Source: an uncultured virus (IMG/VR IMGVR_UViG_2865147665_000001) | Lineage: Duplodnaviria; Heunggongvirae; Uroviricota; Caudoviricetes | Length of the DNA stretch: 64,000 bases | IMG/VR virus record: IMGVR_UViG_2865147665_000001 | Span: 1 to 64,000 of that record | Direction: 5' to 3' (one strand) | Shown here: in pieces, positions 1-64,000 of the stretch | Position numbering within the stretch: position 1 is the stretch's first letter | Layout: the number at the start of each line of letters is the position of its first letter | Made by a program: the position numbers and the translations under genes | The notes under the pieces: model-generated | What the model saw: the letters and a program-made list of their open reading frames with translations, nothing else | What the model was told of the DNA's origin: nothing | Databases searched by the model: none

Positions 1-578
1 CTACCGTGGCCGTCTTGCGGCGTCCACATCAGGGCGGATCAGGTCAGGGATCGGGGGGAGCCACGCCGGCCTGTCGGGTCCCAGGTGCTCGTCCGCCGCA
101 TCTTCCCGCTCCGCAATGTGCGACACTGCCACACCGTGGCGCATGTCCAGGTCAGTGATCCGCTCCGCCTGTCGGGTGAGCTGCCGCTCCGACTCGGTGA
201 GCCGCAGCCCCTGGTCATCCACCCGGCGCTGCAGAGATGTGACCGTCTCCCCCTGGGTCTCCATCGCCGATCGCACCACCCCCACCGCCGCCTCCGCCGC
301 CTGCACCGCGGCGCTCCGCTGGTCAGCCTCGGCGGCGATCCGCGGCGGGGACGGGGCCACCATATATGTGTGGGGGGGGGGGGGAGCCAAAAACCGGCCC
401 CTAAGAGACACCCCAGGGCTTTTCTTTTATGCACACCGAGCGTTATATAGCTCCGCTGGTCAGCCTCGGCGGCGATCCGGGCGGCCACCAGCTCCTGCTG
501 CTCCTTACGGATCCGCCACAACCCGCCGATCACGCCGACGACCGCGGTGGCCAATGCAGCAATCAACGCCCCGTCCAT
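1..578 (-). CDS. Lysis-cassette membrane/coiled-coil protein (~146 aa once a 137-bp artefactual insert is removed)
   Basis: N-terminal TM (ORF 39..584) and coiled-coil C-terminus (ORF 1..411) join in frame through the duplicated RIAAEADQRS segment. Confidence 0.65.
314..479. other. Probable assembly artefact: 29-bp duplication (314-342, 451-479) around a poly-G, low-quality insert
   Basis: Exact direct repeat, long G run, atypical composition; removal restores the ORF. Confidence 0.75.
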
Positions 579-580
579 GA

Positions 581-937
581 TCACCTCCGGTAGTAGTCGC
601 CAACACTCTGGGAATCCGCAGATGGGTACTCCCCCCGCTCCTCAGCCCGTATCGCCTGCACGACACTGTCGGGGAGAGAGGTCACCACCTCCCGGACCGC
701 GTTGAGAGCATCGACGGACGTGGCGACCTCGGAGGACGTGGCCTTATCGTCGGACCCCTCGTGGGTTTTCGAAGCTGCGAGGAGGGACACAGCGGCGGTG
801 AGGATCTCCGCCCACTGGTCGGCCAGACCGTCAATGTCCCCGGCGTCGATCCAGCCACGGGCGCCGGCGACCACGGCGGCAGCGAACACGACCAGGTAGA
901 TGATCTTCCGCCACAACCAGGCCGGAACTTTACTCAC
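581..937 (-). CDS. Holin (two TM segments)
   Basis: WRKIIYLVVFAAAVVAG and WAEILTAAVSLLAASKTH hydrophobic segments; position in lysis cassette; GTG start overlaps upstream stop. Confidence 0.75.
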   Translation of the reverse strand: MSKVPAWLWRKIIYLVVFAAAVVAGARGWIDAGDIDGLADQWAEILTAAVSLLAASKTHEGSDDKATSSEVATSVDALNAVREVVTSLPDSVVQAIRAEERGEYPSADSQSVGDYYRR

Positions 938-2222
938 CTGCAGCCTCCTTGATCTCAGGGTTGACCTCAGCCGAAGCGTCGATGACCCGCTGAATCGCAC
1001 GGGCAGCATCGTCACGGTTCATCGTCGATGTGTCGAGAGAGAGGCTCTTGGTCGACAGGGATCCGACGATCCCAGAATCGGAGACCAGGGACCCGCGCCA
1101 GCCCTGAGTGCAGTACGCGAGTGAGGTCTGGAAGACACCGGGGACGCTGATCTGAGGCCACGCGGACAGGTGGAAGTACGCGTCCTCGAGGTTCGTGTTC
1201 CATGGGTGGACGGATGGGGCGTACTGGGCTGCCGACTGCACGCGGGAGACGAGGACTGTTGGGGCAGACCACACACCGTCGGGCCGGTCGGCGGTCAGTG
1301 CGACAGACCCGGCAACGGTGTCAGCGTAGGTCAGGACGATCTTCCCTGCGATGCGCTGGACGTTGAGTTCACCGATGAAGCCCCCGGGGGTGAGAGGCTG
1401 GAGGATGGGGGTCGGAGTGATGTTCTTTCCCCATTCCCACCGGTCGCCGGTCCATCCCCAGTACTCCCATTCGGTGTCGGTGAAGCAGTTGTTGTAGTGA
1501 GCTCTGCGCAGGTAGACGCCGTCAGCTTCGGTGCCGACACCGGTCTTGCGCCCCTCACGGGAGCCGAAGACGTACAGGTTGTCGTCATTCGGCATCATGA
1601 GGAACGAAGCGTTCTGGAAGAACTTCCCGCGAGCATCCCACACGTCCCACTCGTACAAGCGGTTCAGATTGTCGCGGTAGCGGCCGACCTGCCAGGTGTC
1701 AGCGTTCGGCTCGTCAGACCAGAACCAGGCGTTGCTGATGGTCCAGCACATTGCCTGAGTCGGGTTGGAGAGCCATTCACGGACCCGGAAACCCATGGCG
1801 AAGTACCGGCCGTCCGGGACCTGGATAGCGTCGTTCGGGATGACTGTGAACGCGTCGAAGTTCCCGGAGTTGACCTGGCCGACGTTGGCGCCAACGTGCC
1901 GGTAGGGGAAGATCTCTTTCGCCCTTCCGCCAGTGTTCGGCGCTCCTGCGAAGTTGTCCCATACCGCACCACGAGTGAGGAAGTCCCGGTTGGATGTGCG
2001 CCCGAGCACCGGTGACCTCCACTGGTCACCACCGGCCGGTGTGGCACCGTGCGGGTCGGGCTTGTTGAACGTGTCGCCGAAGAGTCCACCGACCCAGGCC
2101 CCTTTACCGCCGGTGAACAGGTAGCCCAGATCTGTTCCCTTCACCTGGAACTTGTCGGTCGGTTTGGTGTCACCGGATGCGAGGCCACCGTACCCGGCCG
2201 ACGTGTGGATGAGAGTGCTCAA
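930..2222 (-). CDS. DUF4185-family glycoside hydrolase (putative D-arabinanase)
   Basis: Motifs GTDLG, LFGDTF, WRSPVL typical of DUF4185; lies between endolysin and holin. Confidence 0.75.
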   Translation of the reverse strand: MSTLIHTSAGYGGLASGDTKPTDKFQVKGTDLGYLFTGGKGAWVGGLFGDTFNKPDPHGATPAGGDQWRSPVLGRTSNRDFLTRGAVWDNFAGAPNTGGRAKEIFPYRHVGANVGQVNSGNFDAFTVIPNDAIQVPDGRYFAMGFRVREWLSNPTQAMCWTISNAWFWSDEPNADTWQVGRYRDNLNRLYEWDVWDARGKFFQNASFLMMPNDDNLYVFGSREGRKTGVGTEADGVYLRRAHYNNCFTDTEWEYWGWTGDRWEWGKNITPTPILQPLTPGGFIGELNVQRIAGKIVLTYADTVAGSVALTADRPDGVWSAPTVLVSRVQSAAQYAPSVHPWNTNLEDAYFHLSAWPQISVPGVFQTSLAYCTQGWRGSLVSDSGIVGSLSTKSLSLDTSTMNRDDAARAIQRVIDASAEVNPEIKEAAGE

Positions 2223-2411
2223 GTCAACTCCTCGTGAAAGTGGTTCGTACAGCTTTCACTGTCCCTTGCAGTGGGGGGTGCTCGCTCGGTGTGCGACATG
2301 CGCCGCTACCTGCACAGTTCTTCTATCATCAGCCCCACAGGTAACACACAGTTCGAGTGCTCCGCTTGAGGAAAATGGACACCCACTATCCCCACCATGG
2401 AAGGACACACC

Positions 2412-2792
2412 ATGCGCTTCACCCGCTCCCTAGCCGCATTAGCGGTCACCGTGGCAGCAATCGCCGGCACAGGAACCGCGGCCGCAGAGACTAGACCATC
2501 ACTGCCCGCCCCAGGAACCCAGGACAGTGAAACAGCGTTCTGGGGGGAACGTCCCGCCGACGCTACTGTGCTGGTCACCCCGTACCGGGATGGGAAACCG
2601 CTCCGGTGCCTATCCCGGGCTGACCACACGAGCGACTGCTGGCAACAGCGACCAGACGGGCAGTGGACCTCCCTGCTCAGCCTCGGACCGGTGCTGGTCT
2701 ACCCGGTGTGGGAGGACCCAGCGTCACTACTGAGCTTCATCCCTCCACTGCCGGATTTCTCCCACCTGCCGTCACTCCTGGGAAGTCGGTAG
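2412..2792 (+). CDS. Small secreted protein, counter-oriented moron
   Basis: AAGGA RBS, signal peptide MRFTRSLAALAVTVAAIAGTGTAAA, Cys pair, C-terminal SLLGSR. Confidence 0.7.
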   Translation: MRFTRSLAALAVTVAAIAGTGTAAAETRPSLPAPGTQDSETAFWGERPADATVLVTPYRDGKPLRCLSRADHTSDCWQQRPDGQWTSLLSLGPVLVYPVWEDPASLLSFIPPLPDFSHLPSLLGSR

Positions 2793-4118
2793 CTTCTGGA
2801 GGATGGCTTTAATGTCGGAGACGTCATGCTTGATCTGCTTGACGTCCTCGACGAGCGTCATTCCATCGAACCACCCGGTGAAGCTTGGCGTCCCGTCTGG
2901 CTCTTTCTCGGGGCCGGCAAGCTTGTCGAGGGCGAGCTCGATCCGTCGACTGTCACTGATCTGTGCCACGGGCGCAGATGGTGCGGTGTGGCGAATTCCA
3001 CTGAACAGGGCTTCGAGGTCGGTCCTGGTCCCGCGGTATGCGTTGATGTCGACGGATTTTCCAGCGACCTGCGCCTGAGACCCGAATTGCAGCAGGTCGG
3101 GTTTCCGGTCGCCGAGGGGGTAGGACCATCCGGGGTGATTGTCTCCACCATCACCGGCATACAGGGACTTCGGCGGTCCGACGAGATTTCGCCCGTAGTT
3201 GGACACCCACAGGCATCCGAGACCGTCCATGCTGGGCTCCCCGCCGGGCATGCGCTCCCAGTACCATGCTCCGGTGTAGATGCCGGGGACACGGTAGCCG
3301 CGTCGGGTGAGCTCGTCGCGGGCTGCGCGCACATCGGCGCCCGTCAGGGTCTTCTCGCCGGTCTCCTTGTTCACTGATTCGACGTCGATCCACACCCCGA
3401 GGTCTTTCCTCCCCCCGAGTTGCCGGTCGATCACATCGACCTGCTGGGAGATTGTGGTCCCCTCTGACGGGGCACGGAGGTACCAGTACGTGGCCGCCAG
3501 CAGGCCAGCGGTCTCCGCGTCATCGAGATGACTCCGGAACACTGGATCCGCGTAGGTGCCGTCGCACAGGCGGATGATGGCGAACGTCATGCCCTCCGCC
3601 TTGGCCTGCGCCAGGCTCATGCCGTCCTGCCACTGGGACACGTCGACGCCGAAGATTGTCATGGAACCTCCCGTAGTAGATGGTTTCTCCCCTGGTGGAG
3701 TGGCGCCCGCCAGCCATGCGGCGGGGTCGCGGTGCTGTCCGCCGGTCCTGCCGGGTGGCCCCCACACCTCGAAATGTAGGTGCGGTCCGGTGGTCTGCCC
3801 CTCATTGCCGGACACGCCGATTTGCTGTCCTGCGGTCACCCGGTCTCCCGCTCTGACGAGGATCCCGGGGTGGTGGACGTGGCCGTAGATCAGGTCCACG
3901 CCTGCTGATTCCTGGCAGTCGATCCAGATCCAGGAGCCGAAGCCGGAGACGCTGCCCTGTGCTCGGTCTTTGCCCTGCACGACTATTCCGTCTGCTGCCG
4001 CGTAGATCGGAGTGCCCACCGCGCAGGCGAGGTCCAGGCCGGCGTGGAAGGTCCCCCACCGGGTGCCGTAGCCGCTGGACACGGTGTAGGTGCCGGGTTT
4101 CATCGGGTGAGTGACCAT
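2772..4118 (-). CDS. Endolysin: M23 peptidase + GH25 muramidase + C-terminal tail
   Basis: HAGLD, YGH and GPHLHFEV (M23); GVDVSQWQ, WIDVE, LLQF and VDIN (GH25). Confidence 0.92.
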   Translation of the reverse strand: MVTHPMKPGTYTVSSGYGTRWGTFHAGLDLACAVGTPIYAAADGIVVQGKDRAQGSVSGFGSWIWIDCQESAGVDLIYGHVHHPGILVRAGDRVTAGQQIGVSGNEGQTTGPHLHFEVWGPPGRTGGQHRDPAAWLAGATPPGEKPSTTGGSMTIFGVDVSQWQDGMSLAQAKAEGMTFAIIRLCDGTYADPVFRSHLDDAETAGLLAATYWYLRAPSEGTTISQQVDVIDRQLGGRKDLGVWIDVESVNKETGEKTLTGADVRAARDELTRRGYRVPGIYTGAWYWERMPGGEPSMDGLGCLWVSNYGRNLVGPPKSLYAGDGGDNHPGWSYPLGDRKPDLLQFGSQAQVAGKSVDINAYRGTRTDLEALFSGIRHTAPSAPVAQISDSRRIELALDKLAGPEKEPDGTPSFTGWFDGMTLVEDVKQIKHDVSDIKAILQKLPTSQE

Positions 4119-4168
4119 GGCGTCATCATCTCCGTCCTGTCATGGTTGCTGCCCGCACTGCGACGTTT

Positions 4169-4837
4169 TCACCAGCTGCGGAATCGGATCCACGCCCGGC
4201 CGGGAGCTCCGTCGCCGCCCTTTTTCGCGCCGAAGAGGAACGCCCCCCGCCCCGGTCCGCCGCCCCCGCCGGGTGGGTTGCCGGCTGCTTCGATGGTCGG
4301 TTGCTCACCCCCGCTGGTGAACGTCGTGCTGTCCGGCTGCCCGTAGCCGTACCCCTCGGGGACGGTGAGGGTGGTCGGTCCCGGGGACTTGCCGGCCGCC
4401 CCACCGGTGCCGGTTCCGCCGGCCCCGCCGGTACCGGTGGCGACCACTTCACCGTTGACGGCCGCTGTGGTGTCGCCACCGGCCGCCCCCGGTGAGTTGG
4501 GGCCACCGGCGCCCCCGACACCGCCCTGTCCGATTGTGACCACGATAGGGGTGCCCGCTGCGATGTCCCGGCCGAGCAGCTGTTTCCACTGCCCGGCGGC
4601 GCCACCGTTACCGTGGGCGTTCGCGTTGTTGCCTCCCGACCCGCCACCGCCGGCCCCGAGCATGACGAAGTCGATGTAGGCAGCCCACGCCGGGACGGTG
4701 AGGGTGGTGGTGGCAGTGATCTCCTGCCACTCCCGCGCTGCCCGCCATATCTCGTCGGTGCCCAGACACACGGCTGCCGCCGGGGACGTGCCAACCATGA
4801 TCTGTGAGGGGGCGGTGGTGCCGAGAAACAGGCCCAT
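4169..4837 (-). CDS. Glycine-rich minor tail protein
   Basis: GAGGGGSGG-type repeats typical of actinophage tail-tip proteins. Confidence 0.75.
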   Translation of the reverse strand: MGLFLGTTAPSQIMVGTSPAAAVCLGTDEIWRAAREWQEITATTTLTVPAWAAYIDFVMLGAGGGGSGGNNANAHGNGGAAGQWKQLLGRDIAAGTPIVVTIGQGGVGGAGGPNSPGAAGGDTTAAVNGEVVATGTGGAGGTGTGGAAGKSPGPTTLTVPEGYGYGQPDSTTFTSGGEQPTIEAAGNPPGGGGGPGRGAFLFGAKKGGDGAPGRAWIRFRSW

Positions 4838-5133
4838 CAGGACATCACCAGGGTTATCTGGTTGGCAGGTGCGGACGTGGGCCGGGTGGTGGACGTGACC
4901 ACAGTGAACGCGCCACTGACGTAGTTTCCGTCGACGTACGACTTGCTCACAGCGTCAGTGGCAGTCTGTGGGATGTGCGGTACGGTGACCTGCCCCGAGG
5001 TGCCACGGCGTACGATCTTGCCGCCGGTGGCAGGCACCGCGACATCCGACTGCGGGACCAGTGTCGACGTGTCGACGGCCGGGCCTTGATCGCCCTTCGG
5101 GCCTTTGATCGACCCCTGCGGTGTCCAAGCCAT
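4837..5133 (-). CDS. Small tail fibre-associated protein
   Basis: [16 protein letters not shown]-terminus; DAVSKSYVD fibre motif. Confidence 0.65.
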   Translation of the reverse strand: MAWTPQGSIKGPKGDQGPAVDTSTLVPQSDVAVPATGGKIVRRGTSGQVTVPHIPQTATDAVSKSYVDGNYVSGAFTVVTSTTRPTSAPANQITLVMS

Positions 5134-5141
5134 GATCCCCC

Positions 5142-5778
5142 CTAGTCCAGCTTGTAGACGGTGCCGGATGTCGTGTCGAGGTACATGTCGCCCGTGATCG
5201 CACCGCTCACCGTGCCGGGGGTGCCTGCGCCGGTGAACCACTGCGAACCACGGGCACCGGTATCGCCCTTCTCCCCCGTCGCGCCCTTCTCCCCGGCAGG
5301 GCCCCGCTCGCCGGCAGGGCCCTGGAGCCCCTGGATACCCTGCGGCCCCTCGGCGCCGCGAGGACCCTGCGGGCCGCGGAAGTCGACAGCCGGCGCCCAC
5401 GAATCGCCGGCCCAGACGTGGAGCTTGCCATCATCCTGCGTGATGTACGCCTTACCAGCATCTGCGCTGGTCAGGCCCGTAGGCAGCGCAGCTTCGCTCG
5501 CCACAGAGCCGGTGATGCTGATGCCTTTACCGTCGGCGCCGTCCTCGCCGCGCTCGCCCTGCGGTCCCTGCGGNGCCCGTAGCCCCAAGTAAGGCCCGTG
5601 GACCCAGAGCGGATGTAGCTGGCTCTGATACACATCTAAATGTGTATAAGAGACAACCCTGGATGCCCTGCTCGCCCTGGAGCCCCTGCGGCCCCTCCGG
5701 GCCGCGCTCACCTGCGGGCCCACGCTCGCCAGGGTCACCCTTCGGCCCCTTAATCGACCCAGTCTGCACCCACGCCAT
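5142..5778 (-). CDS. Collagen-like tail fibre protein, apparently split by an adapter artefact at ~5574-5656
   Basis: Gly-X-Y runs in both ORF 5527..5778 and ORF 5142..5738. Confidence 0.75.
5619..5656. other. Nextera mate-pair junction adapter remnant (artefact)
   Basis: ctggctctgatacacatctaaatgtgtataagagacaa matches CTGTCTCTTATACACATCT-AGATGTGTATAAGAGACAG at 34/38; an N lies at 5574. Confidence 0.93.
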
Positions 5779-5787
5779 AGTCTTCTC

Positions 5788-6042
5788 CTACCTGATCATC
5801 CTGCCGTCGGCGTCAGCCTCCAGCTCGTAAATTGTCCCTGTCAGCACGTCCAGCCACGTGTCACCAGGCTTCGCACCCTCGATGTACTCAGGCGGTGCCC
5901 CCTGCCCGTGCCACTGCACCGGGCCACCAGACACCGGCCCCGGCTCCCCAGGCGGCCCGGCAGGCCCGATCGGGCCCATCGGCCCCGCCGTCGGCACCAG
6001 CATCACCTGATCAACCACCAGCGGATCCGCTCTCCTACTCAC
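5788..6042 (-). CDS. Short collagen-like tail protein
   Basis: GPMGPIGPAGPPGEPGP followed by GDTWLDVLTGTIYEL. Confidence 0.65.
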   Translation of the reverse strand: MSRRADPLVVDQVMLVPTAGPMGPIGPAGPPGEPGPVSGGPVQWHGQGAPPEYIEGAKPGDTWLDVLTGTIYELEADADGRMIR

Positions 6043-6332
6043 AGCACCCTCCTCACTACGTGCCCCTCGGTCAACACCGTCCACACGCCACCGGTTTTCA
6101 CACGGACCACCACCGGCGTCCGGTCAGGGATCCGATCCGTCTCGTCGGCGGGGATCACCAGCTCTGCCCCCTCCGGAGACAGGGCGAACCTCCGGACCTC
6201 ACCCCCGACCAGGGCCTCCATGCCCTGCACGTCACCACCATGTCGGAGTGAAAGTCTCAGATCCTCGTCGGGGCGGATGACCGGATCCCACCGGTACGGG
6301 GACCACTGAAGACCCCGCACGTCACACCTCAC
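6039..6332 (-). CDS. Small tail-region protein
   Basis: Fills the gap with overlapping starts/stops; start uncertain. Confidence 0.5.
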   Translation of the reverse strand: MRCDVRGLQWSPYRWDPVIRPDEDLRLSLRHGGDVQGMEALVGGEVRRFALSPEGAELVIPADETDRIPDRTPVVVRVKTGGVWTVLTEGHVVRRVL

Positions 6333-7416
6333 TCACCGGGTAGTTCACGTGGAAAGTCCATGTGCCCACCGGGTAGCCGCCCAGGATGTAGGGCACGCCG
6401 GTGCCGGGGCCGCCGTTCGGCGTCTGACACACGTAGGGAGCAAGCCGCGTGTCCCCGATCGTCGGGTTCGTCCATAGCATGCCGCGCGTCCAGCCCCTCT
6501 TGATCAGCATCTCCGCGTGCCAGTCGTAGGACCCGTCACCGCCGTACCCGGTGGTGTACAGGTGACCCATGCTCCACGTGTCCTCCTGCCATGACGCACA
6601 CGCCAACGGCAGATCGACGGTCATCTGCCCATCGCCCCAGGTCGCTCCGGTGGACCCGGCGCGGATGTAGACATACCCATCCAGCATCCCGTCCACCACG
6701 CGGTACCGGGCGCTCACTTCGGAGCCATTGCCATGACCTGCGACGGTGCCACCGCTGGTCCCGTTCACCGCACTGTTGCCATAGAAGCGCAGAGTCGGCG
6801 TCCACATGCGCCACGGATTCGAGTCCGTGCCCACCGCACGCCACGTACCGTCATTATCCAGCCGCTTCGTGTACGTGCCCTGGTCCGTGGAAATCATTGC
6901 CCCGGGTCGCAGATCCAGCCACGCCGGGGTATCCAGCGCCGCCTGTGACACACGAATCGGGCCACCATCACCACCCCACATCCGGTAATCGCGGAACACC
7001 CCAGCCGCAGAAGTGCCAGCATCACGCCTGACCTGGCAAATCAGCGCGTCGTACATAACCCCGGGGATGCGATTGATCATGGCGGGGTTCGGTGTCCCAG
7101 AAGTCTGCAACGAGCTCGAGGCCACATGCACGAGCTGTGCCGTCCCCGCAGACCAGTCCACCCGCAGCAGTACCACACCCCACCTTGAGCCAGAGGACAC
7201 CGAAGGCACGGACACCGTGTTCGTGCCCGTCAGAGTTACACGTGCCCCAGACACCCACGCCCCACCAGGCTGCACCGTCACAGTGCCCTGGTTGTACGAC
7301 GGCTGAAGCTCCGTCGGACCACCTACGAGGAAACGCGGCGCAACCGGGGACATCATGTCCGCGAACTGTGACGGACCGATCGTCGTGTTGGCCGTCCCCA
7401 CCACTGAAATCGCCAT
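6322..7416 (-). CDS. Minor tail protein (possible receptor binding)
   Basis: Position; VTVQPGGAWVSG N-terminal motif; beta-rich C-terminus. Confidence 0.7.
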   Translation of the reverse strand: MAISVVGTANTTIGPSQFADMMSPVAPRFLVGGPTELQPSYNQGTVTVQPGGAWVSGARVTLTGTNTVSVPSVSSGSRWGVVLLRVDWSAGTAQLVHVASSSLQTSGTPNPAMINRIPGVMYDALICQVRRDAGTSAAGVFRDYRMWGGDGGPIRVSQAALDTPAWLDLRPGAMISTDQGTYTKRLDNDGTWRAVGTDSNPWRMWTPTLRFYGNSAVNGTSGGTVAGHGNGSEVSARYRVVDGMLDGYVYIRAGSTGATWGDGQMTVDLPLACASWQEDTWSMGHLYTTGYGGDGSYDWHAEMLIKRGWTRGMLWTNPTIGDTRLAPYVCQTPNGGPGTGVPYILGGYPVGTWTFHVNYPVSEV

Positions 7417-8642
7417 TACTCCCTCTCCAGAGCACCAATCCGCCGTGCCATGTCAGCCACCGGCTCCCGAACCGTCGAATCCGGGGTACCCACCGTCGGC
7501 GTCACCGTCAGCTCACTCGGGGTGATCTTCACCTCCACCTCCGTGATGACCTCCTCGACTGTTCCGACTAACGGCAGCACCACCGTGGCCAAATCGCCCG
7601 GCCGATACCAACCATCACCTTCACCGGCACCAAGCTGCCAATGAGTTCCTGCGTTGATCTTCACTGACACGGACTCCGACGCCGCGGTCTCCGACAGCGC
7701 CACCGCCGCCTGAACCTCCAGATTCTCCCGGACGCGAAACGGGTCCACCCCGTTCTCGCCGAGCGGGGCGGGGTCCTGAACCTTGCGATACCCCTCACGG
7801 ATAGCCCACCACGGCTGACCCTCATCCTCACGACGCTGCTCCAGGTCATACCTGTCCACCACGTCTTCGGCACCATTGCTGGCAACCACCCTGGTCATCG
7901 TGGCCCTGGACCGTGACACCTCCCAGCTCGCAATATCCCCACCCTCAGACGACCACACCAGCCCCGGCCGGCGGCGGTAGGGCACGACGTCCACGGCCAC
8001 GAACGGCCACACCGCTCCGACCTGGTCCGTGATTGGCTGGTCCCCCGGCACCCACGGAGTGACCTCCAGCCGGTAACCAGTGCCCGTGAGCAGGCCACGG
8101 ACAGCATCCCCCACAGACACCCACGCCCCACGGGCAGTGACCTCCGGGCCACGGCCCTGGTCAGGAGTCACATAGACAGGGTGGCTCACCCGCAAAGTAC
8201 CGACGGTGACCAGCCTCTTGATCACCGTTTCCAGCGGCCCGGTCACCTCGAACTCGGCCGCGGAGGTGGTCAGCCCGTCAGCCAGGCCCGGGGGGAGCAC
8301 CTGCCCGTCAAGCAGCGTCCACCCACCAGCCCCGGTCACTTCCAGCATCGCCAGAGTCGGATCATCTCCACTGACCACCTTCGCATCCACCGGAACCGTG
8401 AGATGGGTCAGCCCGTTGTAGCGCATCGCGATCAGCGTCCGCCCATCGCAGGGCAGCAGACGTGCTGTCAGTTCAGTGAGGGGCACCCTCAGACTGCTGA
8501 CATCCGCAGCCCGATCCACGAACGTGAATAGCATCTCCTCGAACGCGCCCACGTGACCCAGAACCCGCCCACCGAAGTCGACCAGCTCCACCGACAACGG
8601 CTCCTCGACGGGACCGCCGGCAGTGTTGTACATCGTCGTCAT
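7416..8642 (-). CDS. Minor tail protein (Gp37-like hub)
   Basis: Follows distal tail gene; YRPGDLATV...ITEVEV...VTPTVG C-terminal motif. Confidence 0.75.
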   Translation of the reverse strand: MTTMYNTAGGPVEEPLSVELVDFGGRVLGHVGAFEEMLFTFVDRAADVSSLRVPLTELTARLLPCDGRTLIAMRYNGLTHLTVPVDAKVVSGDDPTLAMLEVTGAGGWTLLDGQVLPPGLADGLTTSAAEFEVTGPLETVIKRLVTVGTLRVSHPVYVTPDQGRGPEVTARGAWVSVGDAVRGLLTGTGYRLEVTPWVPGDQPITDQVGAVWPFVAVDVVPYRRRPGLVWSSEGGDIASWEVSRSRATMTRVVASNGAEDVVDRYDLEQRREDEGQPWWAIREGYRKVQDPAPLGENGVDPFRVRENLEVQAAVALSETAASESVSVKINAGTHWQLGAGEGDGWYRPGDLATVVLPLVGTVEEVITEVEVKITPSELTVTPTVGTPDSTVREPVADMARRIGALERE

Positions 8643-9541
8643 CAGAACGCCCTCGCATACTTGGCGCGACCGGTAGCAGTGATCGACCCGCCGGCGCCGA
8701 TAGAATCCGCCCGAATCACCACCGGCACCCTGTCACCCACCGGGGCCGCGGCCCAGGTCCCGCTCACCTGCTCGTACAGAGAGGGCCGCGCAATGTCGGC
8801 AGTGTCGATCACGCTGCGCATGGTCGGGTCGGTCTCCACCTCGATGATCTGCCCGGAAAGCACGCTGCCCTGATACGCGAGCACCGCGTCTCCAATACCG
8901 AACACCGGGTTGACGACCGGTCCTGCGATCGTCCAGCGCAGCCACATCGGCCCTTGACCTCGGTTCGCCACCCACGCGTCACCTGCGGATACACCCGCTG
9001 AGATGTACAGCGGCCACCCGGCGCCCGTCGGCCCGTAGAACGGTGTCGACGTGCCACTGACGTCGTCAGCGTCGTAGCGGTAGACCTGCTCCGGCCCCTC
9101 CCACCACGGCCCATCGCCGGTGAGCACCCAGGCCTCCACGACGGGCTCCTCGCCCAAGCCGGGGTCGAAGGTGTAGGAAGTGTCCGGACTCTCGGCCAGG
9201 CGCAGCCGGCGCGACCGGGTCTCCCCATCGGGGCGGGTGACGGTGAGAGTTCCCAGTTCAAAGGGGGAGTTGGCCTGCGTCCACCACTCGTCGATCAGCC
9301 GGTACAGGGCATCACCGGTGAACCAACCGGTCGCCGGGCTGTAGCCGATGCTGATCTTGAGCGGGTGAATGCCGCGAGACAGTCTTGCCGCAGCCCAAAC
9401 ACTGTCACCCCGCAGCCACGTGTGCTCAATCCCGGACCAGTCCAGGCCCTCCTGCCCGAGGTCGAGGATCACCCCCTCGGTACCGCCCGACAGGTCCCAG
9501 ATCTTCCCCCGCGGGTCAGTCCATGTCACCGTCAGCATCAC
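8642..9541 (-). CDS. Distal tail protein
   Basis: Directly after tape measure; WTDPRGKIWDL and NRGQGPMWLRWTIAGP motifs. Confidence 0.75.
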   Translation of the reverse strand: MMLTVTWTDPRGKIWDLSGGTEGVILDLGQEGLDWSGIEHTWLRGDSVWAAARLSRGIHPLKISIGYSPATGWFTGDALYRLIDEWWTQANSPFELGTLTVTRPDGETRSRRLRLAESPDTSYTFDPGLGEEPVVEAWVLTGDGPWWEGPEQVYRYDADDVSGTSTPFYGPTGAGWPLYISAGVSAGDAWVANRGQGPMWLRWTIAGPVVNPVFGIGDAVLAYQGSVLSGQIIEVETDPTMRSVIDTADIARPSLYEQVSGTWAAAPVGDRVPVVIRADSIGAGGSITATGRAKYARAF

Positions 9542-12468
9542 GCCACCCCCGCCTTGATCCTTGCCCTCAGCTGCATTGACTCCACCTCACGCAACGGCGC
9601 TGTCGGATCCGCTGCGACGATCGTGCCGATACTGATCGACGTATCCACCGCAGCCCCACTGCCCGGCCCGCCCGAGCCACCGATGTCAGCCCGGTAGCCG
9701 GAGAGATTCCTGCTGGTCGCGGCCATCATCGATGCCGATGCCGCCGCCGCGAGCCCGGCCCGGTCCTCGATACCCTGCGCAAACGCCTCACCGACAGACC
9801 TGCCGGAATAGAGCACCCACCCGTGACCAGAGAAAGGACCCTCCTTCGCCGGGGAGAACGGGAAGAACCCGCGCACCTTGTCGACCACACCAGACACCAC
9901 ACTGGTCACCTTCCCGATCATCGACTTGATACCGTCAATGAACCCCTGAATCAGTGCCCTGCCCGAATCGACGAGCAGAGACCCGAGGTTCCCGATCGCA
10001 GCGACCGCCTTCCCCGGCAACTCGGCGACGAACGACACCGCCTTCCCCACGCCCTCCGAGAACGCCGACGTGACCCTATTCCACAGGTCACGAACTTTCC
10101 CGAGGAACCTGGACACCAGATCCGCGATCTTCCCAATAATGTCGGACACGAACTCCGCGATAGCGCCAATCACCGTCGACACCATGGACACGAACCCTGA
10201 AATCACACCGGCGACGAACGAGACGATCATCCCGAGCGCGGACGCCACGAAGCTGATGATCGTCGCCAACAGCTGCAGGAACACGCTCACAACCTTGAGG
10301 ATGATCTCGATCACCGGCATCACCGCAGTCACGATCGACGCAAAAGTGTTTGACAAAGAAACGATCACCGGCAGGAGGCTCACAATGATCGGCAACAGCG
10401 ACTCAATCAAGGACGCCGCCAGCTGCACGATGATTGGCAGCAGTGGCATGACCGCCTGCAGAATCGCCATGAAAGCCTGCGCGATTTGCGGGATGAACGG
10501 CGCGATCGCCGTCACCGCCTGGAGCAGAAGACCACCCATAGTCGTAGCGATCTCCCCGATGATCGGCGCAAGCTGGACGAACACCTCCGCCAGCATCTGG
10601 ATCACCGGGGCGAGCGCCTGGATCGCCGTGCCCAGCGCCGCACCCAGAGTCTCCGCCAACTGCTGGGCTACCGGCGCGAGGATCTGGAAGACCTGAGCGA
10701 TCGCATCCCACCACGGCTGCATGGCGGAAAGAGCCTGCACGAGAACGTCACCGATCACGGACGCGACCGTGGAAATCACCGGCTCGAGTGACTGGAAAAC
10801 GCTCGCGAACGTGTCGACAAGGGGCGTCAGCGCGCCGATCGCCGGAGTCAGACCGGAGACGACGGACCCGATCATCTGACCGAGGGACCCAGCGATCGGC
10901 GCGAGCGCGGTACCGAGCTGTCCGATCACAGCACCGAGTGGCGCCACAGCCGGCGCGATCGCGGCAAGCCCCTGACCGATACCGTCGATCAGGGCAGACA
11001 GTCCCGGCGCGACGTTCTGCACAAGATCCGCAATCGCCGGTGCCACGGTCCCACCGATGATCCCAGCCACCTGACCAAGAATCGGGAGGACAGCGCCTAC
11101 CGCCGAGGACATCGCCGAGAAGAACGACGACAGGGTCGACATGCCCTGCGCCGAGTTCACCCACCGGTCCGTCGCATCTATCGCCTGCCCCAGCACACCG
11201 AGCAGCGGCATGCCCGCCGAGGACATCGCCGAGAACACGCCGGAGACGATCGACCCGAGCTGTGACAAGACATCCCACAGTCCCTGCGCCTTAGCCACAG
11301 CACCCTCAAAGTAAGTCTGCAGGGAGCCGTCCTGGAAAGCAGCGACCATCTTGCCCGACCACGCCTCGGCAGCACGGCTGATGCCGTCGGTGATGGACTG
11401 AAGTACCGGGGTGGCAGCCGCACCAGCGGCGACAATTCCAGGGATCAGATTCCCGACAGCGGACACTAGATTGCCCATTGCAGCGGACCCGCCCTCAGCC
11501 AGCGTGGTGAAAGCCTGCAGGCCGGTCCCCGCTGACACGAATGCGACGACGCCGGACGCCGCAGTGCCCATGTCCACCGCCAGGGATGACATCGCCCCCT
11601 GGATCGGCGCAATCAGGGACGCGAGATCGCCGATGTTGGAGAAGCTTCCCCAGAAGTCCTCCTGCACGGCATCACCGACTGAGGAGAACTGCTCCTTCAG
11701 CCCACGGAGGGCGGTCGCCCCCGCCTGGGCGGCCGGACCCATGTCAGCGATCGCCGCGTTGAAGTCCTCCACGGTTTCCGCGGACAGGGCATCACCGAAG
11801 CCGTCGAACGCGGCTTTGAGCGTCCCCACTGCCAGAGCAGCACCCGTGAGAGCTGGCACGGCAAGGGCCGCCCCCAGCGCGGCTATCGGAGCCAGTGCGG
11901 ACACCGCCGCAGCAGCAAGGGACGCCAGAGGAGCGGCAAGGCCAGCCACTGCCACCGTCGCCGCCCCTGCCGCCCCCGACAGGACGAGAACCTTCGCCGC
12001 CGCGGACAGCATCCCCGACCCCATCAGACGAACCCCCGCGGTCGCAGCCATAGCCGCAGCCGCCAGCCCCGCGACGGACGCCGACTTCACGTCCATCTGC
12101 ACATCGATCTCACCCGCCGCAGCCTGGGCAGTCGCCACCGCACGACGAGCGGACCCCGCCAGGGACGACGCGTCCACGTCCATCTGCACATCGATCTCAC
12201 TAGCGGCAGCCTGCGCCGCCTCAGCCGCCCGACGAGCAGACGCAGACAGGGATGACACGTCCACATCAGTCTGCACATCGATCTTCCCCGCCGCATCCTG
12301 GGCAACCTTCACCGCCTGCGACACAGACCGGGCAAGACCATCAGCATCCGCCACAACCGGAATATCGACCCTGAATGCGTTCTCCACCCGGTCGAGGGTC
12401 TTCTTCAACTCCGTGCGGAACTGACGCGTGTCAGGCCAGACGCGGACACTGACCTTGCCTGCCTCCAC
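9538..12468 (-). CDS. Tape measure protein
   Basis: 976 aa, Ala/Gly-rich amphipathic repeats, AGKVSVRVWPD start, FFPFSPAKEGP motif. Confidence 0.93.
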   Translation of the reverse strand: MEAGKVSVRVWPDTRQFRTELKKTLDRVENAFRVDIPVVADADGLARSVSQAVKVAQDAAGKIDVQTDVDVSSLSASARRAAEAAQAAASEIDVQMDVDASSLAGSARRAVATAQAAAGEIDVQMDVKSASVAGLAAAAMAATAGVRLMGSGMLSAAAKVLVLSGAAGAATVAVAGLAAPLASLAAAAVSALAPIAALGAALAVPALTGAALAVGTLKAAFDGFGDALSAETVEDFNAAIADMGPAAQAGATALRGLKEQFSSVGDAVQEDFWGSFSNIGDLASLIAPIQGAMSSLAVDMGTAASGVVAFVSAGTGLQAFTTLAEGGSAAMGNLVSAVGNLIPGIVAAGAAATPVLQSITDGISRAAEAWSGKMVAAFQDGSLQTYFEGAVAKAQGLWDVLSQLGSIVSGVFSAMSSAGMPLLGVLGQAIDATDRWVNSAQGMSTLSSFFSAMSSAVGAVLPILGQVAGIIGGTVAPAIADLVQNVAPGLSALIDGIGQGLAAIAPAVAPLGAVIGQLGTALAPIAGSLGQMIGSVVSGLTPAIGALTPLVDTFASVFQSLEPVISTVASVIGDVLVQALSAMQPWWDAIAQVFQILAPVAQQLAETLGAALGTAIQALAPVIQMLAEVFVQLAPIIGEIATTMGGLLLQAVTAIAPFIPQIAQAFMAILQAVMPLLPIIVQLAASLIESLLPIIVSLLPVIVSLSNTFASIVTAVMPVIEIILKVVSVFLQLLATIISFVASALGMIVSFVAGVISGFVSMVSTVIGAIAEFVSDIIGKIADLVSRFLGKVRDLWNRVTSAFSEGVGKAVSFVAELPGKAVAAIGNLGSLLVDSGRALIQGFIDGIKSMIGKVTSVVSGVVDKVRGFFPFSPAKEGPFSGHGWVLYSGRSVGEAFAQGIEDRAGLAAAASASMMAATSRNLSGYRADIGGSGGPGSGAAVDTSISIGTIVAADPTAPLREVESMQLRARIKAGVA

Positions 12469-12483
12469 AGGTGCCTCCCACGA

Positions 12484-12906
12484 TCAGGGGGCGACATCCA
12501 GCCTGCCACCCGCTCTGCGAGCAGATCTTCGCAGCCTGTCCAGATTCGCCCGTGTTCGGCGACGTTTCTCAGCCTCGCGACCAGGGCGAGCTTCCCACTC
12601 GCGGAAGTCGGTTTTCTTCGCGCCCCGCTTCTTGCCCTCGTCGGACCGCATGACCCGCAGCGCTTCGACCGCGTTCCGCAGGTCCAGGGTGAGCCACAGC
12701 ATGTCATCCCAGCCAGGACGCTTCTCCCCCATCAAGCGGCCCTGGAAACGAGACGACGCGGGCAGCCCCAGGATCAGCAGCAGCACCTCACGCGGGTCCC
12801 ACTCCTCCACGACCTCCACCAGACGCAGGTGGTAGTGCTCAGCAAAATCCGGGACCAGGGCCTCACCGAACCACTCAAGCAGATCGTGGAGGGCGATCAG
12901 TTTCCC
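12484..12906 (-). CDS. Tail assembly chaperone, -1 frameshift extension (gpT-like)
   Basis: Frame is open from the GGGAAAC slippery site (KLIALHDLLEWF...EVVEEWD). Confidence 0.8.
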   Translation of the reverse strand, partial: GKLIALHDLLEWFGEALVPDFAEHYHLRLVEVVEEWDPREVLLLILGLPASSRFQGRLMGEKRPGWDDMLWLTLDLRNAVEALRVMRSDEGKKRGAKKTDFREWEARPGREAEKRRRTRANLDRLRRSARRAGGRLDVAP

Positions 12907-13388
12907 AGGGACTCCGACAGCTTCCCGAACGCGGCCAGAAGAGCACCCTCCCCATTCTCCTGCTCACACAGCCACGCGGTCATCGCCTCGCGGTCCGCGG
13001 CGCGATCAAGCACCAGATCCTGCATAGCCTGGAACATCCTGTCCACCTCGGGCAGCTTGTCCAGCACCATATCCTCACTGGCGCCCTTCATCCCCTCCGG
13101 CACCATCTTCTCCAATGCCGCGAGCTGCGCCTTCACATGGAACCTGGCTGCCGGCAGCTGTCCTCGCAGCGAGCGGAAAGCCGGCATGGAGGCAGCATCC
13201 ACACCCTCGTCCACACTCTCCGCGGTCTGCTCCGGGACAAGGCCGGACAGGGCCGGCATCTCATCCACGAGCGCCCCCTCAGGAGGGGTGGACGGATTCA
13301 CAACCGGCGCTGACGCTTCGGACACTGCATGCTGCGGGGTATGCGCCGATTCGGGGACGGGCATCGGACTGGTCATCTCGGACTCCAA
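12897..13388 (-). CDS. Tail assembly chaperone (gpG-like)
   Basis: Between major tail and tape measure; ends CTG GGA AAC TGA. Confidence 0.85.
   Translation of the reverse strand: MESEMTSPMPVPESAHTPQHAVSEASAPVVNPSTPPEGALVDEMPALSGLVPEQTAESVDEGVDAASMPAFRSLRGQLPAARFHVKAQLAALEKMVPEGMKGASEDMVLDKLPEVDRMFQAMQDLVLDRAADREAMTAWLCEQENGEGALLAAFGKLSESLGN
12900..12906 (-). promoter_or_regulatory. -1 programmed frameshift heptamer G GGA AAC
   Basis: X XXY YYZ pattern just before the stop, with an open -1 frame. Confidence 0.85.
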
Positions 13389-13396
13389 TCAGGAAA

Positions 13397-13435
13397 GTGG
13401 GTGTGACCAGTGCAGAATGCACCAGTCACACCCAC
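13397..13435 (-). terminator. Hairpin after the major tail gene
   Basis: gtgggtgtgac...gtcacacccac stem followed by TTT on the minus strand. Confidence 0.5.
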
Positions 13436-13454
13436 CACAGTCTGATCTGCGACA

Positions 13455-14090
13455 CTACTCGCCAGACGACGGGGGCGCCGGGGCCACCGGCTTCACCAAC
13501 GCCCCCTCGATCACCGTCATGCGACGCATCTTCGACTCCGTCCCGTCAGTCACCAGGGTGGTGAGCACCGTCCACTTCACCGGAAGGCCAGCAAACGCCT
13601 CGGGGTCCAGCTCGATACCACCCTCAGGAGACGAGCTGACCTTGTAGTACTCGATGCCGAGCACACTGGCACCATCGATGATGACAACCAGCATCGCCAC
13701 CTCGGTCGCAGAGTAGACCGCCGGGGCGTGGAAATGCCCCTTCTCGTCATCGATGACGCCCGGGCCGAACCGGTGAGTGAGGGGCTTCTCCGACCACTGG
13801 ATCGGCGTCACAGTGATCGACTCGGTGATGGTCGTCTTCGTGGTCCGCAGCGCGCTATTCTCCCACGCGCCCTTGACCTCACCACCCTCGACATCCGCGT
13901 CGATCGACGGCAGCTCATCGGAGGACGTGTAGCCCAGCGGCAGGAACGCGCCAAGCGCACCCACAGCACCAGCATCAACCCACTGCTGCAACTCTGAAGC
14001 AGTGGGTGGCAGGGTGCCGACCGGGGCGATCAGCACGCCACCCCGGCCCGGGATGAACACCGCATCATCGCGGTAAATCTCATCAGCCAT
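13455..14090 (-). CDS. Major tail protein
   Basis: AVFIPGRGGVLIAPVGT and LGYTSSDELP motifs; position. Confidence 0.85.
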   Translation of the reverse strand: MADEIYRDDAVFIPGRGGVLIAPVGTLPPTASELQQWVDAGAVGALGAFLPLGYTSSDELPSIDADVEGGEVKGAWENSALRTTKTTITESITVTPIQWSEKPLTHRFGPGVIDDEKGHFHAPAVYSATEVAMLVVIIDGASVLGIEYYKVSSSPEGGIELDPEAFAGLPVKWTVLTTLVTDGTESKMRRMTVIEGALVKPVAPAPPSSGE

Positions 14091-14091
14091 T

Positions 14092-14505
14092 TCAGGCTCC
14101 TCTCCTCGCAATCAGCGAGAAAGTCTGGGACACCATCTCGGCGCCCGTCGGATTGTGCGGTGACAGTCGGACCGGCTCGCTGTCACACTTCACGCTAGAA
14201 AACCGCACTTCACCCGCCCCGGTGAGCGACAACAGGGCATCCCCAACCCGCTCCGCTTCCGTCACAGTGACATCAAAATCAGGGCCCGTCGTCGCCAACA
14301 CCGCCGTCGCCGACACCGCCCACCGAGCCCCCGGCAGCACCCCCAACTGCCGCGACGACGCCACCGACACCACCGTCATCACCACATCAGGCCTGTACGC
14401 CGCGTCACGGTCAGCACGGACCACACTGCCCGGCAATGCCACGGACAGGCCCTCCACCAGGGAGGCCACCACATCGACACGCCCATGAACCGGCTCCAAA
14501 CCCAT
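14092..14505 (-). CDS. Tail terminator
   Basis: Synteny and size. Confidence 0.6.
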   Translation of the reverse strand: MGLEPVHGRVDVVASLVEGLSVALPGSVVRADRDAAYRPDVVMTVVSVASSRQLGVLPGARWAVSATAVLATTGPDFDVTVTEAERVGDALLSLTGAGEVRFSSVKCDSEPVRLSPHNPTGAEMVSQTFSLIARRGA

Positions 14506-14825
14506 CAGCTCATCCCCTTCACTGCCTTGATCAGGTTGAACTGGCCAGGCACCCACTTGCCCAGCGTCCCGTCCCGCTTCTCCGCAAAGTGACCGAGCTC
14601 CAAAGCCACAGCCGCCGGATGCGCAGTGAACACCTCACGGTCAGGGCCACCAGCCGGCCCCTCCTTGAACGAGTCAGAGAAGTCACCGGTCCTGTGATGC
14701 GTCGCAGCCTGCGCCTGCACTGCCGCCAGCAGTTCCGTCGAAGTCTTCTTCACCTCAGCTCGAACCCCCGCCATCTTCGCGACCTTCTTGTTCGCGTCCG
14801 GATACACCTCAGCCATCACGGCCAC
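14505..14825 (-). CDS. Head-tail region protein (HK97 gp10-like)
   Basis: AVALELGH...WVPG motif; synteny. Confidence 0.6.
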   Translation of the reverse strand: MAVMAEVYPDANKKVAKMAGVRAEVKKTSTELLAAVQAQAATHHRTGDFSDSFKEGPAGGPDREVFTAHPAAVALELGHFAEKRDGTLGKWVPGQFNLIKAVKGMS

Positions 14826-15180
14826 CTCTCACCACACCGGCCTCCCGCAGACGCACCACATCACGAGCCGTCGCACGACTCCCACGGTGCCGCTTCGGCT
14901 CACCGACCACGTTGTACAGCACCCCGTCACCGTCAATGACCTGCGACAAATCATCGCCAGGGAACCGCGGACAGATGAAATTCTTGACCGTCATCACCCC
15001 GATCTCCCCCGCCGCAGCCGCCGCGGTGATGTCCTCCGACGACGACTCCTGCAACCGGCCGTACACAGTCACCCGACCAGTCTCCACCGGCACCTGCCTG
15101 GCACGGTCACCATCCCGCATCTCACGCAGCACCACAGTGACCGTGTGCGACGACCCGACCCGATTGATCAGGCTCACCAT
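14809..15180 (-). CDS. Head-to-tail stopper
   Basis: YNVVGEPKRHRGS motif; synteny. Confidence 0.65.
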   Translation of the reverse strand: MVSLINRVGSSHTVTVVLREMRDGDRARQVPVETGRVTVYGRLQESSSEDITAAAAAGEIGVMTVKNFICPRFPGDDLSQVIDGDGVLYNVVGEPKRHRGSRATARDVVRLREAGVVRGGRDG

Positions 15181-15629
15181 CCACCCCCGTACCACGGGAA
15201 ACCGAACTCCGACCCGTCCGGCACATACACGGTCGACGGAGCGCACACGTCACCCCGGGTCACCCCGACCGTGCCCAACCCCTTCACACGCTGCACCGCC
15301 CGGTACTCACCCAACGTCTTCAGCTCATTCGGCGTGAAGATGTCCGCCTTCGTCACCGACGCGTCCAGGCCATAGGAGTAGTCGCCAGACTGCTCCCGCG
15401 TGAACCTATCCGGGTTCGTGTACAGGCGCCGCGCGGCCAGCGCGAGGACAGCCATCGCCCCCGGCGGAACATCCAGCGGATCCGCCCACGGACGCTTCGT
15501 GATGTCCAGCGCCGCAGCACTGACCATCTCAATCACCCACACAGCCAGACCCTCGTCCACCGGACCAGCATCAGACGGCAGGGACCGCTCCAAATCAGCA
15601 GGGTCAATCAACCGCACCCTGTCAGCCAC
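15174..15629 (-). CDS. Head-to-tail adaptor
   Basis: RRLYTNPDRFTREQSGDYSY motif. Confidence 0.75.
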   Translation of the reverse strand: MADRVRLIDPADLERSLPSDAGPVDEGLAVWVIEMVSAAALDITKRPWADPLDVPPGAMAVLALAARRLYTNPDRFTREQSGDYSYGLDASVTKADIFTPNELKTLGEYRAVQRVKGLGTVGVTRGDVCAPSTVYVPDGSEFGFPWYGGGW

Positions 15630-15692
15630 GAGGGCCTCCTCCCATCAAGGCAGGCCCCCACCCAAGAGAATGAGTGGGAGCATCAGACAGAG

Positions 15693-16781
15693 CTACTCAC
15701 CAGAAGCCGGAGGAGTGGCGGGAGGCGTAGCAGGAGCAGCAGCCTTCTCCTCGAAACCGGCCGTGCCAGTCAACTTCACGATGCGCTGAGCATCGAGGAC
15801 CTGAGCACCAGCGAAGGTGTCGGTGACCGCACGATCCTGCAGATGGTCAGCGTCGTAGTCCTGCAGGTACCGCAGGGTGAAGCCATCAGCACTGGCGGTG
15901 CCAGCGAACGCTGCACCACGCGGGGCGACGGTCGTGCGGGTCACCAGGGTCACCGCGTCACGCTGCACCGCGTACGCGGCGAGCGGATCGATGGTGTAGT
16001 CCGCCACGATGGTGAAGCCATACAGGGTGCCGATGGTCGCACGACGCAGCTGGTCAGCGCTGCCGGACTCGTTGACCTTCGTCAGCAGATCCTGAGACAG
16101 CAGCGCAGCCTCCCACCCGGACCCGACGACGAGAGTCCGGTTGTCCACCGGGACGCCACGCTCGGCGAAAAGCTGGTGCGCAGCACGGATAGCGGGGAGG
16201 ACACCCGCATTGTCCGCAGCGGTGAGAGAAGCGGCCTTGACGGACACCTTCGCCCCATAGCCGGCGAACTGCACGCCTGCGGCGCGAAGGGCGTTGATGT
16301 CCGTGTACGTCTTCCCGTCAACACCGACGATCGCGCCCTTCGCAGCCTTGTCGATCGCGGTGAGCCCGGCAGGGACCGAAGCGAAAGCCTCAGCGACAAT
16401 CGCGTTGATGTCCTCCGCGACGGACTCAGCCATCGGGGCAACGACCTCACGCTCAATGTCGGTGAGGGTGAAGGTCTGGAAATCGTCCGGCAGCTTCACG
16501 GCCTGGTACACCTGATCACTCACGGTAACGTGGGTGTACGGCTGCAGCAGGTTGGAGTAGGTGATGGCGTTCTCGGCAGCACGATCGGCGGCAGTGTACC
16601 GTCGCGCCTTCTCGATCATGACAGGTCGCTTCACCGTGACAGTCGCACCACGACCAGCGGTGAACTCCTTGGAGAAGTCCTGGTTCACGATGCGCGCCAG
16701 GGTGGACTTGTAACGCAGGGCAGCCAGCATTGATGTGGCAACCTGCCCAGGGGTGTACAGGAGATGCTGCGGAGCAGCCAT
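15693..16781 (-). CDS. Major capsid protein
   Basis: 362 aa after scaffold; GATVTVKRP and P22-coat-like features. Confidence 0.88.
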   Translation of the reverse strand: MAAPQHLLYTPGQVATSMLAALRYKSTLARIVNQDFSKEFTAGRGATVTVKRPVMIEKARRYTAADRAAENAITYSNLLQPYTHVTVSDQVYQAVKLPDDFQTFTLTDIEREVVAPMAESVAEDINAIVAEAFASVPAGLTAIDKAAKGAIVGVDGKTYTDINALRAAGVQFAGYGAKVSVKAASLTAADNAGVLPAIRAAHQLFAERGVPVDNRTLVVGSGWEAALLSQDLLTKVNESGSADQLRRATIGTLYGFTIVADYTIDPLAAYAVQRDAVTLVTRTTVAPRGAAFAGTASADGFTLRYLQDYDADHLQDRAVTDTFAGAQVLDAQRIVKLTGTAGFEEKAAAPATPPATPPASGE

Positions 16782-16786
16782 AGCAC

Positions 16787-17374
16787 TTACCTCTCGAAGA
16801 TTCGAGCACCGATCTTCCCCAGATCGGTCTCAGTTTCCGGTGTCACCCGGAAATCCCCCTGACGATCACCAGTGGCCGGCGGGGCGCCAGGCACAAAGCT
16901 CTTCTTCCCGACCAGTTCCAGCAACTTCTCAGCATCAGCATTCAGCTCCTCCGGAGTGGACCCCTGCAAGCGAGCGGCAAGCTCCAGCGGCAGGCCGGTC
17001 TGCTCAGCCGCCTTGTACTTCGCCAACTCCGATTCCGCACTCACAGCACGGTCACGAAGCTTCTTCGCCTCACGGTTCTTCCTCCGCAGTCGCTTCCGCC
17101 ACGCCTCATCATCCGCGGAATCCACGACATCATCGTCGTCGTCATCCTCATCAGACTCAGCATCAGCCTCATCGGACACATCCTCGGCAGCGTCGACCTC
17201 GCCAGTCGGCTGCTCCGGAGCATCCAGCTCCTGGGACTCGTCGGCACTGTCCACCTGCTCCGCCTCCTGGGCTGGGGCCTGCACGTCAGTGTTGTCGTCA
17301 GTCAGATTCTCGGGCACTTCTTGTCCTCTTTCGCTCCAGGCGTTGAGATGATCCACAGGCTCCCGGCCTGTCAT
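16787..17374 (-). CDS. Scaffolding protein
   Basis: Acidic N-terminus; LAARLQGSTPEELNADAEKL motif. Confidence 0.82.
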   Translation of the reverse strand: MTGREPVDHLNAWSERGQEVPENLTDDNTDVQAPAQEAEQVDSADESQELDAPEQPTGEVDAAEDVSDEADAESDEDDDDDDVVDSADDEAWRKRLRRKNREAKKLRDRAVSAESELAKYKAAEQTGLPLELAARLQGSTPEELNADAEKLLELVGKKSFVPGAPPATGDRQGDFRVTPETETDLGKIGARIFER

Positions 17375-18510
17375 GCGCTCAGCTTCTCAGCCTCTTTGCG
17401 GTACCTCGCGATTCGCGACACCAGGGCCTTGTGCTCCTGTGTCAGGGACATCACAGCAATGTCCTCATCCGACTGACCCCGCGCTTTCAACTCCGCAATC
17501 TCCTGCTGCACACCTACTGCACGCTTCTCCAGCTCGTCGGCGTACGCCCGATACCGCTGGGAATCCCAGGCACCGGCCATCGGGTTCTTCTCGGCACTCC
17601 TCCGCTCCGACGCTTTCGCCGGTGCCGGCCGCTTCCGCCTCCCCGTCGACTGCCCATGCACCGGCGCCGGCCGCCGAGTCCCATCCAGTGGCCCGTCGTA
17701 GTTCTCCGGCAGCGTCCCCGAATTCCGCCACCGCTGCCACGCCAGCCACGGATTCTCCTGCCCAGCAGCAACCTGCGCCCACTCCTCGGCCAGCTGATTC
17801 CCATTGCCGGGCAGGTTGATCTTCCCGTCGACCTTGTACACCGGCTCCATCGTGCACTGGCAGTGGTCGTGTACCTTGAACCGGCCGTCGCCGACGAACC
17901 TCGCGTTCGAGGCCGTGAACGCGTCCGACCGGTACAGCAGTGTCCCCGCAGCCTCCTCCCCCGCGAAGTACAGGCCACGAGAAGCCAGCATTGCGCAGAA
18001 CGGGCACGGGTCAGCGTCGACGACCCTGGCGTACCCGACCGGCCCATTCCCCCGCCTGACCTCGGCCTCAATCACCTGCCTGCCACCATCAGCAGCCAGC
18101 TTCGTTGCCTTCCCCACCACCGACTGACGTGTCCGCTCCACACCCTCAGACTCCGAATACCCCTTCCGAGAAAGAGACTTCGCCACCCCCCGAGTCGTCG
18201 CCAGAATCTCCCTCGCAATCTCCACCTCATCAACTTCCGACGGTTCCTCCACCGGGGCAGGGGCATCCGGAGCCTCCACCGCATGAAAAGCATGCAGGTA
18301 GTCCACGCTGAGCATCCGGGACGCCTCCCGGTACCTGGCGATCTCCACAGCCGCCTGCCGCGCGAACTCCTCCGCAGACTCATCAATCCGCGACCAGTCA
18401 AACAGCCGGGCAAACAGCTTCACCAGCACCTTCGCCAGCGAATCCCCCACCTTCACCTGCTGACGCCGATGCTCCTCCGTCAGCTTGTCACCGGCATGCG
18501 TCCTCGCCAT
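17371..18510 (-). CDS. Head morphogenesis / capsid maturation protein (MuF-like)
   Basis: GYARV...CPFCAMLASRG and HDHCQC motifs. Confidence 0.8.
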   Translation of the reverse strand: MARTHAGDKLTEEHRRQQVKVGDSLAKVLVKLFARLFDWSRIDESAEEFARQAAVEIARYREASRMLSVDYLHAFHAVEAPDAPAPVEEPSEVDEVEIAREILATTRGVAKSLSRKGYSESEGVERTRQSVVGKATKLAADGGRQVIEAEVRRGNGPVGYARVVDADPCPFCAMLASRGLYFAGEEAAGTLLYRSDAFTASNARFVGDGRFKVHDHCQCTMEPVYKVDGKINLPGNGNQLAEEWAQVAAGQENPWLAWQRWRNSGTLPENYDGPLDGTRRPAPVHGQSTGRRKRPAPAKASERRSAEKNPMAGAWDSQRYRAYADELEKRAVGVQQEIAELKARGQSDEDIAVMSLTQEHKALVSRIARYRKEAEKLSA

Positions 18511-19910
18511 CAGGACACCTCAGACACAGTGCTCTCAACCTGGCGAGAGAATGACGCGGCCAACGGGTCACGCTCGTACGCCTCATCTTTCAGACGGGTC
18601 CACTCCTCAATATCAGCGGACTCCACACCCGGCACCATCCGCCACAATCCCTCAGCCGGGATCCCCAGCTGCGTCGCCAGCTTCCCGAGAGCATCCGCGG
18701 CCTGAGCCAGCGACCTGATCTCCATGTCCTGCCAGGTCACACGAACCAGCGAGTCCTCCGCCAGATCCGACCAGCCCGCCAGAGTGGCGGCAGCCCGCAG
18801 CAGCCGCGAGTACGACGCACTGGCGGACACCTGCCGCTCAAACACCTTCTTCGTCAACGGGGCCCTGGCACTGGCCAGAGCATCTGCGGACAGATTCACC
18901 AGCTGCCCTGTCAACGCATGCGCCGGCGTCTGCGACACAGCAGCCAAGGCTTCAATGTCCGACCGCCAACTGTTCACGAACGGGTCCAAAGCGGTCGCAT
19001 CCAGAGTGCCGAACTGCACATCCGGCTTCTCTGCCACCAGAATGTCATCCTGCGCCAACTTCAACTTCAACTGCTCAGTGGCGGCCGGGTCGAGCTGATC
19101 GGTCGGATCGCCGTCCTCGTCCAGCAGTGACGGCAGCTCCAGCCCGGTGACTGTCTTCACCTTCCATGAGTTGTAGTGCTGTGCCAGCAGACGGTCATAG
19201 GCGGTCTTGTTGATCCTCGCCGCAGACGGAATGAATGGCGTGACCTCCCCCGTCACCCGCCCATCAAGATCCTCACGATTCGCGAATCGAACCACCGGCA
19301 CGAAATCCAGACCCGTCGGCGCCGGCTCCCCGACAACCAGCCCGTCCATCACAGAACCAGGAACCGGGACACCCTTCCTGAGCGCGAAAGTCTGCCCCGG
19401 CACACTCAACCTGTAGGACCCGACCCTGGCGTCCAGGACTTCAAGAGCAGCCGACGGGTACGGATCCCCCAACGCCTCATACTCGACCGCCATCCTGTTC
19501 GGCGACACGAACCGGACCCGCGGCATCGGGTCCTTCGACGCCTGCGCCACACCGTACGCATGACCATAAGCGACCATCGCACGGTGCATGCCAACCTGCG
19601 CAGACTGCAGACCATTGCCGTACCACGTCTGCCGCAACCGCTCGTCAGCGCCACTGGTCCCCACGATGTTGTCCACAAACATCGCCTGAACCACATTGTC
19701 CACGACGAGCCGGAGCCAGGGGGTGCGAGACAGGTCAGCGAGCGCCCTATGCTCCCACGTCGCCTTCCTCGGCAGCTCGAACCCACGCTCCTGCGGCCAC
19801 AGCCAAGAATCGATCGCTTCACACTCCTGCTGCTGCCGTGACAGCCGGGACAGCAACCGGTCGAAAAATGCCTTGATCTTCTCAGGGGTCATGCGAATAT
19901 GGTCACCCAC
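18510..19910 (-). CDS. Portal protein
   Basis: WLRLVVDN, VPVVRFAN and NLSADAL motifs of SPP1-like portals. Confidence 0.9.
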   Translation of the reverse strand: MGDHIRMTPEKIKAFFDRLLSRLSRQQQECEAIDSWLWPQERGFELPRKATWEHRALADLSRTPWLRLVVDNVVQAMFVDNIVGTSGADERLRQTWYGNGLQSAQVGMHRAMVAYGHAYGVAQASKDPMPRVRFVSPNRMAVEYEALGDPYPSAALEVLDARVGSYRLSVPGQTFALRKGVPVPGSVMDGLVVGEPAPTGLDFVPVVRFANREDLDGRVTGEVTPFIPSAARINKTAYDRLLAQHYNSWKVKTVTGLELPSLLDEDGDPTDQLDPAATEQLKLKLAQDDILVAEKPDVQFGTLDATALDPFVNSWRSDIEALAAVSQTPAHALTGQLVNLSADALASARAPLTKKVFERQVSASASYSRLLRAAATLAGWSDLAEDSLVRVTWQDMEIRSLAQAADALGKLATQLGIPAEGLWRMVPGVESADIEEWTRLKDEAYERDPLAASFSRQVESTVSEVS

Positions 19911-19940
19911 CTGGGAATATGCACAGCAGCTAGCGACATA

Positions 19941-21452
19941 TCACGCCACACGGCCCCTCCGCTTCTTCACCACCGGCTCCATCTCCAGCCCCCGCACCGC
20001 CAGAGTCACCGCCCGCAACGGCTCCACCCGAACCTCCCCGAACGCCTGCCACGTCCACGCCGACTTACTGGTCCCCACCAGGCGTCGCCGGGCCGTATGC
20101 GCCGCATCATCCAACAGCGGATGCTCACCGTGGAGCACCGACGGGGCAGGGAACCCGTCCTCATCGCGTCGGACAAGCATGTCGTACAAGGTCGCCGTCC
20201 CCGACGTGATGTCACGAGTCGACGCCAGCGACACCGGCACACCAGCCTCCGACAACCGCGGCGCCAACGCCGCCGTCCCAGAGAAAGAATCGATGACCAC
20301 CCCGGCGTACGGCTTGTGCTTCTTCACCACGCGGGCGACCTCGTCCTGGACCCATGCCACCCCAGGCTTCGCAGCGATAATGTCGACCACGACCCGGCCA
20401 TCGACAAGCTCGGCAGCACCAGCGAGGACCGCCAGATCCCGATCCGGCGTGACCTCCAACGCCAAGGACCGACGCTTCACCTTCGTACCAATGAGCGCCT
20501 CCGGCGTGGCAAAACTGCGACCCCACAAGTCCACACCAATCGCGGCGTCGGTGCTGGCATCGGCCCAGATGCCGAGACGCTCACGCTTGTACGACTCCTC
20601 ATCCATCACCCCCAGCTCAGTCTCACTGATCCACTCCCACGTCTGCAGGTAGCCCAGCGACGGGTTCGACTGCTGCACCGCGTCCACAGACCGCCAATCA
20701 CCACGAGGATCAGCCGACCACTCGAAATACGCGAGATGCTTGTTGTCCTCCGGGTGCTCCACCGCCTTCTCACGCACATTCAGCAGCGTCTCCGAGTAGT
20801 CAAAACCCGTCGAAGACGTGTACCAAACCTGCGGCGACGGCCTAGACGACAGCGTCGGAAGAAGATCCGACACCAGCGTCGCCGACAGTGCGAACGCCTC
20901 ATCCAGGATCACACAGTCACCCTGCAGGCCACGCCCATTCGACCGCGACGACCGGGCCAGGAAATCCAGCCGCCGCCCGTCCTTCAAGATAATCGCCGTC
21001 TCCTTCGAATCCGGCATCTTCTTCACCTTCGCCAGCATCCACGGCGTGGCCTCAATGATCTTCTTGAGCTCCTCGTACTCGTTGTGCGCCGTGCGGAAAA
21101 GGTGCGCGGTATGCACCAGGCGCTCCTCACCCAACAGGAACAGTCCTGCGAGCAGGCGCGCCCGGACGATGAAGTTCTTCCCGTTCTGCCGCGGCACCAC
21201 CAACCCGACCTGGAACGCCTGGAACTTGTCCGTGACCGGGTCCGCGGCCATCGCGTTGTTCAGCACCAACTGCTGCCACGGCAGAAGGTCCATGCCGACC
21301 ACCGCCGCCAGGTCCGTGATGTCCTCCCCCACGCTGTACGTCCACTCCGGCGCGTGGAAAACCTGCGGAACCTGGTTGCCCACCGGGGAGGTCCGCGGCT
21401 CCATCAGCGACCCCGGCACCACCAACCGCGGATCTGCGGCCGACGCAGTCAC
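19941..21452 (-). CDS. Terminase large subunit
   Basis: VPRQNGKN Walker A, VILDEA Walker B, YKRERLGIW. Confidence 0.95.
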   Translation of the reverse strand: MTASAADPRLVVPGSLMEPRTSPVGNQVPQVFHAPEWTYSVGEDITDLAAVVGMDLLPWQQLVLNNAMAADPVTDKFQAFQVGLVVPRQNGKNFIVRARLLAGLFLLGEERLVHTAHLFRTAHNEYEELKKIIEATPWMLAKVKKMPDSKETAIILKDGRRLDFLARSSRSNGRGLQGDCVILDEAFALSATLVSDLLPTLSSRPSPQVWYTSSTGFDYSETLLNVREKAVEHPEDNKHLAYFEWSADPRGDWRSVDAVQQSNPSLGYLQTWEWISETELGVMDEESYKRERLGIWADASTDAAIGVDLWGRSFATPEALIGTKVKRRSLALEVTPDRDLAVLAGAAELVDGRVVVDIIAAKPGVAWVQDEVARVVKKHKPYAGVVIDSFSGTAALAPRLSEAGVPVSLASTRDITSGTATLYDMLVRRDEDGFPAPSVLHGEHPLLDDAAHTARRRLVGTSKSAWTWQAFGEVRVEPLRAVTLAVRGLEMEPVVKKRRGRVA

Positions 21453-22096
21453 TCCCCAGCCTCCCGGGCAGCCTTCGCCGCCGCCGCACGCCGCGCAGCG
21501 CGCTTCTCCGCCAACTGGTCCTCCACCGACGGGCCATCAGACTTCGCCTCGGCCTGTTTCAGCACACCGATCTTGTTCAGCGCTGTTGCCACCGCCGCCT
21601 GCATCTGCCGCGCCTCCCCGATCATGTTGTTCACCACCACCTGGACCTGCACATCCCCGGTGCGCAGCTCCTCCGGCTCCCCCAGCTCGAACCACAACGT
21701 CGACTGCACCGACAGCGCGGCCGAGAAGCGTTCCAACCGGTCGCGCATCCGGCACGCCTCCCCGAGGACCACCTTCGCACCCGCGTCCAGGTCGTAGGCG
21801 CCCGTGATCTCATCCCACAGAGCACGGCCCTGACGCTTCAAGAACGCCGGACGATCACCCTCCTGGCCCACCGGCGGCCCGTCGACCACCACCGCCGCAG
21901 CAGCCTCCTGCCGCTCCCACTTCTTCGCCCGAGACTCACCCCGCGGACGAATCTCACCCGCCCGACGAGCACGCTCATGCTCCCGATGAGCAGCCCGGCA
22001 CGCCTCACACGTCTGCTCCCCACGCTTGATGTGCTGCCGGTACCCGGCCGTCGTCCCGCACTGCTTCCGGGCCACCGCCGGCTTCTTCTCCGCCAT
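21449..22096 (-). CDS. Terminase small subunit with N-terminal Cys/His motif
   Basis: GRALWDEI...LGEACRMRDRLE motif; upstream of terL. Confidence 0.75.
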   Translation of the reverse strand: MAEKKPAVARKQCGTTAGYRQHIKRGEQTCEACRAAHREHERARRAGEIRPRGESRAKKWERQEAAAAVVVDGPPVGQEGDRPAFLKRQGRALWDEITGAYDLDAGAKVVLGEACRMRDRLERFSAALSVQSTLWFELGEPEELRTGDVQVQVVVNNMIGEARQMQAAVATALNKIGVLKQAEAKSDGPSVEDQLAEKRAARRAAAAKAAREAGE

Positions 22097-22455
22097 GCGC
22101 AGCACGATAGAAGCCCCCGGTGGAACCCCGGTGGAACTCGACGGCCAGTAGAAATCGGCAGGTAGCGGCACCGGACGGGGCGAGACTGCGTCTCGATTCT
22201 AGACGGTGTTCGAATAGTTCCACCGGCAGCAGGTTGGAACCGCTGGTAGCTGGCCGGTCGTGGGCGCGGATACCAATACCGGTAGGTGGGGGGCTCTGGG
22301 TGGGAGGGGAGGCACCCCCCAGGGCTTCAAGTGTGCAGTCGAACAGGGGCGAACGAGTGTGCGAGTGGTCGAGGGTGTGGCGTGCGGTTCGCATGGTTTT
22401 TCCGTTTCGTCGTGGTTGCGTGTGGTGTGCTGGTGGGTGGTGTGGGGTCTGGGGG

Positions 22456-22743
22456 TCACCAGTCGAGGAGGGTGGTGGCGTGTTTGATTGCGCTGCGTCC
22501 GTCACTGCGCTGGCTGTTGCATTGTCTGTGTGCTGGTCGTGCTTCGCCGTGTGCTTCGTCGCCGCCGCGTCCGACTGGTACGACGTGGTCGAGGGAGAAG
22601 GCCCGGTCGTGGTCGACGGGGAGGGTCATGTCGATGGGGTCACCGCAGAGCCAGCAGACAGCGAGGGTTGGGTCGTGTTCGAGGCGGCGGCGTTCCCTGG
22701 CGACGCGACGCCGCCATGTGGTGGAGCGTTCGCGTTGTGCCAT
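22456..22743 (-). CDS. HNH endonuclease (packaging-associated)
   Basis: CWLCG...SLDHVVP...AHRQCNSQR. Confidence 0.9.
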   Translation of the reverse strand: MAQRERSTTWRRRVARERRRLEHDPTLAVCWLCGDPIDMTLPVDHDRAFSLDHVVPVGRGGDEAHGEARPAHRQCNSQRSDGRSAIKHATTLLDW

Positions 22744-22745
22744 TG

Positions 22746-22961
22746 TCAGTCGTCCTCGTCATCGTGGGGGGTGGGGAGGCAGTCGAGGGTGAGGGACTGT
22801 TGTGCCAGGGCGATCATCCCGGCCTTGATCATCATGGGGACGGGGCGTGTGGCGGATTCGTGGTTGGTCCACACTTCGGTGGTGGCGAGGTCACCGTCCT
22901 GGTCGAGGCCGTAGGTGACGGTGTAGGTGGCGATGGGTGCGATGATCTCCGGGTGGTCCAT
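22746..22961 (-). CDS. Hypothetical protein
   Basis: AAGGA RBS before MDHPEII; abuts the HNH gene. Confidence 0.5.
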   Translation of the reverse strand: MDHPEIIAPIATYTVTYGLDQDGDLATTEVWTNHESATRPVPMMIKAGMIALAQQSLTLDCLPTPHDDEDD

Positions 22962-23092
22962 GGCTAGTCCTTGTGGGTGTGGTGGTAGGCCCACTCTGCG
23001 AGGAGGGTGAGGGGGAATCCTGCGGCGAGGGTGCCGAGGATGATGAGGGGTCCGTCGAGTTCTCCGAGGAGCATGGTGTGAGCATGACAAAG

Positions 23093-23128
23093 CCCCCACC
23101 GTCACCCGTGAAGGGCGACAGTGGGGGC
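23093..23128 (-). terminator. Hairpin downstream of the lipoprotein gene
   Basis: gcccccac...gtgggggc stem, then TTT on the minus strand. Confidence 0.5.
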
Positions 23129-23142
23129 GAGAGTGGGAGGGG

Positions 23143-23655
23143 TTAGTCTCCGGCGCAGGCGACTCCGTCGTTGTCTCGGTCGAGGTGATCGCCCCAGCCG
23201 TAGTCGCCGGGGTGGATGGGGGCCGCTCCGGCGTTGCGTACGGCGGTGCAGTTCTGGTACTGGAATCCCGAGGTGTCGGCGGGTTGTTCCACGACAGGGG
23301 CCGGGTCCGGGGTGTACGCGGGCTCGGGCGCCGGCGCCGGAGTGTAGGCGGGTTCCGGGTCGGGCGTGTACGCGGGCACCGGGTCGGGGATGTGGCGGGG
23401 GGCGTCCACGTCGACGTGCGTGTCGTCGTCGTCACCGGGGATGATCACTGCTGCGGCGGGTTCCTCGGTGGTGGGCAGTGGTGCGTCACTGGTGGTGCGC
23501 GCAGTCGTGGTGGTGGTCTTGCTGGTCGTCGTCGCTGCACGACTGGTCGAGGTCGCCGTCGTTGTGGTCGAGGTCTCGTTGTCGTCTGACCCGCAGGCGG
23601 TGAGGGTCAGTGACAGGGCGGCGGCAGTCGCCAGGATTAGTGCTTTGCGGTGCAT
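23143..23655 (-). CDS. Lipoprotein with Thr/Pro-rich linker and excalibur Ca-binding domain
   Basis: Lipobox LTLTAC; YQNCTAVRNAGAAPI...HLDRDNDGVAC. Confidence 0.9.
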   Translation of the reverse strand: MHRKALILATAAALSLTLTACGSDDNETSTTTTATSTSRAATTTSKTTTTTARTTSDAPLPTTEEPAAAVIIPGDDDDTHVDVDAPRHIPDPVPAYTPDPEPAYTPAPAPEPAYTPDPAPVVEQPADTSGFQYQNCTAVRNAGAAPIHPGDYGWGDHLDRDNDGVACAGD

Positions 23656-24074
23656 GTGGTCTTTTCTCCTCATGGGTGTGACCCGATCTAGTCACTGGGA
23701 GAAATGTAGGGCACACTACTCACCTCTTCAACAGGTGGGGGTAAGTGCGGGGTTAGAACCAAATGACTTCGCGCTCATTCCCCCGCCTCCCGCGATGCTC
23801 GTGGTCATGTCAGTACCTCCAGGTCTGGTGGGCGGTGTGTCGTGGGTGTCCGGTGAGCCAGCGGGCGATCCGGGCACGCCACGAGCGGGGCCGGCGGATT
23901 GGTTGCGGGCGGAACATGGGGCGGGTCATTGTTCGATCACTTCCAGGAGGTGGTCGTCGGTGATGGTCTGGAGTGCGCAGGTGACGGCGTCGTCCCGGTG
24001 CAGGCAGCACACGGGAACTTCGAAGCGGACGAGGAAGTCCCGGGGTTCGGGGACGAGGTCGTGGACAGGATCGG

Positions 24075-24269
24075 TCATCGTGCACCCCCTGCTGCCAGCC
24101 AGTCGTCCAGGGCTGATTTCGGCATGGCGCCGATGTTGACCGGGGTATGCGGGCGGGCATGGGCGCGGCACTCGGCGCACAGGGTCGTGTCCGGGTGCCT
24201 GGTGCTGGTGTCCTTGCCGCATTTGGTGCAGGTGATGTTCCGGCGGCCACGACGGATACGGGTGGTCAT
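24075..24269 (-). CDS. Small Zn-finger protein
   Basis: CTKC and CAEC pairs. Confidence 0.55.
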   Translation of the reverse strand: MTTRIRRGRRNITCTKCGKDTSTRHPDTTLCAECRAHARPHTPVNIGAMPKSALDDWLAAGGAR

Positions 24270-24676
24270 GCGTCCACCTCCTCACGGAGAGCGGTGATGA
24301 TGTCTGGCTCGCGCAGGGTGGTGAGGGCGGTGATCGCCTCGTCGACGGTGTAGTCGTCGTCTCGGTTGATCTCCCGGAGAAGGTCGAGGACCACCTCGTA
24401 GGCGGTGTCCTCGTTCATGATGAGTTCCCGCCCGTCGAGGTCTCCGTACTCGCGGAGTTTGTCAGAGACGAGTGTGTCGATGTGCGATTGGATGCGCTGC
24501 GCCCGGGTGAGGTTCGTCCCTCTCACGGGGTGGCTTTTCAGCTCCGGGTCGGTTTTCGATGCTTGGTAGGTGGCTTCGAGGTGCGCTTGGGCTTCTTCCG
24601 GGGTGGTGAAGACAGCGTCGCAGGTCATGCAGTGGCCGTAGGGGCCGGGTCGCTGGTCGAATCGGGTAGTGGTCAT
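24266..24676 (-). CDS. Hypothetical phage protein
   Basis: AGGAG RBS; coupled to neighbours. Confidence 0.6.
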   Translation of the reverse strand: MTTTRFDQRPGPYGHCMTCDAVFTTPEEAQAHLEATYQASKTDPELKSHPVRGTNLTRAQRIQSHIDTLVSDKLREYGDLDGRELIMNEDTAYEVVLDLLREINRDDDYTVDEAITALTTLREPDIITALREEVDA

Positions 24677-24685
24677 GGTGGTCTC

Positions 24686-25060
24686 CTATTCGTAGCGGTC
24701 TGGTTGTGGTTCCCCAGTGAGGAGGAACACCAAATCGGAGAGGGTCATGGTGGCCCACTGTTGGGCGGGGTCTGCGACGCCGTGGCGCTTGTGGACGACC
24801 AGGCCGACGGCGGCGTCATCGTTGCCCGCTTCGGTGTGCGCTTCTGTGATCCAGCCGGCGAGATTCGGCCGGGCGGTGTTCTTGCATTCGATGACGACGC
24901 GGTGGCCCCGGTGGCGGACGCCGGTGATGTCACCCCTGTCTTTCGCCCCGGTTTTGGCCCTGCGGTCGATGCGGTCGTCGACGCGGGTGGCGAGGAAGTC
25001 AGCGACTTCCCGCTCGAAGCGGGCCCCGGCGGCTTTCGCGGATTTTCGATTGCGGGTCAC
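24686..25060 (-). CDS. Holliday junction resolvase (PD-(D/E)xK)
   Basis: GARFEREV...DRGDI...VIECKN. Confidence 0.82.
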   Translation of the reverse strand: MTRNRKSAKAAGARFEREVADFLATRVDDRIDRRAKTGAKDRGDITGVRHRGHRVVIECKNTARPNLAGWITEAHTEAGNDDAAVGLVVHKRHGVADPAQQWATMTLSDLVFLLTGEPQPDRYE

Positions 25061-25257
25061 TGGAATACCTCCTTGTATGGGACTTCGTCGCTTCTGGTCT
25101 CGGCGAGTCCGAAGCCGGAGATGAGGGAGATTCCGCTGTTGGAGAGTGAAAAATGGTCTCCGGTGAGGGCGTTGGGGAATGTGGCCTTGGAGGTTTCAAG
25201 CAGATCTGCTTTTATGCAGGCCTGACAGGGGATGCAGGTGCAGTGATCGTTCTTCAT
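25057..25257 (-). CDS. Hypothetical protein
   Basis: GGAG RBS before MKNDHCTC; coupled. Confidence 0.45.
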   Translation of the reverse strand: MKNDHCTCIPCQACIKADLLETSKATFPNALTGDHFSLSNSGISLISGFGLAETRSDEVPYKEVFQ

Positions 25258-25483
25258 AGGGGGATCTCCATTTGTGCTCCTGGGAGGTGATTCCGCCCGG
25301 TGGTGGTGAGCGTCCACCGCCAGTAGTCGGGGCAGGCGGTGGATGTGCACACGTGCGGTGGCCGGTCGTGGCAGGCGGGGACGATGAGTCCGGTGTCGGT
25401 GAGGTCGCGGGCGAGCCACGGTCTTGTGGTGGTGCCGGTGGTGGCGATCTCCTGGAGGCACGCCCGGTCCATCGGGAGCATCC

Positions 25484-26134
25484 TCATGCTGCTGCCTGTG
25501 TGGCGAGGGATTCCCACAGGTCGCGGAAGGCCCGCTCCCACTTCTTGGACTCGTGGTACCGCCCGGTGAGGAGGTTGTAGAGGTGGCCGGTGCTGATTCC
25601 CACGGCGTCAGCGACCTGCTTCTGCGAGCCCATGCGGTCGACGAGGGCTTTTAGCAGGTCTTGGAGGGCGCCTTCGGTGACGGCGGGGTTTTCGTCGGGG
25701 TTGTCGATGTCATCCCATGCTGCGGGTGGGAACCATCCGTTGGCGGTGGCTTCGGGTGTGGGGCCGGTGTCTCGGATGCGCCCGCCGGTGTGCTCATCAA
25801 CCCAGTCGTACAAGCGTACGATTCGGCGGCTGGTGGTGGGGGATTTGATCGCACTGTGTGGGTCGGTGGACCAGGTGGTGACGTCGGAGACGTTGGCCTG
25901 GATTTTCTTGGCGATCCACTCGGGCGTGTAGCCCTGGGCTTGGAGTGCTCGGAGGCGTCGTCGGAGTGCCCAGGGCGGTCGGACTAGGTGCATGTCGCGG
26001 AGCATTTGGGCGTGCCAGTTGGCTTCGTCCATGGCGCGGTGCCAGGTGGGCCAGTCGGTGGGCCATGATCCGGGTGGGGAGCACACCCACAGGCGGGTCC
26101 GATGGTCGTAGTGGACGGTGATTCTCGTGTCCAT
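25484..26134 (-). CDS. HTH DNA-binding protein
   Basis: RRLRALQAQGY, WFPPAAWDDID and SQKQVADAVGIS motifs. Confidence 0.7.
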   Translation of the reverse strand: MDTRITVHYDHRTRLWVCSPPGSWPTDWPTWHRAMDEANWHAQMLRDMHLVRPPWALRRRLRALQAQGYTPEWIAKKIQANVSDVTTWSTDPHSAIKSPTTSRRIVRLYDWVDEHTGGRIRDTGPTPEATANGWFPPAAWDDIDNPDENPAVTEGALQDLLKALVDRMGSQKQVADAVGISTGHLYNLLTGRYHESKKWERAFRDLWESLATQAAA

Positions 26135-26577
26135 TAGTGGACTCCTGTGCTGCCGAGTCCGGCGGTCCCCCGGGTGGTGTCCTGGTCGAGGTTGTCGGCT
26201 TCGGTGAGGATGACGTGTGGGACTTCTTTGACGACGAGTTGGGCGATGCGGTCGCCTTCCTCCCAGGTCCAGGGCTCGTGCCCGTGGTTGATGAGGATGG
26301 CGCGGATCTCACCCCGGTAGCCGGCGTCGATGGTGCCCGGGGTGTTGAGGACGGTCACGCCGTGGTTGGCTGCACCTCCGGAGCGGGGGCGGATTTGTGC
26401 TTCCCAGCCTTTGGGGAGGGCGAGGCGGATGCCGGTGGGGATGGGTGCCCATTCGCCGGGTTGGAGGATGCCGGTGGTGGCTGCGCGGAGGTCGATGCCG
26501 GCGTCGTCGGGGTGTGCTTTGGTTGGCCGGTGCAGGTGCGCGTAGGCGGGTCTCGTCAGTTGGTAGTTGATTCTCAT
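26134..26577 (-). CDS. dut: dUTPase
   Basis: AGIDL, RPRSG, GTIDAGYRGE, RIAQLV, RGTAGLGSTG. Confidence 0.95.
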   Translation of the reverse strand: MRINYQLTRPAYAHLHRPTKAHPDDAGIDLRAATTGILQPGEWAPIPTGIRLALPKGWEAQIRPRSGGAANHGVTVLNTPGTIDAGYRGEIRAILINHGHEPWTWEEGDRIAQLVVKEVPHVILTEADNLDQDTTRGTAGLGSTGVH

Positions 26578-26651
26578 GGTTCCTCGATTCGAGAGTGTGT
26601 TCGTTTTTCGTGTGGTGTGTGGTGTGCGACGAGTGCACGAAACCGGGGTTT

Positions 26652-27098
26652 TCACGGGTCGAAGAGGGCAAGTTGGACTCCTTGCCCACAGGACAGGATT
26701 TCGGCCGCGAGAGCCCCCAGCGGGCGCCGATTTGGCCACACCGGGTGCCGACGCTCGAACTCCAGCCGGGCGTGAGCCTCCAGGATCTCCTCCCACGCCT
26801 CCGACCGGACATGCGTGAAAGTCCCCCGCGTCACATGCCACAGCAGGTCCTTCGACAGGCCCGTGCGCCTGGCCAGGCCCCTGATCGACTCCCCCTCCCG
26901 GCGCATGTCCGCGACCAGTTCCTGCGCCTGAGCCACCGGATGCTCCCGCACCGTCGGGTCCATCCCCTCCCCGATCGTCCCCTGGGCGAGCTGGCGATTG
27001 TGCTCGTCGCACAAGCCCAGGCCCACCTGGTCCGGGTCACTGCGCGGCCGGGGGCAGCCGACTCGCAGACACCGGCGTGGCGGATCAGTCATGCCCAT
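26652..27098 (-). CDS. Zn-finger + HTH protein
   Basis: CLRVGC...LCDEH; SIRGLARRTGLS. Confidence 0.6.
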   Translation of the reverse strand: MGMTDPPRRCLRVGCPRPRSDPDQVGLGLCDEHNRQLAQGTIGEGMDPTVREHPVAQAQELVADMRREGESIRGLARRTGLSKDLLWHVTRGTFTHVRSEAWEEILEAHARLEFERRHPVWPNRRPLGALAAEILSCGQGVQLALFDP

Positions 27099-27231
27099 CA
27101 CCCGGCGGTTCGGTGGTGTCGAGCAGGGCCCGGACACGGGCGTGCTCCTCATCCCGCGCTTTGGCCCTGGCCTTGGCCCGTTCTGCGATTCCGGCGCGGG
27201 CTTGCGCCCACCTGGCGGCGGTGTCCTCACC

Positions 27232-27269
27232 CTGTCTCTTCTACCCATCTAGTTGTGTCTCAGATCCAG
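27232..27269. other. Degenerate Nextera junction adapter remnant (artefact)
   Basis: ctgtctcttctacccatct-agttgtgtctcagatccag, 31/38 match to the junction adapter. Confidence 0.85.
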
Positions 27270-27561
27270 GCGCGTCACTTGTGGTTAGGTCCCGGCGCCG
27301 GGCGGGGTCGGCCTCCCACTGTGCGACGACCTGGCGGGCTGCGGTGATCAGGTCGTGTGGGGTGGGCGGGTCGGAGTGGGACACGGACCAGGTGATCACG
27401 GCGTCACGCCACACGGCGGCGGGGAGCATCATGTGGCCGCGCTCGAGGACCCTTGCCCATGCGGTGGTGATGTCGGGGTCTGGTTTCCGGCCGGTGGGGT
27501 AGATCGCCCGGATTTCGGCGAGGACGGCGGCGGCGATCTGCTCGTATGTGAGGGGGTTCAT
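27241..27561 (-). CDS. Helicase loader/inhibitor-like protein; 3' end obscured by the artefact
   Basis: Follows the initiator; TTAWARVL...PTPHDLI pattern. Confidence 0.5.
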   Translation of the reverse strand: MNPLTYEQIAAAVLAEIRAIYPTGRKPDPDITTAWARVLERGHMMLPAAVWRDAVITWSVSHSDPPTPHDLITAARQVVAQWEADPARRRDLTTSDAPGSETQLDG

Positions 27562-28418
27562 GTGAGCTCCTTGGTGTCGAGGACTTCGCCGTCGACGTAG
27601 TCCCACGGCGCTTCGGGCAGCCACTCCTGCGCGGTGTAGCCGTGGCGGTGTGACGGTTGCTGGGAGCGGTTGGCGGTGCCGGTGGTTTCTCCGGCGCGGC
27701 GGATCCAGTTGCGCCAGGTGGCGTCCCAGTCCTTTTTCGTGCCGCGCTGTCCGGTCACTCCGGCCCAGTAGTCGGTGAACTTCCTGGTTTCGTAGTCCAG
27801 GTCGACGCCGGGGCATTCTGCGGCCATCTGGGAGCGGAGGGCGGCTCCCGGTGACCACCCGTCGGGGATGCGGGTCCCTCGCTTCGGTGGTGGCTTCGGG
27901 GTGGGGGTTGGCGCCGTAGGCGCGTCCCCCTCAGGGGGACTACAGGGGGTTACTACTAGGTGGTCGGGACGGGTCGGGTCGGGACGGGTCGGGTCGGGGT
28001 GCCGGGACGGACGAAAATGTCCCTGGTCTTGTCCCCCGTCTTGTCCCCCGGGGACATTCTCACGTTTCCCCTGCTCACGGTCTTTTCGCTTGCGCCATTC
28101 CCGTTTCTTTTCGCGTTCTCTTTCCCGCGATTCAAGAATCTCTTTTCGGGACGGTTGCATGTCATTCCACCCATGAAACGCATACGATTTAGCACCAGAA
28201 TCGTCCTCCGATTCGAACCACAATCCGTGCTGAATCAGAGCTCGAGTCTGCGCCGGAGTGCCACCGAGAGCACGAACCTGCCGGGCCGGAATCACCCCAT
28301 CCGTGAGGTGCTTCGCACACCAGGTACCCGCCGTGATCCACAAGCCCCGGGCCGCCATCGACAGCCCCAGTACCTTCGGATGGTCGTAGAAACCGTCGTC
28401 AGCTTTGAACCATGTCAT
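27558..28418 (-). CDS. Phage replication initiator (RepA/O-like)
   Basis: WFKADDGFYDHPKV N-terminus, PDPTRPDPTR linker, KFTDYW...WDATWRNW C-terminus. Confidence 0.82.
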   Translation of the reverse strand: MTWFKADDGFYDHPKVLGLSMAARGLWITAGTWCAKHLTDGVIPARQVRALGGTPAQTRALIQHGLWFESEDDSGAKSYAFHGWNDMQPSRKEILESREREREKKREWRKRKDREQGKRENVPGGQDGGQDQGHFRPSRHPDPTRPDPTRPDHLVVTPCSPPEGDAPTAPTPTPKPPPKRGTRIPDGWSPGAALRSQMAAECPGVDLDYETRKFTDYWAGVTGQRGTKKDWDATWRNWIRRAGETTGTANRSQQPSHRHGYTAQEWLPEAPWDYVDGEVLDTKELT

Positions 28419-28609
28419 CCCTCCCTGTCCCCTCCTTCCTGTAACTGTGCGAGGATTCTCGCGATTGCTTGCGCCGCGGCGGCGGACAGGAAAAGAGGCC
28501 TACCGTGCTGGCAGACCTCGCACCCCATCCATCCGGCCACCCCGCGGGCGGTCATGTCATCAGCGTGACGGTGACTGCCACGACCAGGCCTGACGATCCG
28601 GACAGTCAT

Positions 28610-29080
28610 CTAGAACGGCGGTTCTTCCGGGCCCGCATTCCACGGGTCATCCGTGACCCCACCGCCGAATCCGCCCTGCTGCGCCTGTGGCTGCTGCTGG
28701 ACTCCCCCAGACCACCCGGACAACTGCTGGGACTGTGGCTTCACGGTGACCGCCACATCAGCCACGTAGCAGCAGTAGTTCCGGTACGTGGTCCCGTCCT
28801 TGCCCTGACGCTCCGACATGAAAGTTTCACCGGTGACGGTCACTTTCATGCCCTTACTGAGCTGCTGCGCCACGGCCTCAGGCTTGCCGTCCCTCTCCGA
28901 CCGCTGCGACACCGAGCACTCCGCGAATGTCGTGTCGAACTGCTCCCACTGGTTTGTCTGCTGGTTGAACCTGTTGCGCGAGAACGCGACGGTGAAGTAG
29001 CAGACTTTCCGGCCGCTGAACTCCCTGAGCGCCGGGTCCTTCGTGAGGTTTCCGGTGAACATGCTGGTCGCCAGCGCCAC
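28610..29080 (-). CDS. ssb: Single-stranded DNA-binding protein
   Basis: GNLTKDPALR; acidic EEPPF tail. Confidence 0.93.
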   Translation of the reverse strand: MALATSMFTGNLTKDPALREFSGRKVCYFTVAFSRNRFNQQTNQWEQFDTTFAECSVSQRSERDGKPEAVAQQLSKGMKVTVTGETFMSERQGKDGTTYRNYCCYVADVAVTVKPQSQQLSGWSGGVQQQPQAQQGGFGGGVTDDPWNAGPEEPPF

Positions 29081-29081
29081 G

Positions 29082-29918
29082 TCAGGCCTCCTCTGCGGTC
29101 AGGCCGAGGGCGGTTGCGCGCTGCGCGGCAAGATCCTGCAGGTGATCGAGCTGACCGGCGGTGAGTCCCTGGTTCGCTGCCCAGTTCAGGATCTTGTCCA
29201 GGGTCTCAGCATCACCGGCCGCTTCGATCCCCTCAGCGGCCTTGACCTGCGGATCATCCTGCACCGGCTCGGGCTTCTTCTTCGCCCGGTCCAGAGCCGA
29301 GCGGCCCTTCCTCGGCCGGTCCACCCGCTCCGCCGTCGCACGGACTGGGAGGGGTTCCAGCTCGAGGTCTTCGGCCGAGTATCGGATGCCGAGGAGGACG
29401 TCGGGGGCGATCTTGCGGGACACTTCGGACGCGGCCTTGGCGTACAGCATGCCCTGTGGGTCAGTCGTGTACTTCTTGTTGGACGTGTAGCCGGCCTTCG
29501 TGGCGCGGGCAATGTCCCACGTGGCTTCCTCGACCTCACCCCGGGGGCTGGTAGCGCGGACGGTGACCGACTCGTCGGAGGTGTCGACGGTCTCGAAGCG
29601 GTAGCCGCGGGCCTTGAGCAGGCCGACCATGGTGCGGGCATAGATGCTGGGCTGCCCGTGGACAACGAAGACCTGCTGTAGTGCCTGCTGGGGCTTCAGC
29701 CCCACTTCCGCTCCGTAAAGGATCGCGGCTGCCCCGTCGTCGGGTTTGCCACGGTAGGCCTGCGGGACCATGCCGGTCGAGCAGAGGACTGTGGCGATCT
29801 TGTGGGCTGCTCCGAGAGCCTCAGCCTGCTTCTGCAGCAGGGCGAGACCGTCGTCGGTGACGTCTGGGGTGACGATCTCTGCCTCATGGGCCTGGGTGGT
29901 GAGTTCTGTGCTGGTCAT
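29082..29918 (-). CDS. RecT-like single-strand annealing protein
   Basis: VPQAYRGKP...GAEVGL...VVHGQP and PDVLLGI motifs; next to exonuclease. Confidence 0.8.
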   Translation of the reverse strand: MTSTELTTQAHEAEIVTPDVTDDGLALLQKQAEALGAAHKIATVLCSTGMVPQAYRGKPDDGAAAILYGAEVGLKPQQALQQVFVVHGQPSIYARTMVGLLKARGYRFETVDTSDESVTVRATSPRGEVEEATWDIARATKAGYTSNKKYTTDPQGMLYAKAASEVSRKIAPDVLLGIRYSAEDLELEPLPVRATAERVDRPRKGRSALDRAKKKPEPVQDDPQVKAAEGIEAAGDAETLDKILNWAANQGLTAGQLDHLQDLAAQRATALGLTAEEA

Positions 29919-29930
29919 GCTGGTGTCCTT

Positions 29931-30281
29931 TCAGAAAGGGGCGATCTGGCTGTTGACGGTGTGGGCAGCTTGCCCGACGAGTTCGAGGGCCTCCTTCTTC
30001 CGGCCTGCACGGAGGTGGCCGAGGGCTTGTGCGAGGAGGTGCGAGAGGCTGCGCATCGTGTCGATGTGGTCGTGGTATTCCTCGGAGCTTCGCTTCTGGA
30101 CCCGGTCTCGCTCTTCCTCCAGGTCGTAGTGCTCCTTGACTCGCACGAGGTCCACGTCGCGCATGGAGTCGAGCTGTGACTCGGCGGTCAGCGCGATGCC
30201 GTTGATCGTTTCTAGGAGGCGGGCGTAGTCGCGCCGCGCCTGGAAGTACTTCGCTTTCCAGCCGTAGGGGTCGTTGGTCAT
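29931..30281 (-). CDS. Hypothetical coiled-coil protein
   Basis: AAAGGAG RBS; coupled. Confidence 0.6.
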   Translation of the reverse strand: MTNDPYGWKAKYFQARRDYARLLETINGIALTAESQLDSMRDVDLVRVKEHYDLEEERDRVQKRSSEEYHDHIDTMRSLSHLLAQALGHLRAGRKKEALELVGQAAHTVNSQIAPF

Positions 30282-31291
30282 GACCAGTAGCTCCTTTTGA
30301 ATGTGAATGAGGGTGCGGCGGTGGCCGCTTGGTAGAGGTCCGGGTACTCAGCCTTGAGACGTTTCGTGTCGAGGGTGGGTTTCTCGACGGTGCACGCGGC
30401 GACGGCCGCTTTCGCCTCGTCCGTGTGCGGTAGGCGGGTCTTCGCGAACCGTCCGGCCGACCGGGTCGCAACCACCGACCCCTCGAACACCGCTTTCCCC
30501 GCGTCCCCCATGGCGTGCATGATCCGGTTCTCTATACGCTGGCGGAACGCGGTGGCCCTCTGCTCGTGGCGGACAGCCTGCATCCACTTCCGCATCGTCT
30601 CCTCAGACACCTCCATCCGACTCTTCGCGTTCGGGCTGGGATGCATGGTGGCGAGGATGTCCTTGGCGTGCTCGGAGCCGCCCATGTCCGGCGGCGTACC
30701 GTCCTGCAGGAGGTCCCAGAAGTGTGTGGCGTCCTCGACGATCGCTTCGTACAGGTCCGGGTCCCATTCGATCTGCTCGATGCGTGCCTCACCCCAGGTG
30801 GGCATGAGGATGATCCACGCGTCACGCCACCCGGTGACACCCATCTGGAACATGACCTGGGCTTTCCACTTGTCGTGGACTCCGTCGTCTTTGCGGGGCG
30901 CTTTGACCTCCACGATGCCGCGGCGTGAACCGCGTCCGACGCGGATGTCGAGGGTGACCTGGTTCGGGAATGGGAGGTCAGGGTCGGTGTAGGCGACTTC
31001 GCCTTCGGTGGCCCACCATTCGGGGTGTTGTCGCTTCCATTTCGCCCTGCCGGAGGGTTCCATGTCGTGTCCGTTGTCGAACATGGCCTGCGTGTCGTCG
31101 TCGAGGGCGGGTGGTTCCCATAGCCCTGCCATCTCGTGCCACAGGGTGAACGCATCTTCGTAGCCGAGTCCCAGGTACTCCCCTGATTCCCGGTCTCGAA
31201 TCATCGCCGGCACTTTCGAGGCGGTGATCATCCTCCGGTGTTCCGCGGATCCGGGGGCAGCCATCTCATGCTTGGCGAGCTGTCTACTCAT
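30278..31291 (-). CDS. YqaJ/RecE-like exonuclease
   Basis: ITASKV, GHDME, TLD, VEVK, QVMFQM motifs. Confidence 0.85.
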   Translation of the reverse strand: MSRQLAKHEMAAPGSAEHRRMITASKVPAMIRDRESGEYLGLGYEDAFTLWHEMAGLWEPPALDDDTQAMFDNGHDMEPSGRAKWKRQHPEWWATEGEVAYTDPDLPFPNQVTLDIRVGRGSRRGIVEVKAPRKDDGVHDKWKAQVMFQMGVTGWRDAWIILMPTWGEARIEQIEWDPDLYEAIVEDATHFWDLLQDGTPPDMGGSEHAKDILATMHPSPNAKSRMEVSEETMRKWMQAVRHEQRATAFRQRIENRIMHAMGDAGKAVFEGSVVATRSAGRFAKTRLPHTDEAKAAVAACTVEKPTLDTKRLKAEYPDLYQAATAAPSFTFKRSYWS

Positions 31292-31488
31292 TCTGTCTCC
31301 TTGATGAGGGTGATGCCGGTTTCGGTGGGTGCCCATCCGGGTCGGCGGGGTGCGCCGGTCCAGCGGATGAACCCGGCGGCTTGCAGGAGGCCGGCGGTGG
31401 GGTCGATGCGGGTGTGCGCGTCTGATTCGGGGTCGATGTGGTGGCGGACCAGGACCGCAAGATCCCGGCGCGACGTCGGGAGGTTCAT
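31288..31488 (-). CDS. Small hypothetical protein
   Basis: Coupled overlaps; WAPTETG wHTH-like end. Confidence 0.5.
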   Translation of the reverse strand: MNLPTSRRDLAVLVRHHIDPESDAHTRIDPTAGLLQAAGFIRWTGAPRRPGWAPTETGITLIKETE

Positions 31489-31748
31489 CGGGTTTCCTGT
31501 CGGATGAATGCGGTGAGGCTGACAGTGGTGATGGCGGCGGTGATTGTGGCTCCGGCCGGGCCTGCCAGGTGTCCTCCGATCACGCCGGCGACGGCGACCA
31601 GGGCGATTGCGGCGAAGACGGCGAGGATGAGGCCGACCGCGTCGAACGCGGTGCCCGGCGCGGGCTCACCGTGGGTGGGGCCGAGGCAGTCCACCGGTGT
31701 CGGCGGACGACGATGACGACCAGCAGGGTGGTCGACCATGGACTTCAT
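31485..31748 (-). CDS. Small membrane protein
   Basis: Two hydrophobic segments; start uncertain. Confidence 0.5.
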   Translation of the reverse strand: MKSMVDHPAGRHRRPPTPVDCLGPTHGEPAPGTAFDAVGLILAVFAAIALVAVAGVIGGHLAGPAGATITAAITTVSLTAFIRQETR

Positions 31749-31765
31749 GAGCTGTTCTTCCGGGG

Positions 31766-31978
31766 TCACGCCGCTGTCTCCGTTTCTCCTCGGACCCACC
31801 GGTCGACGGCGGCGCGGGACCAGGTCCAGGTCTCGCGGATGTGCAGGGGGCGGAGGGACAGGGCCCCGGGGTCGCCGGTCTTGGCACCTTTTCGCAGTGT
31901 GGTTTCGCTGATGCCGGTGAGAGCTGCTGTTTCGGCGGTGGTGTAGTAGGTGCGGTCGGGCGGTATGGTCTTGGTCAT
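31766..31978 (-). CDS. Excisionase-like HTH protein
   Basis: YYTTAETAALTGISETTLR...WSRAAVDRW; GAAAGGAAAGG RBS. Confidence 0.75.
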   Translation of the reverse strand: MTKTIPPDRTYYTTAETAALTGISETTLRKGAKTGDPGALSLRPLHIRETWTWSRAAVDRWVRGETETAA

Positions 31979-32066
31979 GGCCTTTCCTTTCGTGGTGGGT
32001 CAGTGACGCCGCCCCGTGGCTTGCAGGCATCGGGGGCGGCGTTGCCTATGTGGTTTGATTCGTTGC

Positions 32067-32531
32067 GTGGATACTTCTGATGTGATCTCGTTGGTCGGTG
32101 TCGTGGTCGCCGTCGTCGCTGCAGGCGTTGCGGCGTGGCAAGCCTGGGAGGCGAGAAAGGCGCGCACGGAATCACACGACTCTGCGGCAGCCGCAGAAGA
32201 GTCAGCGCGGATCGCGGCGGCAGCGCAAACGAAGCTCGCAGAGATCGAAGAGGGGCGAGCGGCGCAACAGCGTCGGCTAGTCGATGTTGACTGGTTGCGA
32301 GGAAGCGCCTACATCATCACTAACCGAACCGGGGAAACAGTGACGTCGGTGACCGTTGAAGGCTCTGGCGACCATCCTGCTTCGGTACTCCGGGGTGGGT
32401 CTTGGGACAAGATCCGGGACCAGGACAGTGAGAGGTTCATGGGTAGGGCCGGTCAAGTCACGATCAGTTGGACTGACGCCAAGGGGGACAAACAGAATCG
32501 TGTCCAACAAATCAGAGCTGGCAACCAGTAG
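32067..32531 (+). CDS. Counter-oriented single-TM coiled-coil protein
   Basis: ISLVGVVVAVVAAGVAAWQAW TM, helical stalk, beta domain. Confidence 0.7.
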   Translation: MDTSDVISLVGVVVAVVAAGVAAWQAWEARKARTESHDSAAAAEESARIAAAAQTKLAEIEEGRAAQQRRLVDVDWLRGSAYIITNRTGETVTSVTVEGSGDHPASVLRGGSWDKIRDQDSERFMGRAGQVTISWTDAKGDKQNRVQQIRAGNQ

Positions 32532-32621
32532 TCAGTGGTGATTGCACCACCAGGCAAACACTGCGCATCCGACACAGAACAGTGCAGCGATGATGGTGAT
32601 GATCAGGACAATGGTCTGCAC
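32532..32621 (-). CDS. 29-aa hydrophobic peptide MQTIVLIITIIAALFCVGCAVFAWWCNHH
   Basis: GAAAGGAG RBS 6 nt before GTG; below the ORF-track cutoff. Confidence 0.65.
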   Translation of the reverse strand: MQTIVLIITIIAALFCVGCAVFAWWCNHH

Positions 32622-32768
32622 TGATATCTCCTTTCGGTTGATTGCGAGTTGGTGTGGAGGCGGCAGCGGCAGTCTCTCCGTGTTCGAAGCGGGTCATGGA
32701 CTGTGCTTGCGACGGCACCATGAGCGTTGCTCAGTCGTCCCGCCCCCGAGGGGTCATCTGGACCCCGG

Positions 32769-32842
32769 TACTCATGGCGGGAGTCGAACCCGCATCCACC
32801 GTCTTTTGAGGACGGCGGCTCTGCCAGTTGGCCTACATGAGC
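32769..32842 (-). tRNA. tRNA-Leu (CAA), short variable loop, 3' CCA not fully encoded
   Basis: Cloverleaf GCTCATG/CATGAGT, D arm GGC-CAACTGGCAGA-GCC, CCGTC-CTCAAAA-GACGG, GCGGG-TTCGACT-CCCGC. Confidence 0.92.
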
Positions 32843-33105
32843 AAGGGTCTGGATACCCCGGTCAGTCGTTCCCTCCACGCCGCTGCTAAGCACGACACGT
32901 GGGTGTGGGTGGGTCATGGCGCGTCTACACACCAGCGCTCGCCACCCGTATCTCCCCGACCGGGTTCCAGGATTCAGTTCTCAAACATCGAGGTCAGCCG
33001 GCATTCCGGTGACCGTGCGCACCCGCTCCCCCACGACAGGGATGGCAGACTCATCTGCGGCGGTGCGGCCCCTCCGCTCTTCCCCAGCAGAGGGACAAAA
33101 GGGGG

Positions 33106-33603
33106 TTAGACGGTGGCCATGTCCCGGGCGAGGGGCACACCACGCTTGCGGAGGAGGCGGAGGTGGTACTGCACGGACTGGTAGGTTCTGCCGAGCGCGA
33201 GGGCGTCGTCCACGACACGGTCTGTGCTGGTGGCGAGGTACCGGTCCTCCGCCTCGGACCACCGGCCGGACCTGGTCGCGTACTTCCGGGTGATCTCCTG
33301 CCGCCGGTCACGGTGGAGGTCCCCGAGCAAGGCTTTTCTCTCGCGGTCGTAGGCGCGTTTTTCTTCCCGGTGAGCCTCGTCGTAGGCGCGGTCGTAGGCG
33401 TTCCGTTCTTCCCTGTGAGCCTCGTAGTAGGCGCGCTTCTTGGCGAGCCGTTCTTCCCGGTGCGCCTCCCAGTAGGCGCGGCCGTAGGCGCGTGTGCATT
33501 CCTTGCACCACGGGTACAGCCCGTCACGCTTGGACCTGCTCCGGTGGAACCCGGTCGCGCTCTTCGTCTCCCCGCACTTCGTGCAACGCTTCGTGTCGGT
33601 CAT
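33106..33603 (-). CDS. Zn-finger protein with RAYxEAHREE repeats
   Basis: CTKC...CKEC, three repeats, WSEAED HTH-like end. Confidence 0.7.
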   Translation of the reverse strand: MTDTKRCTKCGETKSATGFHRSRSKRDGLYPWCKECTRAYGRAYWEAHREERLAKKRAYYEAHREERNAYDRAYDEAHREEKRAYDRERKALLGDLHRDRRQEITRKYATRSGRWSEAEDRYLATSTDRVVDDALALGRTYQSVQYHLRLLRKRGVPLARDMATV

Positions 33604-34109
33604 GCTGCCCACGTCCTCGACGACAAGACCTGGACCACACACGCCCGCACGTACTCCGACAGGGACGCATCCGACTCCGCAGCAGCAGCGCGCAAAGCCT
33701 CGTACTCCCCTGCCTGCAAGGTCGTGGCGACGGTACGGGGTGCCCCGGCGGCGGGCCTGGTCTTCGGCTTCGACCGGGTGACGAACGCCGCATCGTGGGC
33801 GTCCATGCCCCGATTCCAGGCGAGTTGCAGGGCGGTGACCTCCCGCACCCCGGCGCCGGCGACAGCACGGGCAGCGTCAGCCGGGGTCGCGTCATCCTCG
33901 AACATTGCGAAGATCACGACCGCGCGGAGCTCCTTGCTGAGCTTCACGTCGGACAGGCGATCCTCCCAGCACGCCGCGAACGACTCGTACCCGAGTGGCT
34001 CCCACGCCCTGGTGGCGATGATCTGACGAATACTGTCCTCCACGGCCAGCAGGTTCTCCCGCAGGCCATCCCACAGGGCCTGTGCCTGTGACTCAGTCAG
34101 CGCGCTCAT
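33600..34109 (-). CDS. Hypothetical protein with C-terminal RHH-like segment
   Basis: GGAGG RBS; AWEPLGYESF; SLSEYVR. Confidence 0.65.
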   Translation of the reverse strand: MSALTESQAQALWDGLRENLLAVEDSIRQIIATRAWEPLGYESFAACWEDRLSDVKLSKELRAVVIFAMFEDDATPADAARAVAGAGVREVTALQLAWNRGMDAHDAAFVTRSKPKTRPAAGAPRTVATTLQAGEYEALRAAAAESDASLSEYVRACVVQVLSSRTWAA

Positions 34110-34903
34110 GCCAGCACCTCCCCGAAGTAGGTGGACCAGACCTCATCCATCAGTGGACGATCTGCCTCGGTGTAACCGTTGACGTGCCTCACCTGCCCGT
34201 TCGACAAGTTCAGCGGGTACTTCTCCGGCTCCCTACCGTGACGGTCGATGTACGCCTTCTTGAGCCTCTTGCCGAACACCCCGGCCTTCGCCTTACGCTG
34301 CCTGTCCGACAGGCCCTTCTCCGCGAGGTAGTCCTGCGCGTACAGCGGGCGGGTCGCAGGCTCCAACTCCGGGGTCTCACCGAGTCCACGGGCCAGGACG
34401 ATGCGCGCTTTCGCCTCCAGGTGATCTTCGTGGATCAGTCCGCGTGCGGCCTGGCACAGCTCCATCTGCATCTGTGCCTGACGCAGCAGGGCGTTGATCT
34501 GGTGCTCATCGGCACGCGGGTTGATCGCACCACCGGAGTGGAAGTACTTGTCGAGAGCATCGGCAGCCTCAGCCTGGTACGCCTCCAGTGCTTCACGGTG
34601 CTCCGGGGCGACACGGCCGGCATCAATCGTGGCGAGCCACATCGTCAGAGTGCGGCGATCCACAAGGTGCATCTCGCGCTCCTTGCCGTCATCGGCAACC
34701 AGGGTCATCATGACCTCGGTTGCCCACGACTTCGCGTGAAGCTTCCGACGCTGACTCTTCGGATCAATCCCGAGAGACTTGCAGATGTGGGTGACGCTCG
34801 CCCACTCCTTGCCGTCCTGCTGGACAGCCATGATCGGGGCGGCACCGGGTACCGAGACTGGGACAAGGTTGGTAGGATTCTTGGCGTTGGCTCCGGGATG
34901 CAT
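34106..34903 (-). CDS. Antirepressor (P22 Ant N-terminal-like)
   Basis: ICKSLGID...QRRKL, MWLATI, YQAEAADALDKYF. Confidence 0.85.
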   Translation of the reverse strand: MHPGANAKNPTNLVPVSVPGAAPIMAVQQDGKEWASVTHICKSLGIDPKSQRRKLHAKSWATEVMMTLVADDGKEREMHLVDRRTLTMWLATIDAGRVAPEHREALEAYQAEAADALDKYFHSGGAINPRADEHQINALLRQAQMQMELCQAARGLIHEDHLEAKARIVLARGLGETPELEPATRPLYAQDYLAEKGLSDRQRKAKAGVFGKRLKKAYIDRHGREPEKYPLNLSNGQVRHVNGYTEADRPLMDEVWSTYFGEVLA

Positions 34904-34934
34904 CCGGGGCCTCCTTTCATGTGTTGGGTGGGGG

Positions 34935-35162
34935 TCAGGCGGCGGCGGGCTGTTCGGCGGCCGACATGGAGACGAGGAGCCGCTCAGGTCGGGCGCCGAT
35001 CTTCACCAGCGCCTCCATCACGTCCCAGGACGCCCGACGAGTGCTCGCCGTCTTTGCCCACGTCTTCCGCGTGATGTGGGTCAGGTCCTCCATGGCCGTC
35101 CATGAATCGATGCGGTTCATCCGCTTAACCCGGTCGATCTCGTCAAGAGAGAGTAGAAGCAT
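34935..35162 (-). CDS. Cro-like regulator
   Basis: First gene of the leftward operon, divergent from the repressor; HITRKTW HTH. Confidence 0.65.
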   Translation of the reverse strand: MLLLSLDEIDRVKRMNRIDSWTAMEDLTHITRKTWAKTASTRRASWDVMEALVKIGARPERLLVSMSAAEQPAAA

Positions 35163-35200
35163 TCCCTTTTTCACCTCCGTTTGCTGGGCTGCTGTCCCGA

Positions 35201-35228
35201 ACACTACTCACTTTCCGGGAAGTTGCAA
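35201..35228 (-). promoter_or_regulatory. Candidate early lytic promoter TTGCAA-N16-TAGTGT
   Basis: Match to actinobacterial SigA consensus upstream of the cro-like gene. Confidence 0.5.
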
Positions 35229-35320
35229 CCCTGTGGTTACACATCGAGGGACCCCTCTTCCCAAAAGTGCACGTAGCTCCCCACTTGCTGAGTAGATAGT
35301 TACCCGCTAAGGTGTTCCGC

Positions 35321-35791
35321 ATGGACACCAAGAAGTGGTTCGCAGAGACCTCCCACCGACGCATCACCGACGACGTGATCGCCGAGCTCCTCAACGTCAC
35401 CCGCAAGACCGCCAACAAGCGCGTCAACGATGGACTGTCGATGGACGACCTGGTGACCATCTCGAGAGGCCTGGACATCAACCCCGTCCAGGCACTCGTA
35501 GAGCTCGGGCACCTCGAGTACGACGAGGTCGAGCAGTTCCTCGACTCGGACGGTCAACTGGTGGCAACAGCAACCCCCGGCCAGCTCTCCCTCGAACTCG
35601 CGCGACAGCTCAACCCCGCGACATTCGCCCCAGAGCTCGACATGCTCGCTGAGCGCCGGGCGAAGAAATCGCACGACCGGGTGCCCCCACGTCCGGACGG
35701 TGAGGACAATGGTCTTCCCCTCGGCTCTGTCGCCTACAGCGGCGAAGACGAGGACGCCCGAAAGGACCAGGAGGAACGTGACTTCGACTAA
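35321..35791 (+). CDS. Immunity repressor (HTH)
   Basis: IAELLNVTRKTANKR HTH; divergent orientation; followed by ImmA. Confidence 0.75.
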   Translation: MDTKKWFAETSHRRITDDVIAELLNVTRKTANKRVNDGLSMDDLVTISRGLDINPVQALVELGHLEYDEVEQFLDSDGQLVATATPGQLSLELARQLNPATFAPELDMLAERRAKKSHDRVPPRPDGEDNGLPLGSVAYSGEDEDARKDQEERDFD

Positions 35792-36179
35792 CGCCACCGG
35801 GTTCACCACACTCGCGGTGATCGCCGACTTCCTCGGCGTCACCCTCACCCACCACGACGACGGCCCACCCGGCTACTACACCCATCACAGGCGCACCATC
35901 AGCACACGTCGTAATCTGAGCGTCGGCATGTACCGCTCAGTCCTCGCACATGAGCTAGGGCACGCCGCCTACCAGGACACCACCACAACCCCCGGAATCT
36001 TCACCCTGAAACAGGAACGCCGCGCTGACCGATTCGCATTAAGGCTCCTCTTCACCGATGAAGAGTTCGCCGAAGCTTACACGTGGTGCGGGCCCTGTAT
36101 CCCAGCACTCGCAGACGAGCTCGAATGCTCACAGCACCACATTCGTCTGTACATGACACTCAAGAAGGACACCCCATGA
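35778..36179 (+). CDS. ImmA/IrrE metallopeptidase
   Basis: LAHELGH, QERRADRFA, LADEL. Confidence 0.9.
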   Translation: MTSTNATGFTTLAVIADFLGVTLTHHDDGPPGYYTHHRRTISTRRNLSVGMYRSVLAHELGHAAYQDTTTTPGIFTLKQERRADRFALRLLFTDEEFAEAYTWCGPCIPALADELECSQHHIRLYMTLKKDTP

Positions 36180-36751
36180 CCGACCAGAACCCCTACGGCC
36201 AGCAGCCCCAGCAGCCCGGACAGCCGTACCCCGCACAGTCGTACCAGCAGCCCGAACCCCCCAAGAAGAAGCCCTTCTACAAGCGCGTGTGGTTCATCAT
36301 CCTGGCGATCATCGTCGTCATCATCATCATCGCCGGAGTAGCCGGCGGCGGTGACGACAAGAAAGACACCGCCTCGGCGAACAGCACAGCCGCCGCCGCA
36401 CCGGAGGCGCAGCCCGGCACCGAGTCCGGAGACCAGTCGGGAGCACAGCCCGGCACCGAGTCCGACGGCAACGTGATGCAGCTCGTCCTCGAATCCGACG
36501 GTGCCCCGATCAACGCTAGCTGGCTGCAGAACGGGAACACCGCCCAGGAGCAGGGTGTGGCATCCGGGTGGACCAAGGACATTCCCGCCGACACGAAGTG
36601 GGATGCCCTCATGAACAACGTGACCGGGCAGCTCGACGGGGCGGGCACCCTGACCTGCCGCATCCTGTGGAACGGTGAGGTCATCACCGAATCCACCTCC
36701 ACGGGCGACTACGCGGTCGTGACCTGCACGCCCGACATGGACAAGATGTGA
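36176..36751 (+). CDS. Single-TM surface protein with MmpS-like domain
   Basis: KKKPFYKRVWF + TM; TCRILWNGEV...AVVTC. Confidence 0.75.
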   Translation: MTDQNPYGQQPQQPGQPYPAQSYQQPEPPKKKPFYKRVWFIILAIIVVIIIIAGVAGGGDDKKDTASANSTAAAAPEAQPGTESGDQSGAQPGTESDGNVMQLVLESDGAPINASWLQNGNTAQEQGVASGWTKDIPADTKWDALMNNVTGQLDGAGTLTCRILWNGEVITESTSTGDYAVVTCTPDMDKM

Positions 36752-36975
36752 GGAAACCCCCGGCCGCAGCACCAGCGACCGGGGGCGGACTACCCACAGA
36801 CAGCGCGGTCCCGACCCCGCGCATCGCCGGGTGAAAGGACAAAGCCCCGGCGACACGTCACACGCTACGAGCACCGGTGCCACCCGCACCGCTCAGCGAC
36901 AGTGAAAACCCCCACCACCGGGCAGGGTGATGAGGGCCAGAATGTCCGAACGCATCAGACGAAAGAGAGCATACC

Positions 36976-38211
36976 GTGAGCATCCAGCGACGGCCGAAGA
37001 AGGGCGACCCACTCCCCGACGGGTGGAAGAAACCGAAGTGGGTGGTCCGCTACCGGGACCCCTCCGGCAAGGAGCACTCCAAGACCTTCACGACCGAGAA
37101 AGCCGCGAAGGACTTCGACAAGGACCAGGGCGTGAAACTTGCCCGCGGCACCTGGATCGACCCCGCCGACGAGAAAACAACCCTCGCGCAGCTGGTCGAC
37201 GAGTGGGTAGCGCAGGCACGCAACGACGGCACCCGCGGTGTCCGCGAGGGATTCAGGGCGAACCTGGGCGACTTGGCGGACATGCCCGTCGGCCAGATCC
37301 GGTCGAGCCACATCAAGAAGTGGGCGACCGACCTGTACCGCGGACGCCCGTGGAAGGGAGGCCGCCCCCTGGCTGATACGACCACGGGACAGCACATTTC
37401 CCGGATGAAGGGGATATTCGACCGTGCGGTGGAGGATGGTCTGATCTCGAGGTCCCCGGTGCCGTCGACGCTGAAGTCGTCGATCCTGCAGGACCGTGAG
37501 GTCCAGGAGCGTGAGGTGCCGACCTTCGATCAGGTCAAAGCCATGTGCCGGGCAGCGGAGGCAGGCGGGGAGTTCGCGAACGGGCGCGTGAAGAAGGTTG
37601 CCGGCCGGTCGAAGCTCCGTCCTGCTCCGTGGCTGGCGATGGCGATACGACTTGGTGTGGACACTGGTCTGCGTGTCGGGGAGCTGTCGGGCCTGCAGTG
37701 GCGTGATGTGGATCTGGAGGGGCGCAGGATCCACGTCGAGCGGCAGTGCATCAAGAAGCTGCAGGTCTACAGCGGGCTGAAGACGAAGCGGTCTCGGAGG
37801 GTCGTGCCACTGTCGCGGGCGATGGCACGAGAGCTCGAGCAGTGGCGTGTGGGCCGTGGCCCTGAGGATCCGGTGGTGCCGGGGATTGGTGGGCGTGGGA
37901 CGTCTTCGATCCAGCTGTCTCAGGTGATGCGTGTGCTGGGGGCGGTTGTGGGCCTGGATGACAGGTTGTGGCGGTTCCATGGGCTGAGGCATCTGTACGC
38001 CTCGTCGATGCTGCAGTCCGGTGAACCGATCACGACGGTGGCGGCGTTGATTGGTGACAGTGTGCCGACGACGTCGCGGGTGTATGCGCATTGGCTTCGT
38101 GGGGCTCAGGATGCGGCGAGGGCGTCGGTGGAATCTCTTGCGGGATCGGTGCGGGATGGGTCGCCTGTGCTGAGGGTGGTTGATGGGGGTCGTGGCAGGT
38201 CAGTCGGCTAG
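36976..38211 (+). CDS. int: Tyrosine integrase
   Basis: TGLRVGEL, LKT, FHGLRH, SRVYAH. Confidence 0.95.
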   Translation: MSIQRRPKKGDPLPDGWKKPKWVVRYRDPSGKEHSKTFTTEKAAKDFDKDQGVKLARGTWIDPADEKTTLAQLVDEWVAQARNDGTRGVREGFRANLGDLADMPVGQIRSSHIKKWATDLYRGRPWKGGRPLADTTTGQHISRMKGIFDRAVEDGLISRSPVPSTLKSSILQDREVQEREVPTFDQVKAMCRAAEAGGEFANGRVKKVAGRSKLRPAPWLAMAIRLGVDTGLRVGELSGLQWRDVDLEGRRIHVERQCIKKLQVYSGLKTKRSRRVVPLSRAMARELEQWRVGRGPEDPVVPGIGGRGTSSIQLSQVMRVLGAVVGLDDRLWRFHGLRHLYASSMLQSGEPITTVAALIGDSVPTTSRVYAHWLRGAQDAARASVESLAGSVRDGSPVLRVVDGGRGRSVG

Positions 38212-38246
38212 TCGTGGTGTTTCTTGGCGAAGTTGTACTGGATCAT
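38208..38246 (-). pseudogene. 5' stub of the second WXG100 gene (MIQYNFA...) cut by the prophage; candidate att junction
   Basis: GGGGAG RBS 7 nt upstream, EsxT-like N-terminus, stop after 12 codons overlapping the integrase stop. Confidence 0.7.
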
Positions 38247-38295
38247 TGATTGACTCCCCGTGTCTGCTGCTGTTGTTGACGACTTCCGGACGATC

Positions 38296-38580
38296 TCACC
38301 GGAATGCGGCGGTGTTGTCGTCCTCGACCTGCTGGAATGCCCGCGCGTTGGAGCGGATGTTCTCGGAAATGCTCACCAACGCGCTCCTCAGTTCCCGGGC
38401 AGAGTCATTCCACCTCACCATGAGGTTCGCGAACGCCGCCTGTGCCTCTCCTTTCCATACTCCCCGGAGAGAGTCGACCACCCCCTGAAGCCGGTTCAGC
38501 TCTGCGTGCACCTGCTCATTGACGTTGTCCACCTTGCCTGCAGTGGAGTGCATTACGTCAGTTGTTGTCCTGAAGCTCAC
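38296..38580 (-). CDS. WXG100 family T7SS substrate (EsxU-like)
   Basis: 94 aa, central WKG motif, FQQVE C-terminal signal-like motif. Confidence 0.93.
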   Translation of the reverse strand: MSFRTTTDVMHSTAGKVDNVNEQVHAELNRLQGVVDSLRGVWKGEAQAAFANLMVRWNDSARELRSALVSISENIRSNARAFQQVEDDNTAAFR

Positions 38581-38704
38581 GGATTCCCCCTGGATAGTTG
38601 TTCCGGATCTGCCGGGGAGGTCACAGTTTCACGACGTCCCTGCCCCGCAGCGGCCCCTGGTCGGGACCGTCCCTGCAGTTAGACTCCGCCGGTGCCCGCC
38701 AGGT

Positions 38705-39499
38705 TCATTCCTGTCCGGTGTCGCCTGCCCCGGGGGCACCCGCCCCGGTGATCAGCTCCTGTTCGTCACTGCACAGACCGGGCAACGCGCGGTAGGAGGT
38801 CCGTATATGCTCGCGGGCGAGTTCCGCCGCCTGCTCGCCGTTTCCGGCGGCTACCGCCTCGAGCAGTGACCTGTGCTGTTCCTGGAGCAGATCCCGCAGA
38901 CCGTCCCAGTCCAGGTGGGCACGGTAGCCTTCCAGCAGAGGCGCTCTCAGGGACTCGCGTATCGCCTGTGTCATGTCTGCGAAAAGCCTGTTCCCTCCTC
39001 CTCGCGCCAGTGCGACATGGAAGCGGGTGTCGGCGTCCCCGAACTCCTCCCTGCCGATGTCCTGTCGGTCCATGACGGCCAGCTCCTCCCCCATACGGTG
39101 CAGCACTTCCGGATCACCCCGGCGCGCCGCCATTGCGGCACTCTCGACCTCCAGGATCAGTCTGGTCTGGACCACTTCCTCCAGCGCGAAATTGTTGAGC
39201 GCCACATGCAGTTTCAGGAAGCGGCTCAGTGCGACAGTCGGTGTGGCGGCGATGAATGTACCGGCCCGGGTCCCGGAACCTACATGGGATTCGAGAACTC
39301 CGTGGCTTTCCAGGACCCGGATGGCTTCACGGGCGGCGGCCCTGCTGACCCCGAGTTGTTCGGCGAGCTGGCGTTCAGGTGGCAGTGCGTCTCCGACCCC
39401 CAGTTCGCCTGACAGTATGCGGTTCTCGATCGCCTCGACCACCAGCGAATGAGTGCTGGTCCGAGGCGCGGAGCGCTCTGGGTCGGAGTGTTCATTCAT
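38705..39499 (-). CDS. GntR/FadR family regulator
   Basis: LPPERQLAEQLGVSRAAAREA; DTRFHVALA FCD domain. Confidence 0.93.
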   Translation of the reverse strand: MNEHSDPERSAPRTSTHSLVVEAIENRILSGELGVGDALPPERQLAEQLGVSRAAAREAIRVLESHGVLESHVGSGTRAGTFIAATPTVALSRFLKLHVALNNFALEEVVQTRLILEVESAAMAARRGDPEVLHRMGEELAVMDRQDIGREEFGDADTRFHVALARGGGNRLFADMTQAIRESLRAPLLEGYRAHLDWDGLRDLLQEQHRSLLEAVAAGNGEQAAELAREHIRTSYRALPGLCSDEQELITGAGAPGAGDTGQE

Positions 39500-39556
39500 G
39501 GCTCCGGTTCTACCACCCGATGACCGTTGCTCCGGATCCGACGCGTCCCCCCGTCC

Positions 39557-40918
39557 TCACCCCACCCTCACGGTGGCCGTGAAACGGTCGCAGACCGCAG
39601 TACGGTCTGCGGTGACATCACCGGACGCCGGACGGTACTGACATCCCACTGAGACCTGGTGGCCGTCGATCAGTCTCACCTGCCAGCGGGTCACCGACCG
39701 GCTGGTCGACTCCTCGTAGTCGACCGGTGACCGTGAGAGCACGCGAACTCCCGGCACTTTCTCAAGCGCTGTGAGCATCCGGGCGTCCAGCTGGTCCTGG
39801 GTACCCACCGGTGCCGGTTTAGCGGCCACGAGGATCCTCATGTCCGGGTCCTCCGACATCCAAATCTCCCGGTTCCTCGTGGCCTCACTGATGGTCCAAC
39901 CTTCCAGTCCCACGGTGACAGGCACATCTGCGCGGGACACCCGGGGGTCGTCTCCGTGACTGCCGTGCCGGACGGGGTCATTCCATTCCCCGGGCGTGAC
40001 ACTTTCAGCAGACGCAGATGTCGGGGCCAGTCCTTCCCCGTCCCCCCGGGGTTGTTCTCCCACTGTCGTGGAACCGACCGTTCCCGCCGGCGGCCATGTT
40101 GATCCTGCCTGTGTCTGCACACCGTCCGGTAGCGCACGGTCACCGCTGGTGGCCTGTCCGCCTGTCGCTGACACCACGCCGAAGACGCAGAGGACCAGGA
40201 CCACCAGTCCTGTCATCACAGCGGCCACTGTCCGCACACGGTGTCCGGCACTCCCGTCGTCGACGCTGACATCCGGGTCTGACGGTCTGGACAGGTAAGC
40301 CGGGCGGACGTGTGCGGTGTCCCGGTCGGCGGACCTGCTGCCGGAGCGCGATCCATCGGAGACGGAGGCCTCGATTTCCTCGAGTTCGGCGCGTGCCATC
40401 GCCAGGTCCGCGGCGATTTTCACGGCGTCGGTGGGGTCCACGACCCTGGCGCGCAACCCGACCGATCTCAGGTAGGACGCCGTGACCGCTGCCTCATCTC
40501 CGACGACGATGATGTCGGTGTGGGGTTCTCCCACTCCCCAGGGGAACCTGGTCCGTGGGACAAGTGGGTTGGGACTGGTCAACTCGGGGTCGGCGGCGCG
40601 GGCCGTGAGAACCTCCGACACCAGTTCCCGCACCGCCTCCAGCCGGGTCAGCGCTATACCGGTTCTCCTCCATTCCGGTGAGTCACGAGGCACAGCACCG
40701 GCGCTGACGGCCGTGCCGTCGATGTCACCACTGACGGCCGTGCCGTCGATGTCACCACTGACGGCCGTGCCGTCGATGTCACCACTGACGGTGAATCCGC
40801 TGAGCAGGTCAGTCACGGCCGATCCGTTGACCAGGATCCCTGATTCCACCAGTGCCAGTGCCCGGAAGACTGTCCCGGTCTGCGACCCTGTGGCTCCGGA
40901 CGGACACTGTTCAGACAT
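39557..40918 (-). CDS. T7SS-associated protein (Rv3446c-like)
   Basis: Overlaps eccC stop; TM; WQVRLIDGHQVSVGCQ C-terminus. Confidence 0.75.
   Translation of the reverse strand: MSEQCPSGATGSQTGTVFRALALVESGILVNGSAVTDLLSGFTVSGDIDGTAVSGDIDGTAVSGDIDGTAVSAGAVPRDSPEWRRTGIALTRLEAVRELVSEVLTARAADPELTSPNPLVPRTRFPWGVGEPHTDIIVVGDEAAVTASYLRSVGLRARVVDPTDAVKIAADLAMARAELEEIEASVSDGSRSGSRSADRDTAHVRPAYLSRPSDPDVSVDDGSAGHRVRTVAAVMTGLVVLVLCVFGVVSATGGQATSGDRALPDGVQTQAGSTWPPAGTVGSTTVGEQPRGDGEGLAPTSASAESVTPGEWNDPVRHGSHGDDPRVSRADVPVTVGLEGWTISEATRNREIWMSEDPDMRILVAAKPAPVGTQDQLDARMLTALEKVPGVRVLSRSPVDYEESTSRSVTRWQVRLIDGHQVSVGCQYRPASGDVTADRTAVCDRFTATVRVG
40704..40791. repeat. 27-bp in-frame tandem repeat, 3 copies plus a partial (VSGDIDGTA)
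   Basis: ctgacggccgtgccgtcgatgtcacca at 40704, 40731, 40758. Confidence 0.95.
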
Positions 40919-43250
40919 GCTCGTCCTTCCCTTCTGTTTCCGGTTCCTGTTCCGACCGCCGGTCCGCTGAACTCCGGTCTGCCCCGGGGATGTCGCCCGT
41001 TCCGGTGACGGCGATCTGCAGCTCCTCCACCGTGTTCTGTACGAGGAGTCCGCGTCCCGGTGGCCGGGGACACAGGGCCTGTCCTGCGACTGGCCCGTCC
41101 TCTCGCGGCGCGGACAACAGGATCCAGGCTGTACTGTCGCGGATGCCCTGGAACAGGGGTGTGTAGGTGCTGCGGCCCAGCACAGCGCTCCGTCTGGCGG
41201 TGACCAGATGCAGGCCGATGTCTGCGGCGTACGGGAGCAACGGGACGACTGTTTCCAGCGCCGCGGCCAGCTCCGTGGAGTGGTCCAGGTCGTCGACGAC
41301 GACAATGTAGTCGGGTCCGGACCACCAGCTCCGGTTTCTCAGGGACTCCGGACTCAGCTCGGTGACGTCGCCGGGAATCCTTGCGGTGAGGACGGCCGTC
41401 ACCTGCTCCAGTTCAGTGACGAAGCCCACCGGGGACCGGTATCCGGGAAGGCCTAGGAGTCCTCTTCGAACGTCGGTCACCAGCAGCTCAACCTGGTCGG
41501 AGCGGTGAAGGTTCCGGGTTGCAAGATCGGTGACCACAGTGCGCAGGGCGGTCGTCGCCCCGGAACCTGATCTCCCCGCCACAGTCAGATGAGGCAGGGT
41601 CCGCAGATCCCAGTACACCGGTCCCAGGTCGGCGCCTCCGAGCCCGAGGAGAACCCCGTCCGTACGCCTGTCATCACCGTGTCCGTCTCCCCGTCTCTCC
41701 ACCGCTTCCGCAGTTTCCACCGCCTCCGAAGCCTCTGCCACCACGGCACGGTAGGTGACTGACGCCGGCAGTACCCGCATGGTTCTGACGGTGTCCCCAC
41801 GGGCCGCGCTGACGCGGCGGGCGTGTTCCACGGCTTCAGCGTCCGACCACGCCATCTGTACCTGATGTCCGGTCCAGGACACACCCCTGCCCGGGGCATC
41901 CGGAAGACTGCGTTGGATGTCCCTGTGGTTGGACTCTCCCGGAGGCAACCGAAGTTCCAGCTGCCCGACGAGCAGGTCACGCAGACTGGGCCGGAAGGTC
42001 CACCGCAGTGCGGTGACGACGACATGGACCCCTCTCTCCAGACCCCCTGCGACGAGTGCGGAAAGCCGCCTGTCTGCCTCCCCGAGAGCGTCGACCCCGT
42101 CCACCAGCAGTATCCGGTGGGTGACCCCTTCCGGAGGATCCTGCTCAAGCTCATCGAACATTCTGTCGACCAGATCAACCCCGACAACCGCAGCAACTTG
42201 CGGCAACCGGGCCAGACCGGCCAGTGAACCACCCGGGTCGAAGACGTAGACGACCACTCCCGGGTTGCCGAGGACGAGACCGACAGTCAACGTCCGCAGC
42301 ACGGTTGTTTTCCCGGTCCCCGGTGATCCGACGACCGCCCAGTGGCGTCGTCGCAGGTCAACTTCACAGGGTTTCTGCACACCGTCGAAGGGAAGGTCTT
42401 CCAGACCGACAGGTACCGGTCGGAGATCCGGGCCCGTACCGTCGGTTCCGGTACCCCAGGTTCGGTTTTCTCCGAGCAGCAGACTGGCCGGCAGGTCGAC
42501 AGGCAACGGTTCCAGCCAGATCGGGTTGAGGTTGGGCCCCGCGAGACGGTCGATGACCAGTTCCATCACCGTTCCCGTCGATTCCTGCCCGGCCCCCAGC
42601 TCTCTGACCGGTCCCCGGTCCGCCGGAGTCTGCGGCCCGGACACATAGGCGGATCTGAAGCGTATCTGACCTGCTCCTCCCGCCGATTCGGCGAGAATCG
42701 CCTCCCCCGGGGAGGCGGGAAGCTCATAGGCTGCCGGTGAACCGATGAGAGCCCGTGACTCCGCCGCCGAGAAGGTCCGCAACGCCACCCGGTAGCTCAG
42801 GTGCGACTCCAGACCACGTAGCCTGCCTTCCTCCAGGCGTTGGCTGGCGAGGAGGAGGTGGAGGCCGAGGGAGCGTCCCAGTCTGCCGATCGCCGCGAAC
42901 ACCTCGGCGAACTCTGGTCTTGTAATCAGGAGTTCGGAGAATTCGTCGACCACGACCAGCAGCGACGGCATCTCCCCGGGGCTGGTGCCGTTGAAGTCCG
43001 TGGCCGTGGTCATTCCCGCCGCCCGGAGCTTCTCCTGCCGCCGGTGCATCTCGCCGAGCAGGGCGTCCTTCATCCGGTCGACGAGCAACGCCTCCTCCGA
43101 AAGGTTGGTGATCACCGCTGATGTGTGGGGCAGACGCTCCATTCCGGAGAATGCTGCCCCTCCCTTGAAGTCGACGAGCACGAAGTTCAGTTCGCTCGGC
43201 GGATGATGGTGCGCGAAGCTGGTGACCACGGACCGGAGGAACTCGGATTT
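40911..43250 (-). pseudogene. eccC: 3' part of the T7SS FtsK/SpoIIIE ATPase EccC, interrupted in Walker A of ATPase domain 1
   Basis: Frame begins KSEFLRSVV; VDFKGG, VVVDEFSEL, GSPGTGKT, GRSGSGAT; TM region and GxxGxG missing; in-frame stop 14 codons upstream. Confidence 0.88.
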
Positions 43251-43301
43251 AAACGAACATGGGTTGTTGGTACCACTTGGGGGGGCAAATCAGCACTGCA
43301 C

Positions 43302-43455
43302 GGGGGATCAGGGGGATGTTTTCACTCAAAACGTAGAAATCCGGAAAAACGTATTACTGGGGATGCAACAACTATCAGTGCGATATTGGGCCTCTACCCA
43401 CTAATGTGTTTTTCCGAAAATTCATAGAGGGGCCGAAAATGGCCCCCGATCCCCC
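43302..43455. repeat. Imperfect inverted repeat with ~60-bp arms (candidate replication origin)
   Basis: gggggatcaggggg...cggaaaaacgtattactggg versus cccactaatgtgtttttccg...cccccgatccccc. Confidence 0.75.
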
Positions 43456-43503
43456 TAACGCCCCCATGCCGCAAGCACCGGCACCGCCTATCAGCACTAC
43501 CTA

Positions 43504-43533
43504 TTGACGCTGGGCGCTGCATGTTGGTAATGT
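43504..43533 (+). promoter_or_regulatory. SigA-type promoter TTGACG-N18-TAATGT with extended TG
   Basis: Near-consensus -35 and -10 boxes. Confidence 0.7.
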
Positions 43534-43539
43534 TGTCGC

Positions 43540-43856
43540 TAGCACTTCGGTGACGGTATGCGAGTCGCTGGAGCGGGGATAACCCCGAGGGTGGATGGGA
43601 GCAATGAGATCTCCTACCACGGTGTAGCACACCGAACGGGTAGCACCGGTAATCCTCCGACGAGAATGAAAACATTGCGTAAGTCCTGGAGCGGCACGCC
43701 AGGCAGTGAAAGAGGCCAGGTAGGGAGTTAGCGCTCCTGTAAAGCGATGGCGGGGTCTCCCCCCGCTGGCGAGCTGCGCACGGTTCTTCAGGCCGCCTGG
43801 GTGACAAGCCGGGAAAGCACCCCTCTCCGGACAGTTCAAGCTGTCTGGAGTTTTTT
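43540..43856 (+). ncRNA. Candidate ~320-nt structured leader / ncRNA
   Basis: Bounded by promoter and terminator; at least seven hairpins including a TTCG tetraloop. Confidence 0.55.
43825..43856 (+). terminator. Intrinsic terminator overlapping the RBS of the xis-like gene
   Basis: ctccggacag-ttcaag-ctgtctggag-tttttt; ATG at 43858. Confidence 0.8.
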
Positions 43857-44058
43857 CATGAGTGCTCCTCTAGTCACTCTTCAAGAAGCCGTAGAAGAAG
43901 GTTACGGCGCCTACTCAACACTTCGCATGTGGATTGCCCAGGGCAAACTACCTGCTTATAAAACAGGCTCGCGCATCAAGGTGCGGCGTGAGGACCTCGA
44001 TGCATTGCTGACCCCCGTTGGCCCGGATGGGCCTTGCCCGCAAATCGTGGACAGGTAA

Positions 44059-44949
44059 CTAAGCTGCCTCAGGTTCCTCAGCAGCAGGTTTGTTGAACAG
44101 ATTCATTTCGAACTCCACCGGCGGCACATACCCCAGCGACGAGTGCAGCCGTCGTCGGTTGTAGACCACTTCAATCCAGCGGGCCACAGCCTGCCGAGCC
44201 TCGGCCCGGGTGTGCCAGGTGTACCGGTCGTAGAACTCGGTCTTCAGCGTCGCCCACACACTCTCGGCCATCGCATTGTCCCAACACACCCCGGTCCGGC
44301 CCATTGACTGCAGTGCCTGCAGGTCCTGGCACACCCGGTGCATCTGTTCGCTGGTGAACTGGCACCCACGATCAGCGTGGAACACCACATCAACGGGCAG
44401 CTCACCGCGTATCGTGTGGGCCATACGCAGGGCTCGTTCCACCAGGTCAGTGTGCATGTGGGTGTCCATCGCCCAGCCGATGATCCGCCGGGAATGCGCG
44501 TCGGTGACCGCCGCCAGATACACCCAGCCTTCACCGGTGCGCAGATAGGTGATATCGGAAATCCAGCACCGGTCGAGCCCGCCTTTGTCCCAGCAACGTC
44601 GTGCCCGGTCGGGGATCGCGTGGGTGTTGACACCAGGCAGCGTGGTCACCGGGGAGAACTTCTTGGGACTGATCCCCTCCAAGCCCTGGCGCAGCATCGA
44701 CTTCGCCACGGTCTTGCGGTCAACGACCGTCCCCTCACGAGCCAGCTGGGCATGCACCCGGGGAGCGCCGTAGACCTCGTCGGACTCGGTGAACACCGTC
44801 CGGACCTTCGCGTCGAGGTCGTCGCGCTCACGGCGTCTGGGCGATGGTTCTCTCGCTTGCCTGGCCGCCCAGGCATAGAACCCAGACCGGGACACTCTCA
44901 GCAGGCGGGCCATACGGGTGACCTCGTAATTCGCCTTCTCCTGCGCCAT
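44059..44949 (-). CDS. IS3 transposase OrfB (DDE)
   Basis: WISDITY, HADRGCQF, DNAMAES. Confidence 0.95.
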   Translation of the reverse strand: MAQEKANYEVTRMARLLRVSRSGFYAWAARQAREPSPRRRERDDLDAKVRTVFTESDEVYGAPRVHAQLAREGTVVDRKTVAKSMLRQGLEGISPKKFSPVTTLPGVNTHAIPDRARRCWDKGGLDRCWISDITYLRTGEGWVYLAAVTDAHSRRIIGWAMDTHMHTDLVERALRMAHTIRGELPVDVVFHADRGCQFTSEQMHRVCQDLQALQSMGRTGVCWDNAMAESVWATLKTEFYDRYTWHTRAEARQAVARWIEVVYNRRRLHSSLGYVPPVEFEMNLFNKPAAEEPEAA

Positions 44950-45278
44950 CAGTTCGAACCGTTCGTCGGTGGCTGCTTGGCAGCGAAGAAGGCTGCTGCT
45001 TTTCCCAGAAACTCATTGTCCTTGTGCAGATCAGCGACCTGGCGGCGCAGTCGTTTGAGTTCGGCGCGTTCATCCAGGTCCAGCTCACCGGTGGGTTCAC
45101 CGGCGTCTTTAGCGCGTTCGGTGGCGACCCACTTGCCCAAGGTCTGGGCACCGACGCCGAGTTCGCGGGCGACTTCGGCGATGGTGCGTCCGGTGTCGAT
45201 GACCAGTCGGGCGGCTTCGTGTTTGTATTCCGGGCTGAAGTTTCGCCGTGGTCGCCGGCCAGCGGTGTTGTCGGTCAT
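44949..45278 (-). CDS. IS3 transposase OrfA
   Basis: HTH IAEVARELGV; LGKAAAFFA; GGGAAAAG frameshift window near 45000. Confidence 0.93.
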   Translation of the reverse strand: MTDNTAGRRPRRNFSPEYKHEAARLVIDTGRTIAEVARELGVGAQTLGKWVATERAKDAGEPTGELDLDERAELKRLRRQVADLHKDNEFLGKAAAFFAAKQPPTNGSN

Positions 45279-45447
45279 GGTGACATCCTCTCGTGCGGGA
45301 CGGATCCCGCTAAATCGGGTGTCCACTCAACGAGGGTAGGGCCAGGATCCCATCGATGTCGCCATTGACGAGCTCGTTTCGGCTGCACCTACCTTGTCGT
45401 CCGAGCAACGCTCGCGTCTGGCATCCCTCGTAGGGGGTGCCTAAGAC

Positions 45448-48400
45448 ATGACGGAAGAGAAGAACCCCGCCGTTGCTAGCGACGGGGCAAAAGAAGCGGA
45501 TCTGGGTAATGCTTCTGAAGTTGATGCTACCCACTCCGCTTCCTCCGCGCCAGTCCAATCTGTACTTGACCAGCGACTTTCTGCGGAGCACTTCACCGAG
45601 CTTCAGACATCGGCGATCAGCGACGATGTGATCGAGGCGTCCGGTGCGTACACGGCCTGGGAGAGGGATGATTTGCCCGATCCATTGCGATGGGTCGGTG
45701 ACCGCGACGGTGCGCTGCCCGCTCTGGTGTTCCCACTGACCGAGGCCGGTAAGGGTGAGACCTGGCAGGCCAAGCCACAGCCTGGCTTTGTCACGCTGAC
45801 CGACGGTCGCTCACCCAAATACATCGGCCCCAGCAAGGACTCCGGCTACCCCACCCCAGCACTCATTGAGCGTCGGGCTGTGGATGATACGACCCGCCGT
45901 GTCCTCGTGGTCGAGGGCACGAAGCAGGCACTGGCTGTGATGTCGGCAAGCGATGAGAGCACTGCGGTCTACGGCCTGTCGGGAATCACGTCCTGGATGG
46001 GTGGCGATGATGGCCCTAGCTCGGCGTTTCAGCTTGTCGGTGGCTTGCCGGTCTATATCGTCGCCGACGCTGACGCCGCGAGGAACCGCAGGGTCTATGA
46101 CGGGGCCGCAGGTATCGGCGAGCTCTGTCGACAGTGGGGCGCGAGCCCCGTCCGGTTCGTTCGCTTCCCCGGTAGCGGTAAGCAGGGCATCGACGATGTG
46201 CTTGGCGGTATTGATTCCCCCGCGCAGCGGGAGAAGATGCTGGAGCTGTGGGTCAAACAGGCCGAGGATAAGCCTGCCAAGAAGCGGCCCAGCTTGAGCA
46301 GCACGATACCTACGAAGGATACTTCGCAGGGGTCTGACGGATCGGCCAAGCCGATTATTAGCACGGACCTGCCCGACGACCAGATCTGGGACGCGGTAGA
46401 CAACGCGGTATATGAGAAGTTCGCTGGTAAGCGGCTTTTTCGCACCGACCACAAACTCGTGTGTCTCGTGCATCGTGATGGACGCAAACACCTCATTCCG
46501 GTGAGTAACGCTCTGGCGGTGGATTTGTCGGCGCAGGCGATTCGGATTGTTCACTCCACGCAGACGAAGTCGAAGGTTCGGGCGCTGTCTGACAAAGACG
46601 CGGCTACCGTTTTCAACGGCGCACGTGTCGGACGGTATCCCCGCATCGAGGGCATCGTGGAGACGCCTGTGCTCACCCCGAGCGGCAGGGTCTTGTCCGA
46701 GCCCGGCTACGACGAAGAGACCGGCCTGTTACTCGACTTGTCCGATGATCTCGACGGCTTCCACGTGCCGGATGACCCGTCACAGGAAGAGGTCACAGCT
46801 GCCCGCGAGCTCCTGGAGGAGGTCTACGCCGACTTCCCGTTCAAGACGGAAGCTGACCGGACCCGTGCTATCGGCATGGTACTCACCCTGCTTGTCCGCC
46901 CGTCGTGCGAGACCTCGCCAATGCACGTCATCTCGGCTAACACACCGGGCACAGGCAAGGGCCTGTTGCTGTCTGCCGTGAGCATGATTGCTCACGGCTA
47001 CGGCGCGCGGGTGCAGAAGATGCCCCATCACGATGAAGAGATGCAGAAGGTACTCACGTCGGCGCTTCTCGCTGGTCAGACGATGCTGATCTTCGATGAG
47101 ACCGGTGAGGGGATCGGTAGCCTGTCGCTGGCCGCCATGCTGACCTCCACCTACTACGAGGGTCGTATCCTCGGCGAGTCCCGGCACTTGTCGGTGAAGA
47201 ACTCAGCCTGCGTTTTTGCAGCCGGAAACAACGTCGCGGTGAAAAAGGATCTTGGACGTCGAACAGTGATGGTCGAGATGAAGACGCCGTTGGCGAGCCC
47301 AGAAGCTCGCGACGACTTCACACACCCGGACCTGTTGGTGTGGGTCAAAGACAACCGACGGGCCCTGCTGGAAGCCGCGTTCACACTCATCCGGGCCTGG
47401 ATCGTTGCTGGTGAGCCTGCCCCGGCACCGGGCCAGCCGGTGGGTAGCTTTGAGGACTGGTACCACGTGGTGGGTGGCGTCCTTGAGCACGCTGGTAGGC
47501 GTGACCTCATGTTTGGCGTGCGCGAGCAGCGGGCACAGCACAATGAGAGCGAACTTGAGGACCTGGCGCATCTGCACTGGGTGAGCGTGAACTTTGATGA
47601 GCCCTTCCGTGCTTATGACGTGGAGTGCAAGATTCGCGAAACGCAGGGTTTTATCCCGCTCCCGTCAGACATCCAGACCCTGGACGAGGTGACCGCGCAG
47701 CGGTTGGGTCGGGTGTACACGAAGCTTCAGGACCGTAATCTTGCTGGTTTCGTCGTCAAGATGGCCGGGATGGTCAACCACACGAAGCGCTTTAAGGTGA
47801 CCTATCTCGGCCCGGACGGGAACGGTGGTGGTCCTGGCGGCCTCAACGACCCGGACGGTGGTAGCCCCACTCCCCCTCCTGCACCTGGCGGTAGTGCTGT
47901 CGATGCCGACAACACTGGCGCATCCACGGTGGTATTCGACCTGGAGACCGCTAGCGCCGATGGGTTGCACACGACCGATGACCCTGCGTGGGTTCGCTTG
48001 GCGGCGTATCAGGTGGATGGTGGCGAGATCAGGACAACGACGGACATCGCCGGTGAGCTGCTGCCGGTTCTGCGAAACGCGGGCACGATTGTCGGGCACA
48101 ACATCACACATTTCGATCTCCCTGCGCTGGAGCGCCTATATGGCTTTGCTCCGTCGCCCGAGCAGCGCGTCGAGGACACTCTCGTGCTTGCCCGTCTCGT
48201 GGACCCTCCCACGACGGGAAAGAAGTACCACCTCGACGCTGTGGCTACCCGCCTCGGTCTCGGCGGTAAGTTGCTGGCCGATGGTGACACGGCGCTGAAG
48301 GCTCTGGCCAGCCAGCACGGTGGTTTCGACCAGATTCCAGTCGATGATCCGCAGTATGTTGCGTACGCCCGACAGGATGTGCGTGCCACGGCAGATGTCC

Positions 48401-49620
48401 ACTGTGCGCTCGTGAAGCGTGTACCGGATGCGGAGTACGTGGCCTATGAGCATGAGGTCGCTCGCGTGCTGGCTGGCGTTGAGTCGCGGGGTATCCGCGT
48501 CGATGTCGATCTCGTTGAAGAAACGCTGGCCGACGAAGACACAGTGAAAAACGGCATCCGTGGCTGGCTCGTCAATACCGTCGGCATCCCGGATGAGGGT
48601 AAGGCCCCGTGGGCGACGAAGGCCGGTAAAGAAGCTATTCAGTCCTACCTTCAGCGTTACGGGGCCCAGCTACCGTTGACGAAGACGGGTGCGCCGACAA
48701 CGACAAAAGACGCCTTCAGTGAGCTTGCCGAGCAGCACTCTGACTCGCGTGAGGTCGTCGAAGTCTGCGAGAACATGGTGGCGCTATTGGAGACGCGCAG
48801 CCCGGCGAAGACGGTGAAGAAGTACCTGCGCAGTGATCGGGTGTTCCCGTCCATCCAGCCGTCGCAAGCCACGGGTCGGTTGAGTACGACGAAGCCGGGC
48901 ATGACGATCTTTGGCTCGCGTGGTGAGCGCTTGCTTGCGCAGCGGGCGATGATCCTGCCCGAGCCGGGCGAGCGGTTGCTGTCTGTCGACCTGTCGCAGA
49001 TTGATGCTCGCTGCATGGCGGCTGCTGCCGGTGATGAGGCCTACGCGGCGCTGTTTGCCGAAGGTCGTGATGCGCACACGGAAATGGCGGTGCGGGTGTT
49101 CGGTGATCCCGGTCGTCGCCCGGATGCGAAGGCGCTCGCGCACGCGGCGAACTACGGCATGGGAGCGAGATCCTTTGCCGCGCATGTCGGTTGCAGTGTG
49201 GCCGAAGCGGAGCGGATGCTGTCGAGCCTTCATCTCGAATTCCCTCGCCTCGAAAGTTTCAAGGAACAACTGCGCAAAGGCGCGGAGACCTCAGGGTATG
49301 TGACGACCGGTTTCGGTCGACGTGTCGCTGTTAATCGGGACAAAGCGTACACCCGAGCGCCTGCCGCTTACGGCCAAGGAACGGCTCGCGACGTATTCCT
49401 CCACGGTGTGCTTGCCATGCCCGAGGACGTGCAACGAAGGATCCGCATTTTCGTCCACGACGAGGTTGTTCTGTCGGTGCCAAAGGACCGCGTTGAGGAG
49501 GTGCGACAGTGTGTGCTCGATGCCTTCTCAAGTGTCGCCCTTCCCTCCGCCGACGGCGTGCACGTTCCAGTCCTCGCGGACAGTGCGGGGCCGGGTCGGG
49601 ATTGGAGTGAGTGCAAGTGA
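45448..49620 (+). CDS. TOPRIM primase - P-loop helicase - 3'-5' exonuclease - family A DNA polymerase fusion (1390 aa)
   Basis: VVEGTK/DAD/GIDD; NTPGTGKG/LIFDE/GNN/RR; FDLET/GHNITHFD/YARQD; TGRLS, DLSQIDAR, RPDAKALAHAANYG, VHDE. Confidence 0.9.
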   Translation: MTEEKNPAVASDGAKEADLGNASEVDATHSASSAPVQSVLDQRLSAEHFTELQTSAISDDVIEASGAYTAWERDDLPDPLRWVGDRDGALPALVFPLTEAGKGETWQAKPQPGFVTLTDGRSPKYIGPSKDSGYPTPALIERRAVDDTTRRVLVVEGTKQALAVMSASDESTAVYGLSGITSWMGGDDGPSSAFQLVGGLPVYIVADADAARNRRVYDGAAGIGELCRQWGASPVRFVRFPGSGKQGIDDVLGGIDSPAQREKMLELWVKQAEDKPAKKRPSLSSTIPTKDTSQGSDGSAKPIISTDLPDDQIWDAVDNAVYEKFAGKRLFRTDHKLVCLVHRDGRKHLIPVSNALAVDLSAQAIRIVHSTQTKSKVRALSDKDAATVFNGARVGRYPRIEGIVETPVLTPSGRVLSEPGYDEETGLLLDLSDDLDGFHVPDDPSQEEVTAARELLEEVYADFPFKTEADRTRAIGMVLTLLVRPSCETSPMHVISANTPGTGKGLLLSAVSMIAHGYGARVQKMPHHDEEMQKVLTSALLAGQTMLIFDETGEGIGSLSLAAMLTSTYYEGRILGESRHLSVKNSACVFAAGNNVAVKKDLGRRTVMVEMKTPLASPEARDDFTHPDLLVWVKDNRRALLEAAFTLIRAWIVAGEPAPAPGQPVGSFEDWYHVVGGVLEHAGRRDLMFGVREQRAQHNESELEDLAHLHWVSVNFDEPFRAYDVECKIRETQGFIPLPSDIQTLDEVTAQRLGRVYTKLQDRNLAGFVVKMAGMVNHTKRFKVTYLGPDGNGGGPGGLNDPDGGSPTPPPAPGGSAVDADNTGASTVVFDLETASADGLHTTDDPAWVRLAAYQVDGGEIRTTTDIAGELLPVLRNAGTIVGHNITHFDLPALERLYGFAPSPEQRVEDTLVLARLVDPPTTGKKYHLDAVATRLGLGGKLLADGDTALKALASQHGGFDQIPVDDPQYVAYARQDVRATADVHCALVKRVPDAEYVAYEHEVARVLAGVESRGIRVDVDLVEETLADEDTVKNGIRGWLVNTVGIPDEGKAPWATKAGKEAIQSYLQRYGAQLPLTKTGAPTTTKDAFSELAEQHSDSREVVEVCENMVALLETRSPAKTVKKYLRSDRVFPSIQPSQATGRLSTTKPGMTIFGSRGERLLAQRAMILPEPGERLLSVDLSQIDARCMAAAAGDEAYAALFAEGRDAHTEMAVRVFGDPGRRPDAKALAHAANYGMGARSFAAHVGCSVAEAERMLSSLHLEFPRLESFKEQLRKGAETSGYVTTGFGRRVAVNRDKAYTRAPAAYGQGTARDVFLHGVLAMPEDVQRRIRIFVHDEVVLSVPKDRVEEVRQCVLDAFSSVALPSADGVHVPVLADSAGPGRDWSECK

Positions 49621-49695
49621 GCGTCCAATTTGGCACACGCGGCCCCCCAGTGTTCGTGGCCACGTCCGTTAAGCACACAACCTAAGGAGATAGTG

Positions 49696-50061
49696 ATGAG
49701 TTCTCAAGATCACTTCCTCGTCCACCTCGCGGGTGCTATCGCTTCTGCCGATTGGCCTAGTCCGGAGAAGGTGGTTGCGGCCCAACAGGCCATCAAGGAG
49801 ATGAAGGCAGTCCGGCCTGCCCCCGTCTATGACGATGCGGAATTTCAGGCTGCGTGCGTGGACCTGGATTCCGTGACGCGCGATCTCAACGTGGCGCGGC
49901 TCGCGCGCGTGCGGCGAGAACAAGAGGGCAAAGAACAAAAGCGTAAACGTCGACGCGCACAACAGCGTCAGCGCGCACAACAACATCGGCCGGTGCCGTC
50001 GCGGTCCTGGTCGGAACAGACAAAGCAATCGGCTCATGATGAGCCAGAAATGGGGTTTTAA
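49696..50061 (+). CDS. Hypothetical protein with basic coiled-coil tail
   Basis: AAGGAG RBS. Confidence 0.65.
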   Translation: MSSQDHFLVHLAGAIASADWPSPEKVVAAQQAIKEMKAVRPAPVYDDAEFQAACVDLDSVTRDLNVARLARVRREQEGKEQKRKRRRAQQRQRAQQHRPVPSRSWSEQTKQSAHDEPEMGF

Positions 50062-50063
50062 TC

Positions 50064-50420
50064 GTGGCAACGAAGAAGCAGCTTGATCGTGCAATTGCTC
50101 GGGCCGAGCGTGTCCAGGAGCAGGTGCTGAAACTGCAGGCTGAAGCCGAGGAGGCCGCTCGTGAAGCGGATCGTGTGCTCGGTAGTGCCGTGCGTCAGGC
50201 AGTCACCGAGTCACGGTCGAAGTGGGCGAAGTTTGCTCACGTGTCAGTGTCCGAATTCTACCGCCACGTCGTCGACGACGTGGACATCGACGACGTGGCA
50301 AATGTAGACGATGCGGCCACGGACGCTGTCCCCGCCGACGGTCACCACTTGCCGCACGACTTTGTCGATAGCGACGGCGGTGGTGGCACCGGCTATGTCG
50401 GCGGGAGCCAGGGGTTCTAG
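50064..50420 (+). CDS. Coiled-coil protein, possible mobilization accessory
   Basis: Coupled to the previous gene; precedes candidate oriT. Confidence 0.6.
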   Translation: MATKKQLDRAIARAERVQEQVLKLQAEAEEAAREADRVLGSAVRQAVTESRSKWAKFAHVSVSEFYRHVVDDVDIDDVANVDDAATDAVPADGHHLPHDFVDSDGGGGTGYVGGSQGF

Positions 50421-50429
50421 GGGGCGGCA

Positions 50430-50600
50430 GCGCCCTTAGCCAGCTCACCCGGCAGACGAGGCCCCCAGGGCCGAATGTCTGACAAGGGTGATGCTGGCCC
50501 CACATCCTGACTGGTCTGCGAGGTGCCAATGCGAAGCGAGGCATACCGATGGCAGAACAGTCAGGATGTGGCAGGTGGGCGTAAGCCCACAGGGCGGGCT
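50430..50600. promoter_or_regulatory. Candidate oriT
   Basis: 14-bp perfect IR ccacatcctgactg (50500-50513)/cagtcaggatgtgg (50558-50571) containing the MOB_P-like CATCCTG; upstream of mobC. Confidence 0.55.
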
Positions 50601-50620
50601 GGCGTGAGGAGTGATGAAGC

Positions 50621-50998
50621 ATGAATAACGGACGACGAATGACAGTGCGCCTCGGCGACTCCGAGGACGAGGTGGTGCGCAGCACCGCGTCGGCTCTCGG
50701 CGTCACCGATAGCGAGGTTGTACGACTGGCGATCATTGCGATGGCGGATAGGTTGCCTGTCGGTGTAGGTGAGCAAGTGGCGGCTCCTCCGGTGCCGCCT
50801 GAAGTGGTGGAGTTGCGCGAAGCGCTCGACCGCTTGGTCGCTGAGGTGTGCCGCGTCGGCGTGAACATCAACCAGATAGTTCGTATCTGTCACGTGAATG
50901 GGTGGTCTGACGACGAACTGCCGGGGCTTCTTGGTGTCCCCGGTGTGATCGACGATCTCGTAGGCCACGTGCGGGAGGCAGTGGATCGTGTCTGTTAG
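50621..50998 (+). CDS. mobC: MobC relaxosome accessory protein
   Basis: RHH N-terminus; RVGVNINQIVR. Confidence 0.88.
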   Translation: MNNGRRMTVRLGDSEDEVVRSTASALGVTDSEVVRLAIIAMADRLPVGVGEQVAAPPVPPEVVELREALDRLVAEVCRVGVNINQIVRICHVNGWSDDELPGLLGVPGVIDDLVGHVREAVDRVC

Positions 50999-52463
50999 CA
51001 AGGTTCAGCGCTCGAGGGATGCTGCCGCTGCCGTGATCTACGCCGTCTACGGAACGAAGAAGGCTATGAAGGCTGGCTCGGTGCGTGCTGCTGCTGTCTC
51101 CGTTGTCGGTCCACGCGGAAGTAACCCCGTGGTGTGGGTGATGGAAACTCGGTCGCGAGTTCAGGAGTCGGTGCAGCGCCGTAACGAGACGATCAACATC
51201 ATCCAGTCGTTTAGTCCCGACGAACTAGACCCTGACAACCCCTTGGACGTGGAGAAGGCGCATGCGGCGGGCCTCGCCTTGGCCGCGAAGATGGCTCCTG
51301 ATTGCGACGTGGTCGTCGCTACTCATACCGATACCGCACATGTTCACAACCACATCATTGTTGCCAACCATGATCGTGGAACTGGGAGGGCCGCGCCGAA
51401 GGCGGTAGGCAACGCGTGGCGTGTCCGCGAGACCAACGACGACGTGATGGAGGTCTTCGGTTTGAAGGTGCTTGGTCGTGATCCGGTGTCGTTGTCGCGC
51501 GACGAGCGGGTGGCGCAGGCGAAGGGCGTTGACATTGACGGTTCAGACTTGTCGCTGTCGGAGTTGACACGCGAGACCTGGCGTGAGTTTGCCCGTGCTC
51601 GCATCGAAGAGTTGTTAGAAGACGACCGCGTAATCGCTGCCCTCGACATCGACGGCGGTGGTGGTGTGGAGCCTGGCTTGGAAGTGATGGAAGAGATCGC
51701 CTTCGAGTATCACCTGTCCTTCTCACGCAAGGGGCGGGGCAAGCGCACGCGCAAGAGCGAGCGGTCGTCGTTCGCATTGGTCGGCGACGACGGCAAGGAG
51801 CTGCGCTTGACCGATCGCAACGGCAAGGGCAGCTCTAAGGCGGCTACTGCCGGGTCTCGACTCGGCTCTGACTACACGATGGATGGGCTTCGCGCTCGGC
51901 TACATGAAATACACGCAGAACGACTGATTGATGGAATGGAGATTGACAACAATGGTGGACAACAAACGACGGCAACGGACGGACAGCACGGAGTTGCTGA
52001 ACAAGTTGGCCTCGCAGCTGACGGCGCTAACGAAACAAGTCGAGGACGTGAAGGCTCTGCCGGTCGGGATGCCCGAGGACGTGGAGCTGCACTTGGCGAG
52101 TTATCAGAAGCAACTGACGGACTTGAACAAGCGCATGGAGTCCTTGCAGCGTTCAACAGTGGGGACGAAGGAATACGAGACGGCGATGGCTCAAGCGACG
52201 GCCTCGATGAAGTCGATGGCGGAGATCGCGGCCGCGCTGCCGGTGGCGATTCAGCGCCAGCACGAGGGACTGCAGAAGTCGGTGACCGGGATCGTGGCGC
52301 CGCTAACGTCGATGGGCGACTTGCTGAAGACCGTGCTCGAACTCGTCGAAGGGCCGCTGAGTCTCAGCGACGACGCAGTGGAGAGGCTGAGCGTCAGCGT
52401 CGAGAAGCGCTTGAGTCCGATGGTCCTCGACCACCTGAAGGCGACTATGGACCGGACTTTTAG
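50988..52463 (+). CDS. Relaxase (MOB_P-like)
   Basis: N-terminal Tyr, IIQSFSPDE, HTDTAHVHNHIIVAN. Confidence 0.9.
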   Translation: MSVSKVQRSRDAAAAVIYAVYGTKKAMKAGSVRAAAVSVVGPRGSNPVVWVMETRSRVQESVQRRNETINIIQSFSPDELDPDNPLDVEKAHAAGLALAAKMAPDCDVVVATHTDTAHVHNHIIVANHDRGTGRAAPKAVGNAWRVRETNDDVMEVFGLKVLGRDPVSLSRDERVAQAKGVDIDGSDLSLSELTRETWREFARARIEELLEDDRVIAALDIDGGGGVEPGLEVMEEIAFEYHLSFSRKGRGKRTRKSERSSFALVGDDGKELRLTDRNGKGSSKAATAGSRLGSDYTMDGLRARLHEIHAERLIDGMEIDNNGGQQTTATDGQHGVAEQVGLAADGANETSRGREGSAGRDARGRGAALGELSEATDGLEQAHGVLAAFNSGDEGIRDGDGSSDGLDEVDGGDRGRAAGGDSAPARGTAEVGDRDRGAANVDGRLAEDRARTRRRAAESQRRRSGEAERQRREALESDGPRPPEGDYGPDF

Positions 52464-52890
52464 TCGCTATGAGCGGTCGTTCAAGAAGATGGTGGACGAT
52501 GGTGTCGAGGGAGTCGCCCGTGAGCGTAAGCGGTTGGAGACTGCCACCGCTCACACGGTGACGGAGGTGGATCGTCTCGATGAGCGTTTGGAAGATCGCA
52601 CGGTTAGCGTGGTGTCGATTGTGCTGCTCGTGACTGTGCTGGGTGTCGGTGTGATCGTGGTTGCGGGCGGTCTCTGGATGGGTGCATCACTGCTCGGTAT
52701 CCCTGCGGCTGTGCCGGAGATGTGGTCACGTGCATGGGCTGCTGACACGTGGTGGTCAGGTGTGGGCTGGGCACTCGGTGCCGTGGTACTCATGTGCGTG
52801 ACCATCGCAGCCATTGCTGCGGCTGCTGTGTGGATGGGAAGGCGCTGGCCCGTGGAGGACTACAAGGCGTTGTTGAGGCGTAATCGATAG
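51952..52890 (+). CDS. Overlapping coiled-coil + TM protein (MobB-like)
   Basis: GGAG RBS inside the relaxase gene; helical, two C-terminal TMs. Confidence 0.65.
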   Translation: MVDNKRRQRTDSTELLNKLASQLTALTKQVEDVKALPVGMPEDVELHLASYQKQLTDLNKRMESLQRSTVGTKEYETAMAQATASMKSMAEIAAALPVAIQRQHEGLQKSVTGIVAPLTSMGDLLKTVLELVEGPLSLSDDAVERLSVSVEKRLSPMVLDHLKATMDRTFSRYERSFKKMVDDGVEGVARERKRLETATAHTVTEVDRLDERLEDRTVSVVSIVLLVTVLGVGVIVVAGGLWMGASLLGIPAAVPEMWSRAWAADTWWSGVGWALGAVVLMCVTIAAIAAAAVWMGRRWPVEDYKALLRRNR

Positions 52891-52901
52891 GTGCCATCAT
52901 C

Positions 52902-53468
52902 CTATTCTTTGACCTCATGCAGCGCGCGATAGATGGTTTGCCGCGAGACGTTGAAGGTGCGTGCCACCGATGCGACGCTCTCGCCGCTGTCGACCAACTT
53001 CGCGGCCTGCTGCTTCTGTTCCATGCTCAACTTCGGCTTCGGTCCTGCCACTCGGCCTTCAGCCCGGGCATGGGCCACACCTTCACGGGTGCGTTGGACG
53101 AGAAGGTCCCGCTCCCACTCGGCCAGGCTCGCCATAACGTTGACTACTACCTTGTCGGCTGGTCGGCTGGTGTCGAGTGCAGGCTCCAGGACGCGGACGT
53201 TGATGTCCCTCTCAGCGAGGTCAGCGATGGTGTTGACAGTTTCGGCGAGGTTACGGCCCAGGCGATCGAGACGGGTGACCACCAGGGTGTCATCAGAGCG
53301 CATGTAGGCCAATGCGTCGTCGAGACCGGGGCGGTTCCAGTTGGTGCCGGAGATAACGTCCTCGTAAATGCGTTTAGGGTCACAGCCCGCGTTAACGAGC
53401 GCTTCACGTTGGGTGTCGAGTGACTGGCCCTGGCGGGCTGTTGAGACGCGGGCATATCCAATAAGCAT
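52902..53468 (-). CDS. Resolvase/invertase (small serine recombinase)
   Basis: IGYARVST, VTRLDRLGR, C-terminal HTH. Confidence 0.95.
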   Translation of the reverse strand: MLIGYARVSTARQGQSLDTQREALVNAGCDPKRIYEDVISGTNWNRPGLDDALAYMRSDDTLVVTRLDRLGRNLAETVNTIADLAERDINVRVLEPALDTSRPADKVVVNVMASLAEWERDLLVQRTREGVAHARAEGRVAGPKPKLSMEQKQQAAKLVDSGESVASVARTFNVSRQTIYRALHEVKE

Positions 53469-53470
53469 GT

Positions 53471-56400
53471 TTACTCACCTGTCAGCTCTTCCTCGGTCAC
53501 CGTGAGGTCAGCAGGCAGCACGCCATCGATGATGTAGGTGCGCAGGAGCTTGTCCAGCATCGCACGAACCTTGAACTTCGACACTGGTGCGCCAGTGACC
53601 TCGGTGAAGTAGGCGGTAGCCAAGTCGAGGTCAATGGATGCCTTGAGGTCATCGAAACGCCCGTACTCGTTGATGGTTGCTGCCGTAACACGGCTGTCGA
53701 GTATTCGGCGCAATAGTCCCGTATCCAGCCCCAGTCGCTCATGAAGACGTGCCAGCTGCCGGTCACGCTCGGTGATGCGGTACTCGTTGATGTAGTCCTG
53801 CACTGTCTTGCCCGGTTGCAGGGCCACGTCGCCTGCCTGGAGATCATGCAGCCAACGGTTAGCGTAGCGCTGGTCGTCTTGGCTTAGGCGGGCGAAACTA
53901 TCATGTAGCTGCTCCAGCAGATCATCGAGCATGTGCTCTGCCACGCCGTCCTGGAGTGCCTTGAGGTACTTCTCAAACTTGCTGTTGAGGTACTCGGCAT
54001 CGATGCGGTCGGTGTCGATGTGCGTGATGTGCACGTCAATATCGAAGGGCGCGTCATCTGCCCCACCGGGTGGGTCAGTTGGATCGCCTCCCTCCTTGCC
54101 AAGTTCCTTGTAACGGGTGAGCAATGTGGTGAAGACGTCCTCGGTGAGCGTTACCACGATAGGTTCAGGGAGTGCATCGAAGTAGTAGGTGTCCTTCTCC
54201 CAGGTAAAGCCCTGCACCTGTGCTGCCTGGAGTTCGCGGTACATCCGATTGAAGGTCTTGGCGAACTCGCCCTGGTCAGCCTCAGAATCGGGCAGCTTCG
54301 AGAAGTCCGTCTGGCCGGTCGCCGGGTCAGTGAACAGCACTGTAATGATCTCAAAACATTCATTGATGGCCTTAAGGTGCTCGTCGAGGTGGTCCACGAA
54401 CAGGCCGAAAGGCTTGTCACCTGAATACAGCTTCACCGCACGGTCGATGTTGTTCTTCATCGTGTGTGGCTTGCGGTAGTAGCGGATGGAACCGAACGGC
54501 TTTTCCGGGCCGAAGATGCGGTTGGTGCGTGAAAAGGCCTGGATAATGGACTCGTATTCGATAACCTTGTCCATGTAGAGGGTGCTGAGCCACTTGGAGT
54601 CGAAGCCGGTGAGCATCTGGTCCACCACGATGAGTAGGTCAATGTGCTGGCTACGGTCATCGAGGAAGGCCTTGGTGTTGTAGGGCGCCTTGTGGGCCAG
54701 GCGCTTGGAAACATCCTTCTTAAACTCATCGTGAGTCGGCATGGTGAAGTGCTGGCCATAGGCAGCGTTGTAGTCGCGGAGAATCTCCAGCAAACCGTCT
54801 TCCTTGAACAGCTGACTGTCACCAGTGTTGTCGATATTAGGATCAAACAGCGCCGTGACCTTAATGTGCGGGTACTGCGCCTTGAAGATGCGGTAGTACT
54901 CCACTGCTTCAGGGATGCTGGAGGTCGCCAGGATGGCATGGAACATACTGCCCCGACTCAACTGTGCCCAGTGCTCGTTAATGTCGCGGGCAACCGCCTG
55001 GCGGTGGTTGTCTTGACGGTACTGAGTGATAGGCAGGTAGTCTTCGATACCCTTGGCGACACGCTTGGTACCACTGTCGGTGTCTGTCTCATAGACGCTG
55101 GCCATCGGGACCTGGTCCTTGTCCATAAACTTGTAGTAGACAGCCGCCTTCTTGGGGTCCGCCAGAGCCTCGTCCACGGACGTGGCCTTGGCCTCCTGGA
55201 GAGCAACCACAGTGCGCACATCATGCGCCCGGAAGGTTTCCACCATCTCCGGGTCGAAGCCGAGGACGTTACCGTCGCGAATACCGTCGGCAATTGAATA
55301 GCGGTGCAGCTCATTGCCAAACAGCGTGGTCGTGGTGGAGTGCTTCTTCTGGTTCTCGTCGTGGATGGGCGTGCCGGTGAACCCAAAGAACAGCGCGTTC
55401 GGCAAAGTGCGCTTAATGGTCGCGAGCATGTCACCAAAGGTGGTGCGGTGTGCCTCATCGACGATGAACACCACACGCTTGGAGCGGATGATGTCCAGGT
55501 CGGCTTTCTTGACGGAATCAGCATTAACCCTGCTCATCTTGTGCAGGGAGGTCACGATGAGGGTGGAGTGCTTGTTCTTGAGCAACGTTATCAACGTGGC
55601 AGCACTGGAGGTATCTTCCACGGCGATGCTGTCGCCACCGTAGCTTTCGTAGTTCTCCAACGACTGCGTGCCCAGCTCCACACGGTCGAGGAGGAACACT
55701 ACCTTGTCGGCGTTGTGGGAGTCTGCGATAAGCTGCGCGGTCTTGAAGCTGGTAATCGTCTTGCCAGAGCCGGTGGTGTGCCAGATGTAGCCACCGAGTT
55801 GGTCACCACTGTCCCAGTCGTGACGGTCCACACGGTCAGCGATACGAGAGGCTGCGTAGTACTGGTAGGAACGCATGGCCAACAGGTTGCCAGAGGCCCG
55901 GTCGGCGACAGTGTAGAAACCAATGAGCTGGTGCGCCATCGGAATAGACAGTAGTGCTCGTGCCACATCGTCCCACTGGTTGACCGGCTCGTTGTTGAAA
56001 TCCGCCCAGTGGAAGAAGTAGTCCGGGTTGAACTTAGCTGACCCTGGGTTGGCGAAGTAGAGTGTTTCCTCCGGGGTCATCGCCACAAAGATTTGCACCA
56101 GAGAGAAGATGCCCTGGTAGACGCCCTCGTGGGCGTACTTGGCTACCTGGTTGGCGCCTTGCGAGACAGGCACGCCTGAGCGCTTGAGTTCGATGTGGAA
56201 GACCGGCATACCGTTGATGAGCAGCATCAGGTCGCCGCGTCGTTTCGGCAGCAGCTCATCAGCGGTCTTGAAACGAGGCTGGACGGCAATCTGGTAGCGC
56301 GACTGGCCACCGGCAATCTCCAGGCGGTCATATATTTTCAGGCTGACTTCCACGCCGAAGTTGTGGGCCTGCGGCGCATCACGGGTGATGGTGACTGTGC

Positions 56401-56662
56401 GACCGTTGATGAACTCGTTGAGAGCCAACGGCGTGCGCAGCACGTTGATCTGCTCGATGATTTGCGCCATCTCGCCCTCGGTGAGTGGCACATCGCCCAG
56501 CAGGTCACGGCCCCGGTTGTTGGCGTAGAGAATGTTGGCCCAGTTGTCGATGAGCTGTTGTTCCGTCGGGTAGCGCAGTAGCTCATCGCTCCAACCGTGG
56601 CGGGTGAGCAGGTCGATGAGCGCCGCCTCGAACTCAGCCTCGCAGCGAAATGATGTGGTCAT
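53471..56662 (-). CDS. hsdR: Type I restriction endonuclease subunit R
   Basis: HIELKR, HTTGSGKT, DEAHR, FTGTP, QAFSRTNR. Confidence 0.96.
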   Translation of the reverse strand: MTTSFRCEAEFEAALIDLLTRHGWSDELLRYPTEQQLIDNWANILYANNRGRDLLGDVPLTEGEMAQIIEQINVLRTPLALNEFINGRTVTITRDAPQAHNFGVEVSLKIYDRLEIAGGQSRYQIAVQPRFKTADELLPKRRGDLMLLINGMPVFHIELKRSGVPVSQGANQVAKYAHEGVYQGIFSLVQIFVAMTPEETLYFANPGSAKFNPDYFFHWADFNNEPVNQWDDVARALLSIPMAHQLIGFYTVADRASGNLLAMRSYQYYAASRIADRVDRHDWDSGDQLGGYIWHTTGSGKTITSFKTAQLIADSHNADKVVFLLDRVELGTQSLENYESYGGDSIAVEDTSSAATLITLLKNKHSTLIVTSLHKMSRVNADSVKKADLDIIRSKRVVFIVDEAHRTTFGDMLATIKRTLPNALFFGFTGTPIHDENQKKHSTTTTLFGNELHRYSIADGIRDGNVLGFDPEMVETFRAHDVRTVVALQEAKATSVDEALADPKKAAVYYKFMDKDQVPMASVYETDTDSGTKRVAKGIEDYLPITQYRQDNHRQAVARDINEHWAQLSRGSMFHAILATSSIPEAVEYYRIFKAQYPHIKVTALFDPNIDNTGDSQLFKEDGLLEILRDYNAAYGQHFTMPTHDEFKKDVSKRLAHKAPYNTKAFLDDRSQHIDLLIVVDQMLTGFDSKWLSTLYMDKVIEYESIIQAFSRTNRIFGPEKPFGSIRYYRKPHTMKNNIDRAVKLYSGDKPFGLFVDHLDEHLKAINECFEIITVLFTDPATGQTDFSKLPDSEADQGEFAKTFNRMYRELQAAQVQGFTWEKDTYYFDALPEPIVVTLTEDVFTTLLTRYKELGKEGGDPTDPPGGADDAPFDIDVHITHIDTDRIDAEYLNSKFEKYLKALQDGVAEHMLDDLLEQLHDSFARLSQDDQRYANRWLHDLQAGDVALQPGKTVQDYINEYRITERDRQLARLHERLGLDTGLLRRILDSRVTAATINEYGRFDDLKASIDLDLATAYFTEVTGAPVSKFKVRAMLDKLLRTYIIDGVLPADLTVTEEELTGE

Positions 56663-56671
56663 GACAGCTCC

Positions 56672-57910
56672 TTAGATGAACATCCGTTGCAGCAGCGCCG
56701 TCTTGGCTTGCTTGAGGGACTCGATGTACTGAGCCTCAGCGGCAATGAGGGAATCTAGCCGGGTAAACACTGCGCCGATGGCCTGTTGTTCTTCGAGGGT
56801 GGGTGGAATGAAGACTTCCAAGTTCTTTACTAAGGCGCCGGACAGATTACCTTGCCCGCCTTGCAGGTACGTGTCAGTGATGTTCTTCTTGTTCATCCTT
56901 AGCCATGCCACTAGGTAGGCAGCGTTAAACCCATCACGTGGAATTAGCGCGAGAATCGCCTGGTTAATGGCACCTTCAATCTTAGCTAGGCTTACTTCAC
57001 CCGCAGTCGCACCATAAAGCGCGTAGAGCACCCACCCTGGCTGAACCATCTTGGCAGAACTGAAATGAAGCCCTGCCTCAGTAAGGGTTAACTCAGTGAA
57101 TGAGCTAGAAATTTCTGAGGAACGGATAAAGGGGATGTCCCCACCGTAGAACGCGTTTGTGCCAACAGTAGGTGTTCCCCCAGAAAACGAGTCTGCGATT
57201 GCTCCTACCTTAACGACATCCCACTCACCGTCGAATCCCTCCAGCCGCAGCTCGGGCACTGTCTGGCCCTCCTGCGGGAACATGCACTGCATGAGCGCCG
57301 TCTTGGCCTGCTGCAGCGCCTTGTGCTTGAGCATGTGCTGGTTGATGGCCGCGTCGAGATTGGTGAAGATAGCGCCGATGGCCTGCTGTTCTTCGAGGGT
57401 GGGTGCAAGCGTAACGGGAACTTCCAGGAAGTCTTGAGCAGATATGTTGAGCAAGCCGTGGTTTCGCGCGCCTTCAGCGGAATTGGCTTCTACAAACCTA
57501 TGCCAGCTGGAAGTTTCAAAGAAAGTGACTAGGAAATCTCCATCAATGGGTGGATGTTCCAAGAGTCGAAACACAATGTAGAGAGATGACAGGACGCCAC
57601 GGTCGTACTTGTCGAGACGTTTTACAGTTCCAACAGGATGTCCGGCTGAAAAGCTTTTGTTATATGCAAATTCACCATTCTCTACGAGCAGATAGTTTCG
57701 GAGATTCGCACTGGCCACTCGATTGTTGAAGTAGGTGATCTGATCCACCAGACCGTACTGAGCAGAGATAGTAAGCGGTAGGGTGCTTTGCAGGTCTGTG
57801 TTCTTCCGCTGCACCCTTTCAGTGAAGGTGTTCAGAGGCACAGTCTCCCACTCACCATCGAAGCCCTCCAGCCGCAGTGCGGGTACGTTCTGCTTAGGCA
57901 TCACGACCAC
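56672..57910 (-). CDS. hsdS: Type I specificity subunit
   Basis: Two TRDs bounded by repeated LRLEGFDGEW and PTLEEQQAIGA. Confidence 0.95.
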   Translation of the reverse strand: MVVMPKQNVPALRLEGFDGEWETVPLNTFTERVQRKNTDLQSTLPLTISAQYGLVDQITYFNNRVASANLRNYLLVENGEFAYNKSFSAGHPVGTVKRLDKYDRGVLSSLYIVFRLLEHPPIDGDFLVTFFETSSWHRFVEANSAEGARNHGLLNISAQDFLEVPVTLAPTLEEQQAIGAIFTNLDAAINQHMLKHKALQQAKTALMQCMFPQEGQTVPELRLEGFDGEWDVVKVGAIADSFSGGTPTVGTNAFYGGDIPFIRSSEISSSFTELTLTEAGLHFSSAKMVQPGWVLYALYGATAGEVSLAKIEGAINQAILALIPRDGFNAAYLVAWLRMNKKNITDTYLQGGQGNLSGALVKNLEVFIPPTLEEQQAIGAVFTRLDSLIAAEAQYIESLKQAKTALLQRMFI

Positions 57911-60509
57911 CGCCCAGCAGCTCTTGCAGTGCAGTTACAGCCTGCATATCGGCAGTGTTGCCCGTGAGTCCACTGAGCAGGCTAGCCAGCTGCTGCTCCG
58001 TCTCGCGAATCTGCACGTCGAGGTCGGTCAGCGCTACCGCGTACTTGTCGTGCAGCGCCTGAACGCGGGCTGCAAGACCTGCAAGCACGTGACCAGGGAT
58101 GTCCCGCAGGTCATCCATGAGTGCAGTGATCCACTTGGCGGTGAGCACTTCGTCTACCTGCGCGTCGGTGAGCGCTTCGATGGTGGCGTAGGTGTCTGCC
58201 TCAAGCTGCTGTTCGGCAACCTTGAGGTCCTTCTTGAGTGTGTCACGCTGCTCGATGAGGGCCTTGGCGCTGAGCATGACAGCCTCGACACTGCCCTCCG
58301 GCCAGGTCTGGCCCTTGGGTAGCTTCGGTAGCTCCTTGATGGCCTTCTTCAGTGCAGCAGCAGTGAAAGCATCCTGCTTATCGTTGAGTACCTCGGCCAG
58401 GTCGGTCTTGTCATCTTCGCTCAAGCTCTCGATGAGCTGCGTCAGCTCCGATACCGCTGTGTCTAGGTCACGGCTCAGCTGGGTTACTTGGTCCTTGAGC
58501 TGCGGCAGGTAGAGTTCCTGCACCAACTCATTGGGGGCGATACGCCCCTCCCAGCCGACCTGGACTTCTTCCTTCTTACCCTTGCGGGTCTTCATCTCCA
58601 TGACAGGGTCGTTGACCCGCACGGCGTCTAGGCCTTCGGTCTGGATGACCTCTAGGTCAGCAGCAGTGTTGATCCAGCTGTCATGGAGAACCTGGTAGCC
58701 CTCGTAGGCATCAACCAGCGGTACAGGGTCGAGCCGGTCGAATAGGCCAGCCTTGAGCTGGTCTTCGGTGGTGTTGAGTGGCACGGTGGCGGCGCTGTCC
58801 ACAAGCAGCGCATGCAGCTTCTCTGGCAGGTCAGATAGTGCTGCATTGACCTGGTCACGCAGTGCCTGAGCTGCAGGGTGCTGGTCGACAGCCTCACGGA
58901 GGTTAGTGGTGTTCAGCTCCGCGTAGCCATTGGCGTTTTCGGTGAACAGAGCCTCACGCAGACCAGGCAGCGCAGTCCAGTAGTGCTCCAGGGCGTCAAT
59001 CTCCGACACTGGAATACCACCGTGCATGGTGGCGTACAGGTCTACAGCCTCCGGCGGCAGGGTGGCAGACACGTAGCGCGGAATGTTGAGGTTATGGTCG
59101 TTCTCGCGAATCTCGTCGCGGGTCACGACCTTAGCGAAGTGTGGCACGTCCTCACGGTTGTGGACAGCATCAACGATCCGCTGGATGTCGCGGGCACGCA
59201 GGTGGTTGTACTTACCCTGCTTAACGAAGCCTTGAGAAGCATCGATGAACAGCACGTCATCGCGGTCACGCTCCTGCTTGAGCACCAGGATGATGGTGGC
59301 AATGCCCGTGCCGTAGAAGATGTTGGAGGGCAGGCCGATGACGGCATCGATGTGGTTGGCCTCGATGAGATTGCGACGGATGTCAGCCTCAGAGCCACCA
59401 CGGAACAACACGCCGTGCGGCAAGACGATGGTGAGAATACCGTCGGGCTTGACGTGGAACAGCTCATGCAGCAGGAAGGCGTAGTCAGCCTTGGTCTTGG
59501 GCGCCAGACCAAACCGTGAGAAGCGTGGGTCAGCCTCGTTACCTTCCGGCTCCCACTTCTGGGAATATGGCGGGTTGGAGACAACCGCGTCCACGTAGAG
59601 CGGCTGGTAGGTCTGCACCGGGTCGGACTCGTCGAACATTGGCCAGTCATGAGCCAGGCTGTCACCGTTGCGAGCGACAATATTGTCAGCCTTCACGCCA
59701 CGCATGACCAGGTTCATTCGCGTGAGGTTGTACGTGTTCTCGCGCAGTTCCTGGGCAAAATACTTGATGCGGCTTGGGTCGCCCATGCGCTTGGCAACGG
59801 CTTGGCCGATATTGAGTAGCAGGGAGCCAGAGCCAGAGGTCGGGTCATAGATTTGAATCTCCTCGCGGCCCTTGAGGTGGTCGGCGACGATGTTGCTCAT
59901 GATGAGCGAGACTTCGTGTGGGGTGTAGAACTCGCCCGCCTTCTTACCTGCGTTGGCCGCGAACTTCTCGATGAGGTACTCGTAAATGTAGCCGAGCACG
60001 TCATAGCCCTGCTTGCCGTCGGTGGGGATGTCGTCGATAAGCTCCAGTAGCTTTTTGATGGCAGCGGTTCGTGCGGTATCGGTAGTGCCGAGCTTGGACA
60101 GGCCGGTCTCAAGGGTGTTGAAGATGTCCTCGAAGACATGCTTGCGCTCTGGAGCAATGTTGCGCTTGAACGTGGCTAACCCTTCACGCACGTGCGCGAT
60201 GGAGAAATCGTTGCCCATGTCCCGCCACGTGGAGTACAGGTTCTCGTAGGTGAGGAAGTATCCCAAGTTGTTGCGCACCAGGGATACAGTGTCGGTGTCC
60301 GTCTCAACCAGAGCATCAGGCAGGTCTTCCGGCTCAGCGTCGTTGAGTAGCAGGAACTGCTCGACCTGGTCCGAGAGGAACTTATAGAAGATGAAGCCGA
60401 GGATGTAATCCTTATACTCGTTGGCTTCAATTTTGGAGCGCATATTGTTGGCCGATTCCCAGATGCGGTTGGCCAGTTCTTGTTTGTTCACGAGGACCTC
60501 ACTGTTCAT
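57894..60509 (-). CDS. hsdM: Type I methyltransferase with long C-terminal extension
   Basis: GEFYTP, YDPTSGSG, VSNPPY, NLNIPRY. Confidence 0.96.
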   Translation of the reverse strand: MNSEVLVNKQELANRIWESANNMRSKIEANEYKDYILGFIFYKFLSDQVEQFLLLNDAEPEDLPDALVETDTDTVSLVRNNLGYFLTYENLYSTWRDMGNDFSIAHVREGLATFKRNIAPERKHVFEDIFNTLETGLSKLGTTDTARTAAIKKLLELIDDIPTDGKQGYDVLGYIYEYLIEKFAANAGKKAGEFYTPHEVSLIMSNIVADHLKGREEIQIYDPTSGSGSLLLNIGQAVAKRMGDPSRIKYFAQELRENTYNLTRMNLVMRGVKADNIVARNGDSLAHDWPMFDESDPVQTYQPLYVDAVVSNPPYSQKWEPEGNEADPRFSRFGLAPKTKADYAFLLHELFHVKPDGILTIVLPHGVLFRGGSEADIRRNLIEANHIDAVIGLPSNIFYGTGIATIILVLKQERDRDDVLFIDASQGFVKQGKYNHLRARDIQRIVDAVHNREDVPHFAKVVTRDEIRENDHNLNIPRYVSATLPPEAVDLYATMHGGIPVSEIDALEHYWTALPGLREALFTENANGYAELNTTNLREAVDQHPAAQALRDQVNAALSDLPEKLHALLVDSAATVPLNTTEDQLKAGLFDRLDPVPLVDAYEGYQVLHDSWINTAADLEVIQTEGLDAVRVNDPVMEMKTRKGKKEEVQVGWEGRIAPNELVQELYLPQLKDQVTQLSRDLDTAVSELTQLIESLSEDDKTDLAEVLNDKQDAFTAAALKKAIKELPKLPKGQTWPEGSVEAVMLSAKALIEQRDTLKKDLKVAEQQLEADTYATIEALTDAQVDEVLTAKWITALMDDLRDIPGHVLAGLAARVQALHDKYAVALTDLDVQIRETEQQLASLLSGLTGNTADMQAVTALQELLGGGRDA

Positions 60510-60700
60510 AATCGCTCGATTATGGACACCTCTGGACGGAGAGGGTCGAGACGTGACTCGCAACGCCCGAAAGATGTTCCACAATCGCTGTTCTGGTTCT
60601 CCATTGTACCATAACTGACCAATTGACGATTATGGAACATATAGTTTCGCTTGTTGCGGTAACTACCCTGCACGGTGTCCGACCTTGTGCGAAGATTCCT

Positions 60701-62155
60701 GGCTCTTCTCGATTTAGAGTGCGTTGATCCGGTCCTGCAGCTGGCCGGAGTGGATCAGCGACCGCAAGATGTAGTGGTCGAGGTTCCTGAACCCTAGGGC
60801 GATGCCGCGTAGATGCTCCAGCCTGCCGTTGATGGCCTCGACCGGACCGTTGGATGCGCCGATATCGAAGTACGCCAGGATGTCGTGCCGTCGGCGCCAC
60901 AGGGTCCGGCCGAGTTGCGCCAGCTCCTCCAGCCCCGTCGGTAGGCCCTTGCGCAGGGTGCCGATCACCCTGCCCATCAACTTCTTGCCCCGCGCTCTGT
61001 CCGGCTGACCATAGGCACTGACCAGGTCCTGGTAGAACTCCCAGGTCACCTGCAACGCGACGTAGTCATCGTCGGTGTCCCACAGCCGATCCAGGCGCTG
61101 GCGCTGCCGGTCGGTGAGGAAATCGGTCCTGGTCAGCAGCGCCCGGCGGTGCTTGTACAGCGGATCGTCTTTCTGCCCCCGACGTCCGGTGGTTTCTCGC
61201 TGCAGGCGTTGCCGACACCCGCTGAGCTTCTCTGCAGCCAGGTGGACGACGTGGAACGGGTCCATGACTTTGCGCGCCGCAGGGAGAGAGTGGTCGACGG
61301 CGGTGGCGTAGCCGGTGAACCCGTCCATCGTCACGACCTGCACCCCGGCCCGGAAGTCCGGGTCCCGCTCACCCAGCCAGGTTTTCAGGACGTCTGCGGA
61401 CCGCCCCGGGCGCATGTCGATCAGACGTGCCGGGCCTGCCCCGTCGGTCAGCGGGGTCAGGTCCACCAGCACGGTGACCATCGAAGACGGCTCGCCGGGT
61501 CGGCGGGTGTGTTTCCAGACGTGCTCATCGACGCCGAGGACCCGGACCCCAGCCAGGTGGGAGGGGTCAGCGTAGACCATGCTCCGGGCCGCGGTGACGG
61601 CGACGGTATTGACCAACTCCCAGCCGATTCCGAGAGCCTTCGCCGTGGCGGCCACGCTCATACGGTCGATGGCGAGGCGTTGGAGGATCCAGCGGGTCAC
61701 CCGGTGGGTGAGTTTCGCCCCGTCGTCAGCGCAGGCCAGTGAGGTCTGGAAGATCTTCCTGCTGCAGGTGGGGTTGGTGCATGTGAAGCGGGGTACCCGG
61801 ACGTTCAGGCGGGTGGGGAACCCCACGACCGGTAGGTCGACGAGTCGACGTCGGATGTGGTCCCGCTTCACCCCAGGCATCGCGCAGTCCGGGCAGGTGT
61901 CGGCTACGTCCACCGGCTCGGCGTTGATGATGGTGAGGGTGCCGGCGTCGGCGGCATCGGTGATCGTCAGACCGAGTTCTGCGGTGCGGCAGATGGTGTC
62001 GGCGACGAGGTTGCCAGTAGGGTGCACGGTAGGGTCCTGGTTCGGTCAGATGGAAGCTTCGCAACTCTCATCTTGTACCGGCCAGGGCCTCTGTATGTTG
62101 TACCACCCCGCGTCCCGCCCTTCAGCTATCTACGCACTCCGAACCGCGAAGAGCC
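60701..62155 (-). mobile_element. ISL3-family element, 1455 bp, 8-bp target duplication AGATTCCT
   Basis: ggctcttc...gaagagcc ends; duplication at 60693-60700 and 62156-62163. Confidence 0.95.
60714..62027 (-). CDS. ISL3 transposase
   Basis: CPDC, LGVDEH, MDGF, DPFHVV, SNGPVEAIN. Confidence 0.95.
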   Translation of the reverse strand: MHPTGNLVADTICRTAELGLTITDAADAGTLTIINAEPVDVADTCPDCAMPGVKRDHIRRRLVDLPVVGFPTRLNVRVPRFTCTNPTCSRKIFQTSLACADDGAKLTHRVTRWILQRLAIDRMSVAATAKALGIGWELVNTVAVTAARSMVYADPSHLAGVRVLGVDEHVWKHTRRPGEPSSMVTVLVDLTPLTDGAGPARLIDMRPGRSADVLKTWLGERDPDFRAGVQVVTMDGFTGYATAVDHSLPAARKVMDPFHVVHLAAEKLSGCRQRLQRETTGRRGQKDDPLYKHRRALLTRTDFLTDRQRQRLDRLWDTDDDYVALQVTWEFYQDLVSAYGQPDRARGKKLMGRVIGTLRKGLPTGLEELAQLGRTLWRRRHDILAYFDIGASNGPVEAINGRLEHLRGIALGFRNLDHYILRSLIHSGQLQDRINAL

Positions 62156-62269
62156 AGATTCCTACCGAACGTCGTGGTTGAGACAAAAAGAGTCCCCTCC
62201 CCCGAGGGACTCACGAAAGTTGCCCTCCCCCCGAGCAACAGTGGCTCCCACGGCGTTCTCCATACGCTG

Positions 62270-62311
62270 AAAAAATAAGCCCTACCTGCCATGAGTGGCA
62301 GGTAGGGCTTA
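62270..62311 (-). terminator. Intrinsic terminator after ardA
   Basis: taagccctacctgcca-tgag-tggcaggtagggctta, then T6 on the minus strand. Confidence 0.85.
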
Positions 62312-62344
62312 AGCGCACATGTGTCGATTGCAGAGCTATTTCTA

Positions 62345-62935
62345 TCAGTAATTGCGGAAAATGTAAACGCCGAACTCACCGCTGAAGCGTTCGGAGCCCT
62401 CGACCGAGAAGTCGTGCTTAAGGTCGCGCACGAAGCCAGCGTAGTCGAAGTACCTCTGTGCCAGCTCGTCCCATCCGCTCATGTCGATGGTCTGGTCGAT
62501 GAGGTCATAGGCGAAGTCCTCCCACGTATCCCAGTGGCCGCTGTAGGCCTCCATGAAGTCGGAGACGCAGGGTGTGCCATGACTGTCTTCGGTGTACATC
62601 CCGGTCGTCACCCAGGCGCACAGGGCGGGCCACAGGTGTTCAGCGTCCAACTCGATGTAAACCTCACCCCATCGGGTGGCTTCGAGCAGGTCCATCTCCC
62701 CGCTTGTGGGCATGTTGTCGATGTCGAAGCACCAGAGTTCCTCGCACTCGGGTGTGCTCAGGTACCCACCGTCGCGGTGGATGCGCTCGACGTCGAAGAC
62801 GTGCGGGGCGTCGGCGATGTCGGCAGCGTCGTACCAGGCACCGACCAGGCGGCCGGAGTTGTAGCAGTGCAGACACCCAGCCCACACGCGCGGGGCGTGA
62901 GTGTGGATGGAGGGGGTGGTCGTGGGCAGGGACAT
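62345..62935 (-). CDS. ardA: Antirestriction protein ArdA
   Basis: VWAGCLHCYNSGRLVGAW, EELWCFD, YFDYAGFVRDL; strongly acidic. Confidence 0.9.
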   Translation of the reverse strand: MSLPTTTPSIHTHAPRVWAGCLHCYNSGRLVGAWYDAADIADAPHVFDVERIHRDGGYLSTPECEELWCFDIDNMPTSGEMDLLEATRWGEVYIELDAEHLWPALCAWVTTGMYTEDSHGTPCVSDFMEAYSGHWDTWEDFAYDLIDQTIDMSGWDELAQRYFDYAGFVRDLKHDFSVEGSERFSGEFGVYIFRNY

Positions 62936-63010
62936 GGGACGGCCTCTCTTGTGAGTGGGTGTAGGTCACTTCTGTCCCCGGATGCGGCTCTGCCGCTTCT
63001 GTACGGTGAT

Positions 63011-64000
63011 CTACGACTTCCAGACCACTTTCACGCGCTCCGGCTCGAAAGATTTTGCCCCAGGCGTGCCACGCGTAATGTGGATCGCCATCAGCAGATG
63101 AACGAGGCGCCGCTGGTCCTCGATCGAAGCCCCCACCCACCATGCGGGAAAGTCCACAGCGTCGGCGATGTCCGCCAGGATGGGGTCAGCCGTGGTCGGC
63201 ATCGTCAGTTCCTGGACCTCGACGTCGACAGCCTCGATCTGCTGGCTGAACTTGTTCTCAAGCCTCACGAAGGCAGACGTGTCCATAGCTCCGTCGACGA
63301 CGTGCTGTTCCAGCTCCTCCCTGCGGGCAAGTAGTGCGGCTCGTCGGGCCACCAGTTCCTGAAGCCTATCGCCGGTCTCGTCGCTGTCGTCCGGACACAA
63401 AGCGACACGGAGGACGTCGAAAGCGTCCGGCTTGGCCATGCGGGCAAAGACGACCTTCTCAATGAAGTCGTCTACGTCGTCGGTGACCGACGTGTGGGTG
63501 GCTCCGGCGACCTCGCGCTTGCACGCGTAGTAGTGCGCTCGGCCACCTTTCCGCGCCCGTGTGCGGTGATACATCGGCGCTCCGCAAGAGCACTTGAGCA
63601 CGCCAGAGAGAAACTTGGTGGGAGCGGCCCCGGCGTGAGCGGTACGCCGAGAGGGATCGTTAAGGACAGCGCCTACCTGGGCGAACAACTCATCATCGAT
63701 GATGGCAGGCCAGGAGCCCCTACCAACAACCTGGCGGTCTTTGACCAGTCGGTAGCCGGTTTCGGGGTCAGTTGGGTTGAAGGTGGACTTGCCGTTGGCG
63801 CGGGGATTCAACAGCAGGTCACGCAGGGTGTAGGCGCTCATGGGTGCGCCAAGCGTCGTAGTCAGACCGCGCGAGTTAATCATGCGCGCAGCCTCGCGGA
63901 GTGTCTTGCCACTCACGACCATGCGCGCGGCCTCCTGGAGCGCCTCGGCTTCGGCGGGCACGATGGTCACCGCGTCTGCCTCGTAGCCGAACATGCGTCG
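63011..64000 (-). CDS. Large serine recombinase, C-terminal part; N-terminus outside the window
   Basis: FGY, LLLNP, WPAII, LSGVLKCSCG, YYAC zinc ribbon, coiled coil. Confidence 0.9.
   Translation of the reverse strand, partial: RRMFGYEADAVTIVPAEAEALQEAARMVVSGKTLREAARMINSRGLTTTLGAPMSAYTLRDLLLNPRANGKSTFNPTDPETGYRLVKDRQVVGRGSWPAIIDDELFAQVGAVLNDPSRRTAHAGAAPTKFLSGVLKCSCGAPMYHRTRARKGGRAHYYACKREVAGATHTSVTDDVDDFIEKVVFARMAKPDAFDVLRVALCPDDSDETGDRLQELVARRAALLARREELEQHVVDGAMDTSAFVRLENKFSQQIEAVDVEVQELTMPTTADPILADIADAVDFPAWWVGASIEDQRRLVHLLMAIHITRGTPGAKSFEPERVKVVWKS

Follow-up and report, generated by a model that had tools for sequence, protein, structure and literature searches.

A covarying leader RNA ahead of the xis-like gene of actinobacterial mobile islands and its possible role as a translational switch

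Translational riboswitches and protein-responsive leaders join a conserved, tertiary-looking core to a hairpin that sequesters the Shine–Dalgarno (SD) sequence, the 3′ strand of the core overlapping that hairpin. Structured leaders also head the replication operons of satellite-like elements, as exemplified by the P4 immunity leader (SeqA-CI-SeqC) and Gifsy-1 IsrK; at the Gifsy-1 IsrK locus, in the part of the source that treats it, the ribosome-binding site (RBS) is hidden in an alternative fold and freed by IsrK (PMC4825925). The excisionase motif, as presented in the sections of Weinberg 2007 devoted to it, is a single hairpin of ~88 nucleotides (nts) with a conserved G-rich loop, and its gene is almost devoid of phage context (PMC1950547). 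Actinobacterial IME-pipolins, according to the main text describing them, possess a large serine recombinase and a relaxase, reside in FtsK/SpoIIIE genes and carry defence genes; that main text does not once use the term "non-coding" (bioRxiv 10.1101/2024.05.22.595293). The serine integrase of phiRv1 has a small recombination directionality factor (RDF) (PMC1470463). The RNA described here is, like the P4 and IsrK leaders, a structured leader heading the replication operon of such an element and, like the excisionase motif, is actinobacterial, lies 5′ of an xis-like gene and places a stem near the SD. It occurs in the window, by which we mean the entire 64,000-nt stretch analyzed (positions 1 to 64,000 of IMG/VR record IMGVR_UViG_2865147665_000001), at the left end of an island whose principal features are as follows.

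43251 to 64000, no strand assigned: host element, an integrative mobilizable island of ~21 kb in an eccC/FtsK gene
43858 to 44058, + strand: xis-like HTH_17 gene (PF12728, TIGR01764, comparison with the copy L001)
44028 to 45344, − strand: IS3-type insertion (rve and HTH_21 domains, 3-bp duplication, absent from L001)
45448 to 49620, + strand: primase-helicase-PolA fusion (PF00476; relatives in Corynebacterium, some with PF12965)

The island interrupts the Walker A codons of eccC/FtsK, splitting G-S-G from K-S-E-F-L-R, and its right end lies near 64524 in the contig. Domain matches identify in the island the xis-like HTH gene, a 1390-aa PolA-ended protein, MobC, a relaxase, a resolvase and a type I restriction-modification system, with a large serine recombinase at the far end; the restriction-modification cargo and an ISL3-like transposase occupy 53471-62027. 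Judged by its family labels, the xis-like product is a putative RDF acting on the serine recombinase. An uninterrupted copy of the element, L001, 99% identical, sits in the eccC gene of a Corynebacteriaceae genome and encodes a xis-like product of 88 aa. In the window, the last ~31 codons of this gene have been removed by an insertion that we infer from its two-ORF layout to be of the IS3 type, and which parts the leader and xis from the replicase gene. In the uninterrupted element the primase-helicase-PolA gene is the next gene of the operon, and in homologs it abuts or overlaps the xis stop codon. Its product is a single-chain primase-helicase-exonuclease-PolA protein that is widespread in Corynebacterium islands; the named relatives of this large PolA-type protein come from Corynebacterium. 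The Toprim-PolA replicase appears to be exchangeable with PolB within one island backbone. A nested inverted repeat (43302-43464) separates the att junction from the promoter; it has 20-nt arms (43342-61 and 43397-416) inside G-rich and C-rich arms and is likely the origin used by the replicase. Similar inverted repeats occur in the Toprim-PolA elements L007, L008, L010-L015, L017 and L020, the L007 copy being located between xis and primase; the PolB-type elements viewed carry none of this type. A second, prophage-like element in the window (32767-38211) comprises a tRNA-Leu, an antirepressor-like ORF, an HTH repressor, an ImmA-like ORF (by eye) and a tyrosine integrase.

The leader itself, ~315 nts in length, extends between a promoter-like site and the xis start codon, and comprises the following features.

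43504 to 43533, + strand: predicted SigA-type promoter (−35 TTGACG 43504-09, TG 43525-26, −10 TAATGT 43528-33)
43545 to 43573, + strand: H1, a 10-bp hairpin with a 5′-side bulge and a GCGA (GNRA-type) loop, from the fold and from homolog folds by eye
43576 to 43586, + strand: H2, a 3-bp hairpin with a conserved AUNAC-type loop, its 3 pairs kept in all 24 loci parsed, with A-U/U-A swaps
43587 to 43657, + strand: multibranch 5′ domain with P5 (43587-92/43652-57) as its closing helix and hairpins 43591-43620 and 43620-43634 inside it
43685 to 43703, + strand: optional hairpin between the two domains, covarying where present, absent from L030, L034 and L037
43711 to 43826, + strand: 3′ core, P1 (43711-15/43822-26) stacked on P2 (43716-20/43796-800), from covarying alignments and the tree
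within the 3′ core, + strand: four-way junction closed by P2, with P3 (43723-27/43734-38), a GUAAA linker, P3a (43744-46/43777-79) and P4 (43781-83/43793-95)
43748 to 43768, + strand: optional hairpin held by P3a
43801 to 43821, + strand: one-sided 21-nt bulge separating P2 from P1 on their 3′ strands
43809 to 43830, + strand: alternative helix predicted to form between CCGGG of the bulge (43809-13) and TCCGG (43826-30), incompatible with the SD hairpin
43825 to 43856, + strand: 10-bp SD hairpin, its 3′ arm containing GGAG (43847-50), followed by T6, from the fold and as a terminator-like site

A prior sequence-only reading of this DNA had proposed a structured leader behind a near-consensus promoter and ending in a terminator that hides the xis RBS; every hairpin it listed, and the promoter, are present in the sequence where it placed them. 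The promoter elements TTGACG and TG-extended TAATGT are separated by a spacer of 18 nts, and in 30 of the 32 homologous loci a TAnnnT box recurs 47-50 or 64-65 nts 5′ of H2, but a sigma-70 scan of the region called 0 promoters, missing the 43504-43533 site as well. The transcription start would likely lie near 43540-41. A xis-like ORF follows the RNA in 30 of the 32 loci, with one further ORF matching at E 0.002 and one truncated. In the assembled contigs of 8 public runs, most of them presumed to be RNA, coverage is flat over the leader and its flanks, a pattern that is uninformative about transcription.

Examined as a single sequence, the leader is only marginally structured: its fold has a z of −1.73, with 7 of 100 shuffles as good, and it contains 9 Watson-Crick hairpins against 5.7 ± 1.7, a number reached in 15 of 300 shuffles. 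The structure becomes clear once homologs are compared. The homolog alignment consists of 25 loci, duplicates and near-duplicates (L001, L002, L028, L039, L041-L051, L055 and L056) having been dropped; it excludes L066, a locus found later via a loose pattern that matched 320 of 321 genomes. For the 3′ core, a plain MAFFT alignment of 17 sequences has 96.3% of cells paired and both partners altered in 14 of 34 pairs, and a model-fitted alignment of 24 distinct rows has 95.9% paired, with 17 of 34 pairs so altered; 0 of 500 shuffles match either result, and slid controls reach at most 47%. Mapped on the tree, the pairs underwent 39 double and 22 single pair-keeping changes, and 17 to or from an unpaired state. 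This strong covariation bears out the claim of a structured leader. The hairpin row first read is present in the sequence, but it missed the long-range helices P1, P2, P3a, P4 and P5. The unpaired nucleotides are conserved as well: the junction G, U, A, A, a single A, and the bulge A..CCGG are identical in all 24 full-core rows. In the window, the consensus core scores −45 kcal/mol versus −61.5 for the predicted minimum, and the cores fold no better than their shuffles (z −0.83 to +1.44). The core, if formed, must therefore depend on tertiary contacts or on a partner, since it is neither the predicted minimum nor more stable than shuffled sequence.

The 5′ portion of the leader begins with H1, whose stem arms are predicted at 43545-54/43564-73 and which has a matching 5′ hairpin in most homologs (by eye). 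The cacTTCGgtg hairpin that had been read here does exist in the sequence, but its 3-bp stem is probably not real, the 10-bp H1 with its GCGA loop being predicted instead. Pairs 1-4 of P5 are kept in 24 of 24 loci, with three pair types at positions 1 and 2, though the 3′ arm was picked by best pairing, which favours this result. The 4-mer TAGC, possibly a protein-binding repeat, has four copies in the leader (43539-43732), two of them as hairpin loops, and is found in the loops of many homologs.

Several of these features bear on the strand and the molecule in question. Counted as + strand RNA, the aligned cells contain 60 G-U and 7 A-C combinations, and the fold of the − strand is no better than shuffles (z 0.13). 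We regard as highly improbable the notion that the conserved entity is a single-stranded DNA signal, such as a single-strand origin or a transfer origin, and not an RNA. The elements do carry relaxases, and G-T pairs are tolerated in single-stranded DNA hairpins, but the spacing from the promoter box and from the start codon is fixed, the loops are of the GNRA type, and the origin-like inverted repeat at 43302-43464 is a distinct feature further upstream.

At its 3′ end the leader meets its gene. The SD GG is predicted to be paired in all 25 rows, the start codon lies 5-9 nts 3′ of the SD in all 25, and the loop of the SD hairpin varies among homologs. The last stem thus hides the xis RBS, as had been read, and its position would suit it to gating the first operon of the mobile element. 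Its second ascribed role, that of an intrinsic terminator, does not hold generally: a T tract (at least 5 T in 8 nts) follows the SD hairpin in 8 of 25 rows and an uninterrupted run of at least 5 T in 3 of 25, leaving 17 of 25 rows with no T tract and several with no T run longer than 2. Because the SD is buried in every row and the T tract is found in only 8, the conserved trait is translational blocking, not termination. A transcription attenuator, in which the last hairpin would be an intrinsic terminator, the CCGG helix its antiterminator, and an RNA of ~315 nts the released product, is in our estimation improbable. It draws on the terminator-like site with T6 in the window, the T-rich tails of those 8 rows, and the fact that actinobacterial terminators can have weak U tracts; against it stand the 17 rows in which SD pairing persists with no T tract, and the expectation of 0.9 such terminator-like sites by chance in the region. 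The alternative that the region is translated, as an N-terminal extension or leader peptide starting at 43747, is ruled out. Only 4 of 26 rows have this frame open and in register with xis, and a frameshift disrupts it in L006, the closest copy (99% identical), so the leader is non-coding. The SD hairpin is also identical across distant clades (L057 versus L052 and L031), and it seems to be the crossover point for the swapping of RNA cores and xis genes.

Our preferred reading, which we hold with roughly balanced confidence, is that the leader is a default-off translational switch of the xis-like gene, opened by a trans-acting factor that is most likely a host or helper protein. By default, the finished 3′ arm of the hairpin would bury the SD, and the xis-like protein together with the translationally coupled replication and mobilisation genes would remain silent. 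The 3′ core, that is P1/P2, the junction and the bulge, would act as the sensor. A trans-acting factor, most likely a protein supplied by the host or a helper element and not the Xis or replicase of the island itself, would occupy this core and, during transcription, hold P1 together with the bulge-CCGG helix, such that the 5′ arm of the hairpin is captured while it emerges and the SD is left free. In the clades with T tracts, the window included, the SD hairpin may end transcription as well.

The element on which such a switch would turn is the alternative helix. P1 and the SD hairpin overlap at 43825-26, and CCGG is conserved both in the bulge and in the 5′ arm (with one C-to-T change in the arm), while the hairpin partners of the latter drift between G-U and G-C. 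Four pairs of the alternative helix are kept in 24 of 24 rows and the fifth in 22 of 24 (G-U, A-U or C-G); 98.3% of its cells are paired, a level equaled in 44 of 500 shuffles, such that its covariation is not significant. The helix features in the minimum free energy fold of truncated L017 and is absent from those of six other truncated cores (1 of 7 folded), and it is ~10 kcal/mol weaker than the SD-hairpin state (−34.3 versus −44 to −45, with the pseudoknot unscored). The minimal homologs L021 and L066, which have lost most of the junction, keep P1, the bulge and both copies of CCGG. Together, these observations are compatible with a model in which pairing of the invariant bulge CCGG with the 5′ arm of the hairpin would free the SD.

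Which factor might open the switch can be approached through the company that the RNA keeps. Downstream of homologous RNAs lies a Toprim-PolA protein, a PolB-type protein, in L037 a different primase-like ORF (by eye), or, in the L040 group, no recognisable replicase within 20 kb; at least two of these replicases are unrelated. The PolB assignment of L059-type homologs is indicated by the NCBI name DNA-directed DNA polymerase and by distant PF03175 matches; a PolB query was found solely in its own centre genome (1 of 346). Since the RNA precedes xis whatever replicase follows, it is not a partner of the replicase, and the suggestion that it might be one finds no support as a general rule. A broader version, a stand-alone RNA cofactor of an element enzyme, be it replicase, relaxase or recombinase, strikes us as very unlikely indeed. 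The size of the RNA and its two-domain, tertiary-looking fold would suit such a cofactor, as would its own predicted promoter and the terminator-like end in the clade of the window. The replicases downstream are unrelated or missing, however, the start codon is always 5-9 nts away, and the domains are lost independently of each other (L015, L021).

The island's own Xis is a doubtful factor as well, because RNA and Xis have been swapped between elements: in 10 locus pairs the RNAs share 90% identity or more and the Xis proteins no more than 45%, and in 4 pairs the RNAs share 72% or less and the Xis proteins no less than 70%, although over 22 loci the two identities correlate with a Spearman coefficient of 0.40. 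An antisense mechanism akin to that of P4, whose RNA-mediated premature termination the sequence-only reading had cited, found no backing in a search for conserved complementary targets. Six single-stranded segments in 25 rows form duplexes upstream and downstream that are no longer than with shuffled targets; for the bulge, the lengths are 6.2 versus 6.1 upstream and 6.6 versus 6.3 downstream, with no common position. The stem-closed multibranch shape of the core resembles that of C4 RNA, and the palindromic CCGG could pair between molecules. The position of the leader within a satellite-like element also matches that of the P4 leader (PMC4825925). Even so, we deem it quite unlikely that a processed leader sRNA acts in trans on nascent leaders of its own or incoming elements in the manner of P4 CI, C4 or IsrK, given that no C4-type Rfam match appears at E up to 10 and that loop and bulge duplexes equal their shuffled controls, with the adjacent CCGG helix the one pairing left.

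A host or helper protein is thus selected by elimination of the replicase, Xis and P4-type antisense, and a small molecule is the remaining alternative. A riboswitch, with the core directly binding a metabolite, ion or nucleotide signal and turning translation on, is in our view unlikely. The leader does combine a covarying 5′ UTR structure with a conserved unpaired core and overlap with an expression platform: its unpaired junction and bulge nucleotides are invariant, the 3′ strand of the core overlaps the SD hairpin as befits an aptamer joined to its platform, and the RNA is independent of neighbouring proteins. Weighing against a riboswitch, most of the junction is missing from L021 and L066, the distribution is narrow (1 of 151 genomes in the class-wide sample), the downstream genes suggest no metabolite, and no Rfam riboswitch model matches at E up to 10. 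We likewise give little credence to the fuller form of this proposal, a new riboswitch class by which defence islands, namely pipolins and their PolA-type cousins, would directly sense a small-molecule sign of phage infection, DNA damage or the arrival of a conjugative helper, and activate excision, replication and transfer with no repressor protein.

The preferred protein-responsive switch must also be set against the distribution of the RNA. The replicase is present in 15 of 321 Corynebacterium genomes, and 6 of these 15 elements have the 3′ core directly 5′ of xis, one of them in a minimal form. Among the others, L015 has the 5′ domain only, 2 are interrupted by insertion sequences, and 6 have unrelated leaders; the 3′ core is thus dispensable for the Toprim-PolA element type, as L015 and those 6 attest. 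Different leaders of 200-280 nts, undetected by the model, lie 5′ of xis in L010, L013, L007, L011, L012 and L020. Those of L010, L013 and L020 likewise end with a hairpin directly before the start codon, L010 and L013 have motifs in common, and the leaders of such related islands are possibly further RNA families. A covariance model of the 3′ core matches in 13 of 151 Corynebacterium genomes, in 1 of 151 genomes of a class-wide sample (again 1 of 151 with a second model), and in 5 of 151 genomes of the family of that class-wide match, which is another actinomycete family. These counts are not independent, because 9 of the 13 Corynebacterium matches (L040-L048) are near-identical. In these nine genomes the leader-xis module, seen at L060:10051-13855 in G682, continues with a small ORF and a 448-aa protein that has no Pfam match and in which inspection by eye shows a relaxase-like DESTPH motif. 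The G682 module is surrounded by insertion sequences and resistance genes, and repeats of the TTACGAAAC type precede it. The plasmid collection yielded no match for the L040-type leader or its 448-aa neighbour. A leader homolog does reside on a Tessaracoccus plasmid (NZ_CP019608.1, L058:5776-6060), where the whole leader is kept but the xis ORF is cut off within its first few codons, at the edge of an ardA gene. A metagenome motif scan returned 16 stretches, 15 of them true homologs. The phage collection contained 0 copies of the leader RNA; pattern scans of viral sequence picked up 1, 1 and 0 loci, which we take for chance matches, and a viral scan of 23 of 64 parts gave 120 loci, with 0 model matches in the 80 screened and no xis in all 120.

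No Rfam 15 family, C4, c4-2, IsrK, riboswitches and ribozymes included, matches the leader at gathering score. Relaxing the threshold to E 10 for the window and 10 homolog loci, or to E 5 for 9 more loci, returned unrelated chance matches only. Likenesses to the c-di-GMP-I, ykkC and fluoride riboswitches, to SRP Alu and C4 RNAs and to a MOB_Q nick site are unsupported by Rfam. In the literature covered, mostly open full text, we found no account of this RNA (the supplements of PMC5737381 and PMC2864571 could list it as an uncurated motif), nor was the regulation of these small actinobacterial islands found there. The structured leaders of actinobacterial mobile islands constitute a real and apparently undescribed family. 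Such small islands spread restriction and other defence genes and occur near-identical in different hosts, and a common RNA switch on their first gene would provide a direct handle: a reporter screen with the 315-nt leader could reveal the inducing signal. The natural minimal variants L021 and L015 map the modules of the leader, a large RNA with strong covariation and an aptamer-like core that joins the candidates for riboswitches and RNA–protein regulation.

Set beside the systems described at the outset, the locus resembles each in part. In its recombinase, relaxase and FtsK site the island is similar to pipolins as their main text describes them, and several homologs of the RNA precede a PolB-type gene; in place of the primer-independent PolB that marks pipolins, the window island has a Toprim-helicase-PolA protein. 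From translational riboswitches and protein-responsive leaders it differs in that it scores with no known family and would control a mobile-element operon. The single 10-15 bp hairpin with a G-rich loop that distinguishes the excisionase motif was not seen in the leader when compared by eye with the published alignment; in contrast to that motif, as given in the same part of its source, the window RNA is ~315 nts long, multibranched and located on mobile islands, and the loop of its SD hairpin is variable. With P4 CI and C4-type RNAs it has in common that it heads the replication operon of its element. Unlike P4 CI and IsrK, it has no Rfam match and no conserved internal antisense target, belongs to an actinobacterial host, and is built from two covarying multibranch domains.

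Follow-up and report, generated by a model that had tools for sequence, protein, structure and literature searches.

A Pas55-type single-chain primase, helicase and polymerase encoded on an apparently mobilizable element of Corynebacterium

The open reading frame at 45448..49620 encodes four modules in a single chain of 1390 aa: from the N to the C terminus, a DnaG-type primase (residues 35-290), a D5-like SF3 helicase (300-790), a Gly/Pro linker, and an exonuclease with a family A DNA polymerase (827-1390). We consider it probable that the protein is a replicase of the same type as Pas55 from Actinoplanes phage phiAsp2 (NC_005885, YP_024841), that it is carried by a mobilizable element, and that it would act by melting an origin upstream of its operon. 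The window, i.e. the whole stretch of DNA that was analyzed, comprises the first 64,000 nucleotides of IMG/VR record IMGVR_UViG_2865147665_000001. The reading frame is intact, with 0 internal stops. Domain identities were checked by means other than motifs (Pfam, PDB profile search, and AF2 models compared by Foldseek and VIA), and the domain order and every motif named in the preliminary description were confirmed at their positions. The features of the protein are as follows.

45448..49620, + strand: replicase ORF, 1390 aa (primase, SF3 helicase, linker, 3'-5' exonuclease, family A polymerase)
45550..46317, + strand: catalytic (RNA polymerase) domain of a DnaG-type primase, with Toprim, residues 35-290 (AF2, Foldseek, VIA, phrog)
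46345..47817, + strand: D5-like SF3 helicase, residues 300-790 (Foldseek, VIA, motifs), with an N-terminal collar (~300-480), an AAA+ ATPase (~481-650) and a C-terminal domain (~651-790)
about 47809..47925, + strand: Gly/Pro-rich disordered linker, about residues 788-826, set off from the helicase at 47818..47925, residues 791-826 (pLDDT, sequence)
47926..48447, + strand: DEDD 3'-5' exonuclease, residues 827-1000 (FDLET, GHNITHFDL, YARQD; Pfam, phrog_403, Klenow profile)
48448..49617, + strand: family A DNA polymerase domain with intact motifs A, B and C and without a 5' nuclease domain, residues 1001-1390

The AF2 model of residues 35-290 (pLDDT 94.8) was matched by Foldseek to the DnaG catalytic core 1dd9 (E 2.2e-6) and by VIA to 2au3_A (Z 15.0, rmsd 4.8, 215 aligned) and 5guj (Z 14.8), while a profile match to phrog_16213, 'DNA primase', had an E of 3.5e-25. 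The primase motifs are VEGTKQ (155-160), ADADAA (206-211) and GIDDVL (247-252). There is no Cys before residue 227 of the replicase and therefore no zinc finger, as had been noted earlier.

In the model of residues 1-820 (pLDDT 86.4), Foldseek matched the helicase part to AsfvPrimPol, MPXV E5, D5, the NrS-1 CTR, PriRep1 and SaPI5. The best structural matches found by VIA on this model were SaPI Rep / PriRep5 (7ola, 7pds; PMC9371898), with 7ola_C at Z 15.7 over model residues 300-777 (375 aligned); 8apl_A reached Z 14.1. The helicase carries Walker A NTPGTGKG (498-505, nt 46939-46962), Walker B LIFDE (547-551) and motif C AAGNN (591-595), followed by R604/R605. In the secondary structure of the model, residues ~651-790 form helices and then a beta-hairpin, and from this pattern and the whole-chain structural alignments the region is possibly a winged helix. 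The helicase is an AAA+ SF3 enzyme of the D5/SaPI-Rep-like kind, rather than the SF4 helicase (RecA-type, 5'-3') of T7 gp4, PREX and Twinkle. An earlier parallel drawn to apicoplast PREX and to T7 gp4/gp5 holds at the level of function, where a primase, a hexameric helicase and a family A polymerase are combined, and the primase fold is common to T7 primase (1nui, Z 12.5) and Twinkle (7t8b, Z 12.3) by VIA; kinship does not follow, because the replicase helicase is SF3, and these systems are analogies of logic and not relatives. Furthermore, T7 gp4 has a zinc-binding domain that the replicase lacks, and the T7 polymerase is a separate protein rather than part of a single chain.

In the C-terminal half, FDLET of the exonuclease lies at residues 830-834 (nt 47935-47949). 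The exonuclease region matched phrog_403 (E 2.2e-12), and its Pfam DNA_pol_A_exo1 match (E 0.0044) was below the cut-off. Of the polymerase motifs, A reads DLSQIDAR (1181-1188), B reads RPDAKALAHAANYG (1224-1237) and C reads VHDE (1336-1339); Pfam DNA_pol_A matched with E 2.4e-41, and the PDB profile search returned Klenow with E 6.5e-48 over profile positions 845-1397. Polymerase domains of Pol theta also appeared as weak PDB matches and, together with the location of the gene beside a type I R-M system and ArdA, could be taken to indicate a defence or repair role, as a Pol theta-like helicase-polymerase fusion or a defence-island enzyme. These matches, however, do not extend beyond the shared family A fold, the N-terminal half combines a primase with a replicative-type SF3 helicase, and the phage homologues are located in replication modules; we give such a role almost no credence.

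A 57-sequence family alignment shows that E156, G157, D207, D209, D249 and D250 of the primase, G503, K504, D550, E551, R604 and R605 of the helicase, and the exonuclease and polymerase motifs are invariant or near-invariant. Measured against a 93%-identical orthologue, dN/dS is 0.08-0.24 in the primase and helicase parts, which indicates that purifying selection acts on both. dS differs between the two halves of the gene, and a recombination break between them coincides roughly with the linker. Residues 791-820 have a pLDDT <50 in the model of residues 1-820. The linker region is bridged by an assembled contig.

The architecture had been regarded as unrecognized, a view that did not survive comparison with Pas55: the two proteins align collinearly (31% identity, E 3e-177, query 43-1389 against 8-1412), with the same domain order and similar size (1415 vs 1390 aa), and Pas55 was described in silico as a DnaG + SF3 + PolA fusion in the excerpted text of Kazlauskas, Krupovic and Venclovas 2016 (PMC4889955). 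The design has therefore been known in phage since 2016 and the Corynebacterium protein is a further member of a described family; a bench test of the Pas55-type single-chain design, or a characterization of this kind, was not found in the literature searched. Pas55 is encoded in a phage, with an SF2-type helicase gene on one side and terminase genes on the other, whereas the Corynebacterium gene is located on a relaxase-bearing element with a serine recombinase and without virion genes. Homologues are not always separate ORFs; most are fused, with single-chain forms in 117 of 120 homologues among those listed and at 27 of 39 IMG/VR loci, and 41 of the best 150 representatives also show the fusion. 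Within the genus, 16 of 321 genomes have a match, and 11 of these 16 carry open frames of 1384-1493 aa. Split forms occur as well. In Streptomyces phage Xkcd426, gp53 ('DNA primase', 732 aa) and gp52 ('DNA polymerase I', 643 aa) are two genes with 94 nt between them, and split pairs of this type have the same two halves in the same order, with ~30-33% identity where they match. When the primase-helicase half is placed on a tree (109 rows), fused and unfused forms are intermixed, and the starred branches force at least 15 changes between them; the linker is therefore a frequent point of fusion or fission.

Examination of the surroundings identified an element of ~21 kb, from about 43250 to record position 64510, in Corynebacterium. 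Its bounds are steps in identity at ~43250 and record ~64510, and the chromosomal T7SS gene eccC is split across it.

40911..43229, - strand: 3' part of eccC (EccCa positions 470-673 and EccCb), left flank outside the element
43302..43464, no strand: candidate replication origin, inverted iterons around an A/T-rich palindrome
43858..44027, + strand: excisionase-family HTH gene, 3' end removed by the IS (TIGR01764, E 5.9e-10)
44028..45344, - strand: IS3-family insertion (orfA 44949-45326, orfB 44059-44949; TG...CA ends; 3-bp duplication GGA)
45345..45445, + strand: displaced 3' end of the HTH gene, parted from its 5' part by the IS
50621-50998: small conserved ORF just upstream of the relaxase
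50988..52463, + strand: MobA/VirD2-type relaxase (PF03432, E 1.7e-17)
51928-52890: conserved ORF overlapping the relaxase gene
52902..60584, - strand: cargo, resolvase (52902-53468) and type I R-M hsdR, hsdS, hsdM
62345..64000, - strand: ArdA (62345-62935) and large serine recombinase (63011 to record 64507, past the window end)
record 64507-65562: 5' part of eccC, right of the element

An ISL3 insertion is also present within the element. IMG/VR classes the record as a provirus and Pas55-like genes are phage genes elsewhere, and one could suppose on these grounds that the replicase belongs to the adjacent prophage (window 1-38.2 kb) as its replication module. The prophage, however, is complete within 1-38211, from lysis genes to integrase (36976-38211), and comes with a replication initiator, SSB, RecT and RecE of its own. 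It is separated from the replicase gene by about 5 kb of ESX genes of the chromosome (WXG100, GntR, Rv3446c-like, eccC), and in the related genome G001, where the element occupies the same site in eccC, the 20 kb to its left show no similarity to the prophage. Prophage membership is contradicted by the intervening ESX genes and the prophage-free G001 element, and we regard it as highly improbable. These data uphold the non-phage integrative context proposed in the preliminary description and support an integrative mobilizable element inserted in eccC, apart from the neighboring prophage. G001 also encodes a separate PolA of its own (933 aa).

The relaxase begins 1.4 kb downstream of the replicase and follows it in 8 of 14 lineages, which raises an alternative in which the protein serves conjugative DNA processing and not vegetative replication, either by strand-displacement synthesis in the donor after relaxase nicking or by priming and copying the incoming single strand in the recipient. 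The EGxxxA primase motif of the replicase, which we take to resemble EGYATA of conjugative-plasmid primases, would fit. Against this, a search with this relaxase as query and a relaxase profile found none in the other 6 of 14 lineages, although the gene retains its iteron-and-palindrome module there. Outside the genus the gene is most closely related to phage replication genes, which have no relaxase nearby, and a hexameric helicase with a proofreading polymerase is more than recipient-side priming needs. We consider a conjugative role unlikely.

A stretch of 48% GC with a palindrome (43342-43361 / 43397-43416, core AAAACGTATTA) lies between inverted G5 iterons at 43302-43317 and 43443-43464. 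The core 11-mer occurs 1 time in the window against 0.04 expected; on the other side, GGGGGAT shows no enrichment in the window as a whole. The nested design, with both repeats, was found upstream of the operon in 8 of 11 lineages examined; the module recurs upstream of the replicase gene in other species, and the iteron class tracks divergence of the replicase N-terminal half. By analogy with known systems, 43302-43464 is a candidate replication origin; alternatively, the repeats could function in recombination, transfer or regulation. SaPI Rep / PriRep5 are mobile-element initiator-helicases of the same D5-like SF3 group as the replicase helicase part. The excerpted PMC9371898 describes SaPI5 PriRep5 as a hexameric, 3'-5', self-loading initiator-helicase whose C-terminal winged helix binds iterons on both sides of an AT-rich region. 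The SaPI ori likewise has iterons of opposite orientation around an AT-rich center, but it lies downstream of rep and not upstream of the operon, and SaPI Rep has no polymerase and is 9-10% identical to the replicase in the structural alignment. P4 gp alpha also places a DnaG-type primase before an SF3 helicase, followed by a C-terminal origin-binding domain (PMC4889955, in excerpt), and in its annotation P4 has the gene order of the element (ori, excisionase-like regulator, replicase); unlike the replicase, alpha has no polymerase. Sequence-profile similarity to P4 alpha was not detected (hhalign probability 0.3%), and no P4-family primase model was among NCBIfam matches at E <= 0.1.

Taking SaPI Rep, P4 alpha and D5 as models, we infer how the replicase might replicate the element, including its oligomeric state, polarity and use of the origin. 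After excision, the helicase part would form a hexamer on the A/T-rich palindrome between the iterons, with loading perhaps via its C-terminal domain, melt the DNA and travel along the leading-strand template in the 3' to 5' direction. Priming of the displaced strand would fall to the N-terminal primase domains, the polymerases, tethered by the flexible linker, would extend the primers, and host SSB, ligase and primer-removal enzymes would finish replication. The replicase had been proposed to be self-sufficient; this proposal is unproven. Neither the protein nor the ORFs of the element were found to contain an SSB, clamp, ligase or 5' nuclease, and it therefore cannot be a complete replisome.

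The IS3 insertion lies 103 nt upstream of the replicase start codon. Neither G001 nor the contigs of any of the four sequencing runs compared contain it, and in an alignment with L001 the IS-free HTH gene encodes 88 aa and ends 3 nt short of the replicase ATG. The insertion truncates the HTH gene and separates the replicase from its upstream operon partner, and may therefore have cut its link to the promoter. RNA-library data for the replicase consist of one contig only, which cannot show transcription. The displaced promoter region, the ISL3 insertion and the existence of IS-free forms would agree with a silenced passenger, i.e. an element that no longer replicates in this genome. Against this, the ORF is intact with its catalytic residues in place, IS3-family elements can supply outward promoters, and silencing would bear on expression in one strain and not on the identity of the protein; we hold it to be distinctly improbable.

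Two further systems are described in the literature. Lactococcus phage 1706 gp55, the other triple fusion in the excerpted PMC4889955, combines an SF3 helicase with a primase and a polymerase of different families (AEP, PolB). In cyanobacterial CyRepA1/2, a DUF3854/Toprim-like domain at the N terminus precedes a helicase domain, which, unlike that of the replicase, is of DEXDc type and comes with no polymerase; according to the excerpted PMC10079941, such DUF3854-plus-helicase proteins act by experiment as plasmid Rep in cyanobacteria.

The ORF at 45448-49620 (+) is a single open frame of 1390 codons, and the motifs that a preliminary description had assigned to this replicase were all found at the positions it gave. 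PolA motifs A, B and C are present, as are the DEDD exonuclease motifs; the primase and helicase motifs, the linker and the first exonuclease motif are distributed as follows.

Motifs and linker of the replicase
residues 155-160, 206-211 and 247-252: primase motifs EG, DAD and GIDD, respectively
residues 498-505 (nt 46939-46962): helicase Walker A, NTPGTGKG
residues 547-551: helicase Walker B, LIFDE
residues 591-595: helicase motif C, AAGNN
residues ~788-826: Gly/Pro linker
residues 830-834 (nt 47935-47949): exonuclease motif FDLET

In a family alignment of 57 sequences the Toprim acidic residues (E, DxD, DD) are invariant, and little or no variation is seen at the Walker Lys and Asp, at two Arg that follow motif C and in the exonuclease and polymerase motifs. 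No Cys occurs before residue 227 and therefore the replicase has no zinc finger, as had been supposed; residues 1-150 contain only two His, and residues 1-34 are disordered in the structure model.

Sequence libraries confidently name only the C-terminal part of the protein. Pfam DNA_pol_A (PF00476) matches with an E-value of 2.4e-41, and a family profile search of PDB sequences retrieved Klenow with an E-value of 6.5e-48; the Pfam matches to an exonuclease (E 0.0044) and to DUF3854 (E 0.0036) are both under their cut-offs. The NCBIfam Pol I match spans profile positions 359-889 only, and since it starts at position 359 we conclude that the replicase lacks a 5' nuclease domain. Bacterial DNA polymerase I was rejected as a family assignment, with 154.2 bits against a cut-off of 720 for NF004397 and 115 bits against 600 for TIGR00593. 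In PHROGs, residues 44-280 are recognized as 'DNA primase' (E 3.5e-25) and residues 350-712 match three families, of which two are unnamed and one is annotated 'DNA polymerase/primase'. A phmmer search of PDB sequences with the N-terminal 820 residues returned no match at E <= 10, and the best 60 of 77 matches of the family profile to PDB included only family A polymerases.

Because no PDB sequence matches the N-terminal half, a comparison of folds was needed. The N-terminal 820 residues were folded using the 57-sequence family alignment (pLDDT 86.4) and residues 35-290 were folded alone (pLDDT 94.8). Residues 300-790 of the model are matched by D5-like SF3 helicases: the best match, for residues 300-777, is SaPI5 PriRep5 (7ola_C; Z 15.7, rmsd 7.1, 375 aligned), next comes vaccinia D5 (8apl_A, Z 14.1), and then MPXV E5, NrS-1 CTR, PriRep1 and AsfvPrimPol, while the SaPI-type structure 7pds_A matches residues 299-792 with Z 12.8. 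Residues 35-290 match DnaG catalytic cores, with 1dd9 retrieved by Foldseek (E 2.2e-6) and 2au3_A (Z 15.0) and 5guj (Z 14.8) by VIA, in which the T7 primase fragment (Z 12.5) and Twinkle (Z 12.3) rank behind the DnaG cores. The modeled protein has a D5-like fold and a C-terminal domain, as do SaPI-Rep-like self-loading initiator-helicases.

The preliminary description did not recognize this architecture as characterized; however, a collinear homolog, Pas55 of Actinoplanes phage phiAsp2, had already been described in silico in 2016. BLASTP produces one collinear alignment between residues 43-1389 of the replicase and 8-1412 of Pas55 (452/1442 identical, 31%; E 3e-177), and in a tblastn search of phage records Pas55 covers 93% of the replicase. 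The features of the Pas55 type (a DnaG-type primase, a central SF3 helicase, and PolA with a 3'-5' exonuclease) are all present. The primase-helicase-PolA fusion is thus not new, and the replicase is a further member of the kind described in 2016; the new details are its setting in a serine-recombinase, relaxase-bearing element in eccC and a recurrent candidate origin. Pas55 is one of two helicase, primase and polymerase fusions cited in the available sections of that study (Kazlauskas et al. 2016, PMC4889955). The literature searched holds no other mention of a Pas55-type triple fusion and no bench work on one, although papers outside that search may exist.

The parallel drawn earlier with T7 gp4 and PREX holds for function and does not extend to kinship, because their helicase belongs to SF4 whereas residues 300-790 of the replicase are positively assigned to the AAA+ SF3 group. 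The T7 gp4 and Twinkle structures whose matches extend beyond the primase part do so with an rmsd of 15-21 Å, and T7 gp4 carries a zinc-binding domain, unlike the replicase, which has none before its primase core. P4 alpha has the DnaG-then-SF3 order in common with the replicase, yet shows no profile similarity to it; the P4 alpha family was rejected at an hhalign probability of 0.3%, a value obtained with a single sequence as template and so compatible with remote kinship. No P4-family model is among the nine NCBIfam families listed for the replicase at E <= 0.1. The 1142-aa 'putative DNA polymerase I' of PDB 9qhs was also set aside, as the accessible part of its description indicates a UDG-PolA fusion of unrelated architecture, and the available sections of a study of PolA-SSB primases of mobile elements (PMC10061031) do not cover the Pas55-type architecture.

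The IMG/VR 'provirus' record, 65562 bases long, is a composite in which the provirus call joins a prophage, chromosomal ESX genes and a separate element.

Prophage and recombinase genes in the record
1-38211: siphovirus-like prophage, complete, running from lysis (endolysin), tail, head and terminase genes to the integrase
32767-32842: tRNA-Leu in the prophage
36976-38211: prophage integrase
63011 to record position 64507: large serine recombinase, at the end of the element

To the right of the prophage lie chromosomal type VII secretion (T7SS) genes (WXG100, a GntR regulator, an Rv3446c-like gene) and then an ORF at 40911-43229 whose match to EccCa starts only at profile position 470 and is followed by one to EccCb; the ORF beyond the element, at record 64507-65562 (L043:1508-2563), matches EccCa positions 20-247. 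Identity to a related genome named Corynebacteriaceae bacterium (G001) rises from ~0.8 to 1.0 at ~43250 and drops again at record ~64510. Based on these identity steps and on the eccC halves found on both sides, we conclude that an element of ~21.3 kb is inserted in eccC, splitting it at about EccCa profile position 470. The same element occupies the same place in G001, where it is ~18.6 kb long and lacks the two insertion sequences (IS). One side of it there holds rplM, two WXG100 genes and eccC, and the other the eccC 5' part, EccD, EccB, mgtE, truA, rplQ and rpoA, which is the gene order of the ESX-4 locus. G001, which also holds a separate 933-aa PolA, shows no prophage similarity in the 20 kb left of the element. 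The non-phage integrative context proposed earlier is therefore borne out: the gene lies inside a separately bounded element that G001 carries without prophage similarity. The prophage has its own replication initiator, SSB, RecT and RecE, plus a repressor; that the replicase belongs to it is highly improbable, being contradicted by the bounds of the element and by G001. Within the prophage, the ORF at 21449-22171, called a small terminase subunit, also matches WhiB-like regulators over its first 71 residues; a fusion could explain this, as could an ORF call that merged two genes.

The element begins with a 600-nt non-coding region, an excisionase-family HTH gene, the replicase and small ORFs, and continues with a MobA/VirD2-type relaxase (PF03432, E 1.7e-17), a resolvase, a type I restriction-modification system, ArdA and the large serine recombinase. 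No VirB4, VirD4 or FtsK-type family was found among the element ORFs scanned, the FtsK-type ORF to the left being the chromosomal eccC; since conjugation channel genes were not found, the element reads as an integrative mobilizable element. In 6 of 14 Corynebacterium lineages the replicase operon borders on the same eccC junction, with an identical 24-nt block at the left end of the element. The serine recombinase therefore appears to have eccC as its target, and the gene might be restored on excision; no report of eccC as the insertion target of this element was found in the literature searched.

A HTH_17 gene was detected directly upstream of the replicase in 5 of 14 lineages, and a relaxase lies 3' of it in 8 of 14. 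Participation of the replicase in conjugative DNA processing, alongside such a relaxase, is in our view unlikely. In five lineages without a relaxase match, a protein of 452-613 aa follows the replicase.

Proteins following the replicase in lineages without a relaxase match
L034:5749-7482
L035:13437-15278
L036:13713-15071
L037:4950-6710
L038:5411-7171

These five proteins and two further ORFs match no Pfam family at E <= 1e-4, and a relaxase profile built from seven lineages matches none of the seven candidate ORFs. In the sixth lineage without a relaxase match (G575), which has the N-terminal half only, a Mutator-family transposase follows. The relaxase region of the window is covered by two long ORFs overlapping in different frames (50988-52463 and 51928-52890), and four other lineages hold relatives of both, arranged likewise. 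In L035, mercury resistance genes (L035:17222-19361; MerA-like reductase, MerB) lie a few kb past the replicase on its downstream side, beyond an IS, and may be cargo of that lineage's element. The hsdS gene varies between samples, with ~600 nt replaced in contigs of three runs (56749-57353, 57405-57846), and the G001 and window copies are 67% identical in the hsdS protein and 99.7% in hsdR.

Homologs of the replicase are not always separate ORFs: among those listed they are mostly fused, and split forms occur too. All three parts appear in order in 117 of the 120 homologs listed (199 at E <= 0.001). When the N-terminal half was compared with 1.84 billion representatives there were 20010 matches, the best 150 of which comprise 41 triple fusions (1088-1566 aa), 60 proteins with primase-helicase only, 48 with the helicase and other N-termini, and one helicase plus polymerase. 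In IMG/VR, 27 of 39 loci have all three parts in a single open frame, the others being split or cut by contig ends; four of the five annotated loci resemble phiAsp2, in that a RecE-like exonuclease and a phrog_16 helicase precede the gene and a terminase follows it. In Streptomyces phages the two halves are adjacent genes. A FastTree phylogeny of the primase-helicase half (109 rows) interleaves fused and unfused forms and its starred branches force at least 15 changes, with the reservation that some 'unfused' rows may be truncated gene calls; the replicase falls in an all-fused clade of 14 rows. Matches were found in 16 of 321 species genomes of the genus of G001, where in 11 cases the open frame measures 1384-1493 aa, and in 5 of 401 genomes sampled from its family, while a single-protein search of genome contigs gave only two loci. 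None of the 107 matching PLSDB plasmid records covers at least 80% of the replicase, so that no full-length plasmid-borne copy was found there.

Relative to the 93%-identical ortholog of a related genome (L001:10001-14173), dN/dS is 0.24 in the primase and 0.08-0.15 in the helicase parts. The exonuclease-polymerase halves are nearly the same, with a dS of 0.003-0.02, whereas dS reaches 0.2-0.4 for primase and helicase together; the two halves thus differ in history, and there is a recombination break near the linker. Several homologs pair an N-terminal half that is ~38% identical with a polymerase half that is ~60% identical. Three loci of other species hold broken or split copies: in L040 (genome G524, 5428-11144) the exonuclease and polymerase parts are ~1.4 kb apart, L041 (G444, 2059-6344) has its primase-helicase and its polymerase in two different frames, and L042 (G575, 8398-10770) holds the N-terminal half alone, with one TGA.

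A nested repeat structure is located between the eccC junction and the HTH gene.

Repeats of the candidate origin
43302-43317: two direct G5 motifs, GGGGGATCAGGGGGAT
43443-43464: inverted copies of the G5 motifs
43342-43361 and 43397-43416: palindrome with 20-nt arms, inside the 48% GC stretch between the G5 motifs and their inverted copies

For the palindrome core AAAACGTATTA, 0.04 occurrences are expected in the 64-kb window and one is found; three other lineages have it at the same place. GGGGGAT is not enriched across the window (10 copies against 12.5 expected), the one notable feature being its clustering at 43302-43455. Outer inverted iterons around an A/T-rich palindrome precede the operon in 8 of the 11 lineages examined, and of the other three one has an outer repeat only, one an inner-like palindrome only and one neither. 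This design is kept whatever the integration site, and with or without a relaxase match. The G5 iteron class accompanies N-terminal halves that are 52-62% identical to that of the window, and the GCGG(C/A)AAACATA class accompanies halves only 37-49% identical, while the polymerase half is still ~60% identical in three of the four lineages of the latter class that were aligned in two halves. In the available sections of PMC9371898, SaPI origins are described as having the same iteron design and as bound by a winged helix that Rep carries in its C-terminal domain, Rep itself being a hexameric helicase that loads itself and moves 3'-5'; SaPI Rep is the protein that residues 300-777 resemble best in structure. 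By analogy, 43302-43464 would be a candidate origin bound by residues 651-790. The repeats could instead serve recombination, transfer or regulation.

The ORF is probably the replicase of the element, working by ring loading. A hexameric SF3 ring would load at the iteron-flanked palindrome and move 3'-5' on the leading-strand template, the N-terminal DnaG-type domains would prime the displaced strand, and proofreading polymerases would be tethered via a flexible linker of ~35 residues. Host SSB, ligase and primer removal would still be required, and are taken to be host-supplied because none was found in the replicase or the element. The protein is accordingly a replisome core and not the "self-sufficient replicase" proposed earlier; the observations behind that proposal stand, as does its reading of the element context, and the claims of novel architecture and of self-sufficiency do not. 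A role in defence or repair, as opposed to replication of the element, is barely conceivable. More speculative, and taken jointly rather doubtful, is a fuller picture of a one-gene replicon, in which 43302-43464 and the single ORF might be enough in Corynebacterium given host SSB, ligase and primer removal; the hexameric ring might carry six tethered proofreading polymerases and six primase domains; the N-terminal half might set origin specificity and be swapped against polymerase halves at the linker; and the element might amplify after excising from eccC, thereby restoring eccC.

With primase, replicative helicase and proofreading polymerase joined in a single chain, this is the most compact replisome core of cellular type that sequences have revealed. 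At this locus an intact member lies in a non-phage element whose ends are mapped, the candidate origin recurs across species, its two iteron classes tracking the N-terminal half, and IS-free natural variants exist; a minimal replicon of origin plus one gene is thus directly testable in laboratory Corynebacterium. Such a replicon would be of use in studies of leading and lagging strand coupling, and it could serve as an orthogonal replication module of small size. For actinobacterial integrative elements the locus extends the known replication types past RepSA, RepAM and Prim-Pol, the types named in the available sections of PMC3218068.

In G001 the HTH gene encodes 88 aa, and only 3 nt separate its stop from the start codon of the replicase. 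The window differs: there an IS3-family element (44028-45344; TG...CA ends, GGA duplicated) cuts off the 3' end of the HTH gene and ends 103 nt upstream of the replicase start. Silencing of the replicase by this IS in the present strain, which would be compatible with the other readings, is improbable in our estimation. The IS3 insertion is absent from the contigs of all four public runs compared, which are joined across the site. An ISL3-family insertion (60693-62155) separates hsdM from ardA; its joint shows an 8-bp overlap, and G001 and the contigs of three of the four runs lack it. Metagenomes from 16 studies (food production, compost, wastewater, digesters) contain near-identical sequence, in whole or in part in 20 of 24 metagenome rows. 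A 6184-nt contig from an RNA library (46662-52844) crosses the linker; such a contig cannot show transcription. A sigma-70 consensus scan of 43200-51100 found no promoter-like sites, and Rfam gave no match in 43000-52600 at E <= 0.1. A terminator-like hairpin (43825-43850) followed by T6 ends 7 nt before the HTH gene ATG, and the ~150 nt before that ATG (43709-43856) are ~72% identical in L002, L035, L037 and L038; for the HTH-replicase operon this stretch may act as leader or attenuator.
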